NCBI GenBank assembly: GCA_043228905.1 | Contig: JBHGNT010000022.1 | Coordinates: 11,160,001 to 11,224,000 of the forward strand | Length of the DNA: 64,000 bases | Origin: Azolla caroliniana | Taxonomy: Eukaryota; Plantae; Polypodiophyta | Direction of reading: 5' to 3' | Part shown: one piece after another, positions 1 to 64,000 of the stretch | How positions within the stretch are numbered: the stretch's first letter is position 1 | How the letters are laid out: every line of letters begins with the position of its first letter | Position numbers and translations under genes: made by a program | Notes under the pieces: generated by a model | What the model was told of the DNA's origin: nothing | The model's database searches: none | What the model saw: only the letters and a program-made list of their open reading frames with translations

Positions 1-2653
1 GATGCCGACATACTTCCCGCATGACAATTTCGGCGGTGTCTTCACTAGATATTTCTTTAGTACATGGTAAGAAATGAGCCATCTTCGTATATCGATCCAC
101 CACTGTGAGAATCGCACTGAATCCCTTAGAGACTGGAAGATCTGTAATGAAGTCAAGAGCAATGGATTGCCATGGCTTGCTTGGAATTGGTAATGGTTCT
201 AATAAACCATATGGATGATGTCTTGGCATTTTCGCTCTGCAGCATGTATCGCAAGTCCGAACAAAATCTTCGACAAATTGTCGCATACGGGGCCACCAGA
301 ATGATCGTTGTACTAAATCTAATGTTTTAGTACTACCAAAATGTCCTGCTGTATATGTGTCATGGCAGTTTTGTACTACTCGAAGGCGGCAAGAACCATT
401 AGGAACATACAAAAGTTCTTTAAAGAAGAGTAATCCATCACAGTATTTGAATTGCCGATAATCCGTACCTGGTGATTGTGATTGTGAACATGACGCTCGA
501 GAGGGGTCAATTTGTGCTAGTATAGCTTGGGCGAAAGCGTCAGTCTTCAAGTCCTCACGTATAGTATTGGTAATGTCGGAATCCACGGGCATGTCAAAGA
601 TCTGTGCTGCTTGCAGTCGTGCTGGACCCAAGATTACTTGCTTCTGGTTATCGAAAGCTGGCTCACCGGGACGTGGTGTTAGATACGAACGCCGTGATAA
701 TGCATCTGCCTTCCCTTGGTGCTTCCCCGGACGATATGTAATTTTGAAGTCGAAGCGTGTGAGGAAGTGGGCCCACCGAGCTTGACGTCGATTCAGTACA
801 CGAGCATCTTGAAAGTAGGCAAGGTTCTTGTGGTCACTGAATACAGTGACCTGATGAGGAGATCCCTCCAGGAAATGCCTCCATTGCATAAAAGAATCAA
901 CTATTGCTAATAGCTCTTTATCATGAATTTCGTAGTTGATTTCGGCGGCGTCAAACTTACGGGAGTGGAAAGCCACAGGATGTAGCTTCTCGTCGTTACC
1001 CTGTTGTGACAGAATGCTCCCCAATGCGAAATCCGATGCATCAGCTTCGATAATGAATGGTTTTTCCGGATCCACATGACCTAAAATTGGAGCTGATGTA
1101 AACGCCTTCTTAAGACTCTCGAAAGCCATGTCCGTCTCTTTAGACCAAATGAATGATTGTCCCTTCCTGGTGAGCTGTGTGAGAGGCAGCACAATTTTTG
1201 AGTAATTTTGTATGAACTTCCGGTAGAAATTTGCAAAGCCTAGGAAGCATTGCACATCCCGCACCGAACGCGGAGTGTGCCATTCTATCACCGTTTTGAC
1301 CTTGGCTGGGTCCATAGATATGCCTTCTGAGGAGATGACATAGCCGAGAAACTCCACTTGGTTGCACCCGAAACTACATTTCTCTAACTTTGCATACAGA
1401 CCATGTTCTCGAAGTCGTTTTAGTACTAATAGTACATGAGAATCATGTTCTTCTTGGGTCTTTGAATAAACCAGTAGATCATCCAAATAGATGATCAAAA
1501 AATCATCCAAGAGATCTCGAAATATATCATTCGCCATGTGCTGGAAGACTGCCGGCGCATTAGTGAGTCCGAACGGCATGACCGTATACTCGAAGTGCCC
1601 ATATCTGGTGCGAAACGCGGTCTTCCATTCATCTCCTGGTCGGATCCGTACGAGGTTATAGGCTCCTCGTAAGTCGATCTTCGTGAAGAACCTGGCACCG
1701 TTGATCCGTTCTAAAAGACTTGAGATAAGGGGAAGAGCATACCTATTTCTTACTGTGACCTTATTCAAGCCACGGTAATCTACAACGAGTCGAAGCGAGC
1801 CATCTTTTTTCTTGACGAAGAAAATGGGTGCGCCGGCTGGAGATTTCGAATGCCGAATGAAACCGTTCTCCAAATTCTCCTCTATATAGGCTCGAAGGAC
1901 TTCTAGCTCGGTTGGTGACAAATTGTAGATCGGCCCCCATGGCGGCTCTTTTCCCGGTTGTAAGTCGATGGCGCAGTCGTACGGCCGATGATGAGGAAGT
2001 GTGTTGGCTTGTACTTTATCGAACACATCAGCATACTGACGATACTTCTCGGGAAGTTGAACGATGGACTCCTCTTTGGTGGTGCTGGAGGGTTGTACTG
2101 ATATTGCAAAGAGAAACATTTCCTCCTTGCGCCCTTCCTCACGCAACTGACGTAGCGAAATGGTTGCAACCTTCTGGGTAGATCCTTGGGTTTGTCGCAA
2201 CCGGATTTCCCTTGTCCTCCAATCTATGTCTGGGTCATGTAACTCGAACCATGGTAATCCTAAAACTATGGGATGTTCTGGAATACTAATAATATTAAAT
2301 GATACTACACATGTTAAGTTATCTAGGACAATATTAACGGGTTCCGACTCTTCTATGATATTACCAGAAGCAATGGGACGACCATCAATGACTACTACTG
2401 AGGCTGGACATGGGAGCTTTCTGAGAGATATCTGATGAACTCGGGCAAAATTCCTATCCATGAAGCAAGAATTAGCTCCAGAATCTAGAAGGGCTAAGGT
2501 ATGTACTGGAGGGGTACTTTTAGTACTAACTGCTACTTGGACTACGAACACATCACTAACTTGCTTAGAGGGAATGGAACCACTAATGGGCTGCACAGAT
2601 CTAGGGCTGTCCAACCAAACGGCTCCTATTTTGGCTGGACTTAGTCGTTTAAC
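1..2653 (-). CDS. pol: Gypsy pol polyprotein (PR-RT-RH-INT), -1 frame relative to gag, truncated by window edge
   Basis: LLDSGANSCFM (~2460-2490), YLDD (1478-1489) and the integrase His (341-343) fall in one frame. The ORF track lists no closed ORF in that frame, which is consistent with no stop before the edge. Confidence 0.9.
2601..2653 (-). promoter_or_regulatory. -1 programmed ribosomal frameshift signal (G_UUA_AAC, 6-nt spacer, stem-loop/pseudoknot)
   Basis: Heptamer at 2653-2647, spacer GACUAA, 11-bp stem GUCCAGCCAAA/UUUGGUUGGAC. The -1 frame leads directly into LLDSGA. Confidence 0.85.
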
Positions 2654-3810
2654 TCTTCTTCTAATTGGCTAAGGACATCAAATTTGTTTGCGAGATTCGG
2701 ACTATTAGTACTATTAGGACTATTATGACTATGAGGATTATCAGAGATTCCTACTGAAATAGACTCGGGTTTAGTATAGTCAGAACTAACAATGACTTGG
2801 TTTACCTGCCTTCTTGGTCTATGGGGACAGTTTATCGCGATATGCCCTGGTCCACCGCAATAAAGGCATAATCGGTTTGTTCGGCGTCGTTGCTTTTCCT
2901 CCTCCGATAGCGGCCCACGACGACGTGTAGTGTCAATTTCCATTGGAGTTGGAGTACTTACTGGAGGCGCATTATGTGACTCCCTTTGAAAAGGTTTCGC
3001 TACCACTGAGGCATAGGTAGGCTCGGATCTTGCCCTCGGCATCTGAAATTGTCGTTCCGAACGTCGCTCGAAGAGGCGGTTGTCACATCTGACCGCTCGA
3101 CTGATTGCTTCTGTTAATGATTTTGGCTCTTCAGGGAAAGTCAAGAGTAAATCCTTGACATCGTTGCGTAGACCATAGCGGAACTGCTCCATCAATGCTT
3201 GATCATCCCAGGGGATATCGGCGGCGAGTAGGCGGAAATCTGCAGCATATGCGGAGGCTGGACGGTCACCTTGGCGTAATCGCCGGATTTTGTTGATTGC
3301 AGTCCTTATGCTGTCAGTATCTCCAAAACATGCTTTAAACTCACTTATGAATTCTTCAAAATTATTTAGTACTGGAGATTCCTTTTCTAGTAGCGGAGCG
3401 AACCATGCTAATGCTGAGCCATTTAACAACGTGCCTACTAAACCCACTTGTGATGCATCGGTGGGATATCGGGACGGATGCATTTGAATAACTAACCGTA
3501 CCTGGTTAAGAAACCCTCTAAACTGCGATCGCGTTCCATCGAACTTTGTGGGAAGGCCAATCTTGGGTTCTTTATGAATCCCTTGTGCTCCGTGCCCTTG
3601 TTGTTGCATTGCTACGATGGTTGCTTCGAGTTGTTGCACGCGTAACGCAAGTTCCCCATGCTGTTGTTGCGTTTGCTGCTTTTCTAAGGAAATTTGCTGA
3701 AGATCCCCCAACAAGCGTTGATTTTCTTGTTCCAAAGCATGAAACTTCTCTTTCAAGCATTGAAATTCCGAGAAAACGGATTGATACTCTTCAGCGCTAA
3801 CGGTGGCCAT
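2641..3810 (-). CDS. gag: Gypsy Gag (coiled coil, retrotransposon capsid domain, CCHC zinc knuckle), 389 aa
   Basis: PTKFDGTRSQFRGFL, LRQGDRPASAYAADF, PTPMEID and CLYCGGPGHIAINC, typical of Tf1/sushi/PEG10-like Gag. Confidence 0.95.
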   Translation of the reverse strand: MATVSAEEYQSVFSEFQCLKEKFHALEQENQRLLGDLQQISLEKQQTQQQHGELALRVQQLEATIVAMQQQGHGAQGIHKEPKIGLPTKFDGTRSQFRGFLNQVRLVIQMHPSRYPTDASQVGLVGTLLNGSALAWFAPLLEKESPVLNNFEEFISEFKACFGDTDSIRTAINKIRRLRQGDRPASAYAADFRLLAADIPWDDQALMEQFRYGLRNDVKDLLLTFPEEPKSLTEAISRAVRCDNRLFERRSERQFQMPRARSEPTYASVVAKPFQRESHNAPPVSTPTPMEIDTTRRRGPLSEEEKQRRRTNRLCLYCGGPGHIAINCPHRPRRQVNQVIVSSDYTKPESISVGISDNPHSHNSPNSTNSPNLANKFDVLSQLEEELND

Positions 3811-4029
3811 GGGATGAAGGAAAAGGGAAATAAGAGACTAGTAGGAAAGGAGAGAGACAGAAGGAAGAGGGAGACTAGTAGGACCAAAATCGGTTCAAAC
3901 TGTCAGGAACTCTATTAAGGCAGAGAAGGAATTAGTACTAAAAGAAGGATTAGTACTATTGTTGGGGAATAGTACTAAGACAGAGAAGGATTAGTACTAT
4001 GAGAGGTGTCGAACTTTGAGAGAAGGAAT

Positions 4030-4105
<76 letters not shown>

Positions 4106-4224
4106 TGATGCGAAAGATATATGTATTATATGACGGAAGATATACAACAGTAGTTAGAAGGCTTAAGACTGGCGTTGAACCGATTTGGTTCGAACTAATG
4201 CCTTGCGCCTCCTTTTATAGTGTC

Positions 4225-4272
4225 TTCAGGAATACTCCTGAAGTTTCTAGAATGTTCCAGAGAAATCTGGAA
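4225..4272. promoter_or_regulatory. Heat-shock element array in LTR U3
   Basis: Ten pentamers in 5-bp phase: TTC GAA CTC GAA TTC GAA TTC GAG ATC GAA (7 perfect nGAAn/nTTCn), directly upstream of TATA. Confidence 0.8.
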
Positions 4273-4323
4273 TATACATCAATTTCCTAATAAAACCTAA
4301 ATGAAAATAATATCCTTCAAATT

Positions 4324-4391
4324 ACAACTCATAACCTAATGGTAAAGTCTCGACCCGTGTAACAAAAGGTTATGGGTTCGAGTCTAGTTGT
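4324..4391 (+). other. tRNA-like Pol III cassette (A box/B box) antisense within LTR U3
   Basis: A-box-like TAACCTAATGGTAAAG at 4332, B box GGTTCGAGTC at 4375, tRNA-like spacing (45 nt from T8-equivalent to T54-equivalent). Cloverleaf imperfect. Confidence 0.6.
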
Positions 4392-4409
4392 TCGAGTCTA
4401 GTTATGACA

Positions 4410-6112
4410 CTTACATCCCAATATGGTGGTTGTAACTTGCACAATTGTGACATAAGCCACAAATTGATACAAGTGGCGGTGGTGTTGTGCGCAAAGATGT
4501 AGAACTCAAATCTATGAGTAAAACATCAATAGGGGAACTCATGTGGTTTTACTCGAGTTGTAAGGCTCGATAATATGAGTTAAACCTAGATGAGCCGTTG
4601 GAAAAAATCGTTCAAAAAACGGCACGATGCCCACTCAATATTAAAAAATAGTCTACATGAATCGTTATACCATTAAACGTACGTAAATAGTGTAGATGAA
4701 CTTAAAATAAGGACAAGAAAGAGAGTTAATTGTGGGTGGGTAAATGACAATTACTAGAAAAGCATACAAAAGTGAAACGAAAATTTATGTAATTAGAAAT
4801 GAATTAGAATAATAATCAATTAGGTGTATGAATCATTAAGCGTGCCTTAAGGTATGAAACCCTAAGGTAGTCAACATGCACCTCATCAAGACCACCACAT
4901 CTCCCTAGAATTGGCCAATTGATGGCTCAATAAAAAGTAAAGTGGCATAGGTAAGCGGCATATACCTCGTTAAGGCCACAACATCCCATAGAATCGGCCA
5001 AGTTATGGCTCAATAGAGAGTAGAGTGGCATAGGTAGGCGACATACACCTCGTCATGGCCACAACATCCCATAGACTCGGCCAAGTGATGGCTCAATAGA
5101 GAGTGGACTGGCATAGGTAGGCAACATACACCTCGTCATGGCCACAACATCCCATAGACTCGGCCAAGTGATGGCTCAATAGAGGGAAGAGTGGCCTACT
5201 CAACATCGAATGCAAAAGGTCCATGAAGTGAGAATGTGCGAGTAGGGCAAACACGCTCAACCCAATGCACAACAATAATTAATATCGTAAGAGAAGGCTC
5301 AAGAGAGGGGAGAGTGGGAGATACATCGCAATATGCAAAAGGCCATGAGTTGAGCGTGTGCGATTAGTGCAAACACGCTCGGCCCAATGCACAATAATAA
5401 TTAAAATCGTATCGTGGTAGAAAGAATAAAGAAAAGAAAAGAAAACGTAATACAAATTTGATTCGACCTTAAAGAACGCATCATCGAAAGAAGAGAGAGA
5501 TCGAGAAAGAAGAATACCAGGTTAAGAATGTTGTTTTGATCCTGTGAAGACCATGACAAGCCTTGTTAGATCCCCATCGCTCACACGCAAAAAACATCAA
5601 AACAACAAAAAAAATTGTTAGTAAATGCTTTGATACCACTGTTAAGAGTCTATTACTAATCAATAGACCAAACTAAAGTAAAAGAAGGAAAATAGAATGG
5701 ATAGAATAACCCGTTCCCGCTTACCACCCTTGAGCTATGATCTAGACATAGCCAACCTACCACCGACGTCCCATACCGCCGGATATTAGGATGACTAATA
5801 CCTTGGAGGAGATAAACACGATCATTGAGACGAAAGCCTAGCCCGCACCACCGGTGTCTAAGACATCAGCCTTCTGACATAATGTCATTATGAGGGTAGC
5901 TAAGCCTCATATTTATACCTTTTCCTAGGCCCCTTGAATAGATGTGCCTTTCTAAAAGGCTCTCCATTCATTGGTTGTCCAAATCATGATAGTGCATGCA
6001 CTTATCATTCCTTCTATCCAATCATTAGTCCCTTTTTTAACATTAGGGAACATACCCTTCACTAATGTAAATATTGGTGACCTACCCTCACCAACATTAT
6101 GTGTACATAACA
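4410..6112 (-). mobile_element. LTR retrotransposon remnant: 5' LTR (5640-6112), tRNA-iMet PBS and non-coding leader with tandem repeats
   Basis: TGTTA...TAACA termini and PBS TGGTATCAAAGCA (5626-5638 on minus). Right end abuts the YVDD codons of a Copia RT; left end is interrupted by the Gypsy LTR. Confidence 0.75.
4880..5412. repeat. Tandem repeats: ~3.5 x 83 bp, then 2 x ~123 bp
   Basis: TGGCATAGG recurs at 4943, 5026 and 5109; GCAAACACGCTC...CCCAATGCACAA occurs twice. Confidence 0.85.
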
Positions 6113-7080
6113 TATACGTGGATGATTTGGTAATCAGAGTACTAAATCTAGCCGAAGTGAATACGGTGAAATCACTCCTATCCGGCATATTTGAAATGAA
6201 AAATATACAGGAGCTCCATTACTTCCTTGGCATCGAAGTAATTCTGACACTAGTCGGGATCTTGATCTCTCAACAGCACTACGTTCTCAACTTACTCTAA
6301 AAGTTCGGAATGAACGAGTGCAAACCTATGTCTACTCCTCTTGACCGTAATGTCAAGCTCGATGTCGATTCCGGCACAGCCGAGTGTGAGCCAACTCAGT
6401 ATCGCCAACTGATCGACAGCCTCATCTACCTAACCATCACACGAGCTGACCTCAGCTACTCTGTCAGCCTACTTAGCCAATTCATGCTGAACCCACGGAA
6501 TCTCCATCTCGATTGTGCTAAGAGGATACTTCGGTATGTCGGTGGTACAATGGATTACGACATTCTGTACAAGTTGAATACGCTTATTCAACTCGAAGGG
6601 TACACAGATGCGGATTGCGCCGGATATAAGGACGATAGATGATTGACATCTGAATTCGTCTTCTCCCTCTCCAACAGAGCAATCTCGTGGAGCAGCAAGA
6701 AGCAACCGACAGTTGCACTATCGAGCACGGAGGCTGAATACAGGGGTGTGGCAATCACAGCATGCAAAGTCGTATGGCTGAAGCGCGTACTAAATGATCT
6801 TGGTGTACCCATCAATGATCTAATTTGCTTATACATCAACAACATGAGCAATATCTACCTCGCAACCCCGTATTTCACACACGGACTAAACACATCGAAG
6901 TGCACTACCACTTCATTCGCGAGCGCGTTCTAGCCGGCGAAATCGATCTACAACACATCAATACACACCTTCAAGTTGCGGATATCTTTACGAAGACCTT
7001 AGGCATCGACAAGCTTGGGCAATTCGCATCTGACCTTGGTCTCACGATATCTACGTTGCCGAGCTTGAGGGGGAGTACAA
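6113..7080 (+). mobile_element. Degenerate Ty1/Copia RT C-terminus and RNase H
   Basis: YVDDLVI, GYTDAD, SWSSKKQPTVALSSTEAEY, RTKHIEVHYHFIRE and ADIFTK, with stops and frameshifts. Same family as 34320-38188. Confidence 0.92.
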
Positions 7081-7169
7081 CATGTGACACGGAAGTGCCC
7101 TAGCCTAGTTGGTATTTAAACCAACCCTTTGTAACTTAGTTGTTTGTTGGAAGTAATATACAGTTTCTT

Positions 7170-7297
<128 letters not shown>

Positions 7298-8019
7298 GCA
7301 GTCATCTTCGGCTACACTAAATCTCTCTCGATTCTTTACGGATTATAAGTCCAAAGCTAACTACTAGATTGTAGAACAATGCCTTACATCTTGTTTTCCA
7401 ACATTAGCTAGTTGGTTTTTGGAGTTCCATGTCCTAACCACCAAACTTTAGAACTGTAAAGAATAACCCACGGAAGCTTGTAGACACAACTGGTTCTGCC
7501 AAAAAGCAACAGAAAACAAAATCAAGTTTTAATGGGAAACTTCAAACTACACAGAGAGAACATAATAGTAAACTCTAAGTTTCAAAATATTACTCTGTAC
7601 ATAAAACGTGCTCAAAGAGCACTTTTATACAAGTTCTTAAAAGGACTGACAGAAGTATTGATAAGTACTTCAATACTCGTACTGAGCTATTGACACGAAC
7701 TCCTAGGACCATAACAAGAGCTTTAGTTTTGGCTCCAACCCGGATGAGGTCATTCGTTCAATTTGGTGAGCTCTTGGTTAGCTTCGTCCAGTTGTGTCTT
7801 TATTAACCTGTTGTTCCTCAACATGCTTTCATTCGGCATGTTGGGAGGATTTCGTTAGCTGCACAAACTCTTTCAAAAGCTCACAATGTGTGCACTAGGC
7901 CAGCTTGTTCCACTTCTCTTTGCCACATACCACTACGGTGTGCAAGGGTACCAACCCTAAAAGATGTTTGTTCTAGGTACTCGAATGCTCGATTCGAGTA
8001 AAACTAGGAATCGACAACA

Positions 8020-8340
8020 GCTCGGCTCAAGCCTAAATTGAACAGTGAAACCATTTTTAAATGGTTTGGTGGTTCGATTAATCTTGAGCTTCCTTAACCG
8101 ACCGTTTTTAAACGGTTTGGCGGTTCGATTAGGCTTGAGCTTCCTTAACCGGTTTGAGCTGGGTTTGGGATGGCTAAAATCGAACCAAATCGATTTGGGC
8201 CAAACCCGGCAACCAAGCCCGTTAAGGCTTAATTGGCTTGGCTAAACCAGCTTAGGAACCGGTTCAATTTAGGTTCGGAAACTCTCAAACCAATATAGGC
8301 TTAACATGTTTGGTTTGGACAAGGCGAAACCGAACCGTTG
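8020..8340. repeat. AACCG/CGGTT-rich repeat block (possible non-autonomous DNA transposon remnant) just upstream of ABCF copy 1
   Basis: ~52-bp tandem duplication at 8049-8151 and many AACCG motifs in both orientations. No clear TIR or TSD. Confidence 0.4.
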
Positions 8341-8474
8341 CCTTCAGGGGAAAAGACCAACACAAATATGTATGTATATATAGGCCCTTTTGGAGAAGAA
8401 GAAGAAGGAAACAGATATACATACATACATACATATAGGCCTCTGTTTTTTGTTCTTCGTTCACAAAAACAGTC

Positions 8475-10688
8475 ATGGGGAAGAACAAAGAAGCTTCAGC
8501 AGCAGCAGCACAGCCCCCCAAAGGCTCCTCCAAAGACAGCAAGAAAGAATCCCAACAACCCAAGAAGGAGAAGCTGTCTGTCTCGGCTTTCCTCGCTGGC
8601 CTCGATAGCAAGAGTAAAGACAGCCTCCCCGGTGCCAAACCTAAACCTAAACCTAAGCAAGCCAAAGCTCAAGATGACTACATCTCCGGTCTCGATCTGC
8701 CCCCTTCCGATGACGATGAAGAAGATGAAAGACCTGAGATCAGCGAAGAAGAGATGGAGAAAAGAAGGCACCAGGCTGAATTTGGTCCCGGGATGGGCGC
8801 GGCGTCAGAGAAGGATGCCAAGAAAAAGGAGAAGAAGGATCAGATGGCTGCCCACGTGGCCGAGATAGCGAAGAAAGAAGCTCTCAAGGATGATAGGAGT
8901 GCTTTCTCTGTTGTGGTCGGGTCCCGGACCTCAATCCTCGACGGTGAAGATGGCGATGGCGATGCCAATCTCAAGGACATCTCGGTGGAGAATTTCTCGG
9001 TCTCGGCACGAGGTAAGGAGCTCTTTAAGAATGCTTCGGTTAAGATTGCTCATGGTCACAAGTATGGACTTGTGGGTCCTAATGGGAAGGGTAAATCTAC
9101 CCTTCTCAAGCTTCTTGCATGGCGACAGCTCCCAGTACCAAAGAATATCGACATTCTATTGGTTGAGCAAGAGGTCGTGGGTGATGAGAGAACCGCTTTA
9201 GAAGCCGTCGTATCGGCCAATGAAGAGCTCATCAGGCTCCGAGAAGAGGCAATAAGGTTGCAGAACCTCACCCTTCTAGATGATGATGACGAAGAAGAGG
9301 AGATGAATGGTAAGGAGAAGGATCCCGAGATATATACAGCAGGTGAGAAGTTAACCGAGGTCTATGAAAAGCTTCAAATGATGGGTTCAGATGCAGCCGA
9401 AGCACATGCTTCCAAGATATTGGCTGGATTAGGGTTCACCAAGGCCATGCAAGGGCGGGCCACCAAATCCTTTAGTGGAGGGTGGAGAATGAGAATATCG
9501 TTGGCCCGTGCTCTCTTTGTTCAACCCACCTTGTTGCTGCTCGACGAACCCACCAACCACTTGGATCTACGAGCTGTGTTGTGGTTAGAGGAGTATCTGT
9601 TGAGGTGGAAGAAGACCCTCGTGGTGGTTTCTCATGATCGCGATTTTCTCAACTCCGTCTGCACGGACATCATCCACCTCCACGACGAGAAATTGCATCT
9701 CTATCGGGGAAATTTTGACGCTTTTGAAGTGGGTTATGAGCAAAAACGCAAGGAAGTGAACAAGAAGTTTGAGACATATGATAAGCAAATAAAGGCAGCG
9801 CAAAGGAGCGGAAGCAAAGCCCAACAAGACAAGGTGAAAGATCGAGCAAAGTATGCCGCGGGGAAAGAAGCTCGATCGAAGGGAAAAGGAAAATCTGGGG
9901 CAGAGGAGGATGAGACCCCTATTGTAGAAGTACCTAAGAAATGGAAAGATTACAGTGTACAATTTGACTTTCCTGAACCAACTGAGCTGACGCCACCTCT
10001 TCTCCAACTCATCGAGGTTCATTTTAGCTATCCTGGGAGGGAAGATTTTGCTCTCAAGGGTATCGATGTCGGCATTGATATGGGCACCCGAGTAGCCATA
10101 GTGGGCCCGAACGGAGCAGGGAAATCCACTCTACTTAACCTGCTTGCAGGTGACCTAGAGCCATTACAAGGGGAATGTCGAAGAAGCCAGAAGCTCCGGA
10201 TCGGGAGATATTCTCAACATTTTGTGGATTTGCTTACTATGGATGAGACCCCAGTGCAATATTTGTTGAGGCAATATCCGGATCAAGAAGGGCCAAGCAA
10301 ACAAGAAACAGTTCGAGCAAAGTTGGGGAAGTTTGGCTTACCGAGCCATAATCACCTTACACCTATCATAAAACTCTCTGGAGGGCAAAAGTCCAGGGTT
10401 GTGTTCACGGCCATTTCAATGGCAAAACCTCATATTTTGCTCTTAGATGAGCCTACCAATCACCTGGATATGCAAAGTATCGATGCTTTAGCGGATGCTT
10501 TGGGTAAGTTTACAGGTGGAGTAGTGCTCGTGAGTCATGATTCTCGCCTGATCTCTCAAGTTTGCGAAGATGAAGAGAAGAGCGAGATATGGATTGTTGA
10601 TAATGGGACTGTAAGGAAATATCCAGGGTCTTTTGAGGAATATAAGACAGAGTTACAAAGGGAGATCAAAGCTGAAGTGGATGAGTAG
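8475..10688 (+). CDS. ABCF4: ABC transporter F family member 4-like (soluble twin-ABC ATPase), intronless, copy 1
   Basis: 737-aa ORF with two Walker A motifs (GPNGKGKST, GPNGAGKST), signatures FSGGW and LSGGQ, LLLDEPTNHLD twice, and no TM domains. N-terminus MGK...SKDSKK...KEKLSVSA is like plant ABCF4. Confidence 0.95.
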   Translation: MGKNKEASAAAAQPPKGSSKDSKKESQQPKKEKLSVSAFLAGLDSKSKDSLPGAKPKPKPKQAKAQDDYISGLDLPPSDDDEEDERPEISEEEMEKRRHQAEFGPGMGAASEKDAKKKEKKDQMAAHVAEIAKKEALKDDRSAFSVVVGSRTSILDGEDGDGDANLKDISVENFSVSARGKELFKNASVKIAHGHKYGLVGPNGKGKSTLLKLLAWRQLPVPKNIDILLVEQEVVGDERTALEAVVSANEELIRLREEAIRLQNLTLLDDDDEEEEMNGKEKDPEIYTAGEKLTEVYEKLQMMGSDAAEAHASKILAGLGFTKAMQGRATKSFSGGWRMRISLARALFVQPTLLLLDEPTNHLDLRAVLWLEEYLLRWKKTLVVVSHDRDFLNSVCTDIIHLHDEKLHLYRGNFDAFEVGYEQKRKEVNKKFETYDKQIKAAQRSGSKAQQDKVKDRAKYAAGKEARSKGKGKSGAEEDETPIVEVPKKWKDYSVQFDFPEPTELTPPLLQLIEVHFSYPGREDFALKGIDVGIDMGTRVAIVGPNGAGKSTLLNLLAGDLEPLQGECRRSQKLRIGRYSQHFVDLLTMDETPVQYLLRQYPDQEGPSKQETVRAKLGKFGLPSHNHLTPIIKLSGGQKSRVVFTAISMAKPHILLLDEPTNHLDMQSIDALADALGKFTGGVVLVSHDSRLISQVCEDEEKSEIWIVDNGTVRKYPGSFEEYKTELQREIKAEVDE

Positions 10689-12499
10689 ACAAACTAAATG
10701 AAAAGAAAAATCAAATGAGAAAAGAAATCAATCATTGATTTTGTTAGTTTTTTATTATACAAAATGTATTCGTACCTGAAGAGTTTGTTGTTAAGGTCCC
10801 AAAGACTTTAAATCGGCATGGATCGATTTTATTTTCTTCTTCCCAGATTGTTCTAATGTGATCTTCTGTTTTTTTAATGTATGACATTGTGTTAGTTCTT
10901 ATTTGTGCGCTGAATATACATGCGCAGAGAAAGCAGTTAGCTCTCAAGGTCTTCGGTTATACAATATGGTCATTCTTTTGGCCGCTTTATCATTTCTTGT
11001 AATTGTTACTTGTAGTAATTGAATAAAAGCTTCATATATGAAGTATAAAATGAACTCTTTCTGCATTGAATAAAATTCAAACTCACCTAGTTTGCTAAAA
11101 GAATCAACATGTGCTCTCTGTTTTACTGTAAAGAATCCAAACCTTAATTGTTTTAATGATAAAAAAAATCCCTACCTTGGATTGTCATGTAATGAAGTTT
11201 AGGTAACAAGTTGGATATGCACATTATATAGAGACTAAAGCAATCATCTCCTAAAACTGTTTGTCACCCATTGCAGTGATTTCATTTCATTGGAATGCAT
11301 GTCAAATTTCTGGGTTTGATTCCATTCTCCCTCTAGATGATCCAAGCATGTCGTTTTAGAATTAAAACAATTTGTTGCAAGTTGTGAATTGAACTTTATT
11401 CTACTTGTGAGTGTATGTGGTTTATTTCTCTCCTGTGGATTTTAATAATGTGTTTGTCGCCCATGGATCTGTTTATATCTTCTATCTGTATGTCTATAAA
11501 TGGTGTTTCCCAACAATCTTTTTCACTGCTCTCATTGTGTGAATGTGGATTTTAAATCAAAACATTGGAGAGTTCTTCCATATCAATTCAAAATTTCAAC
11601 CACAAAACTCCCCATTTCTTTTGCATAGATGTGATCTCACACTTCAACCGAATAAAATTACATATTCTCATTACTTCTCCAGCAATATTCACAGCATCCA
11701 AATTCTATATAGCCTTGCTACTCATGCCTTTCATTATGAGGACATATTGTATATTTAAAAGGTGGGAACCATGGAATGTCTGAGATTCAAATGCAACCAC
11801 TAGACACCAAAAAGGCATGGTTATGAGCAAGCAAAGGCCCTCATGTTAATCTTCCAAGTTGAGGAAGATTCGAACTTCATCTGCTTTTGGAAATAGCTTA
11901 ACATTTAGGTCACCATTCTCGAACACACTATTGAATATGGCATCTCCTGATTCTCTTTTCCATAAACCTGAACAGGTAAAGCTGTAGGTCGACCTTTTAA
12001 AACACTGCAATGTCAGCTTCATTTCAGGCTACATAATGTGTACATCAAGGATTTTCCTCTCATTCTCATTCTAAATCAGTTAGGTTCTTAGAGAGAATAT
12101 CGATTTTATTTCCCATTATGACATATCTTAACAGGATCAAAGAGATTTTTATCATATTGACCTTTGACAGCCAGTCTCAGTTTATTATTTAATTGCCCAA
12201 CAGCTTCTATAGGATATTGTGAAGCATTGGAACTGGCTTCTATCCCAATAATGACCAATTTCAGAATTTACAAACATTGACCATCTCACCATCTGCTTAC
12301 ATTTCCAATAACAAACACTTTACTTCTTCTGTATCTGGTGATAATAAATCATCTCTACTATTGCAATACTACAAGTTTACTTAACTTCTTTTGGGATAAA
12401 GAAACACATCTTCCCTGAACTTGAAATACCAAACAATTTCTATATAGCATAACCAAATACGAAGTAGTTTATCTCATACAATACACATCAAAGACTCCC

Positions 12500-15400
12500 T
12501 AACAACTCTCTTTCTTTTAACTGATAATCAGGAGGGATTTTCTGTGGAGAGATTTCACAACCATTAAATTTGGATAGAGATTGATTGATTAACAAAATGC
12601 CAAAACAATCAATCAGGTTCCAAAAGGACTCAATTAAATTAAAAGGAGCTAGTATACGATCCTTGCATCACCCCAGGTTTTGAAAGATTCATATTAATGT
12701 CAGCAAGCTCTAACTGTCAAGAAGCAAAAGCCAAACAGCATTGTGGAACTTGCAATGATGTATTCAGTTCTACAGTGTAAAACATGGCCTTTTTTATTCT
12801 ACCACCGAGTGGCGGAAGACTAAGTTGCAATGATTTCACTTGGCAGATTGAAACAGGTTGGAGTAAACTATCATGACAAAAGCTCACTGTAACGGATTTG
12901 TTTTCTAAAAAGAAGTAAAGAAGGCTTGTTCAAACTCGTTGCGTAGCGCTTTAGTACCAGTAGAGCCAGAAGATTTATAATAGAATGAATACTACACATG
13001 AAGATCCCCAAGGTGATTTTTAATCAGACATTTGGTGTTCACTGTTTTGTGCAAAGATTGTAAACGCTTTAATTCTTTAGAAGAAACGAGGGCAAGACAT
13101 GACATAAAAAGCACCAACGTGATGGACGACATGAATGTAATGAAGAATTAATATCCTTTAGAAACCTACAGGCGATCTGTGCAAACTTGAATTAAATAGA
13201 GAAGAAGGCTTCTTTTAGAATAACCAAAAGCTGAGTTCAACACTCGACTCTTTTGTCATTGCATCGACCTTGACAAAAACATTTCAAACTGGGGCCTCTT
13301 AAAACAAAAGACTGCTCTTACTGAGACAGTTCCAACACATAACAAAAAGCTGCAAAATATGACTTCAAAAAAACCAACCAGATTGTCTTTAATTTTGTTC
13401 ACAATGGCACTATACTCTGAAACCCTCTTTCCAAATTTTGGGCTTCAACAAATTCAACAATTCCATTTTGAACTAATTGAAACCATGCCCAGAAAGACAG
13501 CTTTGTTTTCCTGTGGCTGCATTGTAACCTGAATTCCACCTGATTAGAGTTTACATAAGAGAAGATTGTGATACAGGCTTGATCATAAAAAAACCACATT
13601 TGTATCCTCAGCTTTTGGATGAAATCATGGATATTATAAGCCTTATGATTGTGTACCAAGTATGAAATTTCTGGCATACAAAAAGCTAATCAAATGATCT
13701 AAAACGAAACAAATATTCTGCAATGCAGAATCACATACATGAGAACTCTGTTTAAAAAGAGAATAGTTCTAGTAATATTACTTTACCATCTTAGAATCCT
13801 ATGGCCTAGATATGGATGCTGAAAACATAAACCAAAGACCATTAAGATATGTGAGTACGACGTTCAACATCTAATGGTTCTGTAAACTTACAACCAAAAA
13901 ATGGCTGATTTAGAGATTTCATTGTCTATTTATTGAGTGTCAAACCATCCACAAAGTCCATGATATGCAAGATACTGCAGTGTTTTACAGTAAGACAGGG
14001 ATCCATCCCGTAGTTCTAATCCATGTTGAGTAGTCAAGTTGCAAGTATTCAGGAGGTATTCTAATTGTTCATGGATTGATATTGCTGGAACCTTCGTTAG
14101 TAGCTCATGCACCTTCCTTGCAGAAAGACTTGTTTTAAGAGGTCATTGATCGATGGCAATGAAATCACAAATATATATTGTTTTTCCTTTCAAGGAGCAA
14201 GCTGCATTCATGAAATGCTGCCAATAATAATAAAATGTACAGTGCATCATATTTAAACAAGGGGATAGTAATTTGACAAATGAAATGGCATAGCATAGAA
14301 ATGAATGATATAGCTACAACGCCTAGGGAACACTACACATTCCCACAGTTCTTTTACATCCTACAAATATTGCTAATAAGACTTCTCAAGAACTAGGACA
14401 TTGAAATCCTCCATCCCAAGTGATACCCACATGCAATTCCATGGTTTGACTGTGCCAGTCACTATTATTTCATATTTCAGTTCTCCATCTCTGCAAAGAA
14501 GTCCAACACCCTCTCCGGATAGAAATCACTCTCTTTTTCTCGTATTATATTCTGCAGCGTGACATATCCAATAACCCTTTTCTATTTATCAATGGCATAA
14601 ATCAACAATATGATGCTCTTATGATGATGACATAAGCTACAAAGTTTGGAGTGCTTGAGGGTTGAGTTAGCCAGCCAGGAGGGATATGAATGGCTCAAAG
14701 ATATAATGAATGGATCCTCCTTACTGAGGATGGTTTCACCATGCTTCAGCAGTCTAAGGTTGAAAACAGATACTGGGGCATTTTGGCGACTGTACTCCAC
14801 ATAAACAAGAAGAAGATGAATATAATCACGTATGCCAAGATGTCCACAACCATGTATCTTTGGAGATCTGAGCCAATTTATATAAGAATATGAATCAGTT
14901 TCTATCCATAACAATCAATATCTCTCTCTGTTTAACTATAGGACAAGCATCCCAAAATGGCGATCCCTCATCACTCTCTATGGTAATAGATGTCAATGAA
15001 ACGGAAAGGATGGCCATCCATAATGGTAGACAAGGCGCTGTGATGAGAAAAATGTGGTTATCGATGTTCACATGCAAATCATACAGACAGCTACTATCTG
15101 GTTGCCAACTTGTATATGATCAGAATAGCTTCACTGTATATCATTCCATGTGATGCACCACGGTATTATCACACATTTTGCCAGCAACAACCATTAAGAG
15201 TTCATATACATACATGTTAATATATATATTTACAGTTGAAGAATCATCCAGACATTATTATATACGGTTGAAAAATTAGGGCCGGTTTTATGCATAAATA
15301 TGAGCTCGTTGCCCCATGTTCTATTTTAACATGAGTGTGGCTCATATTCTGGAAGCGATAGAATTCTTGAATAATAGAATGAAGACTAACCCCTTATATG

Positions 15401-15870
15401 ATTCTGCTTCATTATAAGTGGCCAGATCCCACTCTCATTCCTGTTGCAGATAAAGTACCTTGCAAATTCATCGATCTGGCACATCCTCGTTTTGGGTCTC
15501 TTTGTGGAAAATCATCCGGACGTGGATTGAACAATGCAACCTTTTCATGCCAAAGTCTAAAACAAATGATTACTCTTTTCCATATCACCTCAATCAACAA
15601 ACATATCAAATATATTAGCATTCTGATCATGCAGTTAGAAAAAAGTTTCGCATCTTGCAAACATGCAACTATCATATATAAAAGAGGTGATGAAATCCAA
15701 TAAAACGAATTTCAAGGTATTAGAATACAATAAAATAACAAGCACATTCTGGTGTGAACCTTACTCTTGTACTTCTGAAGCGACTTTCTTTGACAGAACC
15801 ATATTCCCACAATTAGTGCCTTACAGTTCCCCACAATCTGGCCTCGTGATTTTCCACCATCAAGCTCCTC
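12500..15870 (-). pseudogene. NRPA2: Decayed, internally deleted genomic duplicate of NRPA2 (exons plus introns)
   Basis: The reverse strand is collinear with the intact gene: exon 4 (~15760-15830), intron 4/exon 5 (15400-15680), exon 6 start (~15050-15100), intron 13 (14300-14900), exon 14 (14010-14120, KVPAISIHEQLEYLLNTCNLTTQHGLEL vs [28 protein letters not shown]), intron 14 (13740-13920), last exon and 3' UTR (12500-12900). Confidence 0.92.
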
Positions 15871-16589
15871 CATACTGTCACTCACACACCAAGCACTGAG
15901 GAATATCATTCGTTCTTACTTTATTTCATTATATTATATTATTTATTTTGTTAGTTATGAGAAGATTCTATTCACTACTTGCAATGAATAGTTTTCCATG
16001 TGGCATGCATTCAAATGAAGTGAAATTGGCACGAAGAGAAACAAATGGTTTCAGTAGGTCATTGCTTAAGTCTCTACATAAGGAGTACATCCGACTTGTT
16101 CAATATATTTAGGGAAGATCGTTATGATATACATGGCCAAGTAAACAAAAGAGAGCAATTCTAAGCTAGTTTTAAAAAGAAGGTGACTTTCTATTTCATT
16201 CAATGAAGAAAGCATTCACTTTTCCCTTAATATACAAAGAATATCTTCATTTCAAGAAGATTGAAGCTTTATTCAAATATGACAACCAACAATCAAAAGA
16301 AACATTTGAATAATCCTGTTGTCTACCCATGGACTCTGAAAAAAGAACTCTCTCTGTCATGTACATTCATATCAAAACGAAAAAGTTATGATTGTTTTGT
16401 CTCAATAAAAAAATAGGCATCCCATTCGAACTATCTGGGAAGAAGAAAATAAAACAATCCACTCCCATTTTAAGTCTCTGAGGCCTTAATAGAAAACTCT
16501 TACCAAGCAAAAACAAAATTTTGGAAGAGGAAAAATAGACAAATAATTGATTTCTCTGCTATTTTGATTTTTCTTTTCATTTAGTTTGT

Positions 16590-18824
16590 CTACTCATCCA
16601 CTTCAGCTTTGATCTCCCTTTGTAACTCTGTCTTATATTCCTCAAAAGACCCTGGATATTTCCTTACAGTCCCATTATCAACAATCCATATCTCGCTCTT
16701 CTCTTCATCTTCGCAAACTTGAGAGATCAGGCGAGAATCATGACTCACGAGCACTACTCCACCTGTAAACTTACCCAAAGCATCCGCTAAAGCATCGATA
16801 CTTTGCATATCCAGGTGATTGGTAGGCTCATCTAAGAGCAAAATATGAGGTTTTGCCATTGAAATGGCCGTGAACACAACCCTGGACTTTTGCCCTCCAG
16901 AGAGTTTTATGATAGGTGTAAGGTGATTATGGCTCGGTAAGCCAAACTTCCCCAACTTTGCTCGAACTGTTTCTTGTTTGCTTGGCCCTTCTTGATCCGG
17001 ATATTGCCTCAACAAATATTGCACTGGGGTCTCATCCATAGTAAGCAAATCCACAAAATGTTGAGAATATCTCCCGATCCGGAGCTTCTGGCTTCTTCGA
17101 CATTCCCCTTGTAATGGCTCTAGGTCACCTGCAAGCAGGTTAAGTAGAGTGGATTTCCCTGCTCCGTTCGGGCCCACTATGGCTACTCGGGTGCCCATAT
17201 CAATGCCGACATCGATACCCTTGAGAGCAAAATCTTCCCTCCCAGGATAGCTAAAATGAACCTCGATGAGTTGGAGAAGAGGTGGCGTCAGCTCAGTTGG
17301 TTCAGGAAAGTCAAATTGTACACTGTAATCTTTCCATTTCTTAGGTACTTCTACAATAGGGGTCTCATCCTCCTCTGCCCCAGATTTTCCTTTTCCCTTC
17401 GATCGAGCTTCTTTCCCCGCGGCATACTTTGCTCGATCTTTCACCTTGTCTTGTTGGGCTTTGCTTCCGCTCCTTTGCACTGCCTTTATTTGCTTATCAT
17501 ATGTCTCAAACTTCTTGTTCACTTCCTTGCGTTTTTGCTCATAACCCACTTCAAAAACGTCAAAATTTCCCCGATAGAGATGCAATTTCTCGTCGTGGAG
17601 GTGGATGATGTCCGTGCAGACGGAGTTGAGAAAATCGCGATCATGAGAAACCACCACGAGGGTCTTCTTCCACCTCAACAGATACTCCTCTAACCACAAC
17701 ACAGCTCGTAGATCCAAGTGGTTGGTGGGTTCGTCGAGCAGCAACAAGGTGGGTTGAACAAAGAGAGCACGGGCCAACGATATTCTCATTCTCCACCCTC
17801 CACTAAAGGATTTGGTGGCCCGCCCTTGCATGGCCTTGGTGAACCCTAATCCAGCCAATATCTTGGAAGCATGTGCTTCGGCTGCATCTGAACCCATCAT
17901 TTGAAGCTTTTCATAGACCTCGGTTAACTTCTCACCTGCTGTGTATATCTCGGGATCCTTCTCCTTACCATTCATCTCCTCTTCTTCGTCATCATCATCT
18001 AGAAGGGTGAGGTTCTGCAACCTTATTGCCTCTTCTCGGAGCCTGATGAGCTCTTCATTGGCCGATACGACGGCTTCTAAAGCGGTTCTCTCATCACCCA
18101 CGACCTCTTGCTCAACCAATAGAATGTCGATATTCTTTGGTACTGGGAGCTGTCGCCATGCAAGAAGCTTGAGAAGGGTAGATTTACCCTTCCCATTAGG
18201 ACCCACAAGTCCATACTTGTGACCATGAGCAATCTTAACCGAAGCATTCTTAAAGAGCTCCTTACCTCGTGCCGAGACCGAGAAATTCTCCACCGAGATG
18301 TCCTTGAGATTGGCATCGCCATCGCCATCTTCACCGTCGAGGATTGAGGTCCGGGACCCGACCACAACAGAGAAAGCACTCCTATCATCCTTGAGAGCTT
18401 CTTTCTTCGCTATCTCGGCCACGTGGGCAGCCATCTGATCCTTCTTCTCCTTTTTCTTGGCATCCTTCTCTGACGCCGCGCCCATCCCGGGACCAAATTC
18501 AGCCTGGTGCCTTCTTTTCTCCATCTCTTCTTCGCTGATCTCAGGTCTTTCATCTTCTTCATCGTCATCGGACGGGGGCAGATCGAGACCGGAGATGTAG
18601 TCATCTTGAGCTTTGGCTTGCTTAGGTTTAGGTTTAGGTTTAGGTTTGGCACCGGGGAGGCTGTCTTTACTCTTGCTATCGAGGCCAGCGAGGAAAGCCG
18701 AGACCGAGAGCCTCTCCTTCTTGGGTTGTTGCGAGTCTTTCTTGCTGTCTTTGGAAGAAGTGGAAGGCGCTCCTCTTCCATCATCTGCGAGTCTCTCTTG
18801 CTGGACCTTCTTCTTGGGACCCAT
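16590..18824 (-). CDS. ABCF4: ABCF4-like copy 2, intronless, with a foreign NRPA2-like N-terminus
   Basis: 744-aa ORF nearly identical to copy 1 from SSKDSKK onward. First 18 codons align with NRPA2 exon 1. Confidence 0.95.
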   Translation of the reverse strand: MGPKKKVQQERLADDGRGAPSTSSKDSKKDSQQPKKERLSVSAFLAGLDSKSKDSLPGAKPKPKPKPKQAKAQDDYISGLDLPPSDDDEEDERPEISEEEMEKRRHQAEFGPGMGAASEKDAKKKEKKDQMAAHVAEIAKKEALKDDRSAFSVVVGSRTSILDGEDGDGDANLKDISVENFSVSARGKELFKNASVKIAHGHKYGLVGPNGKGKSTLLKLLAWRQLPVPKNIDILLVEQEVVGDERTALEAVVSANEELIRLREEAIRLQNLTLLDDDDEEEEMNGKEKDPEIYTAGEKLTEVYEKLQMMGSDAAEAHASKILAGLGFTKAMQGRATKSFSGGWRMRISLARALFVQPTLLLLDEPTNHLDLRAVLWLEEYLLRWKKTLVVVSHDRDFLNSVCTDIIHLHDEKLHLYRGNFDVFEVGYEQKRKEVNKKFETYDKQIKAVQRSGSKAQQDKVKDRAKYAAGKEARSKGKGKSGAEEDETPIVEVPKKWKDYSVQFDFPEPTELTPPLLQLIEVHFSYPGREDFALKGIDVGIDMGTRVAIVGPNGAGKSTLLNLLAGDLEPLQGECRRSQKLRIGRYSQHFVDLLTMDETPVQYLLRQYPDQEGPSKQETVRAKLGKFGLPSHNHLTPIIKLSGGQKSRVVFTAISMAKPHILLLDEPTNHLDMQSIDALADALGKFTGGVVLVSHDSRLISQVCEDEEKSEIWIVDNGTVRKYPGSFEEYKTELQREIKAEVDE

Positions 18825-18904
18825 CTCTGGATGGGGTCTCCCTCAATCAGCAACAGGGAGGGCGAGGCAGGGCCTTGAAGGGCAAGAGGAAGAAGCAGAA
18901 GCAC

Positions 18905-18950
18905 AGAGAGAGTGTGTGTGTGTGTGAGTGAGTGAGTGAGTGAGAGAGAG

Positions 18951-18988
<38 letters not shown>

Positions 18989-19115
18989 GAGCGTTATTTT
19001 TCATGAGGTGTTTATCAATATAGAGAGAGAGAGAGTTTGTGTGTGTGTGTGTGTGTTTTGAGTGTTATTTTTCATGATGGGGTTTATCAATATATATATA
19101 TAGAGAGAGAGAGAG

Positions 19116-19165
<50 letters not shown>

Positions 19166-19204
19166 GAGTGTGATTTTTCATGAGGTGTTTATCAATATAG
19201 AGAG

Positions 19205-19241
<37 letters not shown>

Positions 19242-19685
19242 TTTGAGTGTTATTTTTCATGAGGGGTTTATCAATATATATATATAGAGAGAGAGAGTGT
19301 GTGTGTGTGTGTGTGTGTGGTTTGAGTGTTATTTTGCATGAGGTGTTTATCATAGAGAGAGAGAGTGAGAGAGAGATTGTGTGTGTGTGTGTGTGTGTGT
19401 TTTGACTCTCGAGTGTTATTTTCCATGAAAGGGTTTATCGAGAGAGAGAGAGAGAGAGAGAGAAAGAAAGTGTGTGTGTGTGTGTGTGTGTGTTATTTTT
19501 CATGAAAGGGTTTATCGAGAGAGAGAGAGAGAGAAAGAAAGTGTGTGTGTGTGTGTGTGTGTTATTTTTCATGAAAGGGTTTATCAATAGAGAGAGAGTG
19601 TGTGTGTGTGTGTGTGTGTGTGGAGAGGGAAAGAGAGAGAGAGAGAATGTGTGTGTGTGTGTCTGTCTGTGTGTTTTGCGTGTTT
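18905..19685. repeat. Compound minisatellite: about nine units of (GT)n-TTTGAGTGTTATTTTTCATGAGGGGTTTATC-(TA)n-(GA)n
   Basis: Core recurs at ~18985, 19056, 19161, 19241, 19320, 19400, 19490 and 19560, with a further unit at 23185-23240. Confidence 0.9.
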
Positions 19686-22600
19686 TTTTTGTTTTTTTTT
19701 TTCCAAAAACATATCCTCCATTGGTATTAAAGAAATCAATATACAAAACAGTCCGCTATTACAATCAATATTGCAACATATTTAAGTAAAAAACTTCTTG
19801 AACAGTCATGTAGCTTCAGCAATCCAGCCACCTTTATCGTCCATATTAATCAAGGAATTACCACCAATGACCTTTATTAATGGAGTCTATGCGACATATA
19901 TTTCTAAGCATTCCGTCTCTCATTTTGATTAGCAAACTACCACCATTAGAAATCCTTGCAATCTGATCGAAACTTTGTCGATGAATTCCAATGGTTGGCG
20001 TCGATGAATTGTTGCCACCGAAATCATAAGACCACTGAAGAGTCTGTTTTCTAGTATCTTTACAACATTCCATGAAGCCGCATCTTGTTAAGTAGACACT
20101 CCCTCGAGGTCTTTCCAAGTCCACTTAATAACAACCTTTGATAAGGACCACAAAATAATGTAGTGAACCATGTATTTACTCATCATTCCTTCAGTTTTTT
20201 ATGCAGTTTGCTCTTCCTTTGAACTTGTTAACCGAGCAGCTCATTGTGTTAAAACTCATTCTTGATCTGTAGTTGAGAACTTAAGAGTTCAAATGGATAT
20301 TCCACTACCTCCCAATGTTAAGAGCCCACGAAACATGTTTGACTGGATTATCTTCTTCATCGATGTCTCTTAGCTCAGCAGTGCAAAGCCATCGTTGATG
20401 GGAATGCTGAAATCCCCAAACCTTAGCAATATTGAGTGAAGTTGAAGTTGAATTGCAACCAAAAACGAATGCAGGATGTGGACTTATCAACGTAGAAGCC
20501 TTCGAAGACACAGATGCTCCAAAAGACGAATTGGTAACATTCTTTTCCGCCAGAGTTCTTGCATTTTAGAACTCAGACCTGGTTGTCCACCCTGTTTGTT
20601 GGTAGTCCTGCTTAACATATATACCATGTTTGTCCACAAGATATTGCTTTTTGGCAAATGTTTGTATATCAAGGCCTTCTTCATCTGTTGCGGTTGAAGA
20701 CACCAAACAGTCCATAATGCACATGTCATGATTGGCTGCCTAGGACAACCCCCATCTATCCTCTCCCATGACGAAACGACCATGTCCTTCATCTCCACGA
20801 TCATTGAAAATATATTTGTATTGAATCTCCTTCGCATCAACACTCTGGTTTATCACAACAGCCATGCGCCGGTTACACCACAATCATCTACCCAGTCAAA
20901 ATTATTTTATTAAAAATAAATTAGATAGTCGGCTTCGACCCCCCCACCATCTTCACTCATCCTTATCAGAGAATAATTTCTTCATTCAATCCACATCAGT
21001 CATCTCACCGATTATCATCTTGTTAATGCCAATGTCCACGAAAATCCTGTGTTAACAACCAAAAATTAGTCCAAAAGTTTCCTCACCCACTCCTGATAGT
21101 CGGCTTCGACCCCCCCACCATCTTCACTCATCCTTATCACAGAAAAATTTCTTCATTCAATCCACATCAACCATCTCGCAAATTAGCATCTTGCCTTGCC
21201 AATGTCCCCACAAATCCTGTATTAACAACAAAAAATTAGTGTAAAAGCTTCCTCACCCACTCGTGATAATCGGCTTCGATCTCCCCACCATCTTCACTCA
21301 TCCTTATCACAAAAAAAATTTCTTCGTTCAGTCCACATCAGCCATCTTGGCAATTAGCGTGTTGCCAATGTCCACGAAAATACTGTATTAACAACAAAAG
21401 ATTAGTCTAAAAGTTTCCTCACCCACTCTTGATAGTCGGCTTCGACCCCGCCACCATCTTCCCTCATGCTTATCACAAAAAATTCTTCAATCAGTCCACA
21501 TCAGCCATCTTGCCGATTAGCATATTGCCAATGTCCACGAAAAACCTGTATTAAAAACAGAAATTAGTGTAAAAGTTTCCTCATCCAGTCATGTTAGTCG
21601 GCTTCGACCCACCCACCATCTTCACTCATCCTTATCGCAGAAAAATTTCTCCATTCAGTCCCTATCAGCCATCTCGCCGATTAGCATCTTGCCAATGTCC
21701 ACGAAAATCCGCATCAATCAGTTGATTGTCATTGAGTATCCCCAATAGCTTAAACCTACAGAAACAAACATGAATGCACACTCTCGTGTCCTTATGAAAA
21801 TCATTATCAATCATTCCTCTCTAAGGTAAAGCATCATTATTAGTCATCCCTATCTAAGGTAAAGCATCTGCTATATTATCCGCACCAATCATATCAGAGA
21901 TTACCGCCAAAAGCTTATTTTATGAAAAGACTCTTGCTATGTGCCAGAATCACCTCTTCCATGTTGATTTATGTTGTGTGCTCTAAGGACGGTGCTGGTG
22001 GCGGGAACAACCAACGAGGTGGTACGTAATTCCACTTGACATTAGCCTCTGCATCCAACATGATAAGAATAGATGACCAAACTCTTCTAATGCTCCTTCT
22101 TTTTCGACTAGTTGTGTCTCCTGATCCCTTACAACTGTCATAATCACCTTTAACCGTATGTACCAATAGGTCCCAGAAAGACTTAAGTTGTTCTACAACA
22201 TGAGTATTTTCATCCTTGTATAGCTTGGAACACCTAGCTTTCCAAAGAACCCATAAACCCAAAGAGGAAACAATTTGCCAAACATAACTCTGCGAGAAGA
22301 ACTTGATTCCCTGCAAGGAACTTGAGCTAGCATATACTTGAAAACTTCTCACATGTAAAGACTAAGAAGAATGCTGATAATGATAAAAGGCCAATTGTTG
22401 ATCCAACATTCCCCAAAAGATTGCACCCCACGTGAAGAAAGCCGAGGTATAATTATGGCCTAAAAGCCTAAGAATTCGAAACCAAAACCTTTTAGCGAAC
22501 AAACATTCCCAAAATACATGATGCAATGACTCAGATGAAAACCCACACATAACACATGACCGATCACGCACTGAACCCCTGAATAGTTCACCTACTGGCA

Positions 22601-23184
22601 ATGCATAATGAATCATCAACCAACGAATATGCAATATCTTATTCATACATTTAGTTACCCAAAACCGTTTCCAAAACATCCGCATATGAGCCGACGAGAC
22701 ATTACCTTCCTCCCAATACTTGTTTGCGGCTGGGACCAAGTCGATCTGATTCAACATAAAGTTTCTACCCAACGCCACCGAATATGAGAAGAATGGAAGG
22801 ATCTTATTCGTTGTGTTAGACATGGACAATTTCCAACCATAATCCGATGGGTCCCACTGCAGGTTGACAAGTGGCCTAGAGTGTAAAACCCAAATTTGAG
22901 ATGCATAGTTAGCAATTAACGGACTAGGATCGATCAATTTTTTTTATCTAATCTAGCAATTACTCTAACTAGCAACTGCTTTGCATTGGACATAATTAGA
23001 GACTCGTCCGCCACTAATAACAATCTACCATTGTCCAAAACTTCATAACAATAAAAATTGCCATTACGATGATATAAACGAGCTCCTGTAAGTACATTAA
23101 ATGTCGAAAACATACCGTACCAACTTTGAAAATGATCAAACTGCAAAGTTGGTAGTGTGATCTGATACGCTTCAGATGTACTAT
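19686..23184 (-). mobile_element. 5'-truncated LINE: ORF2 3' end (zf-RVT-like) plus long 3' extension and poly(A)
   Basis: CVMCGFSSESLHHVFWEC and WVLWKARC in 21969-23146; T-tract at ~19684-19702; imperfect TSD TGTGTTTTGCGTGTT / TGTGTTATGAGTGTT splitting one minisatellite unit. Confidence 0.7.
20920..21710. repeat. Tandem repeat, ~5 x 162-171 bp
   Basis: GATAGTCGGCTTCGAC and variants at 20924, 21095, 21265, 21431 and 21593. Confidence 0.9.
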
Positions 23185-23789
23185 GTGTTATGAGTGTTAT
23201 TTATCATTAGGGGTTTATCGAGAGAGAGAGAGAGAGAGACTTTGTGTGTAAGTGATTGATTAATTGTAAGAATGAATGTTGGATGGGTTTTAGACGAGGT
23301 CCATCGAGAGTAGTTCATTCGGAATTCATGATTCCCCTCGTCGTCCTCCAGACATGGGCTCCAAAAAGTCGGTTACGTGATTCTCGCTTCTTCTGGAGGC
23401 TTTGGTGCTCTTAATTTATCTTCCACTCCATAGAATTCTAATATCTAGATCCCGACAGAGTGTATCGAGAGCCATTGTTGTTGTCTTCTGCATGAGTTGA
23501 AGCACAAACATGCATACTCAACATGGTGAGGGCTGATTTATAATCTCTTGTGTCGTTAGAGCTCGAGGTTTTTCGGGGTTGCATCAATGAGACTTTGGTG
23601 AGTGGATTTATTTTATATTATGGATCCCTTATTGATGCACCCATCTCTCTTCGTTTAGAAGAAAATGTATTCTCTTCATTTGGTTGTGAATTGTCGAGAA
23701 TTTACGAAGATCATCATTTTGCTATTTCATTCATCTGAAGTATTTTGAGGCATCTTAGTATGACCAAATGATTCATGACGGTGGATATT

Positions 23790-25130
23790 TGAAGTAAATA
23801 CAATCTTGTTCGGGTTCCTTCAAGGGATGAATGGAAGACTTGTTTTTTCACTCAATATGGATACTTTGAGAACAAACTTATGGTATTTGGTTTGATAAAC
23901 GTGTCAATGGTTTTTCAACATTTCCTTGATGCCTTCGGCATAGTTTATTTGGATGATATTTTTATTTGCTTGAAAATTCAAGAGGAGCCAGATCCCGAAT
24001 TCGTCAAGTTTTACAACGATTGTGGAAATATATCCTCTATGCCATACTACATAAATGCAATTCTTACAAACGTCAAGTGGATTTCCTAGTATGTGTAGTC
24101 TCGTAAGAGCATATCTCTATGGATATGGCAAAGGTTCAAGGTGTAAACTAGCAAACACAAATGTTACATGTGTGATGTTACGTCCCAAAATAAGGATGAA
24201 ACTTATCGCACACAAGAACACACAAATGGAAACAAAACACATGGGACAAAAATGCTCTTATATTATATTCACAAATCAATATATTACAAAAGCCCCAATA
24301 TTGTGACATAACCAAAACATGAGTTGGGACGAGTCAGGACAACTCCAAGATCGATCTGAGGGAGAGAGAACACCCACACACTCCTTGTGCAAACTGAGAG
24401 AGTTTGAGAATGAGGCCAAATATGGTTATATGGGCACTAGCCATTCATTACGTTACGGGCATGACCATATAATATCTTGTGGTGAGAATGTACCATAGTA
24501 TTCTACACACGCGGATGAAGTGTGAGGGTTAAACGAGAGTGTAAAGAAGGGGAGGATTACTTTTAATCCTCAGGATTGAGACAACCCATTAGAACAAGTG
24601 TGAACTTGCATGGGGCCTTGGGTCTAGTTATAAATATGAGGCCTAGCTATCCTCATTTGATCATCTCTTGACTACATCGAGACTCTGTTCTTGTGGTGGG
24701 TCAACTCTTGTACAAGCGCCCTAGCACCAGGTACGACTCAACGCCACAGGACGCCGATCAAGGCTCAAGTCTGTCTCGATCCCTTCGCTCGGGGGTGGTC
24801 AGGTGGATCGGCACCCTTCTTTCTCTCTCTCCTTTCTTAATTTATATCTATTATATCCTTATCATATGCTTACTTTAGAACATAACTCTAACATGTTAGC
24901 CCTTGGAACTCTGGGTTGGGACAACCATGGTGGTGCCCCTATTTGGGACTGGGGTTGGGCTCACATCGTGCATGTGAGTTCGAGTCACTTTTGGGAATCT
25001 GTCTAAGTTGGGACAAAATAGGGACATCATAGGTGATGTGCAATGTTTCTTAGGATTTGCAAGTTTTTGTCGCATTTTCATCTAGATTTATTTTGAGATC
25101 ACGTTGCCTTCAACACAACTTACATAGAAG
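23790..25130 (+). mobile_element. Highly degenerate Gypsy RT fragment interrupted by LTR-like insert(s) at ~24173-25030
   Basis: GDEWKTCF...YGYFE...VYLDDIFI at 23820-23965, resuming as DVQCFLGFA at ~25035. The insert has TGATGT...ACATCA ends. Confidence 0.7.
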
Positions 25131-26409
25131 GTCTAACCATTTGCATGCACTTCAAGTATAGTATAGTCAAGGTAATTGAAAACTTAAAGTGAGCATTTAC
25201 ATATATGCCATTGTTTTGGCTCACAAACAAAAAGTGTATTGTCGTATACCAAAGGGGATGAATAATTCTATCTAATCGCATTTCATTAAATTTTGAAGCT
25301 AGATAAATCAATTATAAAATACATGGCATGCACTAACACTTCTTACGTGATAAGGATGCAAAGGACAAAGAAAGAGGAATATTTAAGAAGAGGAGAACAT
25401 GAAGGAAAGCATGGAAATCCACAACATCAAAAGGTGTGTTAGCCTTTATTTATGAGCCAAGGCCACCCAAAATCAAAGTTCTACCTCTTAGTTTACATCT
25501 CATTTCTTTGTGCTCATTTCTTGCATTCACCATCATAGACACTCCTCACAATCACTATCATGATTATTTTGTGTTTTTGTTGTAATCCTATCTTGTAAAG
25601 GGGTTTTCTATTAAAACTAAGGTTATTGGGTTTTAATCTTGGTGTTATTATAATAGATGACAGGAACTACACGCTCCGATGAACACCGCTCGGCCACAAC
25701 CGAGTCTAAGATCAAACACAGAAAACGAGAATGAATACACACGACACAAAGGAGAGAAAAGTACACAAGATGTTTAACATGGAAAACCCTGAGAGGGAAA
25801 AACCACGGGAGTCCACAAACTCCAAACTATCACTATATCACAATGATTACAACAATGAGCTCACGGAGGCAACGACCTCGCGCTCACGATCTTTGCCACA
25901 AGCGGCGGTTACAACAGAGGCAACGACCTCTCTATCTCTCTCTCTCTCTCTCTCTGTACACTGTTACGCGCTTTCTAGTCTTGCGCCAACAAGAATGACA
26001 ACAACTCTATTCTCTGTTTGCCCTAAGTCATATTTATACTAATATGACTTTTCGGCTATTTACAAATATAGCCCCGATGGACTCTCAGAAACATATTTAC
26101 AAATATGTCCCTTCATCTGGCGAGCACTCCTCACCGGGCCTGCATCATCCGGCGCTTGCCGGGCACACGTCATCCGGTTCTCACCAGGTCTCCACCATCC
26201 GGCTCGTGCCGGGTACTCCACATCTGGTTCTCACTGGGTCTTCACCATCCGGCTCATGCCGGATACTCCACATCTGGTTCTCACCGGGTCTTCACCATCC
26301 GGCTCATGCGGGTTCTCCACATCCGTTTCTCACCAGGTCTTCACCATCCAGCTCATGCCGGGTACTCCACATCCGGAGAGACCTGTTTCCTAACAAACTC
26401 CCCCTTCAC

Positions 26410-29400
26410 TCGGGCATGGGATGTCTTACTAGTCTGATCCGCTTCTTGCATGCATCCAGCTTGTCGGGTATCAGTACTTTGGTCAGCATATCTGACCCGT
26501 TCTCGGTCGTGTGGATCTTCGTCAGCGCGAACTACTGGTCATCTACTCTTTCCCGGATCCAGTGATACCTTCATTGGATATGCTTTGTTCGGGAATGGTA
26601 GGCCGCATTCTTAGCAAGGTGGATGGTACTTTGATTGTCGCAATAGAGCCAGTATTCATCTTGTCGGATACCCAGCTCTCCGATGAAGTCCTTCATCCAT
26701 AATATTTCCTTGTCGGCTTCCACAACCGCCATGTACTCCGCCTCCGTGGTTGACAACGCAACCGTCTTCTGCAGCCTCAACTACCACAAAACAGTTCCCC
26801 TTGCATATGTCATTACATACCCCGAAGTAGACCGGTTGGTATCCACATCAGCCAACATGTCCGAATCGGTAAAACCGTAAAGTTGAGGTTTTCCAGAGCC
26901 GAATCGGAGACACATATTCGAAATGCCCTTCAAGTACTGGAGTATCCATTTGACCGCGTTCCAGTGCTCCTTGCCGGGATTGCTCATAAACCGGCTCACC
27001 ACTCCAACTGCGTATCTTATATCCGGTCGGGTACACACCATTGCATACATTAAGCTCCCGACGATAGAGGCATATGGAACCTTCATCATAGCCGCCTTCT
27101 CTGCTTTCGTCTTCGAGCTTTGCTTACTGGATAACCTGCAGTTTGCCGGAAGTGTCGATCCGATCGGTTTCGCATCTGAAATGTTGAACCGCCGAAGCAC
27201 CTTTGTCACGTATTTCTCTTGTGACAGCCACAGTTGCTTCGTTGGCCAGTTCCGGATGATATGCATCCCCAACATCTGTCTTGTCGGACCCAAGTCTTTC
27301 ATTGCGAAGGTTCGGTTGAGAGCCTTCTTCAGCATCCATATTCGGACTTGGTTTCGTCTGACGATCAACATGTCTTCCACGTACAGAAGGAGTATCAGGA
27401 AGTCGCCTCCTTCGAACTTCTTCACAAACACGCAGAGATCTGCCTGCGTCTTGTGGTACCCTTGATCGGTCATGAAGGAGTCGAACTTCCGGTACCATTG
27501 TCGGGGAGCCTGCTTTAGTCCGTACAAACTCTTCTTCAATCGGCAAACCAAGTGCTCCTTCCCTTTCTCGACGAATCCTTCCGGTTGCTGTATGTAGATC
27601 TCCTTTTCGAGGTCACCATGAAGGAATGTCGTCTTCACGTCTAGTTGCTCTACCTCGAGGTCCATGCTTGCCGCTATACTCAGCACCGTCTGGATGGAGG
27701 TCATCTTTACTACCGGGGCAAATATCTCGTCGAAGTCCACGCCCTTCTTCTGCTGGAACCCCTTCACCACGATCCTGGCTTTGTATCTTGGGGGGTTGCC
27801 GGCATCTCCCGGTTTCAACTTGTACACCCACTTATTTCGGAGTGCCCGCTTTCCTTTCGGCAACTCCACTAATTCATACATATGGTTCTCATGCAAGGAA
27901 TACATCTCACCATGCATGGCACTCAACCATTTGCGGCTGTCGATGTCATCCTTCGCCTCTACGAAACTTTCTGGCTCCCCCTCATTGGTTAACAACACAT
28001 GCTCTGCATCCGGAAATCTCCGGGAGGCCCTTCTCTCTCTGAGAGGATATCTCCGTCTTTGGGCTTCGGTAATCGGGCCCTCCATTTGCTCTTCATCCAA
28101 ATCCGATTCGGGGTCTTGGCCGGTTCCGGTTTCAGCTTCCTCTACTTCTTCTTCTGTCGGTTTGGTATCCTCACCGTAACCGGCTGGTTCCTCGAGTGCT
28201 AACCAGTCTCTTGCCAATTGGGTCTGCTCCTCGTAGAATCGATCCTTATCGGTCGAGTCGGAGTTCATTATCTTCTTCTCCGACTCCCAGTCGGTCAGCA
28301 TCTTGTCCTCCATAAAGATAATATCTCGACTCCGGAATACCTTCTTGTCGACCAGGTCCCACACTCGGTAGCCGAACTCATCGTCGTCGTAACCGAGGAA
28401 TATGCATGGCCAGGTCTTTGGATCTAACTTTCCTCTCCGGTCCTTAGCTACATGCACGTACTCGAGACACCCGAATACCTTCAGATGCCAGTAGGATACT
28501 TCCTTACCGGTTCATACTCTCTGTGGCGTGTCTCCATCCAAGGGTACTAAGGGTGATCTGTTTATCACATACGTCGCTGTCGACAGTGCCTCAACCCAAA
28601 ACTTATTGGGTAGTTTTGCATGCGCCAGCATACTCCGGACCCTCTCCATTATGGTTCGGTTCATCCTCTCGGCCAGCCCGTTTAGTTCTGACGTCTTCGG
28701 CACGGTAAATTCGAGCCGGATTCCCTTCGAGCGAAAGTACTCCTCGAACTGCCCCCGGTATTCACCTCCGTTATTTGCTCGAACCGCCTTCAGCTTCCGG
28801 CCGGTTTCTCTTTCCACTCTCGCGTGGAGCTCTTTGAAGACGGATAGCACCTGATCCTTCGTCTTCAACGGTGTGGCCCACAACTTCCGGCTGTGGTCAT
28901 CTATGAATGTCACGAAGTATTGCGATCCTGCATGTGACTTCCTGTCCACTTGACACACATCAGTATGCACCAACTCCAGTGGTGCATTACGTCTCATCGG
29001 TGGCCTTGGTCAGAAGGAGGTCTGGTTTTGCTTACCGGCCAGACAATCAATGCACGTTCTTCACTGGAATGAGGTTGTCATCTGCAAGCCTCTTCATCCC
29101 CTTCTTGCTCATGTGACACTGCCTTTTGTGCCACAGCTCACCGGTAGTGTCGGATGCCACGTTCACTTCCTCCGGACATAACCAGGCATTCATCAGGTAT
29201 AGTGTGTTTACCTTCCAGGCCCGAGCCACAATCAGGCTCCCTTTGCTGAACTTCATAACACCGTTCCGGATGCTACCAGTGTAGCCTTCATCATCTAGCC
29301 GATCGACTGATATCAGGTTCAGACGAACCTCCGGAACGTGTCAGACATCCTTCAGCAGCATCTTGCATCCGGTTGGTGTTGTCAGCCACACGTCTCCTAT

Positions 29401-30438
29401 GCCAACAATTCGGCATGTACCTTCATTTCCCATCCGGACACAGCCGTGATCACCGGCTGAGTAGGATGAGAAGCATTTCCGGTCCGGGGTAAGGTGGAAC
29501 AACGCTCCGGAGTCGACCACCCAGGTCATCTCGTCGCCAACAAGGTTTATCTCAGTCTCCTCGGTGATGAGCATCAACTCTTCTTCACTTGCCGCAATTG
29601 TCGTCGTTCCCTTCCGGTTCAGCCCCCTCCGGTCTTTACCGTTCCGGTCCGGTGTCCGCTTCAAATTGGTACTGTCGGTTTCCTTGTCTTTTTGGAAATG
29701 CCGATAGTTCTTCTAGAAGTGTCCCGGCTTGCCGCAATAGAAGCAAGTAGGCTTCCCCCTTGACTTTGACCGTGTCCCCGACTTTTCCCGGTTCTAGGGA
29801 CTACGGTTTCTTTGTCTTCCACGTTCCGATTCAGTAAGGAGCGCTTTGGAGTCGGAGCTCGTATCCTTATCTTTCCGACGCGCCTCCTCATCTAGCAAGC
29901 TCGACTTCACTCTTGCTAGGGATAACTGTTTCCCTTCCGGCCCGGCGTTGCCCAAGGTGACAACCAACGTCTCCAAGCTATTTGGGAGGGAACCAAGCAG
30001 GAGTAGTGCTAGTACCTCATCGGCAAGAGGTACTTCCAATGATGTTTCCTGGTGAATCAGCCCCTGGAAGGCATTCATGTGCTCCGCCATGCTGGAGCCA
30101 TCTTGGTATCGGAGTCTTACGAGCTTCCGAAATACCGAAACCTGATTAACAACATTCTTGTTTTGAAACATAATGTTGATCTTCTCCCAGAGCTCATGAG
30201 CCTTGCTCTCTTCATTGAAGTTGTTGTATAGGCTCATGTCGATGAAGCATCGTATGTAGGCCGTTGTCTTCATGTGCATCACCACCCATATCGTGGCGTC
30301 GATTTTGTCCGGTCTCTTGTCCCCAAACTGAACCGACAACCAAAGATTTTTAACCACGACCATGTTCCTCATCTTCGACTTCCACACGGAATAGTTGGAG
30401 CCGGTGAGCTTGAACATGCCTCCCAACGATTCGTCCAT
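26410..30438 (-). pseudogene. Copia gag-pol polyprotein, interrupted
   Basis: KLTGSNYSVW (gag), WVVDSGA (PR), LELVHTDV...NGLAERMNRT (INT), QLDVKTTFLHG/LYVEDML (RT), VALSTTEAEY (RH), split over several ORFs. Confidence 0.92.
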
Positions 30439-30736
30439 TTTCTGTGTCGCTTCGCTCTGATACCAGTTTGACAGGAATTACACGCTTCGATGAACACTGC
30501 TCGGCCACAATCGAGTCTAAGATCAAACACAGAAAATGGGAATGAATACACACGACACAAAGGAGAGAAAAGTACACAAGATGTTTAACGTGGAAAACCC
30601 TGAGAGGGAAAAACCACGGGAGTCCACAAACTCCAAACTATCACTATATCACAATGATTACAACAGTGAGCTCACGGAGGCAATGACCTCGCGCTCACGA
30701 TCTTCGCCACAAGCGGCGGTTACAACAGAGGCAACA

Positions 30737-30783
<47 letters not shown>

Positions 30784-30954
30784 CACTGTTACGCGCTTTT
30801 TAGTCTTGCGCCAACAAGAATGACAACAACTCTATTCTTTGTTTGCCCTAAGTCATATTTATACTAATATGACTTTTCAGCTATTTACAAATATAGCCCC
30901 GATGGACTCTCAGAAACATATTTACAAAGATGTCCCTTCATCCGACGAGCACTC

Positions 30955-31550
30955 CTCACCGGGCCTGCATTATCTGGCGCTTGTCGGGCACACGTCATCC
31001 AGTTCTCACCGGGTCTCCACCATCCGGCGCTTGCTGGGCACACGTCATCCAGTTCTCACCGGGTCTCCACCATTCGGCTCGTGCCGGATACTCCACATCC
31101 GGTTCTCACCGGGTCTTCACCATCAGGCTCGTGCCGGGTACTCCACATCCGGTTCTCACCGGGTCTTTACCATCCGGCTCGTGCCGGGTACTCCACATCC
31201 GGTTCTCATCGGGTCTTCACCATCCGGCTCGTGTCGGGTACTCCACATCCGGTTCTCATCGGGTCTTCACCATCCGGCTCGTGTCGGGTACTCCACATCC
31301 GGTTCTCATCGGGTCTTCACCATCCGGCTCGTGTCGGGTACTCCACATCCGGTTCTCATCGGGTCTTCACCATCCGGCTCGTGTCGGGTACTCCACATTC
31401 GGTTCTCATCGGGTCTTCACCATCCGGCTCCTGTCGTGTTCTCCACATCCGGTTCTCACCGGGTCTTCACCATCCGGCTCATGCCGTGTTCTCCACATCC
31501 GGTTCTCACCGAGTCTTCACCATCTGGCTCATGCCGGGTACTCCACATCC
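30955..31550. repeat. 50-bp tandem repeat (two ~25-bp subunits) in U3; ~12 units here vs ~5 at 26125-26375
   Basis: Unit CATCCGGTTCTCATCGGGTCTTCACCATCCGGCTCGTGTCGGGTACTCCA. Confidence 0.92.
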
Positions 31551-31649
31551 CTAGGGACCTGTTTCCTAACAATAGACAAGTGTACTTAGCCCTAATATTG
31601 TGTTAATCATTTGAGCGTTATCGTGCTCAGAGAGAGAGGGAGGGAGGGA

Positions 31650-32920
31650 GCTTTCGTTATATGAAAGGATTGGGAAGCAAATATCACCTTATAGTCGTCG
31701 TCATCAATCTGACCAATGTACATTAGACTACAAGTTAGTTGGGGAACATGGCTTACATCTTTCATGGTAAGATGAGAACGATCACTAAAATGCGCTGAGA
31801 TATCGCCAATACCAATCACACCACACTTATGTGAGGCTCCAACGTCTAACTTTGCCAATTGACTTGGCTTCATAGCATGTGAACCACTCTTTATATGGAG
31901 TCCCATGAAGTGATGCATCGGAGTCCAACAACCATGTATGAGAGGGAGAAGATACCATATTCACCCCAACATGTGTGATAACATCAGCGAAGACCAAAAT
32001 GTCACTCTCGTCACATGTTGCATTTATTTCCTCATTTTCTGCTATTTCCACCGAGGAAGAGGGATCACTACATTGTTTTCCATGCCCATCATCTCTAGAT
32101 TTAGCATCATCCTTCCTTATTTTTCAAGGCATAACAATATTCTTGAGGTGTCCCTTCTTATGGCAATAATGGTTCTTGATGTTTTCTTCCTATACGTGTT
32201 TCTACCTCTATCATTTCCGCGATTGTTCTTTGTTTGGCTCCTACCACATTGGTTCTTGTGAGAACCAACCTCATACACTTTATATGCATCTCCACTATGT
32301 AATGCAATCATAGATATCCTCTTAATTTATTTGCTTAACAACGCTCTACATATGGCATTATAGATTAGTTCCCCATTCGGTACACTATTGCCAATAGTAG
32401 TGCAAAATGTGTTCCACGAGGTAGGCAAAGTGCATAAGAGAAACATATAGTTTAGTTCAGCATCCATAGTCATTTTTTGAGTATGTAATTGGCACCATAG
32501 TGCATCAAAGTCATTCGCATGAGAGGCGACCCTATCAGTGAAGATCACAAAGTTTTCTCATTAGATAACTTTTATTTGATGCAATCCCTTTTTCATAGCT
32601 ACTACATAGTTTAGTCCATAAAATTTCAACTGAATCATTGTCAGGTAGGTGCAATCTTATGGTAGACATTCCCAAGGGATTAAGCTCTTCCCAATCGTCA
32701 TTGTTTATGCCCTTAGGTCTCTTGGCACCACCATTTAATGGCCTTAATTGCCATCTTTGAATCAGAACATCTCTCATCTTATTCTTCCACGAGGTGAAGT
32801 TGGATCCGTCAAACTTGCGGATCTCAAGTTGGTCTTTTCCAGTCATAGAGTAATTTCTATGGGAACTAAAGGAACTGCCACATGAGGTACTTGAAACCTC
32901 TGACATTTCAGAAGCCATTA
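31650..32920 (-). mobile_element. Older degenerate Copia gag-protease fragment
   Basis: IRKFDGSNFTSWKNKMRDVL, LLCTLPTSW, WLLDSDAS and MKDVSHVPQL in broken frames. Confidence 0.85.
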
Positions 32921-33007
32921 GGTGGTAATGAAGTACCTAATGATAGTTGGGGTGTTACTCGCTAGTTGATCTTGAGCACAACTATCATCGTGGGGAAATT
33001 TATGTAT

Positions 33008-33141
33008 ATGTAAGTACCATAGGTCAAACAATAACCATATATGTGTCATGAAGGTAAGTACCATAGGCCAAAAAAGAACTATATATGTGTCATGAAGGTA
33101 AGTACCATAGGCCAAAAAAGAACTATATATGTGTCATGAAG
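33008..33141. repeat. 3 x ~44-bp tandem repeat overlapping the start of the second Tcn1-like LTR
   Basis: GTAAGTACCATAGGCCAAAAAAGAACTATATATGTGTCATGAAG repeated. Confidence 0.85.
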
Positions 33142-33154
33142 ACATACATTTTAG

Positions 33155-33220
33155 CTTATGAGGAGTCGAACCCACAACTTCTTGGTCTGTGTTCAACCTT
33201 TAACCATTGTAATAGCATAT
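33155..33220 (-). other. tRNA-like Pol III cassette antisense within LTR U3
   Basis: Minus strand A-box-like TATTACAATGGTTAA (from 33214) and perfect B box GGTTCGACTCC (33172-33162) at tRNA-like spacing. Confidence 0.6.
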
Positions 33221-33269
33221 ATTATGTGTAGGTAAAATAATTATATTTTTAGTTATTACAAGATATTTG

Positions 33270-33355
33270 GAATATTCTAGAACATTCTTGAATATTTCAC
33301 GATTATATTTATTATCAAAAATATCTAAATTATTCTAGAACATTCTAGAATACTC
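33270..33355. promoter_or_regulatory. Two heat-shock elements in LTR U3
   Basis: GAAtaTTCtaGAAcaTTCttGAA (33270-33292) and TTCtaGAAcaTTCtaGAA (33333-33350), upstream of CTATAAATA at 33365. Confidence 0.8.
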
Positions 33356-34319
33356 CATAAGGATCTATAAATAGGTGTTTATACATTCATCACAACTTAT
33401 TCGGTTCAACACCAGTCTTTAGCCCTTAGCCTACTCTTTGTAACATTGTTTTCTCATAATATAATATCATTTCCATTTTCTCTCTCTCTCTCTCTCTAAC
33501 TCACGAGTCACGACAGTTTGAACTGAATTCTTTCTTTTTCCTTCTTTATTTTTCCCTCTCAGTTATGGAGTCCGTTAGCAAGCAAGAATATATGCGTGTC
33601 CTTTCTAAATTCGACATGCTCACTACTAAGTTTGTGGCATTAGAGCAAGAAAATCAATGGCTACTCTAGGATCAACAACACGTGAGTACCGAGAAAGCTC
33701 ACCAATATGAGGAGTTATCACAACAGGTTCATCAACTCGAGGCTACTATATTAGCATTACGAGAACAAGCGGTGGGGGTTCAAAACTTGCCAGGGAACCA
33801 AAGATTAGCCTCCCTGCCAAGTTTGATGGTACAAGATCTCTGTTCCGAGGTTTCTTGAATCAAGCCCGTTTGGTGATTCAGTTACATCCCAATCGGTGTC
33901 CAACCGATGCTGCTCGTGTGGGATTAGTAGGAACCGTGCTAAGCGGTACAACATTAGCATGGTTTGCACCACTTCTTGAGAAGAAATCAACGTTGTTGGA
34001 GGATTTCGGGGCATTTGTTGAGTTTCAAGCTAGTTTTGGAGACACCGATAGCACTAGGACGACAATAAACAAGTTTCGAAGACTCCGACAAGGAGATCGT
34101 CCCACTTCAGCTTACGCAACAGATTTCCATCTCTTGGCATGCAACATCCCTTGGGATGAGGCAGCCTTAATGGATCAATTCCATCAGGGTTTGCATAACG
34201 ATGTCGAAGATTTTCTTCTTACTTTCCACGAAGATCCGAAGTCTCTTACATAGGCAATTAGTCGAGTTATATGATGTGATAATCACCTATTTGAGCGACA
34301 TTCTGAACACCAACAAAAT

Positions 34320-37300
34320 GTCCCATTCGACAAAGAAGGTGACCAAACCTTTATTAAAAATGTCTTGCATGTACCAACCATTACGAAGAATTTGGTCTCC
34401 GTCGGCCAAATTGATGAGCAAAGGATACAAGTACGATTTAATCAAGGCGGTTGCTTCACCGAAAAAGAGGGCCGACTCATCACTCGCGAACGATGTCGTG
34501 ATGTTTTCGACACATAGTGCGAAAACCACCCTCAAAAGAGAATAAAATAGTAGTCCAAATAAACTAATGTTGTTAAATCAACTATAGTAATAAATGAAAG
34601 GATAAAAAGTTAGAAGCAGTTTTCGAAAGTAGACAAAAATAGAGAAAAAGATAGGAAAAGAAAAGCTAGCCGTGGATATGAGGAGCAAGGTCGAGTAAAA
34701 AGCTTGTAATTTCCTCATCCAATGTCCAAATTAGAAAAGGAAAGATTCATAAGAAAGCTAACAGAAATAGCTTTCTAAGAGTAGCTTGCATGTCAGATTT
34801 GACGTTACGGAACAGAAATAGTGATAAAAAGAAAACTCGACTCATATAGTACTCTAAGCCTTCTTACTTATCAGACTAATTAAGTATTATTCAATATCGC
34901 ATAATCTCCTACTCGAAGATTTGCTTATGCATAAATGTAATTAACTATTATTGGATCTCGTATATTACCAATTTACTCTTATTAGAGGGAAATCTCTCGT
35001 CTCTAAGCTTAAAGTGCATTAAGCGTCAAACCCTAAATCTTTCCGGTCCAACACCCCGGCGGTTCCGCCTCACGATCCGCACTTACTGGCGGATTTTCAC
35101 GACAACGAAGAGAGGGCCCAATGTTTATTCTCGACTCGCACGAGATGAAATCGGCCATGTTCGCAAAGGGCACGAAAGCCGATTCCGACATAGAGTTATG
35201 GCAGAAGCGAATTGGCCATATCAACCTCCAAAAGCTCAAGGCAATGCAATCGAAAGGAGTCATCATCGGGCTCCCGACATTCAAGGAGAAAGAGATTGAA
35301 GGTGTGTGTGCTGCTTGCCAATTCGGCAAGCAACATCGGCACCCATTTCCAAAGGAGCGGAACGTGAGTAAAGGCGTACTCGACGTAATTCATTCTGATG
35401 TATAGGGTCTGGCTCTGACGACTACATTCGCCGGATGCCGATATTATACGGCCTTCATCAAAGACTTTTCTAGGCACACCTGGATCTACCCCATGCGGCA
35501 AAAGAGCGAAGTGTTCAGACACTTCCAAAAATTTAAGAATGAAGTCGAGAAAGCCACGGGCCGACATGTACGATGTCTTCAGTCGGATGGAGAAAAAGAG
35601 TACTTCTCCGACGAATTTACAACGTATCTCCGAAAGGAAGGAATCCAACAAGAATTCTCGTGCCGACACACACCTCAACAAAATGGTGTAGCTGAATAAA
35701 AGAATCAACATATCCTCGAAGTAGCACGGGCCATGATGAATGAAAAGCATATACCAAAAGCGTATTGGGCAGAAGCAGCTAAGACAAAAATATACCTCAT
35801 GAATCGGTGTACGACATCGGGTGTGCACAAACTTACTCTACACGAGAAGTTTTTCGGAAAGAAGCCGGACCTATCACATGTTCGGGTATTCGGCTCCATT
35901 GCGTACGTGCACATCCCCGACGAGAAACGACAAAAGCTCAACTTGAAGTCGGAGAAATGTATCCTCGTAGAATACGCACTGGAGCAAAAGGGGTACAAGT
36001 GCTATAACCCCTCAACTCGAAAATCTCGAGTAAGTCGAGACATTGTTTTCGACGAGTCAGCATCTTTGTACGCACCAGAGACAACTTCGACTCTGATTCC
36101 GCTCAACCCGGAATCCGCCGAAATAGAGATAGAAGCCGGAGATCAGCTCACACGCATGTTCGAAGAAAGCCTAATTATGACAAGGCTTAATGGGCCACAA
36201 GAGCCTCCAAGCAATCAAAGCACATCTTGGCCGAGTCTGGAGCTGGACAAAGGGAAGGCGAAAATGCCAGAGTATGAAGACGATCACTTCGACGACAACA
36301 AATCGACTCACTCCCTCGATAGTGAGTTCGAAGGCCTTGACATCCAGACAAATGGAACAAAAAAAGCCTTAGTATCCGCAAACGAGAAGCTCCGCCGATC
36401 CACCCGTTAAAAGAACCTCGTAAGCCGATTTGGCTGCAACGATTATATGGCATACCATTACGCCTTTATGAGGAAGGTGGCAATAGTACGGGAGCCGAAA
36501 ACGTTTTCCGAAGCCGCGAAGGACCCTAGATGGGTTGAAGCGATGAACGAGGAGATGCAAGCACTCTCCAAAAACAAGACGTGGGATCTTGTCCCCCACT
36601 CACCGCACAAGAAGGCGATGGGTTGCAGATGGATCTACATGGTGAAGTATAATGTTGACAACTTTGTAAACCACTACAAATATCGACTCGTAGCAAAAGG
36701 ATACGCACAAACGCATGTAGTCGACTATGAAGAGACATTTGCCCCGATGGCAAAGATGACAATTATGCGGACCGTGATCGCACTCACAACGACGAAAGGG
36801 TGGCACCTCCACCAGATGGACGTCAAGAACGCCTTTCTTCAAGGCAAATTAGAAGAGGAGGTGTACATGGTAGAACCACCTGGCTTCGAATCCAGCATTC
36901 ATCCGAAACCCGTATGCCAACTCAAGAAGCCTCTTTACGGCCTTAAGCAAGCACTCGTGCTTGGCATTTGAAGATTATGCAATATCTTCATCAAATCGGC
37001 TTTTGAATGTCAAAATCTGACAATTCCCTCTACGTACGAAATGACTCTAGAAGCTCGATTGTCATCATCCTATATGTGGATGATCTGGTGATTAAAGGAG
37101 AAAGTTCAGTCAACATCAACAAGTTGAAATCCCTCCTCTCCAACAAATTCGAGGTGATGGACATGAAGGACCTTCATTACTTCCTAGGCATCGAAGTAAT
37201 TCGGATTCCGACTGGCATTATGATCTCTCAATGGCACTACATTCTCAACTTATTATACAAGTTCAGGATGACAGAGTGCAAATCTATGGCAACCCCTCTC

Positions 37301-38188
37301 GATCGAAACTTCAAACTAGATGCCAACTCCTGCATAGACGAGTGCGAGCTGACTCGATATCGACAACTGATCGCGAGCCTCATCTATCTCATGATCACTC
37401 GACCCGACCTCGACTATCCGATCGGCCTCCTTAGAAAATTCATGCAAACTCCATGAGATATCCATTTCAATTGCACTAAGCGAGTATTACGATATGTGAG
37501 TGGCACAATGGATTATGGCATCCTTTACGCATCGGCCACACAATTTGACTCGAAGGGTACACAGATGTCGACTGGACTGGCTACAAAGCCGATCGACGAT
37601 CAACCTCTGGTTTTTTCTTCTCCCTTGCCAGTGGAGCAATTTCGTGGAGTAGCAAGAAGCAACCAATCGTAGCTCTTTCGAGTACGGAAGCCGAATATAG
37701 GGGTGCAGCCGTAGCTTATTGTGAAGCTGTATGGTTCAAGAGGATTTTGAAGGATTTGAGCGTTCCCATCAAGGATTTGACTCCCATTTACTGCGACAAA
37801 ATGAGAAGTATATATTTGGCTCGGAACCCGGTGTTCCACGCACATACAAAGCATATCGAAGTGCACTACCACTTCATTCGAGAGCGTGTTCAGGTCGAAG
37901 ATGTCGATCTTCTACACATCAACACGAATCTTTGAACAACTGACATCTTCACAAAGGCCCTAGGAGCCAACAAGCTTCGGCAATTCATGTCAGACCTTGG
38001 ATTGACGATACTTGTCTTGCTAAGCTTGAGGGGGAGTACAAGCGAGAACCGAATATCGCTTGAATCGGGTACGAGCCGAAGCAAACACCAAAGATCATCC
38101 GAACCGGATATCAACCGAAGCGGACATCAATCAAAAGGAACCGACCCGAGTTGAGCTTGAGGGGGCGTGTTGAGAATCAAGCTCAACA
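34320..38188 (+). mobile_element. Degenerate Ty1/Copia pol (PR end, GAG-pre-INT, INT, RT, RNase H), PPT and start of 3' LTR
   Basis: NVLHVPTITKNLVSVGQI, LWQKRIGH, TPQQNGVAE, QMDVKNAFLQG, LYVDDLVI and TKHIEVHYHFIRE; PPT GAGGGGGCG then TGTTGAG at 38168. Confidence 0.92.
34494..35104. mobile_element. Solo LTR-like insertion (611 bp) with 4-bp TSD ACGA
   Basis: Termini TGTCGTGA...TCACGACA. Removing the insert plus 4 bp restores the Copia frame ITRERREGPMFILD. Confidence 0.85.
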
Positions 38189-38397
38189 TAGTGCAACCTG
38201 TGAACACACCTTTTGAGAATCTATAATTACTCAAAGGTCAATAGTCACACCACTACTCTCTACACATTAACTATGTGTCATAAAATCATATTTTATGACA
38301 CATAACTAATGAGTTATATATTCCCCATGACTATGAGTCTTCACATTCCCCAAGAGAGAATGGTTGTTGTAGTTAGTTAATGAAGAGAGAGGGTGAC

Positions 38398-41300
38398 TAA
38401 TAACCATTCGGTTAAGTACATGTCCAATTAAGTTCATCATTCTATTAAATGCGTTTTTTATAGATGTCAAAATCCTGTTCAAAAAAATACATTGTTTTGC
38501 AAAAAAATACATTGAACCAAATTGAAACTATGTTCCAATAATTCAAAAAACAACAAAATCAAACTAAGAAACCCAATATTTGTGAACCTAATTGACATAT
38601 GGACTCTAATTCAGCCATGAAAACCAGACAAATACATCACATACTCTTTTATGATCAAACATTTTCAAATTCACTAAACCCTCGGAAATGCACAGAAAAT
38701 CTACGTACTCGGAGAAGACGGTAGGAGCACAAATAGTGTTTTGAGAAGAAATGTAGTGAAGGAATAGTATTCTAAGCAACTAGCAGAATCCATGCATATC
38801 TTGCATCTCAATAAACTCAGAATCTGAATTGTTTTTATCATCTGCAAGTGGTTCATTAGTGTTGGATGCTTGCGCTATAACTTCATCAATCTCTTCAAGG
38901 AGACTTTGATTCAATTTTTCTTATTCATTTGCATCTGCATTGACACATTCCATGATTTCCTCTCAAATTTCTTCTACATTATGTGCATTTTCAAGAAAAC
39001 TGCAGTTACATAACAAAGCAACAAGATCATCATGGCATTGATCTTCCATTTCAACAACTTCAACATCATTAATACGGAGTGATGGAATAATATTTGCTTT
39101 TCTATAGCAATTAAAAAGTGTCTCCTACATTATCTCATTCCAAGCAATAACAATGAGATTGGCAGCATCTAGCAAATGTGCCGATTTTCCAAAAGTTAAA
39201 CCAGTAGAACCTCTTCTAATTCGTTAAGCTACATCCTCCAAACGAATCTTAACATTTTCTGGACTATCACGATATGTCAAAATTTCTCTTATCAAATGAT
39301 ATTTGTACCTTTTTATCAAAGTTGCAATAATTCCCATATCCATTGGTTACTTCCATGATGTGACATTTGATGGGAAAAAAATCACTTTGATAGCATCATG
39401 CTCAAATGCTTCGGCATATCCAAGAGCATTATCAAGGATTAGAAGCACTTTGCGATTAGTTCGAGAACGAACAAAAGGTACAAACACATTATCAAACCAC
39501 TTATTAAAAGTATGGATATCAATCCAAGCATTTTTTTGTGCTAAATAAGGTAATGGCCAAGAATTTCCAACAATACAAGAAGGTTCCTTAGCTTTCCAAT
39601 CATTGTAATAGGAACTTTTTCAGTTCCAATCGCATTACAACAAACAACTAAAGTAACTCTATCTAGCAATTTTTTCTTACCTCGAATTGTTGTAGGATCT
39701 TCATTAGGCAAAAGCACTGTGTATCTTGGAACTAATCGAAAAAACAAGCCTGTTTCATCCATATTGTAAACACAATGAGGATCATACTCATTGACTATAG
39801 CATAGAGCCTTTCCAAAGAAGCCAACAATTGAGGGTCATTTCGATCAACTGCCCCTCCTTCGCCATACAAACTAATAGTATTCAAACATTGGTGATGAAG
39901 AAATTTCCTAAACCAACCCCAAGTTGCTTTGAAATCATCATCACAAATATTCATTTGTGTAGCCAACCTTCTCCATTATAACCAATGGAGGCAATGCAAT
40001 TGACAATCTACGAGATGCATCAATCCAAGCATACAAGCGTTCCTCTAATTCTGGATATTTCCCTTTAGATCCTCGAAAAGTTGTTTTCCTTGTATTATGA
40101 TCTTTTAATAGGACATGCATTCGTACCTCATCCTTCTTCTTGATGAAACTTCTAATTGCACCTTCACTCAAATCGAATTTTTTGCCTATTTTGCGAAGAG
40201 AAGGAGCTGCTGGTTGTTCCACTATCTCCAAAATTTGTAGCCTTTGTTCATCATTCAAACGAGGTCCAACACCTCGCTTGCGGGTTGAATTAATCTTTGT
40301 GATAAAGCTAATTAGCTAATTTCACATTGACTTATCCATTCTTTTTTAATTCCCCCAAACCCTCAAACTAAGAAACCCAATATTTGTGAACCTAATCGAC
40401 ATATGGACTCTAATTCAGCCATAAAAACCAGACAAATACATCACATACTCTTTTACAATCAAATATTTTCAAATTCACTAAACCCTCGGACTAAGAAATC
40501 CTTAATTTATGGACCTAATCGACATATGGACTCCAATCCAACCATAAAAACCAGATGAATACATCTCAAACTCTTCTACAATTGATTATTTTCGATTTCC
40601 CAAACCTATAATTCATGAATCTAATCACCATTTGGACTCCAATTCAACAATAAAAAAAGACAAATCAATCACATACTCTTCCATAATAATAAAAATTCAA
40701 ATTCCCTAAACATTCGGCCTAAGAAACCCATAATTTATGAACTTAATCACCATATATAGTTCAATTCAGCAATAAAAGCAAGACAAATACATCACATACT
40801 CTTCCACAATCAATAATTTTCGGATTCCCTTAACCCTCAAACTAAGAAACCCATAATTTGTGAACCTAATTGACATATGGAGTCTGATTCAGCCATAAAA
40901 ACAAGACAAATACATCGCATACTCTTCCACATTCAATAATTTCCAAATTCCCTTAACCCTCAGACTAAGAAACCCATAATTTATGAACCTAATCGATATA
41001 TGAACTCTAATTCAGCCATAAAAACAAGACCAATATACCACATACTCTTCCACAATCAATAATTTTTGAATTCCCTAAACCCACAGACTAAGACACCAAT
41101 AATTTGTAAACCTAATTGACATATGGACTCTAATTCGGCCATAAAAACCAAACAAATACATTACAAACTCTTTTACAATCAATTATTTTTCATTTCCCTA
41201 AACCTCGATCTAAGAAACCTCTAGTTTATGAACCTAATCACCATATGGACTCCAATTCAACAATTAAAACAAGACAAATACATCGTTTACTCTTCCATAG

Positions 41301-41753
41301 TCAATAATTTTCGAATTCCCTAACCTTGATCTAAGAAACCCACAATTTATGAGCTTAATCACCCTATGAAATTTGATTAAGCAATAAAAACAAGACACAT
41401 GCATCACATACTCGTCCACAACCAATAATTTTTGAGTTCCCTAAACCCTTGGTCTTAGAAAACTCGGAAATGCACAGAAAATCTACGTACCCGGAGAAGA
41501 CAGTAGGAGCACAAATAGTGTTTTGAGAAGAAATGTGGTGAAGGAATAGTATTCTAAGCAACTGTGCAAGATCAATTAAGGAGCAAATAGGGTTTGATCG
41601 GTTGTTATTGGGGCTATGCTCCCTAAAATGTGTAGAGAAAAAAAAAAAATTGGGGAAAAAAAATTTGTGTGTAAAAAGCCCTAAGTACGCGGCTCGGTTA
41701 AATGCACACTTTTTCCCTCCGATCAAAGTGCGCACTTAACCGAATGTTTACTG
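38398..41753 (-). mobile_element. pogo/Tigger-like (CENP-B HTH + DDE_1) DNA transposon with pseudogenised transposase (~38790-40290)
   Basis: KYPELEERLYAWI, FKATWGWFRKF, VYNMDETGLFF, VLLILDNA, PMDMGIIATL. TIR CAGTAAACATTCGGTTAAGTGC at 41753 followed by TA, with a degenerate copy at 38398. Confidence 0.88.
40360..41462. repeat. ~9 x 123-bp tandem repeat upstream of the transposase
   Basis: CTAAGAAACC-type anchors at 40368, 40491, 40719, 40842, 40965, 41088, 41209 and 41331. Confidence 0.9.
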
Positions 41754-41999
41754 TATATAAAGCACCCTCCTCATACTTTATATTAAGTCGGTTATGACTC
41801 CTTGTAATGCTACATTTTTGTATTTCATATTCTCCTTGTGAATATACATCTTCTTCTTCTTGAGTATTCTATTTCCATTCTATCTAATCTATCTTGTGTT
41901 CTCTCTTCTCTCTTCTAATTCCTCTCACACATACACATAACACACATCTCTTCCGCTACGCAAGAATCATACCCGATTCTTTACAATAACATCAAATGG

Positions 42000-43376
42000 T
42001 TTAGTGTTGGGTTCTAGACAATGGTTATTGTGGGGAAAATGACAAAAGATATTGCGAAATCAGTTCGAACTTGGCAAGAATTTTTATCGCGTTCATGGGA
42101 AAAACAAAAACAAATCCTAGGTAATATGCATGACGGTCAAGTAATGTATTAACAAATTCAAGAAGCTATGACTAGACTCCCCATACCACCCAATAACTCT
42201 AACCATAGATAGGTTGGGATTTTTTCAAGATTGGAAGTACTCTTGGTTGTTAAGGGGTATTCAGATGATAAGACCTACTAGTTTTTTGAGGTGGATGAAA
42301 CAAACTAATTGTCTCGGTTGGGGGAAATGGTGATAGATTACCCTTACGCAATTGAACACAAGATAAGGGTAACCAGATATGCCGATTGTAAATGATATAT
42401 TGATCCACTGATAGAGGAAATAAAAGGCATATTGGAAGTTGTGGGTGTTGGCTAAAAAACCAGTATTTAGATTAGATTGGGATCCAATTGATTATCAGCG
42501 GATAGATCCTTTTACAAGTAACAAGTTCAATTTCTTTGAAATTCAGTATAGTTGGGAAGACAAGTGCTTTCAAATACACGGGATGTGTTACCAGAGGTAT
42601 TACTCCCCGGTTCCTTGCAAACTTATGGGTTATCTTATGGGCAAGAAAACAACCACACCAATATATTGCATGTACAATGGTTACTTGTACACCGAGCCTT
42701 GCTTGTTTGCAAATGGTTGCATAGGATGGGAGTATCTTTTGGTTGTGCTCGATGCCATTTACAAATGGAAACTCAAAAACATTGTTTATGGGAATGCATT
42801 CAGTTTCAACCGATATGGCAATGTCTCCTTAGAATTTTTGCTAACTATTTTCCCCTATTGATTTTCACTTGGGCCATGCTGGTTTGGACATCACTTGTCC
42901 GTGATGCGTTCCATTATGACACCAAACCTATGGACCATGGATTTTACACTAAATCTGGAAGTGTTCATACATTACCATTGCTGTCATTACAATTTTCAGG
43001 AATAAGGAAGGAAGTCCAACCAGTATGGGAGATATTGAGTAGTACCACTACATATCACATGTAGAAGGCTCGATGCTCTCTTGTTTTCCATCAACTTAAA
43101 ACATCACTAGCTGAATTGGTTTTAAATATTTAGTTAGACATAGTTTATACTTTGAAGAGTCAATGGGATGATTCTGATGCTAAAAATTGATCAACGGCAT
43201 GAGTTTCTTATCGTTTGGACAACAACTCCATTCATGACATCCAATTACGACACTACTTATTAGCAATTTCAGCCTTCGAAATGGTTGTTTCCCCCCACCG
43301 ATCACATAGAGTTAAAAAACTTGTAAAATGTTTACACTAATGACAGGATATCTTCTCTAAAAAAAACAAAAACAAA
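42000..43376 (+). mobile_element. Degenerate LINE ORF2 3' end (zf-RVT-like) with A-rich tail
   Basis: RLDWDP, CARCHLQMETQKHCLWEC and KWLFPPP are homologous to the LINE at 21969-23146; A-rich run at ~43359-43376. Confidence 0.75.
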
Positions 43377-43439
43377 CTTATATACCTACTAATAAATAGT
43401 GAGAATTACCCCTTTTCAGTCTTTCTCACTATGTATCAA

Positions 43440-43452
43440 CATATATACATAG

Positions 43453-43498
<46 letters not shown>

Positions 43499-43865
43499 TC
43501 TCTATGTTTTCCTCTGCTTGCTTGCTCTCTAGTATACATACATACATACGTACGTACGCACATACACACACACACACACACATACACAATCTCTTATGTT
43601 CTCCTTTGCTTGCTCTCTAGTATACATAGATAGATAGACATACATACATATATAGAGAGACATACATACATACGCAGATACATACATAGACATACACACA
43701 TACATACATTGGTACATAGATACATAGATAGACACATAGATACATAGATACATAGATACAAACATAGACATACATACATACAAACATAGACATACATACA
43801 TACAAACATAGACATAAGTACATACATACATACATACATACATACATACATACATACATACATAA
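43440..43865. repeat. Compound (AC)n / (ACAT)n / (ATAG)n microsatellite upstream of NRPA2
   Basis: Directly visible. Confidence 0.92.
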
Positions 43866-44031
43866 ATGATAATTGTGATGATAAACCCTTCCATGAAGAA
43901 AAGAAGAAACAACACTTCCTCAAAAACAAACCCCTTCAACTCTCTCTCTCTCTCTCTCTCTGTGAGACTCTGTTTCTGAGCGGAGGAAAGAGGGGGAGGG
44001 GTGAAGAAGAAGAAGAAGGCGATCTTCAGAC

Positions 44032-44470
44032 ATGGGGACGATGAAGAAGAAGATGGTGGAAGAGAAGAGCACAGGTGATGGAAAAGGAAGAGGAAGAGGA
44101 AGAGGAAGAGGAGGAGGAGGAGGTACAGGTTTGGCATCGATGTCTGCTCTGGTTGCGCCTCACATCGAATCGTTCGACTACTTTGTGAACCATGGCCTCC
44201 AGCAATCTGCCCTCGCTATCCGCCCTGTCGAGCTCCTCCAGCAGTCCACTCAGACTAAGCTGAGAAATATCCTTCTTTTTCTTCTCTTCTTCCATTGCTC
44301 TATTTTATTCTGGTGCTATTCTTTATTTTCGGCTTTTCTGTCTGAAAATTCAATAATTATTTTGAATTTTTCATGAATCGTTGAGAGAGAGAAAGATATA
44401 TTAACGTCTTCTAAGACCGAAATTGGCCCATGAGACAATTGGTTTACAACAAAAGTGGGGTATTTACCCA

Positions 44471-44552
<82 letters not shown>

Positions 44553-47500
44553 ATGACAGCTAAATGTTCAACTCTGACATTCCACAGCAGCAGTGGCATC
44601 TAGTAAAGTAGTGCATATTGTGAGATTTGAAGCCAGATGCATGAGCTGGTAAAAGCAGTGGTTACACTAGGTAAGCCCGTTATGACAAAAAAAGAAGAGA
44701 GTTAGAGCAGCTGATTTGTTGGAATGTAACTTGGGAGAAGTATTTTGTGGTGACCGAAAGTAAAACATTTGAATTCTTCTTGACCTTGTGTCGATAGCCC
44801 ACAGCGCACAACTAGGCTTAGTGGATTACAAAAAGAGAGTGCAAGAGAGAGTTAGAGAACTGTCTAGTGCCAAGAAGAAAGTCATGAGTTTTTTTTTATG
44901 CATTTGGCTTTCCTTGACTCTTTCGATACTATGGATTGAAAGACCTGTTCTCAGCCCTCCGTTGAAGGATGTCAGGGATAAGAGTCAATTCTTGGATCAG
45001 CGAATCAAGCCCCTGGAGGTGATCTCTTGGAAGTCATTTCTTTTGTTTTGGATCTTTTCAATTCTTATGTTTTGCTCTTTTGTTTCGGATCTTTTTAAAT
45101 GCATTAGGTAGATGTCCTTTTACTTTAAAAGAGAAAAACGTTTTGATTCATCCTCCACAGTGCCGTCAAGGTGGGCTTACATACAAAGGTCAACTTACTG
45201 CCGACATATGTTATCAATGGAATGATCAGGCTGTGATTCGATTTAGTGCTTCTTTGGGTCATGTTCCAGTAATGATCAAGGTATGAAACGCTGTTGATGA
45301 TTTGATCTCATTTTGAAAGAAAATTTGAACAAAAGATGTGCATTTATTATTTCTACTATCTTTTTACCTGAACAACTTGATGAGATTTCAAAACAGTCAA
45401 CAATTTGCCACTTGCGAGGTGCTGATAGTGGGAAATTGGTTGCTTTAAAAGAAGAAGCTTCAGAAGTAGGAGGGTAAGGCTCATACTGGACTCATGTTAT
45501 GTTATTTTGTCGTGTTCTAATTTCTTATGATTTTTTGATGGATTGGTTGGAATAACATCAGATTTTGTCACCATTTTAATATATGATAGTTGCATGTTTG
45601 CAAGTTGCTCACTTTTTGTACTGCATGATCAGAATGTTAATAGCTTCAATTTGTTCACAGATTATGATAGCTGTTTTATATTTTGGCATAAAAAGGCTGC
45701 GTAAAAAGATTATTTTTCATAGAGACTCGAATGTATGCACAGGTACTTCATTTGCAATGGGAATGAACGTATCATTCGGTTGCTTGTTGTGACCAAGCGT
45801 AATCATGTAAGTTCCCCATTACATATAATTTACAACCATTTATAAATATATGTATATGCATGTCTATGAACCCTCTCTTCTTGTGGCTAACAACACATGT
45901 GATAATACTGTGAAGCCTCCCATGCAATAATATGCTGTAGCAATGCACTAGATAGTACCGTGTAAACATCTGATTTTATATTTCCTTACAACTGGGCAAA
46001 CAGATAGTAGCTGTGCGCAGAGGTTCATACAAGAATAGAGGCCCTTCTTACACGGACATGGGTGTCTTCATCAGGTAAGAAAGAATATTGACAGTTTCAA
46101 CAGTCAGATAGGATACAAATAGATCACCATGAGAAGAATTTGACTTCTTTTTGCAGGTGTGTCAGACCTGATCAGTCAGCAGTTTCAGTAAAGTTGTACT
46201 ATTTACAATATGGTGGTGCATCATTAGCATTTTCGTATGTATTGTTGAAATTTATGTTCATATCTTTACATATGTATGCCATTTTTAACCTATGTTCATA
46301 ATCGCCTTCAAATAAACTGATATTTTCAGCCTCCGTCGCCAGGAGTTCCTTATACCTGTGGGAATCATCCTTAAGGTCTGGTCTTCTTATTATACCAAAA
46401 AGCAAATACCCAACAAAGAAATAATAATGTTATAGATAATGAGCATTTAAAGGCCTGAGAGTCAAAAGTCACATGATGTTTTTGTTTCTCTGTAGGCTTT
46501 ATCCAATACTCAGGACAAGGAAATTTTTGAACTTTTGACATCTACATATAATGAAAGAAATACAGGGAAAAGGGGTGCAGTTGGAAGTCAATTAGTGATC
46601 CAGAGAGCGCAAATCATTCTCGAGGAAGTTAAGCAACTTGGAATGTTTACAAGATTGCAATGCCTTGAATACATTGGTGGGTAGGAACCTATAGTTAGGT
46701 AGGATATTCATAGTAAATCTTTTGTAATTCCCTTATTCTTATCATGCCTTCCAGGTGAGAGATTCCGTCCTGTACTGGATGGAGTAGAAGGCCAACTTGC
46801 TGCTATGGTAAGCACATTTTGTGATTCCCTAAGATTCATGTAAAAAGATTGGTTTTTAAGCTAAAGTTTGTATCTAATATTCAACAGATCGGTGAAAGAG
46901 TTCTTGAAGACTACATTTTTGTACATCTAGACACATGCTTTGACAAATTCAACCTTCTTATGTGAGTATGCCAACTGGCACGTTGGAAAATCTTCCTGCC
47001 AGGTCTGCTTATATTTATAAACTAAAAATCACTCTATGATGGTTTTTGCTTTTTAGTTATATGCTGCAGAAGCTTTTTGCACTAGCTGATCAAACTGCTG
47101 CTCCAGATAATGTTGACGCACTTCAACATCAAGAAGTTTTATTACCTGGTCATGTACTCACTATGTATGCCAAGGCAGGTTAACATTAATCCACCCCAAG
47201 CTGTTGTACTCTGACCTAATCCATGCATCTAAAATGTTGTGAACTTTGAAGAAACGAACTTCTTAAAGCACTACAGAATCATGCCATATGTAATTCATGA
47301 ATATTATATGTTTTGAGTCCACAACTGTACAATGAATGTGCAGGATAGAATGCAAGATTGGTTGACAAGGGTACGGAGGGTTCTAGCAAAAGAATTAGAA
47401 GATCATCCAAATGAATTTGACCTGCAGGATGGTGAGTAAGCCTTCACTATTCATCTAGGAAATAAAAGAATACTATTTCATTTTTGCTTTCGACCTTGGA

Positions 47501-50500
47501 ACAAAAAGGGTTTCTTGTATTCAGTTTTATTTTTCACCATAAAATATCTGTTAAAATTTTTTCCTAGCATATTTAACCACAAATTCTTGTAAATGCCATT
47601 GAGTGCAGCTCATAATGTGAGCTTACATATTATTTGCATTTGGATATCCTCCATAATTGGTCCATATTGGAACTCTTATAATCAGGTTCCTGTTCGTTTC
47701 TCCCTTCTAGGATTTTGATCCACAGCCATAAATGTTAGACGAGGAGCTGTGATAATGTTGCAAAGAGTGATGAGAGGTCACCATTTTGGGCTGATTGTTC
47801 CATAAATGGTGAAAGAAAGAAAAGAAAGATACATTGACGTCTTTTAAGAGGCCAAAATGGCCTATAAAACCAAACAAGATATTACATCTTAACCGTTGTC
47901 TTGTCTTTGAGAGCAAACCAAAATAAACGTTACTAAGTAAAAAGCTAAAAAAGATAAAAACTAAAGAACCTTGTTATTAGTACATGTAAGATTCTCAAGT
48001 CAGATACATTGTATTTTTGTCTTCTAAAGTTCATTAGCATAGGTTGATCTAGAATGTAGAGGTCTCTGAAGCGAGGGCATGGCCTTTATCTGTCGACGAC
48101 AAGGGTGGTGAGATCATGGTCCATGAGACCGGGGCCTACATGAATGGGAAATTGCTATTGCCCACTGTATTGTAACCCCTTTGCTATGTCCTGATCGGGA
48201 TCCCATGGTAAGATCATGGTCCATGAGACCAGGGCCTACATTCATGGGAAATTGCTATTGCCCACTGTATTGTAACCCCTTTGCTATGTCCTGATCGGGA
48301 TCCCATTTATGTATCCCTTGATTGACTTGTAACATGAGAAGGAGTGATAGGGCTAAAGAAAGAAAACTATATTAATGTCTTTTGCAAGGCCAAAAGGACG
48401 TATAAGACTGAACGACGATTACATCTTAAAATGTTGTTTCTTCTTTAAGAAGAACAAGCCAAAGTAAATATAACTAAATATACTGTATTAAAGAATCTAA
48501 TTATTGAAACATTTAGGATTTCTCATTGTGTGGCCCTACCTCAAATGAGTGTATCTAACTGGTGTGGGAAAGGCATTTGTGGTGGCATAATGCAATAACT
48601 TTGACAACCGTTTGGGTAATTTATCTAGGGATGTGAAAGAATCCAAATCAAGCATGCCATTGTTTTCACTCCACAACTATACACATGAACTACTTCCTGA
48701 GTTAATGGGTATTTGGCATGGCCAGTTTTGTTCCTGGCATATACATCTTTTTGGCATCCATGCTTCACCTTAAAAGTGTTACTGAAGGTGAAGCATGGAT
48801 GAGGGAAGCATGAACTACTTATTGGTGACGAGGGAAGGTGGTTGTGATGGTATGTTGGATGTAAGGGTTACAGAAAGATAAAATGTGGTTGGCGCCAATT
48901 AGGCAGGGTTGGATGAAGGTTTTGATGGTTTGGGTGGCTTGTCTTGTCCTGAGGATGTATTCAATGTTGCTTTCGCCGCCTCTATGTGGAGTACTGTGAT
49001 GAGACTGCACTCCCCACTTAGGAGGAAGAGTGGGCCATTCTCAATAAATCTTTGATCCATCCAGTGTTTTAATGCACCCCTAGTCTGCTTCCTCCAACTC
49101 TTGAGGGCTCCAAACTTCATAGCTGTAATCACAGTCGTCCAGTAGAAGCACTATATTATTGATCGACACAATTGACAAATAGAATCAAAGGAGTGTTGGA
49201 TATGTCTCTCACAGAATGTGTTATGTGAATAAGGGAGGGATGTATATCCAAAGAGGGTGTTGGCATCTTTGCAGAGATGGAGAACTAAAATATGAAATAA
49301 TAGACTGGCATAGTCAAACCACGGAAATGTATGTGGAATCACTTGGTTTTTAAAGCCTTATTCTTGGTAAATCTCAAGTAACTTTGTAGCATGTAACTGG
49401 AACTGCATGAATGGAACAGATTGTCACAGAGGATGTGCTAGAAAGTCATATAAACTGTTCTGTTTGTGTAAGGGCTACATCATTTATTTGCTATGGCGTT
49501 CACATTTGTCAAATCACAATTATCTGGTTTAAGTGTGAAAATTGTAAATATTCTTATTGATAACAGAGTTTGATGATTACAATTTGCTTCTCGCAAGAAA
49601 AAACAGTAATGATGTATTCGTGGCTTGATTGCTATTGATCAAAGATCTCTTTAAAAATGTCTACCTGTAGTGAAAAAGGTACAGAAGCTAATGGAGAAGG
49701 TTCCAGCAACATTAATTGGTAAACGTTTTGAATACCTCCTTAATACTGGCAACTTGGCTATGCAACACGGATTAGAACTAATGCAGGTGCCTTTCCTTCT
49801 TGCTGTAAAACCACGCAGTGTTGATGTAATATGAAAGATTGTCTAGAGTTTCTCTATTTTGATTTACACATCATCACAATTAAGTTTATGAACTTTGTGG
49901 TGCACGAGTTGAAAGCCAATAAATAGTTGATGAATCTTCTAAATCAGCCATTAATATTTTTGTTATAAGCCTAAGAAACCATTAGATGTTGTAGCTTCAT
50001 ACTGATATACCTAAGTGACCTTTGGTGAATAGTTTAACATCCATATCTAGGCAGTACGATTCTAAGATGGTGATGTATAGTGCTAAAACTAACCTTTTTC
50101 TAAACATAGTTCTTAGCTGTGATATTTTTCCCAGTACAATGTGTCCTTTCAGATAATCTGATTAGCTTTTTTTGTTATGTTAAATATTTCAACAAAAGTT
50201 TTGACATACAATCATAAGACTTCCATCTACAGGCTCAGGTCCGTGTGACAATCTTCTCCTTTGGAAACTTAAACTGTAGGCGTTTAGCTTCATACTAATA
50301 TGCCTAAATGGGTTTTGGATGATCTTTTAACATCGATAGGAAATAATATTCTAAGAGGCTATATGTAATCTTAGAACTAACCTCATTTGAAACATAGTTC
50401 CCTGGTATGAGATTTTTGTTGTGTTAAAGATTTTAATAATAAATTTGGCATACAATTGTAAGTCATACAAAATCCATTATTCCATCTAAAGACTCAGGCA

Positions 50501-53500
50501 TGTGTCCCGTGGAAACTTAAATAAGCTTTTAGGGTCAATAGCAAATGTATGTTATGATGCGCCCCCAAGACAAGCAAGGAGTCCTTCTGGGCAATGTTTC
50601 CTTAAGCCCAAAACAGAATCACCAAAGTCAGTTAAAATTTGATGTTCTGGAATGCTGCGTAGGTCTCATTACCTGGCTAGAAGTTGCCTTGTGCCAAAAG
50701 AAGTATCATGATTGCTTCTGTTTTGAAGACGAAATGCATATACGAAAATTAGGGTCTTCTTAAAAACTTTCTTAGCTGTAAAAACTGAACAATGGCCTAC
50801 ATATAAAGTTAAGTGCTTCTATTAAGGTAATAACTGACTGTAGAAATCTGTCCTGACCAGTCTGAAGTACTTGGCCTATCATGGTAAGAAGTTTATTTTA
50901 TCACGCGGAATGCTAGAGATTATAGTCAATTGATGTGTGGTAATGTCAGATAATTGTTATTGTAAGAATATTGATATCATGCTTTGTCTTTTCCTGTTTG
51001 ATGCATCAATTCTGATATGAAATGTGGTTTTTGTTCACTTCAGTCAACCGGCTATACTGTTGTCGCAGAGAGACTCAACTATCTTAGATACATTTCACAT
51101 TTTCGATCCGTTCATAGAGGAGCCTACTTTCAAGCTCTTAGAACCACAACTGTGAGGAAATTGCTTCCAGAGTAAGACGGAACCTTTGTTAAAAATTGCC
51201 TATTGTAGTTACTTTTACTGAAACAAGAAACTTTCTGTATTTTCAGGTCCTGGGGATTTATTTGTCCAGTTCATACCCCTGATGGGAGTCCTTGTGGGTT
51301 GCTTACCCATTTATCAGTAGCTTGTGGTAAGCCAGTCCAAGATTCATTTGTCATTTTGAAAACCACACGGAAAAAAGGCTATTTGAACTGTCTAATATCA
51401 AATCATAGGTAATCATCACATTGTATGTGGCATCCCTTTACTTTGTAACTTCAAGTAGGCTTGCAATTGTAATTTTTCATTTAGTATGATGTCTAATTAA
51501 AGATTGAAAAGTAAATCACTTGTAAGATCGCTCATCTGTTTCAAGAAATGTTTAGAAACATTTTTCTTGTTTTCTAGGGTGTGCTTGTTGCATATTGAGC
51601 CCTACCTTTTGTTATGACTTATGGTTTTCATATTTGATCTGTTGGTATTCTAGGTAGTGCAGTTTTGATGTCAATCTGTATTTTCTTGAAAGTTTCCTTT
51701 CTATGATCAATTTACATGTATACTGTGTTGTTTTAATCAAGTTGTCATTAACTGTCCTACTTTCTAAAGATGCCATTCAGAATAAACATGAAAAGTATAA
51801 GTTCCCTTCAATTATTGTGTCGAAGTTGTAACCAAAAATGATTTGCAGAGGTAACAACTGACATGGATTCGAATGGCGAATTGAAGGATTTTCTTCAGCA
51901 GAGGAAAGAGATTATTTCTGTCCTGTCAGGATTTGGTGTGGTGGGGATTGCACCTGGCCTTTCAAGATCAGGCCCACCTGACTACCTACCTGTCCTTTTG
52001 GATGGCCGTGTTGTCGGACATATAGACAGTGGAAGGGTCTTGTCTGTGGTTCTGCAGCTTCGCCTATTGAAAGTCACAAAAAGTTCTGCAGTAAGTCGGA
52101 ATAATTGTTATAAAAGTGATGAACTCTGACATACTACACCTGGGCTTTTTGTTATTTCCCTAGATACCTGTAAGTTCTTGTTTTTCCCCAAATGAACATA
52201 TCCAATTGAGAAAAAGGAGATGAGTTGAGCATAGAATTTCCTGAAGAGAGGGTTTACCAAGGGCATTTGGGGTATTTGAGGGTTTTTTGGCCATGTTTAT
52301 AGTTTGAGGAATTAGAAGCAATTTCTGAACATTCATAACTAATATAACTGTGTATTTTGGAACAGGTGCCACCAGATCTAGAGGTTGCATATGTGCCATG
52401 CACTTTTGCTGGTGCATATCCAGGATTATTCCTCTTTACAGGGCCTGCACGAATGATTCGACCTGTTAAACAATTGTTTAATGAGCAAGCAATCGAAATG
52501 ATTGGACCTTTAGAGCAGGTATTTCTTACAAATGATACCACCTTGTTTGGCTTTTAATGTGCTGTGATTTAAATAGATGAGATATCAGCTGGAGTAAATT
52601 AAACAAATAATAAGTTACTGTCAATAGTCTTATTTTCTCTCATGGTTTAAATCAACCTTTTGTTATCTTAATTTTGAACTTCTGAATCAAACAAATTTTA
52701 ATGAACTATATGCTAGGTGCTATTCTCAAGGCATTTTTCCATTTCGATGAGCATTTGAGATTTAATTCTGTATGGTTCGTATGAAACAATTCCTTTTAAA
52801 TGCTTGAAGAACATCTTTTCTCATATACTACTTGAATGTAGTAATTGATCTGTAGAGTCCACATCAATAAATTATATGGGTCACGGTGTTTAATTTTATT
52901 AATTGTTGCTTGAAAATGCGTTGGCAGGTTTATATGGAAATAAGTTGTCCAGATGGTCTTGATGGTGGGCGGTCAGGGGTCCCTGCAACACACACTGAGA
53001 TTTCTCCTATGGCAATGCTTAGTGTTGTAGCTGGTCTAACACCCTGGTCAGACCATAATCAAAGTCCTCGTAACATGTACCAATGCCAGGTCAATTTTGT
53101 CTTGTCCCAGTCATATTTCTTCTGCATGATAGTGTGATTCTTTTAAAGCTTACTCCCTGAATGTTCCACTATGCAGATGGGCAAGCAGACCATGGGATTT
53201 CCTTCTCAAACAGTTCAATTTAGGGCTGATAATAAACTTTATCGACTTCAAGTATGTAAATATTCATTATTATTCCTTGCTGTTGGGAACTTCTCTGGTC
53301 AATTATAGTACTCATTTATTAAAGGGATTCCTTGTAGACACCACAGACACCCTTAGCTCGAACGAGTCGTTATGTGAACTATCACATGGATGAATTTCCT
53401 ACTGGGACAAATGCTGTAGTTGCAGTTCTTGCATATACGGGTTATGATATGGAAGATGCTATGATTATAAATAAGTCTTCCATGGAGAGAGGATTGTGCC

Positions 53501-56500
53501 ATGGTCAGATCTACAAGGTTTGTATATCATTACTTTGTCTGGCTAATACAACAATTTAAAATATAAAACATAGATTTTTCATAACTGTTGATGCAAGCTT
53601 ATGGTAAATACAGTTTATATGTTGTCATTGTGGAGAATACTGGGTCTTGAATGCAGATATTCAGTGCGTTAAATATGTCTTTTGCTAGATAATTAAGGTG
53701 AAGTGTGGACACCCTAGAAACCGTTGGGGAAATAAGTACTTCAGCTTAAGCTCTGTACATATCTTGTTCAGGAGATAGATAATTGGGTTTCATATGGACA
53801 GCTTATAAACGTTTTTAGGGAAGAAGTGTGTCAGATTCAGCTCTGCACACACATCTGTCTAGTTCATTAATAGAGGGTGGCATTTTCACGGGAGAAATGC
53901 TTCAGCTTCAGCTCTGTACACTTATCTATTTAGTTTAGGAGATAGGAAATATTCAAATATTAACATGTTACTGTAAATTATTTCTGGTTCTATAATCCGA
54001 CATCTCAGATGCAACAAGTCATATATATGTACATATATATATAGATAGATGGACATGCATTTAGAGAGTGTCAACTGGTGGATGTTATAAGAAATATAAC
54101 TAATAAATTCTACTGATCAGGATACAATGACCTGATTTGGCATTTGTGCTCTATGTTTGTATGTAGACAGAGACCATTGATCTAACAAAGATAAACAAAA
54201 AAGGAGATGGGTACATTAACAAATTCTCAAGACCAACAAATAGGTTTCGTCCTGCAGATGTAAAGTATTTAGATACTGATGGGCTTCCCTACATTGGACA
54301 GGTACGAATGCTATCCTTACTGCATTCTAGTAAATTCTATATGGAGTATTAGTTTATTAAAAAGTGGTTATATATGATTGCAGGTCCTGAAAGGTGATGA
54401 TGTTTACTGTAGTGTCACTAACTCAATGACTGAACGTGCAAAACTTTGGAAACTGAAGTCTTCAGAAACAGCAGTAGTTGATTATGTGGCTGCAATTGGA
54501 ACTGGTGCTAAAGAACCATTACAAAAAGTAGGTATTTTGTGTGAAATTAATGAATGTGATTTTATATGAAATAAATGAATTCGGTAAAGTTTAATGAGTC
54601 GTAAAATAGAAGGGCTGCAAGCAGTTCTCATTTGAATGATGTTTGCTGTACCAATGACATTTTGCAAAATATATGCATGCATGCCAAATCTGACGGCGAA
54701 AAGCTATTGTTGGTGCTCGCGTACTACTGCCTTCTCTAAATGGCATACCTTGTCTGAAACCAATTTACCAGCTTAGTCTTCTGTATAAATGTTGTTATCT
54801 CGCATCTCTCCAAAGTCAGAGAACCTTTCTTACAGGCTTCTGCAAGTTAGTGAACCGTTGAAACACAATTTATGGATGATTCACATATAAATGACCATTT
54901 GCTCACATTTATTGGATCGATTCACATACCTCATAAAGAGCTCCACTCATATTAATGACTACAAATTTCCTACTTTAGTTGAATCAGACCCACAGACTTC
55001 ATATTCTTCAACCCATATTAGTCCTTGACGTTAAAGATCCATTCACTGCCCATCGGTACAAACATCTCAAATCTTCCCTGTTTCTAATGCAGTTAGTTTC
55101 TCAAGTTATTTATCTCTTGAGAGACAAATACTGAAGCTGAGAATGAGCATTGTTTTTCCAGCAATAATGGAGGACATTCTGATAACCGTTGCTTCATATC
55201 TAGTCATGGTGTACAGTTAAATATTGCAATCCTTAATTCTTGGTCCAGATGGCATGCAATTGCAGTACCCTTTCAGTAATAGATCTTGCCTTGTTCTTTG
55301 TTCTTATGGCAGGTTACAATACGATTGAGGCAAGAGCGTAATCCGGTAATTGGTGACAAATTCAGCAGCAGGCATGGACAGAAAGGTGTTTGCTCACAAT
55401 TGTGGCCAGATATTGATATGCCATTCTCACATGTAACAGGAATGCGTCCCGACATTATAATAAATCCTCATGCATTTCCTTCGAGAATGACAATCGGAAT
55501 GCTTTTGGAGTCTGTGGCTGCAAAGGTATGTGTGCTTCTTCCTTGGTCTTTTAATTTAATGTTTTCCTTTTTTGAAATTGGAAAGAGATGTATGGAAGGA
55601 ATCAATGAATACTGTGAACTTTCAGATGAGTTTAAAGAAGGCTTTTTTTTATCTCAGAAATTCTTTATTAAATGTCAACTTTCTAATCCTACGCCATGGT
55701 TTGTTAGAGTGGATGATGTACCCAGGTACATGATCGTGTTTTCTTTTTTCATGCTGTGCTCCTATATGTATTAGTTCACTTCTGATCACTTCTGATTGAG
55801 GAAGAATGCACAAGATTTTCGTCTCCTAAACTAGCATGTGAAAGGTTCATTCCAAAGAAAAAAGCATTATCGTGTTTTTGATCTCACTGAAGTGGATACA
55901 GATTATTGGTATACGGGGATGCATTTGGTGTTTTCATCATCTTCCATTATATTTCATGAGCATTCTTGTGGGGTCAAACGAGTCATGAAAACTGTGATTG
56001 TATCATGCATCTGTGAATCACAATGAATCTACATGCTCTGTTCATTATATGCATAAGAATCAATTTCAAGTTCGTGTCTCCCAACAGCAACTTGCTTTTA
56101 AAAATTAATGTCAGGGTGGCGCATTGGAGGGAAAATTCGTGGATGCCACCCCTTTTTCAGGTGTGAAAGTTGCATCATTGTCTGGAAAATCAGATAAACC
56201 AAGTGGAACCTTAGTTGATGAGTATGGCGAGGTCTTACGGGATCATGGCTTCAATTATCACGGTACCGAGGTGATGTACAGTGGATTATTTGGAACAGAG
56301 CTAGTTTGCGAAATCTTTATTGGAGTTGTTTATTATCAGCGGCTGCGTCACATGGTATCAGATAAGTATCAGGTGAAAAGACAAAATTGTCATCTTAGTT
56401 TTGTTTTAGAAACTAGAACATATTATAATTAGCCATATTTATGTGTTTTAAACAAATCATTTATCGCCAGTGGACTTTAATTAATGAAGCTTTTTATGAC

Positions 56501-56947
56501 TGGATATATTTCAATTGCTTCTTGGTTCAATAGGTGAGATCGAGAGGTGCAGTGAATCCTGTTACACAACAGCCCGTGAAGGGGCGGGCGGCGGGTGGTG
56601 GAATCCGGTTTGGAGAGATGGAGAGAGACTCTCTACTAGCACATGGGGCCGCATATCTGTTACACGACCGATTACACACTTGTTCTGACCATCATATCGC
56701 GATGGTTTGTTCTTTTTGTGGTAGTTTACTCTCACCTGTTTCGGTCTGCCAGGTGAAATCATCTCAGCTTAGTCTTCCACCACCTGGTGGTAGAACCAAG
56801 AAGGCTATGTGTAAGTATTGTAAAACTGGACGTGGCATTGAGAGAGTGGCAATGCCATTCGCCTTTCGTTACTTAACCGCTGAGCTCGCGGCCATGAATA
56901 TGAAACTTACATTGAAAATTTCAGATGATGCAAGGAGGAAGATGTAG
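44032..56947 (+). CDS. NRPA2: DNA-directed RNA polymerase I second-largest subunit (RPA2/RPA135), ~26 exons
   Basis: [113 protein letters not shown]. Approximate exons: 44032-44266, 44930-45018, 45161-45280, 45397-45473, 45743-45806, 46004-46074, 46157-46234, 46331-46375, 46497-46677, 46755-46807, 46888-46961, 47057-47174, 47344-47431, 49671-49786, 51044-51171, 51247-51327, 51849-52090, 52366-52518, 52928-53088, 53177-53251, 53338-53517, 54167-54301, 54384-54527, 55313-55525, 56114-56372, 56534-56947. Confidence 0.96.
44267..44929 (+). other. U12-type (minor spliceosome) AT-AC intron 1 of NRPA2
   Basis: 5' site ATATCCTT, branch point TTCCTTGAC (44910-44918), 3' AC. Splicing gives in-frame KLR-I-WIERP. 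Confidence 0.92.
48110..48306. repeat. Near-exact 2 x 99-bp tandem duplication in NRPA2 intron 13
   Basis: AGATCATGGTCCATGAGACC...CTGATCGGGATCCCAT occurs twice. Confidence 0.9.
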
Positions 56948-58207
56948 TTCTTTTTAATATAAGTGAGCCATTTTTGACCTAATTTGATATTTTGGCATTT
57001 TGTCATTCAATCTTTTTTATTTACCTTAATTCCATTGTGATATTTATCCAATAGTAAATTCTTTATGATTGTTAGCAAAGTAATATGTTACTGTATTTGG
57101 TGTATTTATAATATAAATAAGTGGAAAAATGGTCGAGAGATGTTATTCACAGAGAGAAATAGATACGCTATTAATGTAAACAGGGAATCAGTATGAACTA
57201 TGGGATGAGCGTGGATTGAATATGAATTTGCTCAATTCTGTGGTATTGATGCCACTGCAAGAAAAGAAAAGAGATGTATAATATGCAGGAAAAACAGTGA
57301 AGTGGCGAATAGTAGTCGCCCTCATAAACATTTGATTAAATGGGCAGGTGGTAGTTCTTAATTTGTATGATGCAGCATAACTCTTTATAAAAGCATCAAT
57401 ATGCAACATGATATGGTGCTTAGCTGGGGGTTCTCCATGATGCACACTGAATGATGAGTATGTTGGTACAATAGTTGATTACATTGTGAGAGATGTCCTT
57501 AGATCAGACAATTTGGAATAATATTGTGAGGCATACTTGAGACGTCATAGGCAAGTTTGGATGTAATCAGATGCACTCTAATCATCTCATTAGTGTGATT
57601 TTTTCTTGGTAAATTTAGGTTAATGATACCAACGTCCACAATTGTTTTGCATTCCCTAGCATGGTGGTAAGGACTTGGCCTAATATTGTTTGACTTAGGG
57701 TTCAAGCATTGCATTATCTAGAATAGCAAGTGTTTCATTTTATGTGTTTGACCATGTAAATTTAGGCACAAGAGGTGACTACTCAATCAGTACCTTAATG
57801 TGTAATGTATTTGGCAATCCACACGGGTGGTCTTGATTATCTATTTTGAGTGTTCCCTTTATAAAACGAACTTTAGTCCACCATGATGTTGCGCGAGGTT
57901 GTGAGTATGTGTGAACACGTAAGGCACTTGCACGACTAAGCATCTCATGATTGTAATTTGTAACTAATTAGAATATTGATTGCAATGGATTACAATCAGA
58001 AGTTGATTGCAAATTGAATACAATATTCTGGTAAAGGATTGATCAGACTAGATTACATATATTAGCATTCAAGGAAAAAGAGGCAATAATGATGAGATAG
58101 CAAATGTCATTATGCGATATTAAGAATTTGAGCTATCGTTATGAGCAACTAGTCATCAAATCAAAATCAAAACATTCATAGCTAATCGATTGTCATAACA
58201 TAACAAA

Positions 58208-58415
58208 ACGGAACTCTTAGAAAATAAATGAAAAGAGAAAAAAAAGAACATTGATTTCTCACTCTTTGGTTTCTTGGATCAACTAACAGTACTCATAAAT
58301 CCTTAAAAAATAATGGAACTCTTGGAAAATAAATGAGAAAAAAAAGAACTTTGATTTCTCACTCTTTTGTTTCTTGGATCTACTAACAATACTCATAAAT
58401 CCTTAAAAAATAAAC
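58208..58415. repeat. 2 x ~106-bp tandem duplication
   Basis: GGAACTCTT...ACTCATAAATCCTTAAAAAATAA occurs twice. Confidence 0.85.
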
Positions 58416-58479
58416 GACAAGAGAGAATAGAATAGATGTTTTATTGTCCATAATCAGGCCAATTATGATCTATAGATGT

Positions 58480-59990
58480 TTCATCATCTTCCATGTGACT
58501 TCTTCCTAAGAAGGGGTTATTGCTAAGTAGTAAAAAACTCTTGACGTGAAAATCATGCACACACATCCATCTAACAAGTCATCATATTTCTCGTGGATTA
58601 CCTTATACATTGAGCATGCGATAAGTAAGTGATATTCATCCGCCACTAGGTTTTCATTGGATATCTTGCATATCTTCATATTTGAGTGATGATGTAATGA
58701 TGCTACCTCAACACCTAGCTTGCGTGAGTGAGTTCGAAGAAGTGTTAAAGACTTCTAAGAGCCAAGGCTCATAGGTGTAGTGAGATGCAATTGGATACCA
58801 ACATTTTTTCCTTGTATTTTGGCCAATATTGGGGGTTAATATTTGCAATGTAATAATCCAATTTTGTCATTTTTGCATTTTGCCATTTTATCCTTAGTGC
58901 CTCTAGTAATGTATCCTCAAGGACCACATACTTCATACCATCGCCTGAAAGCTCCACAAGATCTTTTATTTCGCATCCATTTTGTTACATGAGGCACCCA
59001 ACCACACGAGAGGATCTTCCTCTTACTAGTTTTTTGTACCTTGCATTTTATGCTTCAAGCTTGTTTGGGTAGTCTATAATCAAGCATTTTCTTGACTTTT
59101 GTGATATACTTCTTTACTCTTTGCATGGCTAGTATGGGCCATGCGCCTATTTCTAATAGTATGATAGGATAGGATGCTGAGGATTTTACCCCAATTGTCT
59201 ATGTAAGATTTTTTTTTGGATTTTATGTATTTCATTCCATGCACCAAGTGAGATAGTGCCACCCCATGCTTATACTCCATAAACAATGCTAGGACCACCA
59301 AAGCATTGAATGACATTAATCTCAGTATCTCTTTGGTTGCATTGATTCTTGAACATATAATAACTATTCCAATGTGCTTGAAGTCTAGGCTCATAACATA
59401 CATTCCACCTATTTGTGTTGGGATATTAATACCATATATTTGTGTTGTATTAGTTCTTCGTTGTATGTAAAAGTGGGGTAATGTTTTGGTTGTATTACCT
59501 TTATTGCCATCATTACTTTTCTCCACATTGACAATTAGCCCATCGATTTGACAAAATGTGTCGAACACATGAAGTGTTGCATATCATCCAAATTATTTAA
59601 GAAAAACAGCATCATCAAGATACAGGCATATAAAAATAATCTCCATTGATTTGATAGAATGTGTCCAATGCACAAAAGTGTTGCATATCATCCAAGTTAT
59701 ATGAGAAAAACATCATTAGAATATAGGAGTATAAAAATAAGCTCATGCTTGAGTTTGGGGATCCAATCAAAACACGCCATTAGAATTGCATCGGTACCAT
59801 TGAGAATATGCAAATTTATGCATTTAAGCATAAGTATGAGAAGCCTACTATAATTTGACTTAGTGCAATCTTCTGAGTCACATGTCAAATCCAACACCAT
59901 TACATTATCATCAACTTCCACATTTTGGTAAGTTCCAATTCTAGCAACAAAATCTCCCACAACCAACACTTTTCCAATCTTCTCATATTT
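58480..59990 (-). mobile_element. Highly degenerate non-LTR retrotransposon (RTE/L2-like) endonuclease-RT fragments
   Basis: VGDFVARIG and LHILNG (endonuclease-like), CLYLDDAV and FDTFCQIDGLIVNVEKS (RT-like) in broken frames. Confidence 0.6.
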
Positions 59991-61042
59991 AAGAAAGGGA
60001 TGAGAAATGGAGGCTAAATTTGGCTTCCTTATAGATTTACGTGATCACGTACTCACAGGGAAGATTCTAGTTTTGTTTTAAAAAAATTAAAACAAATTCA
60101 CAATATACTAAAGCAAACAATAATGAAAGGTTATTATTGCTATGCATTAAGGGAGACCATCCACCAAAAGCTATCAAAAAAACACATCCTAATGTACAGC
60201 CCAGTGGAAATGATATCTTAACCCACTATTGGTAGCTGAAACTGTAGATATCTTCACACACTGAAATACACAAAATTGTACCACAAGAGGTGTTCTAGTT
60301 AAATTTGGAAACTTACAGGTGTTTTTGTCAAACTTTGAAGACATGGGAGTATTCCATTGAAATTTGGAAACCTGTGCTATCAAGGTGATTTGGGTGACCC
60401 AAACGTTCAGGCTATTTGGGTTTTTTTTTTCTTCCAGGTAAAAACCTGCACAGTAATATAGTATTGACCATGAATAAAATTTCCACTATATTAGAATTCA
60501 CTGGAGGTTTCTCAAAAGATCAAGACTAGGGGCACTTTGTCAAGGCATTACTATTTTGCAATTTCCATCCAGAATATGATGATGACTTGGTAAAATAGTT
60601 ACAGGTAGTTTACTCATCAAGATCACAAGATGTTACAATTTTGCCAAGTGACACCAAAAAGTCAATAGTTAGTACTCATCAAGATCTCAGGATGTCATAA
60701 TTTTTGCCAAACGAATCCACTATGTTGGACAAGAAACTGAAACAGCTGTGTGGGATCTTTATGTAGAGAGAAGATATAATTATAATAAACATAATAGAGA
60801 GAGGAGAGAAAAAGGACAATGGAAATGTACCCTAGTGCCAAAGGAAAAGGAAAAAAGAATTGGGTTATAACTTATCTGTGTCACACCTAGACTCGCCACT
60901 TAGTGGGGCTATGTTAACCTTGGGTTTTTGGTTAAATGATGATAGTTATAAGCCTCTGTACATTTGTACAAATTCGATGTTAACCTCTTGGTAACTATCT
61001 ATATATACCGATCAATATTGGGAAATAACCTCCAATTGGTTC

Positions 61043-63685
61043 TTAATCTGAAAACCATGAGACCTCATCCAAATCTTTGTTTTCAGATTGGACACCTGCA
61101 TTAGTCTCTCTTAGAAGGTCAGCTTGTTGCAGCAAGTCTAGTGTATCGTCTTTCGGAAACTCGACTAGATCTGATTTGCTTAAGATTTCCGTCTCGCTTT
61201 GACCTCTTGATGCCTGTCGATATAATAGGTCCCCCATAGAGTTTGTGAGATTCTTCTCATTGCTCTTACAAATGCAAGAGCTCGGAAACTCAAAAAAATC
61301 ACCACCAGGTCTCTTCTCATCGGGCTCACCAATATAACCCCTCTGGATACGCCTCAACTTTTTCGTGAAAGCTCTCCATGTGATATTCCTCCTAGTAGAA
61401 AATAAACTCCCTAATTTCTTCACATTTGGCTGTATTGTCCGCTTATGTGCTCTGTAACGCCTGAAAAGAGAAGAGATGCCATGGCATCAGTCGCAAGAAT
61501 GATTTACTAGAATTTATGATTTTACTTTAGCAAAATTAATAAAGGACAAATTTATCAATATCATAATATTATTTTCGTGAAAATTTCCAAAAAGCCATCC
61601 AATTTTTCTGAAACATTACCACACCACCGTTACATGATACAAACAAACATTTTATGGAGCCAAAATGGAAAGTACTAATCACTTCCAATCAAGGGCAAAT
61701 AAGCTCTAATAAATCATTGATGACCCCTAAATAAATGTTGATCACCCCAATTATGCACTGAAGCCCATAGCTAATCAACTCCAGTTGAGTACTAACCATC
61801 CTAGTAATTCAGCATTAACCACTCATCTCAATTAGCATCAATCACCTACTTAAGCGCTAATCATATCTACGGTTTAGATGATAACTTTCCCTAATTTGGA
61901 TGGCTTTTGGGCAATTTCCTCAAGTAACGATGGGTATATTTGGTAGCTTTTCCATGAATAAATGTGTATCACAATGAGATGAAGCAAAACCTGCTGCCTG
62001 CGAGTATCTTAACCATATTCCCATTATAGTTAGTAATGAATACATCACTTTCTTCACAAACTATGTAGTCGATTGCGGCCATACGGTTTGTGTACGGCAT
62101 GAACGGCCCCAGCTCTTCATAGCTTGTCAACGAGTCTTTGGTGTGAAAATTTGGAAAGAGTGCTCGCAAAGGTGCTAAATTGTCTTCACCACCATAAACC
62201 TCTCCAGATGCAACATAGATATGAGAGTTGTTCTCAAACCCAAGGGCTCTTAACATTAAGCCAACCTCCTCCGGTGTTAAGGGGCACTTCCCACTGCGAG
62301 GAACCTCTCCTTGCTTCATCGGCTGCAACACAAGTACACAACATCAAAAGAAAGACCCTTTTATGGATGAATAAGATGTAGTATGGAATTTATTGTTTAA
62401 AACTTTGGCAATATTAACCAATAAGGAAAAAGAAGACAAAAACGAAATATTGAAACACACCGATAGAGTTATCCATCGCTTTCGAATTTCACCTAGTTCT
62501 CTCCTTTCCTTCTCGCCACCGCCATAGTAGCAACCGGTAAAAGCTAGCATATCAGGTTCAAATCTGCACGACAGCTCCATGGAATCAGAAATGGTATCTC
62601 AAAGGTAGAAATCACAGTACACATTTTACAGGTCAATGTTAGGCAATTCTTTCAATTACTGCAAGATGTCAGACTGAAAATATTAATCATGAAACAATGA
62701 CCAAACTATCTACATAGTATATGTATCACAAGATGATCAAACTCTCTACACTGTGTATGAAAAGATTGCTGGACCTTAAATGTAGGGCAATGTATCGTCC
62801 ACCCTTGGTTCTCAAACGCTTCACTATAGTTTTGCCCATATCTGCAATTGCTGTAGTGAAACGCAGTGATTGATAGTTGACCCGACAACGCAGCTTCTGT
62901 AAACCTTCCTCAAGTTCGCTTGCGAGTCTATAATCAAATTTTGTTAAACGAATTGCCTGAAATAAAACCAAAACAGCATGATGTTAAATAACTTGGCAGG
63001 GCTTAAGTTGGCAGAAAAATGCTAATGCTCTCACATAATCCAATGGCCACATACCTTCTTCCTTCTTAGAAGAGGCAAGATAGATCTGATATAATGCTCA
63101 GGTTCGGACCTCCTTGGTGCACGAGTTGAATAAAGCATTTCTCTAGTGATTCTTAATCTCGACGGTACCTCTTTCAATATTTGTACATCTGGTGCCAAAG
63201 TAGCAATAAACCATTCGATATCGAATATGTCACTGAAGTTGCTGTAAAATAAAACGAAAACCACCTATAAGAACAAGTACGAACCTTAACTTTGAAGGAT
63301 TGAATGAGTTTCTTTTAATTATGTATTCCATCAACAATCACTCCATTCTCAAAAGGCCAGATGTTTTACCCCCAAGAATTCACAGCTAAAACGGAAACCT
63401 AATGAAAATGCAGAGAAGAAACATGATGGTACCAAAAGTGCAAAAATAATGCCATATTAAGAGACATGTTGCCAAAGCAAAGATATAAGAGATGGAAAAT
63501 AAATCAGACACAGGAAAGTCACCAATTATACATCCAAACATATGATTTAGACGATAATATCTTTAATAATAAATAAATAACAAACAATGGTTCAACCTGT
63601 TGTCCTTCCAAAAAGAATCATGGTCTAACACTGGTACTATAAGTGTTGCATTTAGAATTCGTGCAACCACTACAGCATCAGTAAT
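61043..63685 (-). CDS. O-fucosyltransferase family protein (GT106/PF10250-like), 3' exons; 5' end outside window
   Basis: Exons ~63685-63597 (ITDAVVVARILNATLIVP), 63242-63054 (FSDIFDIEWFI), 62957-62774 (LQKLRCRVNY...YIALHLR), 62563-62462 (FEPDMLAFTGC), 62322-61991 (GKCPLTPEEVGL...AAIDYIVC) and 61460-61043, with GT-AG junctions. Confidence 0.92.
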
Positions 63686-64000
63686 CTGTCAAAAACCAAA
63701 ATTATTTGTAGTTAGCATTACAGTTCCAAGCCCAGAAATTTGAAACATTATTTAATACTATCTTCAAGTATTGAATCCAGATGCAGCACATGTTGAAAAA
63801 CTATGACGATGTATTGATGTTGCAAACAGACTCTTCACTATTCAACCATGCAATGAAAGTAATTGCAGTATTATTATATTTTCATGCGACAAAGCTGACT
63901 TTTTAATCCAGTGTAAATTGTTGCTAAAAAATAAAATCCCTAGACAAACAAAAAACATTCTGAATGACCCAAACATACGTACACAAGTTTCACTAGATAA

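Follow-up and report, generated by a model that had tools for sequence, protein, structure and literature searches.

Among the closest described counterparts of the LTRs analysed here are those of the TRIMp3 elements Helenus, Ajax and Cassandra, which, according to the available part of their description, hold tRNA-derived sequence with conservation focused on the A and B boxes, contain no functional tRNA and are proposed to have arisen by SINE capture (PMC10886601). TRIMp3 elements are non-autonomous, approximately 0.3-1.3 kb in length, tRNA-primed and thought to be transcribed by Pol III (PMC10886601), whereas the elements described below are autonomous, measure 5.7-5.8 kb, possess a self-complementary PBS and carry boxes that face outward and lie upstream of a TATA promoter. 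The accessible text of the same article also relates that autonomous partners of TRIMs have been argued to need Pol II and need not share LTR sequence with them, and that 'not a few LTRs' among the Repbase entries include a tRNA fragment, undescribed as such. The Tcn1 clade of chromoviruses has the chromodomain, the gag/pol overlap, the 5-bp TSD, the size and the self-priming PBS in common with the present elements, but no tRNA-like cassette or HSE array is described for it in the available portions of two reports (PMC2864245, PMC6317226). Tf1 is likewise self-priming, and the corresponding part of PMC7175516 describes no A/B-box cassette. An HSE array in the LTR upstream of TATA is also known from ONSEN and other heat-responsive Copia elements, which are of the angiosperms and for which heat induction has been demonstrated (PMC7329337, in the part available), whereas the elements described here belong to Gypsy and are known from sequence. 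A literature search, outside which lay Repbase entries and subscription journals, found no description of outward-facing boxes in autonomous Gypsy LTRs. What appears to be new is the antisense A/B cassette in such LTRs, boxes in LTRs having already been published for TRIMs, and the function assigned to it below is a putative one.

The window, i.e. the entire 64,000-nt stretch of Azolla caroliniana DNA under analysis, harbours two elements of this kind, A and B; the family letters A to K are labels coined for this analysis, for which a genome of 523 Mb in 1,503 contigs was searched. Element A is a complete Tcn1-type element of 5,832 bp on the minus strand which extends past the left edge of the window, and its frames comprise 398 codons (gag) and 1,201 codons (the overlapping pol). 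Its 5′ LTR (3901..4409) is followed by a gag ORF with a CCHC knuckle (2641..3810) and a pol frame overlapping gag (2..2668) that specifies RT, RNase H and integrase, the SH3 and chromodomain regions being located just beyond the window edge (in L091). The second LTR, 5.3 kb away, differs from the first by 22 gap columns and no substitution, and the family is young and abundant, with 2,245 first-look candidates of which the best 40 are at 91-100%. The 5-bp flanks of element A (4410-4414 and the end of L091) do not match despite the substitution-free LTRs, which recombination between two young copies would explain. Element B, on the plus strand, belongs to an older family with copies 82-93% alike; it is represented by a 5′ LTR (33132..33515) and a gag broken into two frames (33541..34325), no pol having been found downstream within the window, and a 44-bp tandem spans its insertion junction (33043-33131).

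LTR A (read from 4409 to 3901) and LTR B both start with TGTCAT and end in GACA, followed by GTTTGAAC. The original prediction held that the two LTRs differ greatly in sequence yet keep the same order of motifs; each motif was found where it had been placed and in the same order in both LTRs, and the likeness goes beyond order, as the LTRs are homologous, with 72% identity over 108 nt of R/U5 and 34 of 53 positions in the cassette. Elsewhere in the window a Copia element is present at 25658-31650, with LTRs that are approximately 93-96% alike and include a 50-bp tandem array, and more Copia remains lie at 35700-38041, downstream of the element B gag, and at 6113-7080, the latter being 70-74% like 37071-38041. 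An ABC-transporter-type ORF without introns, approximately 750 codons long and specifying two ATPase domains, occurs at 8439-10688 (plus strand) and 16590-18842 (minus strand), the copies forming a 2,100-nt inverted repeat of 100% identity, 5.8 kb apart, which may reflect either a duplication of recent date or an artefact of the assembly. Minisatellite and microsatellite arrays, whose units measure approximately 80, 165 and 123 bp or are 4-nt repeats, occupy 18900-19700, 20886-21700, 38530-41560 and 43400-43900.

The prediction that these elements are Tcn1-type chromoviruses was supported. A chromodomain is present at the integrase end (PF00385, E=3.5e-15) with the Y, W and Y residues of the aromatic cage kept, 5-bp TSDs flank 16 of 18 complete elements, and a 41-residue RT run is identical, as compared by eye, to that of SM-Tcn1. 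The length of element A and its overlapping gag and pol are within the Tcn1 range, which is given as 5.5-9.4 kb in the available text of PMC6317226. The predicted self-primer was likewise substantiated, since 11-13 nt of primer/PBS complementarity was observed in 45 of the 57 sampled LTRs having the R motif, with the primer bases ending 42-45 nt after the start of TATA in these 45 LTRs; the R motif was not found in 13 of the 70 LTRs sampled. In LTR A the TATA box (4213..4219, minus strand) is invariant in 42 copies, the self-primer (4175..4186, minus strand) represents the predicted first 12 or so nt of the transcript and is complementary to the PBS (3887..3900, minus strand), and a (TC)n tract of variable length is located in U5 (4035..4100, minus strand), the corresponding features of element B being a TATA box at 33366..33373, a self-primer at 33399..33409, a (TC)n tract at 33479..33496 and a PBS at 33516..33528, all on the plus strand. 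The motif TCGGTTCAAC is found at 4174-4183 in LTR A and at 33401-33410 in LTR B. Changes in the primer are accompanied by changes in the PBS in A, B, L132, L133, L135 and L136, and a 12-bp helix is predicted to close the leader of A (z=-6.5), the same helix being predicted for B (z=-1.3). In Tf1 of Schizosaccharomyces pombe the first 11 or so bases of the transcript pair with the PBS (PMC7175516, in part), and self-priming has been reported for 83% of Tcn1 elements in the accessible text of PMC6317226; self-priming of the present elements is the Tf1 mechanism, already known for the Tcn1 clade and not new. SM-Tcn1 of Selaginella, published as PBS-less and not self-priming, was seen by eye in the available sequence supplement of PMC2864245 to have a stretch of its 5′ LTR that complements the bases following the LTR, and it has the same R motif as the elements described here.

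The cassette is an antisense A-box/B-box pair at the outer tip of U3. In LTR A the B box (tRNA positions 52-61) occupies 4375..4384 and the A box (tRNA positions 8-19) 4332..4342, both on the plus strand and 33 nt apart, and in LTR B the B box is at 33163..33172 and the A box at 33204..33214, both on the minus strand and 32 nt apart in this copy, distances such as separate the two boxes in tRNAs. Pol III type-2 promoters consist of an A box and a B box 30-60 nt apart; the spacing is 32-34 nt in 18 of 20 LTR representatives and 39-40 nt in the other two. The consensus of such promoters is partly given in the available text of PMC10886601. An AT-rich block that is conserved in the A/C group (4298..4314 in LTR A, minus strand) lies 12-27 nt upstream of the tRNA-like +1 and constitutes a candidate seat for TFIIIB. 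Small LTR-start duplications were noted in passing, one of 14 bp at the start of the B-box region of element A (4390..4403, minus strand), which is present in both LTRs of this copy and missing from most family copies, and one of 11 bp in one subfamily (L011, L014, L021 and L022).

To sample LTRs independently of the cassette, matches to the LTR-end/PBS junction alone were collected (2,335 as compared to 39 in the control) and the first 70 of the 100 listed were examined. The antisense pair was scored in 57 of these 70 LTRs, 55 having it in place at the tip and two at wrong positions, as compared to 2/70 in sense orientation, 5/70 in flanks and 30/1400 in shuffled LTR regions. With 55 antisense cassettes against 2 in sense, a TRIMp3-like placement by which Pol III would transcribe the element is not what these LTRs display. 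The other 15 LTRs include eight with a decayed or partly deleted homologue and seven with none within 1,200 nt; several of these seven are visibly truncated or interrupted, and two have the cassette in their 3′ LTR. Genome-wide, the cassette pattern returned 5,740 matches as compared to 2 in the control, and the LTR end combined with the B box 5,272 as compared to 0, while a lone B box, found nine times in the window against 4.7 expected, constitutes weak evidence. Three of the Copia LTR regions in the window are without a cassette and the fourth has two weak matches, taken as chance; in a viral collection, three distant RT loci were found and a motif scan yielded 120 loci, 0 with a retroelement match and 101 with tRNA genes. 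An element of approximately 1.7 kb (L249/L250, G000:C1:845889-847600) with two Tcn1-type LTRs that bear the cassette was also encountered and is apparently non-autonomous.

The other deep branch of the integrase tree was sampled through a further 30 loci, selected for the resemblance of their chromodomain to that of a distant element. Nine of these loci, of families H and I, pass the strict cassette scan, families G and K have the cassette with a longer spacer, and family J (9/30) has at most a decayed B box. The cassette is present in both deep branches, which show 48-58% identity to one another, in a FastTree phylogeny that is without support values, that excludes loci with no detectable 3′ LTR start or fewer than 250 aligned residues and whose automatic labels miss decayed cassette copies (L274 and L290). 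It was also found in three elements from other samples, L132-L134, with an RT 75-89% identical to that of A, and was absent from L135, L136, L139 and more distant elements.

Thirteen family representatives, hand-chosen, were aligned with the boxes as anchors, which inflates box identity, and gave pairwise identities of 0.87 for A-box positions 14-19, 0.53 for positions 8-11, 0.80 for the B box and 0.84 for positions 44-48, a block not used as an anchor, as compared to a background of 0.28-0.34 upstream, downstream and at positions 26-43. Among these representatives B-box positions 53-56, 58 and 61 are invariant and positions 57 and 59-60 variable, a pattern of fixed and free positions that matches the B-box definition. 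The suggestion that the boxes are selectively retained over the intervening DNA was thus borne out across the 13 families (0.80-0.87 as compared to approximately 0.3). At closer range it held for one box: among 42 LTRs of the A/C type, diversity is 0.03 in the B box, 0.20 in the A box and 0.14 in ordinary U3, and when the boxes are pooled they vary no less than the spacers (Fisher p=1.0). This variability of the A box within the A/C group, and the loss or decay of the cassette in J, L136, L135 and L139, would be expected if the cassette were the inherited remnant of a captured SINE or tRNA, or a set of sense-strand sites for Pol II factors, with no role for TFIIIC. The apparent mobility of U3 pieces between lineages, as exemplified by a 26-nt motif common to family F, L133 and the Phygy-like LTRs described below (92-96%), also fits such an explanation. 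We regard it as unlikely, however, as the boxes stand out from background identity in families 48-95% alike in integrase, as the fixed and free positions follow the B-box definition, and as orientation and upstream position are the same in the Tcn1-type and Phygy-like lineages.

The canonical boxes and their spacing, together with the conserved AT block at the would-be TFIIIB site, are equally what an active Pol III promoter would require, and a short, outward, rod-folded RNA transcribed from it might regulate the element or seed SINE-like offspring. For families A/C, E, H and I a rod-like hairpin spanning the cassette is predicted (z -2.2 to -6.4), pairing is better between arms of the same family than after arms are exchanged (p=0.013-0.018), G-U pairs survive one-sided changes more frequently on the tRNA-sense strand (20 as compared to 12 cells), and the cassette is closely akin to a SINE-like repeat. 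No such hairpin was found, however, in families B, D, F, G and K, in L132 and L134 or in either Phygy-like cassette, double-sided changes were seen in 0 of 15 and 0 of 21 predicted pairs, and the partner arm is not more conserved than the loop (p=0.26). A conserved rod hairpin as a general function was rejected, being confined to 5 of the 13 representatives with no compensatory pairs. A common RNA product is not indicated, because a T4 terminator follows the B box, within 32 nt, in only 5 of 20 LTR representatives, although flanking DNA could supply one. We consider a regulatory or SINE-seeding RNA to be rather improbable as the role of the cassette. Because the hairpin is restricted to some families and double-sided compensation is lacking, the common denominator is a DNA motif, not an RNA fold; a pure DNA model nevertheless leaves the hairpin of A/C, E, H and I unexplained.

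Neither ARAGORN nor Rfam called a tRNA in the cassettes of LTRs A and B, and the acceptor, D, anticodon and T stems do not rise above a swap null in the 13 representatives (p 0.07-0.40), on which grounds a functional tRNA was rejected. All four family-H cassettes tested were matched by the Rfam tRNA model over positions 1-71, antisense to the LTR, with 20.7-27.3 bits (cut-off 29). No single parent tRNA stood out, the best matches being scattered over isotypes, with Ile(TAT) best for H and I, in a host set that lacked many isotypes. The host genes for tRNA Lys(TTT), Arg(TCT), Ile(TAT) and Thr(TGT) occur in tandem clusters with many variant copies (L214-L233, L366-L381). Sequence comparison identifies the cassette as tRNA-derived, and the cassettes of H, I and L385 are 80-89% like the head of a SINE-like repeat over 72-84 nt, the match extending in I and L385 into the non-tRNA flank. 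This repeat (L334-L363, e.g. G000:C1:6962620-6962892; 813 first-look candidates) is approximately 210-230 bp long, is found free in (GA)n tracts and is sometimes tandem, and its two tRNA-like A/B-box modules face each other. Because the identity is high in one branch and at background level elsewhere, it is indicated that either the capture was repeated recently or the repeat itself arose from an H-like LTR.

The tRNA-like character of the cassette also admits a role in genomic RNA, in which U3 would pair with the D- and T-loop regions of a tRNA and aid strand transfer, dimerisation or packaging; Ty3 reportedly has a bipartite primer site, and HIV-1 is said to have a tRNA-like stretch in U3. 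The orientation of the cassette fits this idea, as does the conserved 44-47 block, which lies outside the usual B-box definition. Pairing with a tRNA is nonetheless very unlikely in our view, as the elements self-prime, complementarity to the 3′ acceptor side is not kept, and none of the host tRNAs of the isotypes at hand matches the sequence between the blocks, the best scores being spread over many isotypes.

The cassette is also found in an unrelated, young, non-chromovirus Gypsy family (L251/L252, L395-L424) with 1.1-kb LTRs, a normal PPT and 2,453 candidates, whose RT is 24% identical to that of element A and has no close match in Tcn1. The PBS of this family looks to be of the tRNA type and is putatively that for tRNA-Trp. 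A 4-bp NCGN TSD was read at 10 insertions, which agrees with the Phygy clade, whose definition includes this TSD and which has been described from Physcomitrella only, according to the available text of PMC6317226. Taken alone, the occurrence of a Phygy-like family would point to a host resembling a moss. All 30 of the Phygy-like LTRs examined, which are the closest matches to one copy and hence not independent, bear two antisense cassettes approximately 180 and 345 nt in, and one sense A/B match further down. Because U3 pieces appear to move between lineages, the presence of the cassette in two of them need not signify two independent selections, and the shared 26-nt motif hints at module exchange rather than pure convergence.

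The HSE-type array behaves as a separate module. At least three alternating nGAAn units are present upstream of TATA in both window LTRs: LTR A has four perfect units at 4239..4258 (minus strand), with imperfect units spanning 4224-4273, and LTR B has two arrays on the plus strand, of five perfect units at 33269..33293 and four at 33332..33351. A four-unit pattern occurs twice in the window, once per LTR, as compared to 0.01 expected. Perfect runs of three to six units are found in A, most of C, B, D, H, L132 and L134 (shuffle p<=0.002), the array is weak in K, E and two C-type copies, F has one distant pair, and none was found in G, I and L133. In the A/C group the four units at the centre follow the canonical pattern in 38-41 of 42 copies, but over ten units the GAA/TTC triplets show no greater conservation than do the n positions (Fisher p=0.74). 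The original prediction that selection has kept the modules as a unit could not be upheld, and cassette and HSE array as a single conserved unit were rejected, since F, G, I and L133 keep the cassette without an HSE array and J and L136 are without a proper cassette. HSF control of the HSE-bearing families is plausible. Heat represses RLG1, the main Gypsy family of Physcomitrium, and induces RLG2, as stated in the part of PMC7466625 available.

A TFIIIC- or Pol III-type element is, as far as can be judged from sequence, the best reading of the cassette. Yeast tRNA genes and TFIIIC act as barriers, and SINEs and tRNA genes at chromatin boundaries likewise place a mobile Pol III-type promoter at a chromatin edge, the difference being that the promoter here lies within the LTR and is copied with it; a role of the cassette as a barrier would rest on this analogy. 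The available part of a study of SINE boundaries names CTCF, not TFIIIC (PMC8136502). We propose that the conserved, backwards, tRNA-derived A/B pair likely binds TFIIIC and may either form a barrier that protects the Pol II promoter of the same element or open the chromatin for it, a proposal which we hold to have about an even chance of being correct. These are chromodomain Gypsy elements with Tf1-type self-priming, and the chromodomain would tend to target their promoter into heterochromatin. The cassette, kin to a free SINE-like repeat, would have been captured from such a repeat, probably more than once, and the fact that only the two boxes, the distance between them and four bases preceding the B box are retained, but not the tRNA stems, suggests selection on protein binding to DNA. 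The promoter would then be shielded by TFIIIC, together with TFIIIB seated on the AT-rich stretch that separates the cassette from the enhancer, and any Pol III transcription would, given the outward orientation, be directed away from the Pol II promoter. The enhancer, which lies between cassette and TATA, is exchangeable, consisting of HSE arrays in some families and of other repeats elsewhere, and the HSE-bearing families may be heat-responsive. Against a barrier stands the fact that the cassette is dispensable, not only in family J, L136, L135 and L139 but also in the published SM-Tcn1, whose U3 has by eye neither cassette nor HSE array in the available sequence supplement (PMC2864245). More tentatively, and with doubt outweighing confidence, Pol III internal promoters may have been captured repeatedly from the SINE-like repeat and fixed, facing outward and ahead of the Pol II enhancers, as a portable TFIIIC barrier to heterochromatin, with U3 parts (barrier, enhancer, TATA/self-primer) traded between Tcn1 and Phygy and more than 5,000 mobile TFIIIC sites as the outcome.

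The capture of Pol III promoters, published for very small, non-autonomous TRIMs, is thereby extended to elements that are autonomous, in which the promoter is turned the other way and its role is likely a different one. Cassette-bearing LTRs can be mistaken for tRNA pseudogenes or SINEs, and their presence would imply that the host genome has TFIIIC-type sites in excess by the thousand. Natural contrasts are provided by families that have the cassette and families that lack it (G as compared to L136, H and I as compared to J) and by families with and without HSEs, and the number of invariant bases is small. It is a question how chromodomain elements that land in heterochromatin stay transcribable, to which a built-in TFIIIC site would be a sharp and testable answer.

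What the first reader, a model, noticed from the sequence alone, without database searches (positions are those of the whole stretch)
4324..4391. tRNA-derived Pol III promoter at the U3 edge, pointing out of the element
Seen: TAACCTAATGGTAAAG...GGTTCGAGTC here and TATTACAATGGTTAA...GGTTCGACTCC at 33214-33162. Both are antisense to gag, both lie within ~85 bp of the LTR 5' end, and A-to-B spacing is 44-45 nt as in tRNA. In this copy the anticodon-position loop reads CG-TGT-AA (Thr-like). Known: small-RNA-gene sequences occur in the LTRs of non-autonomous elements (5S in Cassandra, tRNA-like in Helenus). Here the carrier has intact gag and an open pol.
Basis: partly seen in the sequence, partly recalled or inferred. 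Interest (0 to 1): 0.7.

Follow-up and report, generated by a model that had tools for sequence, protein, structure and literature searches.

The report
Backward tRNA promoter in retrotransposon LTRs
The end repeats of many protein-coding jumping-gene families in a plant genome (probably a moss) carry a conserved, backward-facing pair of tRNA-gene promoter boxes that has lost the tRNA fold and likely recruits RNA polymerase III factors as a boundary beside the element's own promoter, though binding and transcription are untested.

Summary
Largely confirmed and much wider than reported. Both segments are A-box/B-box pairs at tRNA spacing, antisense, at the U3 edge of Tcn1-type, self-priming chromoviruses. 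They are the top two sites in the window under a box model trained on tRNA genes from this assembly (33.3 and 24.7 bits; shuffle maximum 22.3). Genome-wide, 1,446 of 2,272 PPT-LTR junctions carry an exact B-box complement near the edge. At least 17 Tcn1-type LTR families were seen with it. Between deep families, pol synonymous sites are near saturation while the boxes stay 74-87% identical and the middle is random, so the boxes are maintained. The cloverleaf, anticodon arm and the 'Thr' assignment are not supported; Rfam and ARAGORN find nothing. Some Phygy-like families and a free (GA)n-associated repeat carry related cassettes; Met-primed elements and 71 distant metagenome chromoviruses do not. 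No RNA evidence was available. Best reading: a TFIIIC/TFIIIB landing site that likely shields or opens the LTR's Pol II promoter (0.45); rivals are tRNA annealing as in Ty3, an antisense transcript, or a relic. Known only from non-autonomous TRIMs in the papers searched; this scan noted similar cassettes earlier in fungal chromovirus LTRs.

The parts
3901..4409 (-). 5' LTR (509 bp, TGTCA...TGACA) of a 5,832-bp Tcn1-type chromovirus (family F1); the 3' LTR lies left of the window and is identical apart from a (CT)n length
4332..4342 (+). A box (tRNA positions 8-19), antisense to the element
4367..4384 (+). B box (4375-4384, positions 52-61) with its conserved 8-nt lead-in (positions 44-51)
4390..4403 (+). 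14-bp tandem duplication of the B-box end; seen only in this element's two LTRs among 29 LTR copies printed
4240..4257 (-). nGAAn-type (heat-shock-element-like; label recalled) array in U3 between cassette and TATA
4212..4219 (-). TATA box of the element's own (Pol II-type) promoter
4174..4185 (-). predicted self-primer at the start of R, complementary over 11 nt to the PBS
3888..3900 (-). self-priming PBS directly after the 5' LTR (no tRNA 3'-end complement)
2641..3810 (-). gag (Retrotrans_gag, Ty3_capsid, zf-CCHC), open frame
2..2668 (-). pol (RT, RNase H, integrase), open and running off the window; ends in a chromodomain beside the PPT
33132..33515 (+). 5' LTR of a second, older Tcn1-type family (F2), followed by a self-priming PBS
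33204..33214 (-). A box of the F2 cassette
33163..33180 (-). B box and lead-in of the F2 cassette
33564..34330 (+). decayed F2 gag (stops, frameshift), followed by Copia sequence

Best explanation
Self-priming Tcn1-type chromoviruses of this genome keep an outward-facing A-box/B-box pair at the 5' edge of U3, and this pair likely binds TFIIIC and positions TFIIIB inside U3, which would form a nucleosome-poor boundary between flanking heterochromatin and the LTR's own Pol II promoter. Shown: the boxes, their place, orientation and spacing, their conservation while the sequence between them and synonymous pol sites have diverged, the loss of the cloverleaf, and a separate TATA/self-primer system that makes the element's own RNA independent of the boxes. 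Inferred: ultimate descent from a tRNA or tRNA-headed repeat; TFIIIC binding (about 0.7); that the benefit is insulation or opening of the Pol II promoter (about 0.45 overall). Any Pol III transcript would run out of the element (5' LTR) or antisense into the integrase end (3' LTR), away from the Pol II start.
For: Fixed feature: 1,446 of 2,272 PPT-LTR junctions carry TYRARCYC 5-35 nt after TGTCA, reversed-pattern control 0; of the 38 misses among the first 100 junctions listed, 24 score >=15 bits and 31 >=10 antisense, best sense score 3.9. 53 of 54 distinct 3' LTR ends score >=15 antisense, 0 of 54 sense (most of these loci were fetched by likeness to cassette-bearing LTRs, so searches are the unbiased ones). 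Selection: over six deep family pairs, fourfold pol sites are 0.32-0.44 identical (chance 0.27-0.30), A box 0.74, lead-in 0.73, B box 0.87, middle 0.35-0.40, upstream 0.34. Pattern of a promoter, not an RNA: G53, T55, C56, A58 are kept in 17 of 17 families and position 59 is free; cloverleaf pairing 10.6 of 21 against 9.75 for shuffles and 20.9 for host tRNAs; no shared fold (z from -5.6 to +1.3); conservation per position follows that of host tRNAs in general (rho 0.60). Context: tRNA genes and TFIIIC sites act as heterochromatin barriers (PMC12409998, passages); Tcn1-type RLG1 sits in heterochromatic islands yet is expressed (PMC7466625, passages).
Against: No binding, chromatin or RNA data: all runs laid were contigs. 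G10 of the classical A box is kept in only 4 of 13 families and the A half is degenerate in some families. Spacing is tight (23-25 nt between G19 and position 44) although TFIIIC tolerates 32-93 bp in yeast; my matrix also favours tRNA spacing, and box identities are inflated by the patterns used to locate them. Positions 44-51 are conserved beyond the classical B box. The cassette is dispensable elsewhere: 0 of 71 distant chromovirus loci, 26 of 30 Phygy-like 5' ends without an antisense hit. Barrier activity is documented in yeast and mammals in the passages read, not in plants.
Confidence: 0.45

Rival explanations
1. The cassette works in the genomic RNA, not the DNA: being complementary to the D and T arms of tRNAs, it would anneal cellular tRNA just after the PPT (as the U3 half of the bipartite Ty3 PBS does) to help packaging, dimerisation or strand transfer.
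For: In Ty3 the T arm and D arm of the primer tRNA pair with U3 (PMC5371799, passages), which in DNA looks like antisense A and B boxes. Tight tRNA-like spacing and conserved positions 44-51. Allowing G-U, F1 could pair with tRNA-Arg(TCT) at 17 of 18 and 11 of 11 positions.
Against: Tcn1-type elements self-prime and have no tRNA PBS. Other host tRNA genes score 23-26 of 29 against Arg(TCT) by the same rule, the cassettes 25.7 on average, so the match is generic; 12 of 13 families have G46 where Arg(TCT) has A. In Trp-primed Phygy-like elements the cassettes match tRNA-Trp (13-15 of 18, longest run 6) less well than Arg(TCT). Sense-oriented and tandem cassettes occur in Phygy-like LTRs. Only 11 tRNAs were tested; initiator Met was not among them.
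Confidence: 0.2
2. The product matters: Pol III makes an outward or antisense RNA that limits the element (antisense to the integrase/chromodomain end) or alters neighbouring loci.
For: Both boxes are kept, with an A+T-rich upstream stretch like that of host tRNA genes (by eye); from the 3' LTR the transcript would cross the PPT into pol.
Against: No conserved terminator: first T4 lies 16-843 nt after the B box in 11 families (weak test, since host tRNA genes also vary, 13-338 nt or none). No conserved fold. Half of the cassettes (5' LTRs, solo LTRs) would read random flanking DNA.
Confidence: 0.17
3. A passive relic: an old tRNA-headed repeat fell into an ancestral LTR and hitchhikes, spread by LTR recombination.
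For: A free (GA)n-associated repeat carries the same cassette as family F5, so cassettes do move between repeats; a close-R-region relative from a metagenome (L257) lacks it.
Against: Boxes are conserved while the 23-25 nt between them are randomised and synonymous sites are near saturation; a relic would decay evenly. If cassettes were instead gained recently many times, the constant place and orientation still needs selection.
Confidence: 0.1
4. The cassette is a landing pad: TFIIIB/TFIIIC on it steers integration of this or other elements (Ty3-like targeting).
For: Lead from earlier scan note e1-10420520 (fungal genome; unchecked).
Against: 0 of 73 distinct outer flanks of Tcn1-type insertions have a cassette or tRNA gene within 400 nt in either orientation. 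Targeting by other lineages was not tested systematically.
Confidence: 0.05

Closest known systems
Helenus / TRIMp3 (Kojima 2024, PMC10886601; parts 1-4 of 6 and searched passages read, supplements not read)
   Same: tRNA-derived sequence inside LTRs, conserved at boxes A and B, unlikely to encode a working tRNA, parent tRNA hard to name, function untested.
   Different: Helenus is non-autonomous, 311-1,263 bp, tRNA-primed, and its boxes are proposed to drive its own RNA; the paper expects autonomous partners to use Pol II promoters. Here the carriers are 5-6 kb gag-pol elements that self-prime, keep a TATA, and hold the boxes antisense upstream of it. The paper notes that 'not a few LTRs' in Repbase resemble part of a tRNA but analyses TRIMs only.
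Cassandra (5S-derived TRIM; as described in PMC10886601)
   Same: Internal Pol III promoter carried in both LTRs.
   Different: 5S type 1 promoter, transcribes the element itself, non-autonomous.
Tcn1 clade chromoviruses of mosses and club-mosses (PMC6317226, PMC2864245, PMC3350952; passages), including RLG1 (PMC7466625; passages)
   Same: Short gag-pol element, chromodomain after integrase, self-priming, 5-bp TSD, TG...CA LTRs.
   Different: No tRNA-like U3 cassette appears in the passages read (0 occurrences of 'tRNA' in PMC7466625 main text). Identity of F1/F1b with RLG1 was not tested.
tDNA and ETC chromatin barriers (PMC12409998; passages)
   Same: A/B or B boxes that work through TFIIIC irrespective of an RNA product.
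   Different: Described for host loci in yeast and mammals; here the boxes ride in mobile LTRs by the thousand, and binding is untested.
Ty3 bipartite PBS (PMC5371799; passages)
   Same: U3 sequence complementary to tRNA D and T arms.
   Different: Ty3 pairs with its own primer tRNA; here Tcn1-type elements have no primer tRNA and Phygy-like cassettes do not match theirs best.

Membership tests
Tcn1 chromovirus | Ty3/gypsy domain order with chromodomain after integrase | tested here: met
   RT, RNase H, integrase, SH3, Chromo PF00385
Tcn1 chromovirus | self-priming: PBS complementary to the start of R, not to a tRNA end | tested here: met
   11-nt complement in F1, F2 and others; priming itself is predicted
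Tcn1 chromovirus | placement in the Tcn1 clade of an RT tree with reference elements | not tested
   no reference set was on hand
Type 2 Pol III promoter | A box and B box at compatible spacing | tested here: met
   G10 not conserved
Type 2 Pol III promoter | TFIIIC binding | not testable with these tools
   needs ChIP/CUT&Tag or gel shift
Type 2 Pol III promoter | Pol III transcript starting just upstream of the A box | tested here: inconclusive
   only contigs were served
tRNA gene | cloverleaf with acceptor and anticodon stems | tested here: not met
   10.6 of 21 pairs against 9.75 shuffled, 20.9 real; ARAGORN 0; Rfam none; own model 10.6-14.1 bits
Helenus / TRIMp3 | small-RNA-gene-derived boxes in the LTR | tested here: met
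Helenus / TRIMp3 | short, non-autonomous, no coding region | tested here: not met
   5,832 bp with open gag and pol
Helenus / TRIMp3 | tRNA-complementary PBS | tested here: not met
   self-priming PBS
Helenus / TRIMp3 | boxes placed to transcribe the element's own RNA | tested here: not met
   antisense in 53 of 54, sense in 0 of 54
Independent SINE insertion | sporadic among copies, with own tail and TSD | tested here: not met
   fixed in both LTRs and across families; no A-rich tail visible in the 10-35 nt to the LTR edge (by eye)
Ty3-like bipartite PBS | U3 complement specific for the element's primer tRNA | tested here: not met
   no primer tRNA in Tcn1-type; Trp not the best match in 7 of 7 Phygy-like cassettes
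Phygy (for the second carrier lineage) | no chromodomain, compact, NCGN target site | tested here: met
   no Chromo hit in 3 pol proteins; NCGN at 3 of 3 element ends read; features from PMC6317226
Phygy (for the second carrier lineage) | tree placement with reference Phygy elements | not tested
   no reference set was on hand

The most novel reading that the evidence does not exclude
Autonomous LTR retrotransposons of two unrelated Ty3/gypsy lineages carry a portable, tRNA-derived TFIIIC/TFIIIB boundary module at the U3 edge, exchanged with free repeats, that lets heterochromatin-targeting elements stay expressed and seeds thousands of extra Pol III factor sites across a plant genome.
Probability: 0.35. 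Interest if true: 0.82.

Novelty: new variant of a known kind. Interest (0 to 1): 0.63.

Why it matters
Small-RNA promoters in LTRs are described for tiny non-autonomous elements, where they make the element's RNA. Here a whole set of coding-competent families keeps such boxes backwards, where they cannot do that job, so they must be doing another. If they bind TFIIIC, this offers a direct, testable answer to how chromodomain elements that land in heterochromatin remain transcribed, and it predicts thousands of unannotated Pol III factor sites and false tRNA calls in such genomes. Mosses allow precise editing (recalled), so the test is within reach.

Tried and rejected
Rfam scans of both segments: no tRNA hit at E<=10. 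ARAGORN: 0 genes in the window. Thr origin: rejected. Arg(TCT) origin or pairing: best or near best among 11 tRNAs but not above what unrelated tRNAs score; left open. A shared hairpin: strong in F1b (z -5.6) and weak in F1, absent in most others. Conserved terminator: none. Landing pad for Tcn1-type insertions: 0 of 73 flanks. Expression: no RNA holder listed; contigs of 7 coded runs laid show related LTRs with the boxes in other organisms' assemblies but say nothing on strand or start. Viral contig collection: no relatives. Metagenome relatives: 80 loci, 9 dropped for under 150 nt downstream, 0 of 71 positive; for many the LTR start was not located, so absence is soft; the one close relative (L256, 79%) shows the cassette by eye. 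L119 repeat first read as a Copia LTR; its relatives show no coding domains, so this was dropped. A paper on a tRNA-like stretch in HIV-1 U3 (recalled) was not found or held and is not used as evidence. Literature searches for the feature itself that did not turn up a description; subscription papers, Repbase entries and the supplements of PMC10886601 and PMC6317226 were not seen and may bear on novelty.

Full report
The carrier. The segment lies in the 5' LTR (window 4409-3901, minus strand) of a 5,832-bp element whose two LTRs are identical except for a (CT)n length, with an open gag frame and an open 1,203-codon pol frame ending in a chromodomain next to the PPT. The PBS after the LTR is complementary to the start of R, about 34 nt behind a TATA box, and not to a tRNA end; this is the self-priming arrangement that Neumann et al. 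give for the Tcn1 clade of mosses and club-mosses (PMC6317226, passages). The host is therefore probably a moss (inference; 523 Mb). This copy's flanks (GTAAG/GTATA) are not a perfect TSD, while 12 of the 13 pairs checked have one. The second site belongs to an older, decayed family (F2) with the same self-priming PBS.

The observation. I trained an A+B weight matrix on tRNA genes found by ARAGORN in loci of this assembly (the set includes organellar or bacterial-looking genes and two misregistered Gln rows). Rfam and ARAGORN see no tRNA. A covariance model from 20 tRNAs gave hits at positions matching the cassette in 17 of 21 LTR loci, at only 10.6-14.1 bits against 77-79 for two control tRNAs. 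In tRNA register, 11 families pair 10.6 of 21 stem positions, shuffles with the boxes fixed 9.75, host genes 20.9; acceptor and anticodon stems are at chance, D and T stems slightly above. The Thr reading needs a one-base shift and has no stem.

How general. In 861.5 kb of fetched blocks (chosen near known repeats, not by the boxes), all 10 LTR starts found through the chromodomain showed the cassette on reading. Of 81 chromodomain hits in a larger set, 7 had no PPT found and the rest collapsed to 54 distinct LTR ends: 53 scored >=15 bits antisense, none sense (this set is enriched for known carriers). Unbiased counts: 2,272 PPT-TGTCA junctions genome-wide, 1,446 with an exact B-box complement 5-35 nt in; among the first 100 junctions listed, 62 matched, and of the other 38, 24 scored >=15 and 31 >=10 bits, best sense 3.9. 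The B box sits 11 to more than 60 nt from the edge depending on family, so it is not the integrase end.

Maintained, not decaying. Fourfold-degenerate pol sites between F1, F2, F3 and F4 are 0.32-0.44 identical (chance 0.27-0.30), yet A box, lead-in and B box are 0.74, 0.73 and 0.87 identical, and the middle and upstream 0.34-0.40 (the box values are inflated by the locating patterns, the contrast with the middle is not explained by that alone because every family has the pair at the same place). Across 17 families G53, T55, C56, A58 and T47 are invariant and position 59 is free. Conservation per position tracks that of host tRNAs in general (rho 0.60), no single tRNA of 11 stands out (exact matches 17.5-21.0 of 29), G10 is lost in 9 of 13 families, and the spacer stays at 23-25 nt. 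Folds are family-specific and no terminator is conserved.

Other carriers and non-carriers. A chromodomain-less, tRNA-Trp-primed lineage with NCGN target sites (Phygy-like; pol 23-24% identical to the Tcn1-type pol; 5,561 exact PBS matches) has related cassettes in some families, sometimes in tandem and sometimes also in sense. 4 of 30 PBS-selected 5' ends were antisense-positive, 0 of 30 internal controls; on an unrooted gag tree of 33 rows the carriers fall in several deep branches and the two large groups lack it (L073 is labelled 'none' there only because its 5' LTR is cut off). Met-primed elements: 1 of 30, and that hit is a neighbouring Tcn1-type LTR. A free repeat beside (GA)n runs carries two facing cassettes, one clearly the same as that of family F5, so cassettes move between repeats, direction unknown. 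Distant chromoviruses from metagenomes (36-55% identity) were negative in 71 of 71 scored; L257, whose R region resembles F5, lacks it. Contigs from other coded organisms hold close LTR relatives with the boxes.

Mechanism. U3 reads, from the edge: B box, A box (both backwards), A+T-rich stretch, nGAAn array (6 of 7 families), TATA, self-primer. The boxes cannot make the genomic RNA. What is conserved is what a type 2 promoter needs (PMC12409998, passages), placed between flank and Pol II promoter, in elements whose chromodomain class is linked to heterochromatin targeting (PMC3350952, PMC7466625; passages). I therefore favour a TFIIIC/TFIIIB boundary (0.45). The Ty3 precedent of U3 pairing with tRNA D and T arms (PMC5371799, passages) is the main rival (0.2): it explains the tight spacing and lead-in, but these elements have no primer tRNA, Phygy-like cassettes do not match Trp best, and the apparent fit to Arg(TCT) is what unrelated tRNAs also score. 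An antisense RNA as the selected product (0.17), a passive relic (0.1) and a landing pad (0.05; 0 of 73 flanks) follow. No step beyond sequence conservation was shown.

Novelty. Closest is Helenus (PMC10886601; parts 1-4 of 6 and passages read), which fails three membership tests here. That paper mentions unanalysed tRNA-like parts in other Repbase LTRs, so the motif may have been glimpsed. Six searches found no description of an antisense, conserved A/B pair in autonomous moss LTRs; only listings were seen for papers not named above, and PMC2864245, PMC6911290 and PMC11346459 (passages) added nothing on it. Earlier notes of this scan report similar cassettes in fungal chromovirus LTRs (unchecked). 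Verdict: real, conserved, new variant of a known kind; function open; interest 0.63.

Noticed in passing
window 4240-4257 (-) and 33265-33355 (+): Arrays of nGAAn/nTTCn units (heat-shock-element-like, label recalled) between cassette and TATA in 6 of 7 Tcn1-type families.
   Followed up: partly
L119 900-1200; L396-L415: High-copy (2,871 first-look candidates) non-coding repeat next to (GA)n runs, built of tail-to-tail tRNA-like A/B cassettes in about 230-bp tandem units; no coding domains or clear LTR ends; one cassette is shared with Tcn1-type family F5.
   Followed up: partly
L163 3087-3700, L345, L120, L362: Phygy-like LTRs with tandem antisense cassettes plus a sense cassette just after the TATA box.
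   Followed up: partly
G000-wide: The tRNA family search returned about 58,700 rough first-look candidates; in 861.5 kb, 93 box pairs >=17 bits were found, 22 of them tRNA-like genes.
   Followed up: partly
window 8526-10879 (+) and 16403-18758 (-): Intronless ABC-transporter (two ABC_tran domains) open frame present as a 97% identical inverted pair.
   Followed up: no
L064, L065, L067 (G000:C22 about 11.09-11.13 Mb): tRNA-Gln genes and decayed copies inside tandem repeats interleaved with Copia sequence.
   Followed up: no
L031, L048, L049, L173, L182, L184, L186; one search list: Host tRNA genes occur in long single-isotype tandem arrays (Lys, Ile, Arg, Thr, Trp), many without a T4 run close behind.
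   Followed up: no
window 4410-4414 and the flank beyond the 3' LTR: Identical LTRs but mismatched target-site flanks in this copy, unlike 12 sister pairs; recombination between copies is possible.
   Followed up: partly
L033, L045, L053 (small contigs C27, C73 and others): Clusters of different tRNAs that look organellar or bacterial on small contigs and as inserts on large ones.
   Followed up: no

What the first reader, a model, noticed from the sequence alone, without database searches (positions are those of the whole stretch)
12500..19685. Chimeric ABCF gene built inside an inverted NRPA2 duplicate, using its start codon, N-terminus and upstream region
Seen: copy 2 begins MGP-KKKVQQERLADDGRG and NRPA2 begins [19 protein letters not shown]; by hand 39 of 54 aligned nt match. 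Copy 1 has the ordinary ABCF4-type start. Upstream of copy 2, the motif GATAAAC(C/A)C(C/T)TCATGAAAAATAACACTCAAAAC followed by a (CT)n tract mirrors NRPA2 43879-43960. Downstream of copy 2 and its ~650-bp ABCF-derived 3' flank, the minus strand resumes as NRPA2 exon 4 through the last exon. Inference: an ABCF segment replaced mid-exon 1 to intron 3 of an NRPA2 duplicate in frame. That would put a translation-associated ABCF ATPase under a Pol I subunit (ribosome biogenesis) promoter with a new basic N-terminal tag.
Basis: partly seen in the sequence, partly recalled or inferred. Interest (0 to 1): 0.85.

Follow-up and report, generated by a model that had tools for sequence, protein, structure and literature searches.

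The report
Fern ABCF gene with borrowed start
A fern has a second, back-to-back copy of a translation-factor gene whose first 18 codons and short upstream piece come from a ruined copy of a neighbouring RNA polymerase I gene; gene conversion likely keeps the rest identical to the original, so it is likely a spare copy rather than a new function, and use of the borrowed start is untested.

Summary
The fusion is real. ABCF4 copy 2 (18824-16590, minus strand, open 744-aa frame) starts with 18 codons matching NRPA2's start (39/54 nt; the best of 2,999 ATG-centred sites in the window). Its upstream motif occurs in 523 Mb only there and before NRPA2. Downstream, decayed NRPA2 pieces resume in order. 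Fern orthologues start like copy 1.

Corrections: only about 19% of NRPA2 survives. The borrowed upstream piece is about 150 bp, amplified to at least 9 tandem units and split by a young LINE-like insertion. The new head is not a strongly basic tag (+2 versus +1).

Spliced minus-strand contigs cover copy 2's 3' region in two studies. Copy 2 carries two amino-acid changes unseen in 120 homologues. One run's contigs join copy 1's head to copy 2's tail, hinting that the 5.9-kb spacer flips.

Verdict: a new member of a known kind (chimeric duplicate tethered by conversion), likely a spare ABCF4 copy. Expression of the chimeric head remains open.

The parts
8475..10688 (+). ABCF4 (ABC50/ABCF1-type) copy 1, parent gene, intronless ORF of 737 aa with the ancestral MGKNKE start
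   Evidence: contigs of organisms D and E join this head to this gene's type of 3' end
10689..11393 (+). 3' flank of copy 1, donor of copy 2's 3' flank
   Evidence: about 72% identical to 16563-15966 beyond the first 26 nt; JC 0.34
12468..12873 (-). Pseudo-NRPA2: second half of the last exon and 3' flank (matches 56719-57117), with a stop codon and frameshifts
13460..14709 (-). Pseudo-NRPA2: intron 13 end, exon 14 and intron 14 pieces (match 49041-50619; exon numbers are my count)
   Evidence: E 1.6e-122, JC 0.275
14868..15390 (-). 523-nt GT-AG intron skipped in contigs of two runs; new splice sites
   Evidence: table 5 (X1, X14)
15087..15865 (-). Pseudo-NRPA2: end of intron 3, exon 4, intron 4, exon 5 (donor lost), intron 5, start of exon 6 (match 45375-46014)
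15541..15764 (-). 224-nt GT-AG intron skipped in contigs of two runs; its donor is the old NRPA2 intron-4 donor, its acceptor is new
   Evidence: table 5
15866..15965 (-). 3' junction: about 100 nt of unassigned, A-rich filler
   Evidence: no significant match to NRPA2 intron 3 (160 of 500 shuffles) or the ABCF flank (244 of 500)
15966..16589 (-). ABCF-derived 3' flank and 3' UTR of copy 2
   Evidence: bridged to the coding region by a contig of X2 and covered in X14
16590..18824 (-). Chimeric ABCF4 copy 2, open ORF of 744 aa with all ABC motifs intact; core 18626-16564 differs from copy 1 at 4 of 2,063 nt
18771..18824 (-). NRPA2-derived start codon and first 18 codons
   Evidence: 39 of 54 nt
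18825..18930 (-). Leader between the array and the ATG; collinear with NRPA2 43962-44031 but not significant on its own
18931..19691 (-). Tandem array of the NRPA2 upstream unit (motif plus CA/CT/TA microsatellites), 8 full units and a partial one; each full unit carries an ATG
19692..23175 (-). Young 3.5-kb LINE-like element inserted into the first array unit: poly(A) end, 15-nt target duplication with 2 mismatches, dispersed copies up to 95-97% identical
23176..23240 (-). Orphan first unit of the array, on the far side of the insertion
43879..43962 (+). NRPA2 upstream unit, donor of the array
44032..56947 (+). NRPA2 parent gene (RNA polymerase I second-largest subunit), about 26 exons by my count; the only intact copy that one search found in the genome

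Best explanation
Copy 2 is an ABCF4 gene whose first 18 codons and about 150 bp of upstream DNA come from a decayed, inverted NRPA2 duplicate; it likely arose in one old DNA-level rearrangement, is likely kept identical to copy 1 by gene conversion, and likely acts as a spare, weakly constrained source of nearly the same ABCF4 protein. Steps. (1) Shown: two donors, collinear NRPA2 pieces on both sides, and an in-frame join near 18770. (2) Inferred: a local template-switch or break-repair event between two genes 30 kb apart copied the NRPA2 head, then ABCF codon 12 to about +700 nt, then NRPA2 from the end of intron 3 onward, and set the composite down inverted next to copy 1. Later deletions removed most of the NRPA2 remainder. 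(3) Shown: the core coding regions are 99.8% identical while all flanks are 0.27-0.35 diverged. Inferred: repeated conversion between the inverted 2.1-kb arms, so only the head, upstream region and 3' UTR can differ. (4) Shown: the upstream unit was amplified to at least 9 copies and split by a LINE-like element. (5) Shown as contigs: the region behind copy 2's stop is covered and spliced in the minus-strand sense. Inferred: most transcripts end about 260-310 nt after the stop, and read-through forms with two 3' UTR introns would be NMD substrates. (6) Inferred, untested: transcription starts in the array and yields an ABC50-type ribosome ATPase with a swapped disordered head. Odds: structure 0.93, conversion 0.9, DNA-level origin 0.8, chimeric head expressed 0.5.
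For: Head homology and controls. Motif at only two loci in 523 Mb. Collinear intron-bearing NRPA2 blocks, JC 0.27-0.34; ABCF 3' flank JC 0.34; 5' unit JC 0.35, so one age class. Core: 4 of 2,063 nt and 1 of 289 fourfold sites differ, P about 1e-31 against a neutral 23%. Organisms D and E differ from the window by about 4.5% in the coding region (98 of 2,161 nt, X8), so both copies share lineage-specific letters gained after that split. An X2 contig joins a coding region with 5 differences in 2,056 nt to 100 nt of copy 2's own 3' UTR, so the homogenisation is not a polishing artefact. GT-AG joints at 15764-15541 and 15390-14868 stand in X1 and X14, two studies. The less-converted 5' edge has 4 synonymous and 2 conservative differences in about 40 codons (read), a mild sign of constraint. 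All ABC motifs are intact.
Against: Copy 2's two private amino-acid changes are both Ala to Val. One hits a site with Ala in 120 of 120 homologues; at the other, Val occurs in 0 of 120. All 8 laid runs show the copy-1 letter at both sites, so they are relaxed-selection changes, strain variants or assembly errors. An open head is expected by chance in 13-34% of neutral simulations, so it does not prove selection. Every contig that crosses 18755 continues as the copy-1 head (7 contigs in X1, X2, X3, X4, X8, X10); contigs drop minority forms. In X2 the laid contigs form the path copy-1 head, coding region, copy-2 tail, which an inverted spacer explains more simply. Every full array unit carries an ATG that would be an upstream ORF if transcribed. 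The RNA status of all runs is a guess by the tool.
Confidence: 0.55

Rival explanations
1. The chimeric head is silent or nearly so, and copy 2 is a pseudogene kept intact by conversion. The transcripts over copy 2's 3' region come from copy 1's promoter, because recombination in the inverted repeats (or the assembly) has flipped the 5.9-kb spacer.
For: X2 contigs form the path copy-1 head, coding region, copy-2 tail with no fork (records 14 and 15, overlapping by 30 nt). All 7 contigs crossing 18755 are copy-1 type. Two unusual Ala-to-Val changes. Upstream ATGs and a LINE-like insertion in the array.
Against: The assembled order is the ancestral one: NRPA2 head and tail are collinear, and organisms D and E join the copy-1 head to the copy-1 type tail. 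Contig assembly removes bubbles and short tips, which can create such a path. X14 holds both tail types, though it also holds a second, more diverged ABCF4 haplotype. The 5' edge shows mostly synonymous change.
Confidence: 0.3
2. One reading: copy 2 is neofunctionalised, co-regulated with Pol I and ribosome biogenesis through the borrowed promoter, and retargeted by a basic N-terminal tag.
For: The ORF is open after an old event. The borrowed unit holds AAACCCT, one plant telomere unit, in NRPA2 and in 3 of 8 array units. Structural heterogeneity can let a converted paralogue keep a new role (PMC3449122 section 5).
Against: No full telo box and no site II motif in either upstream region (definition from PMC3022908 passages). 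Head charge is +2 versus +1. The head diverged at the neutral level. Upstream homology ends at the array.
Confidence: 0.1
3. The ABCF segment entered the NRPA2 duplicate as a 5'-truncated retrocopy with a target-site deletion (jingwei-like origin), not by DNA-level copying.
For: The insert lacks the first 11-12 codons and the 5' UTR and ends in an A-rich stretch. LINE-like elements are active in this genome. The parent is intronless, so intron loss cannot exclude this.
Against: The insert lies within 6 kb of its own parent and 30 kb of the other donor. Shared flank runs 619 nt past the stop (E 1.7e-10) and weakly to about 700 nt, longer than the 388 and 437 nt of 3' sequence in contigs of X8 and X4 (contigs do not show RNA ends). 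About 1.3 kb of NRPA2 is missing at the site.
Confidence: 0.15
4. The head resemblance is chance between purine-rich starts, and copy 2's head is a diverged ABCF start.
For: Both parents start with similar purine-rich codons (NRPA2 vs copy 1: 11-61 of 1000 shuffles), and most ABCF4 proteins begin MGKKK.
Against: 0 of 1000 shuffles reach the score; best of 2,999 plus 1,852 ATG sites; motif unique to the two loci; collinear NRPA2 remains downstream.
Confidence: 0.03

Closest known systems
jingwei (Drosophila; Adh sequence inserted into Yande, a duplicate of yellow emperor), as described in PMC3449122 passages
   Same: A foreign coding sequence sits inside a DNA-level duplicate of another gene, takes its start and 5' part, and the host's downstream exons decay.
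   Different: jingwei is a retrocopy in an intron. Here the join is inside exon 1 with a deletion, is likely DNA-level, adds only 18 codons, lies next to both parents, and is homogenised with its parent.
fog-2/ftr-1 (C. elegans) and the tether-of-gene-conversion model, PMC3449122 section 5
   Same: Neighbouring paralogues are converted across their shared region while the non-homologous part escapes.
   Different: fog-2's unique part is a 3' exonised non-coding sequence with a shown function. Here it is a 5' head from a second gene, and no function is shown.
Type I fusion genes of Oryza (PMC9199173 abstract and one results section); also Sdic and Qtzl
   Same: Both parents survive and a duplicate fuses parts of each. 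310 fusion genes were found in four rice species, so plant fusion genes are common.
   Different: Only 2 of 35 expressed Type I cases had both parents in the same region. The parts I read do not describe inversion, conversion or promoter-unit amplification. This case is in a fern.
Plant ABCF4/GCN4, ABCF1 (ABC50) subfamily (PMC6723617 passages; database names)
   Same: Two ABC domains, a charged N-terminal domain and no membrane domain; 70-78% identity to plant homologues.
   Different: The first 11-12 residues are replaced by 18 NRPA2-derived ones, and there are two Ala-to-Val changes in the inter-domain region.

Membership tests
ABCF1/ABC50-type ABCF (plant ABCF4) | Two ABC ATPase domains with Walker A, signature, Walker B and H-loop | tested here: met
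   PF00005 with 2 stretches; motifs at 208/551, 341/642, 361/662, 393/694
ABCF1/ABC50-type ABCF (plant ABCF4) | No membrane-spanning domain; long charged N-terminal domain | tested here: met
   only ABC/AAA-type Pfam families hit; sequence; hits named ABCF4, ABCF1 or ABC50
ABCF1/ABC50-type ABCF (plant ABCF4) | Binds eIF2 and the ribosome | not testable with these tools
   family property from PMC6723617 passages
NRPA2/RPA2 (parent gene) | Full-length match to proteins carrying the Pol I-specific domain PF06883 | tested here: met
   top hits carry PF06883 and are named Pol I subunit 2; P0122 residues 10-1186 align across 44122-56935
Chimeric gene duplicate (definition in PMC3449122) | Derived from two or more donor sequences, at least one genic, both identifiable | tested here: met
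Chimeric gene duplicate (definition in PMC3449122) | Intact fused reading frame | tested here: met
   744-aa ORF
Chimeric gene duplicate (definition in PMC3449122) | Chimeric transcript is made | tested here: inconclusive
   3' region covered and spliced; contigs crossing 18755 are copy-1 type
jingwei-type chimeric retrogene | RNA-mediated origin (intron loss, poly(A), target duplication) | tested here: inconclusive
   parent is intronless; A-rich filler unassigned; shared flank longer than the 3' sequence seen in contigs
jingwei-type chimeric retrogene | Insertion in an intron with recruitment of spliced upstream exons | tested here: not met
   join lies inside exon 1; codon 19 to intron 3 is missing
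Concerted evolution by ectopic gene conversion | Tract far more similar than its flanks, also at silent sites, with graded edges and shared lineage-specific letters | tested here: met
   core JC 0.002, 5' edge 0.049, flank 0.34; 1 of 289 fourfold sites; relatives differ by about 4.5%
Telo-box/site II ribosome-biogenesis promoter | AAACCCTA with site II motifs near the start | tested here: not met
   only the 7-mer AAACCCT and no site II motif in the NRPA2 or copy-2 upstream regions scanned; definition from angiosperms; site II motif recalled

The most novel reading that the evidence does not exclude
The conversion-maintained inverted pair is a recombination switch. Flipping the 5.9-kb spacer swaps 3' ends between two promoters (the native one and an amplified NRPA2-derived one), so either promoter can drive ABCF4 with a normal tail or with a long, spliced, NMD-prone tail built from a dead Pol I gene. 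Both orientations would segregate, or alternate somatically, in this fern lineage.
Probability: 0.1. Interest if true: 0.8.

Novelty: new member of a known kind. Interest (0 to 1): 0.42.

Why it matters
It is an unusually legible case of gene birth by fusion. Both parents, both junctions and the decayed remainder lie within 50 kb. Conversion holds the protein body constant, so any role of copy 2 must lie in 18 residues, about 150 bp of amplified upstream DNA and its 3' UTR. That makes it a natural test of whether a duplicate can survive on regulatory difference alone under conversion. It also warns that near-zero synonymous distance misdates such duplicates, and that short-read transcriptomes merge them. 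I found no description of this locus in the searches named in the full report. Fusion genes as a class are common in plants, which limits the surprise.

Tried and rejected
Expression of the copy-2 head. No RNA holder listed on record (13 of the 14 holders are RNA by guess, one unknown). I laid 8 of the 21 listed runs. None has a contig over 18756-18930. The tool skips repeats at 18876-18930, filters some records, and contigs drop minority forms, so this hole proves nothing. Likewise, no cover of copy 2's tail or the pseudogene in organisms D and E, apart from 36-nt patches, is not evidence of absence.

Proteins with the copy-2 head: a search with its first 65 aa gave 2 weak hits among 95 candidates, neither with this head. 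Neither window protein is in the exact-match collection, so that collection does not cover this organism.

Homology beyond the array: none against NRPA2's upstream 1.4 kb (173-191 of 200 shuffles) or 34-43.9 kb (only transposon hits). The LINE-like remnants upstream of both genes share only about 24-29% protein identity in their longest blocks, so I rejected them as duplicated together.

The array unit as a common repeat: rejected. The A-rich filler as intron 3 or ABCF flank: not significant. The open head as proof of selection: rejected. Contig depths were not used to rank the copies. Earlier findings: none returned. No fold or complex prediction was run, because 18 likely disordered residues would not be informative.
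Full report
Setting. The window is G000:C22:11160001-11224000 in a 523-Mb genome. The best named protein matches are fern proteins (Pteridium, Ceratopteris, Adiantum), so the organism is inferred to be a fern. It holds two intronless ABCF ORFs facing each other, copy 1 at 8475-10688 (+) and copy 2 at 18824-16590 (-), and an NRPA2 gene at 44032-56947 (+). Genome searches found only these two ABCF4 copies, one intact NRPA2 last exon, a broken one at 12896-12681, and one distant paralogue.

The observation. Copy 2's first 54 nt match NRPA2's start at 39 positions with one codon gap, against 16 for copy 1 ungapped. NRPA2's start scores highest among 2,999 ATG-centred sites in the window and above 1,852 sites in 12 other loci. 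None of 120 homologues has the copy-2 head (best BLOSUM score 30, against 40 for NRPA2), and the three closest start like copy 1. A degenerate 18-mer fitted to both upstream motifs occurs four times in the genome, three in front of copy 2 and one in front of NRPA2, against one for the reversed control. Weak points: the leader alone and the motif unit alone are not, or only marginally, significant against shuffles, and the two parents' starts resemble each other slightly.

Anatomy. Read on the minus strand, the composite is: an orphan upstream unit (about 23216); a 3.5-kb LINE-like element (23175-19692) with a poly(A) end, a 15-nt target duplication with two mismatches and dispersed relatives up to 95-97% identical; eight full tandem units; a leader; 18 NRPA2 codons; ABCF from about codon 12 to about 700 nt past its stop; about 100 nt of unassigned A-rich filler; then NRPA2 from the end of intron 3. 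The remainder keeps introns but only blocks around exons 4-6, exon 14 and the last exon. With the head these total 2,507 of 13,239 nt. It has a lost splice donor, a stop and frameshifts. So 'exon 4 through the last exon' overstates it, and the borrowed promoter is at most about 150 bp. No homology was found further upstream.

Age and conversion. The NRPA2 blocks (JC 0.27-0.34), the ABCF 3' flank (0.34) and the 5' unit (0.35) form one old age class. The core coding regions differ at 4 of 2,063 nt (JC 0.002) and the 5' edge at 6 of 126 plus a 6-nt indel. One of 289 fourfold sites differs, P about 1e-31 against 23%. A contig of organism E differs from copy 2 at 98 of 2,161 nt, and 35 of the 40 differences listed for organisms D and E are at third positions by my count. 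The duplication therefore looks older than that split (rough inference), while the two copies share letters gained after it. This is gene conversion between inverted neighbours. It is not a polishing artefact: an X2 contig runs from a near-identical coding region 100 nt into copy 2's own 3' UTR. With plant neutral rates of a few 1e-9 per site per year (recalled), the event is tens of millions of years old.

Origin. A DNA-level local event is favoured over retroposition. Both donors are within 30 kb, the product lies beside one parent, 1.3 kb of the host is missing at the site, and the shared flank (619 nt at E 1.7e-10) is longer than the 388 and 437 nt of 3' sequence in two relatives' contigs (weak, because contigs do not show RNA ends). 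The intronless parent leaves retroposition open.

Expression. Eight of 21 listed runs were laid; all are contigs and RNA only by guess. In X1 and X14 (two studies) contigs with 1-2 differences skip 15764-15541 and 15390-14868. Both are GT-AG on the minus strand, and the first uses the old NRPA2 intron-4 donor. X3 covers 14517-14867, and X2 and X14 cover copy 2's 3' UTR. No contig bridges the UTR to the spliced part. If these are read-through forms, introns 826 and 1,200 nt behind the stop would make them NMD substrates (PMC1693880, search listing and start of abstract only). Against a simple reading: all seven contigs that cross 18755 continue as the copy-1 head, and in X2 the laid contigs form copy-1 head, coding region, copy-2 tail. 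Assembly of near-identical copies can produce this, but so can inversion of the 5.9-kb spacer by recombination in the arms. Organisms D and E join the copy-1 head to the copy-1 type tail, so the assembled order is ancestral. X1, X3 and X14 also hold a second, more diverged ABCF4 haplotype that one search did not find in G000.

Selection on copy 2. All ABC motifs are intact, but conversion alone would keep them. The head stays open in 13-34% of neutral simulations. The 5' edge has four synonymous and two conservative differences, a mild sign of constraint. Two private Ala-to-Val changes point the other way: one site is Ala in 120 of 120 homologues, and the other never has Val; all eight runs show the copy-1 letter at both. 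The head has charge +2 against +1, lacks NRPA2's RG tract, and NRPA2 N-termini are not conserved among the 13 homologues printed. There is no full telo box or site II motif (PMC3022908 passages), and each full array unit carries an ATG.

Mechanism. Most likely copy 2 is a spare ABCF4 locus that makes, if anything, an ABC50-type ribosome ATPase with a swapped disordered head. The family role comes from PMC6723617 passages. The main rival is a silent, conversion-preserved pseudogene whose tail is transcribed from copy 1 after a flip (0.3).

Comparison and novelty. It works like jingwei in layout and like fog-2/ftr-1 in its conversion tether (PMC3449122 passages and section 5). It meets that review's definition of a chimeric duplicate and fails the jingwei feature of an intronic insertion. 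Fusion genes are common in rice (PMC9199173 abstract and one section). Searches: chimeric gene, fern, gene conversion, Azolla (3 of 4 terms; 101 papers, 20 listed, none on this locus by title or abstract start); six terms including inverted duplication (0 papers); Azolla, genome, ABCF (0; the genus is my guess); NRPA2, chimeric, duplicate, fern (10 of 7,186 listed, none holding NRPA2). Searches served to find background papers. Subscription papers and the supplements of fern genome papers, which may list such genes, were not seen. Earlier scan notes returned nothing.

Verdict. The feature is real and the structure was correctly inferred; the function was overstated. It is a new member of a known kind; interest 0.42.

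Noticed in passing
window 10715-16563: Spacer between 2.1-kb near-perfect inverted repeats. It could invert by recombination, and read-through across it would form a long hairpin able to silence ABCF4. Contigs reach 14087 on the minus strand.
   Followed up: partly
window 19692-23175: Young dispersed LINE-like element with an internal 171-bp tandem repeat (20924-21710, 4.7 copies); parts match other copies in both orientations.
   Followed up: partly
window 42436-43330: Another decayed LINE-like remnant just upstream of NRPA2, only distantly related to the one above.
   Followed up: partly
window 44032-44130: NRPA2's N-terminus has a lineage-specific KKK and RG-repeat extension not seen in the 13 homologues printed.
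   Followed up: no
window 17208-17741 and 18477 (runs X1, X3, X14): A second ABCF4 haplotype 1-5% diverged, in X3 with a copy-1 type head, suggests hybrid or polyploid samples; not found in G000.
   Followed up: no
window 2641-3810; 26781-30438; 32535-37456: Ty3/gypsy gag ORF; a Copia-like element flanked by direct repeats 25658-26376 and 30469-31202 (92%) holding a 50-bp tandem repeat; further Copia-like remains (Copia label from recalled motifs).
   Followed up: no
window 38559-41465: Array of about 120-bp repeats around a transposase-like ORF at 39541-39954 (label recalled).
   Followed up: no
window 61969-62319: Exon of an O-fucosyltransferase family gene on the minus strand (PF10250).
   Followed up: no
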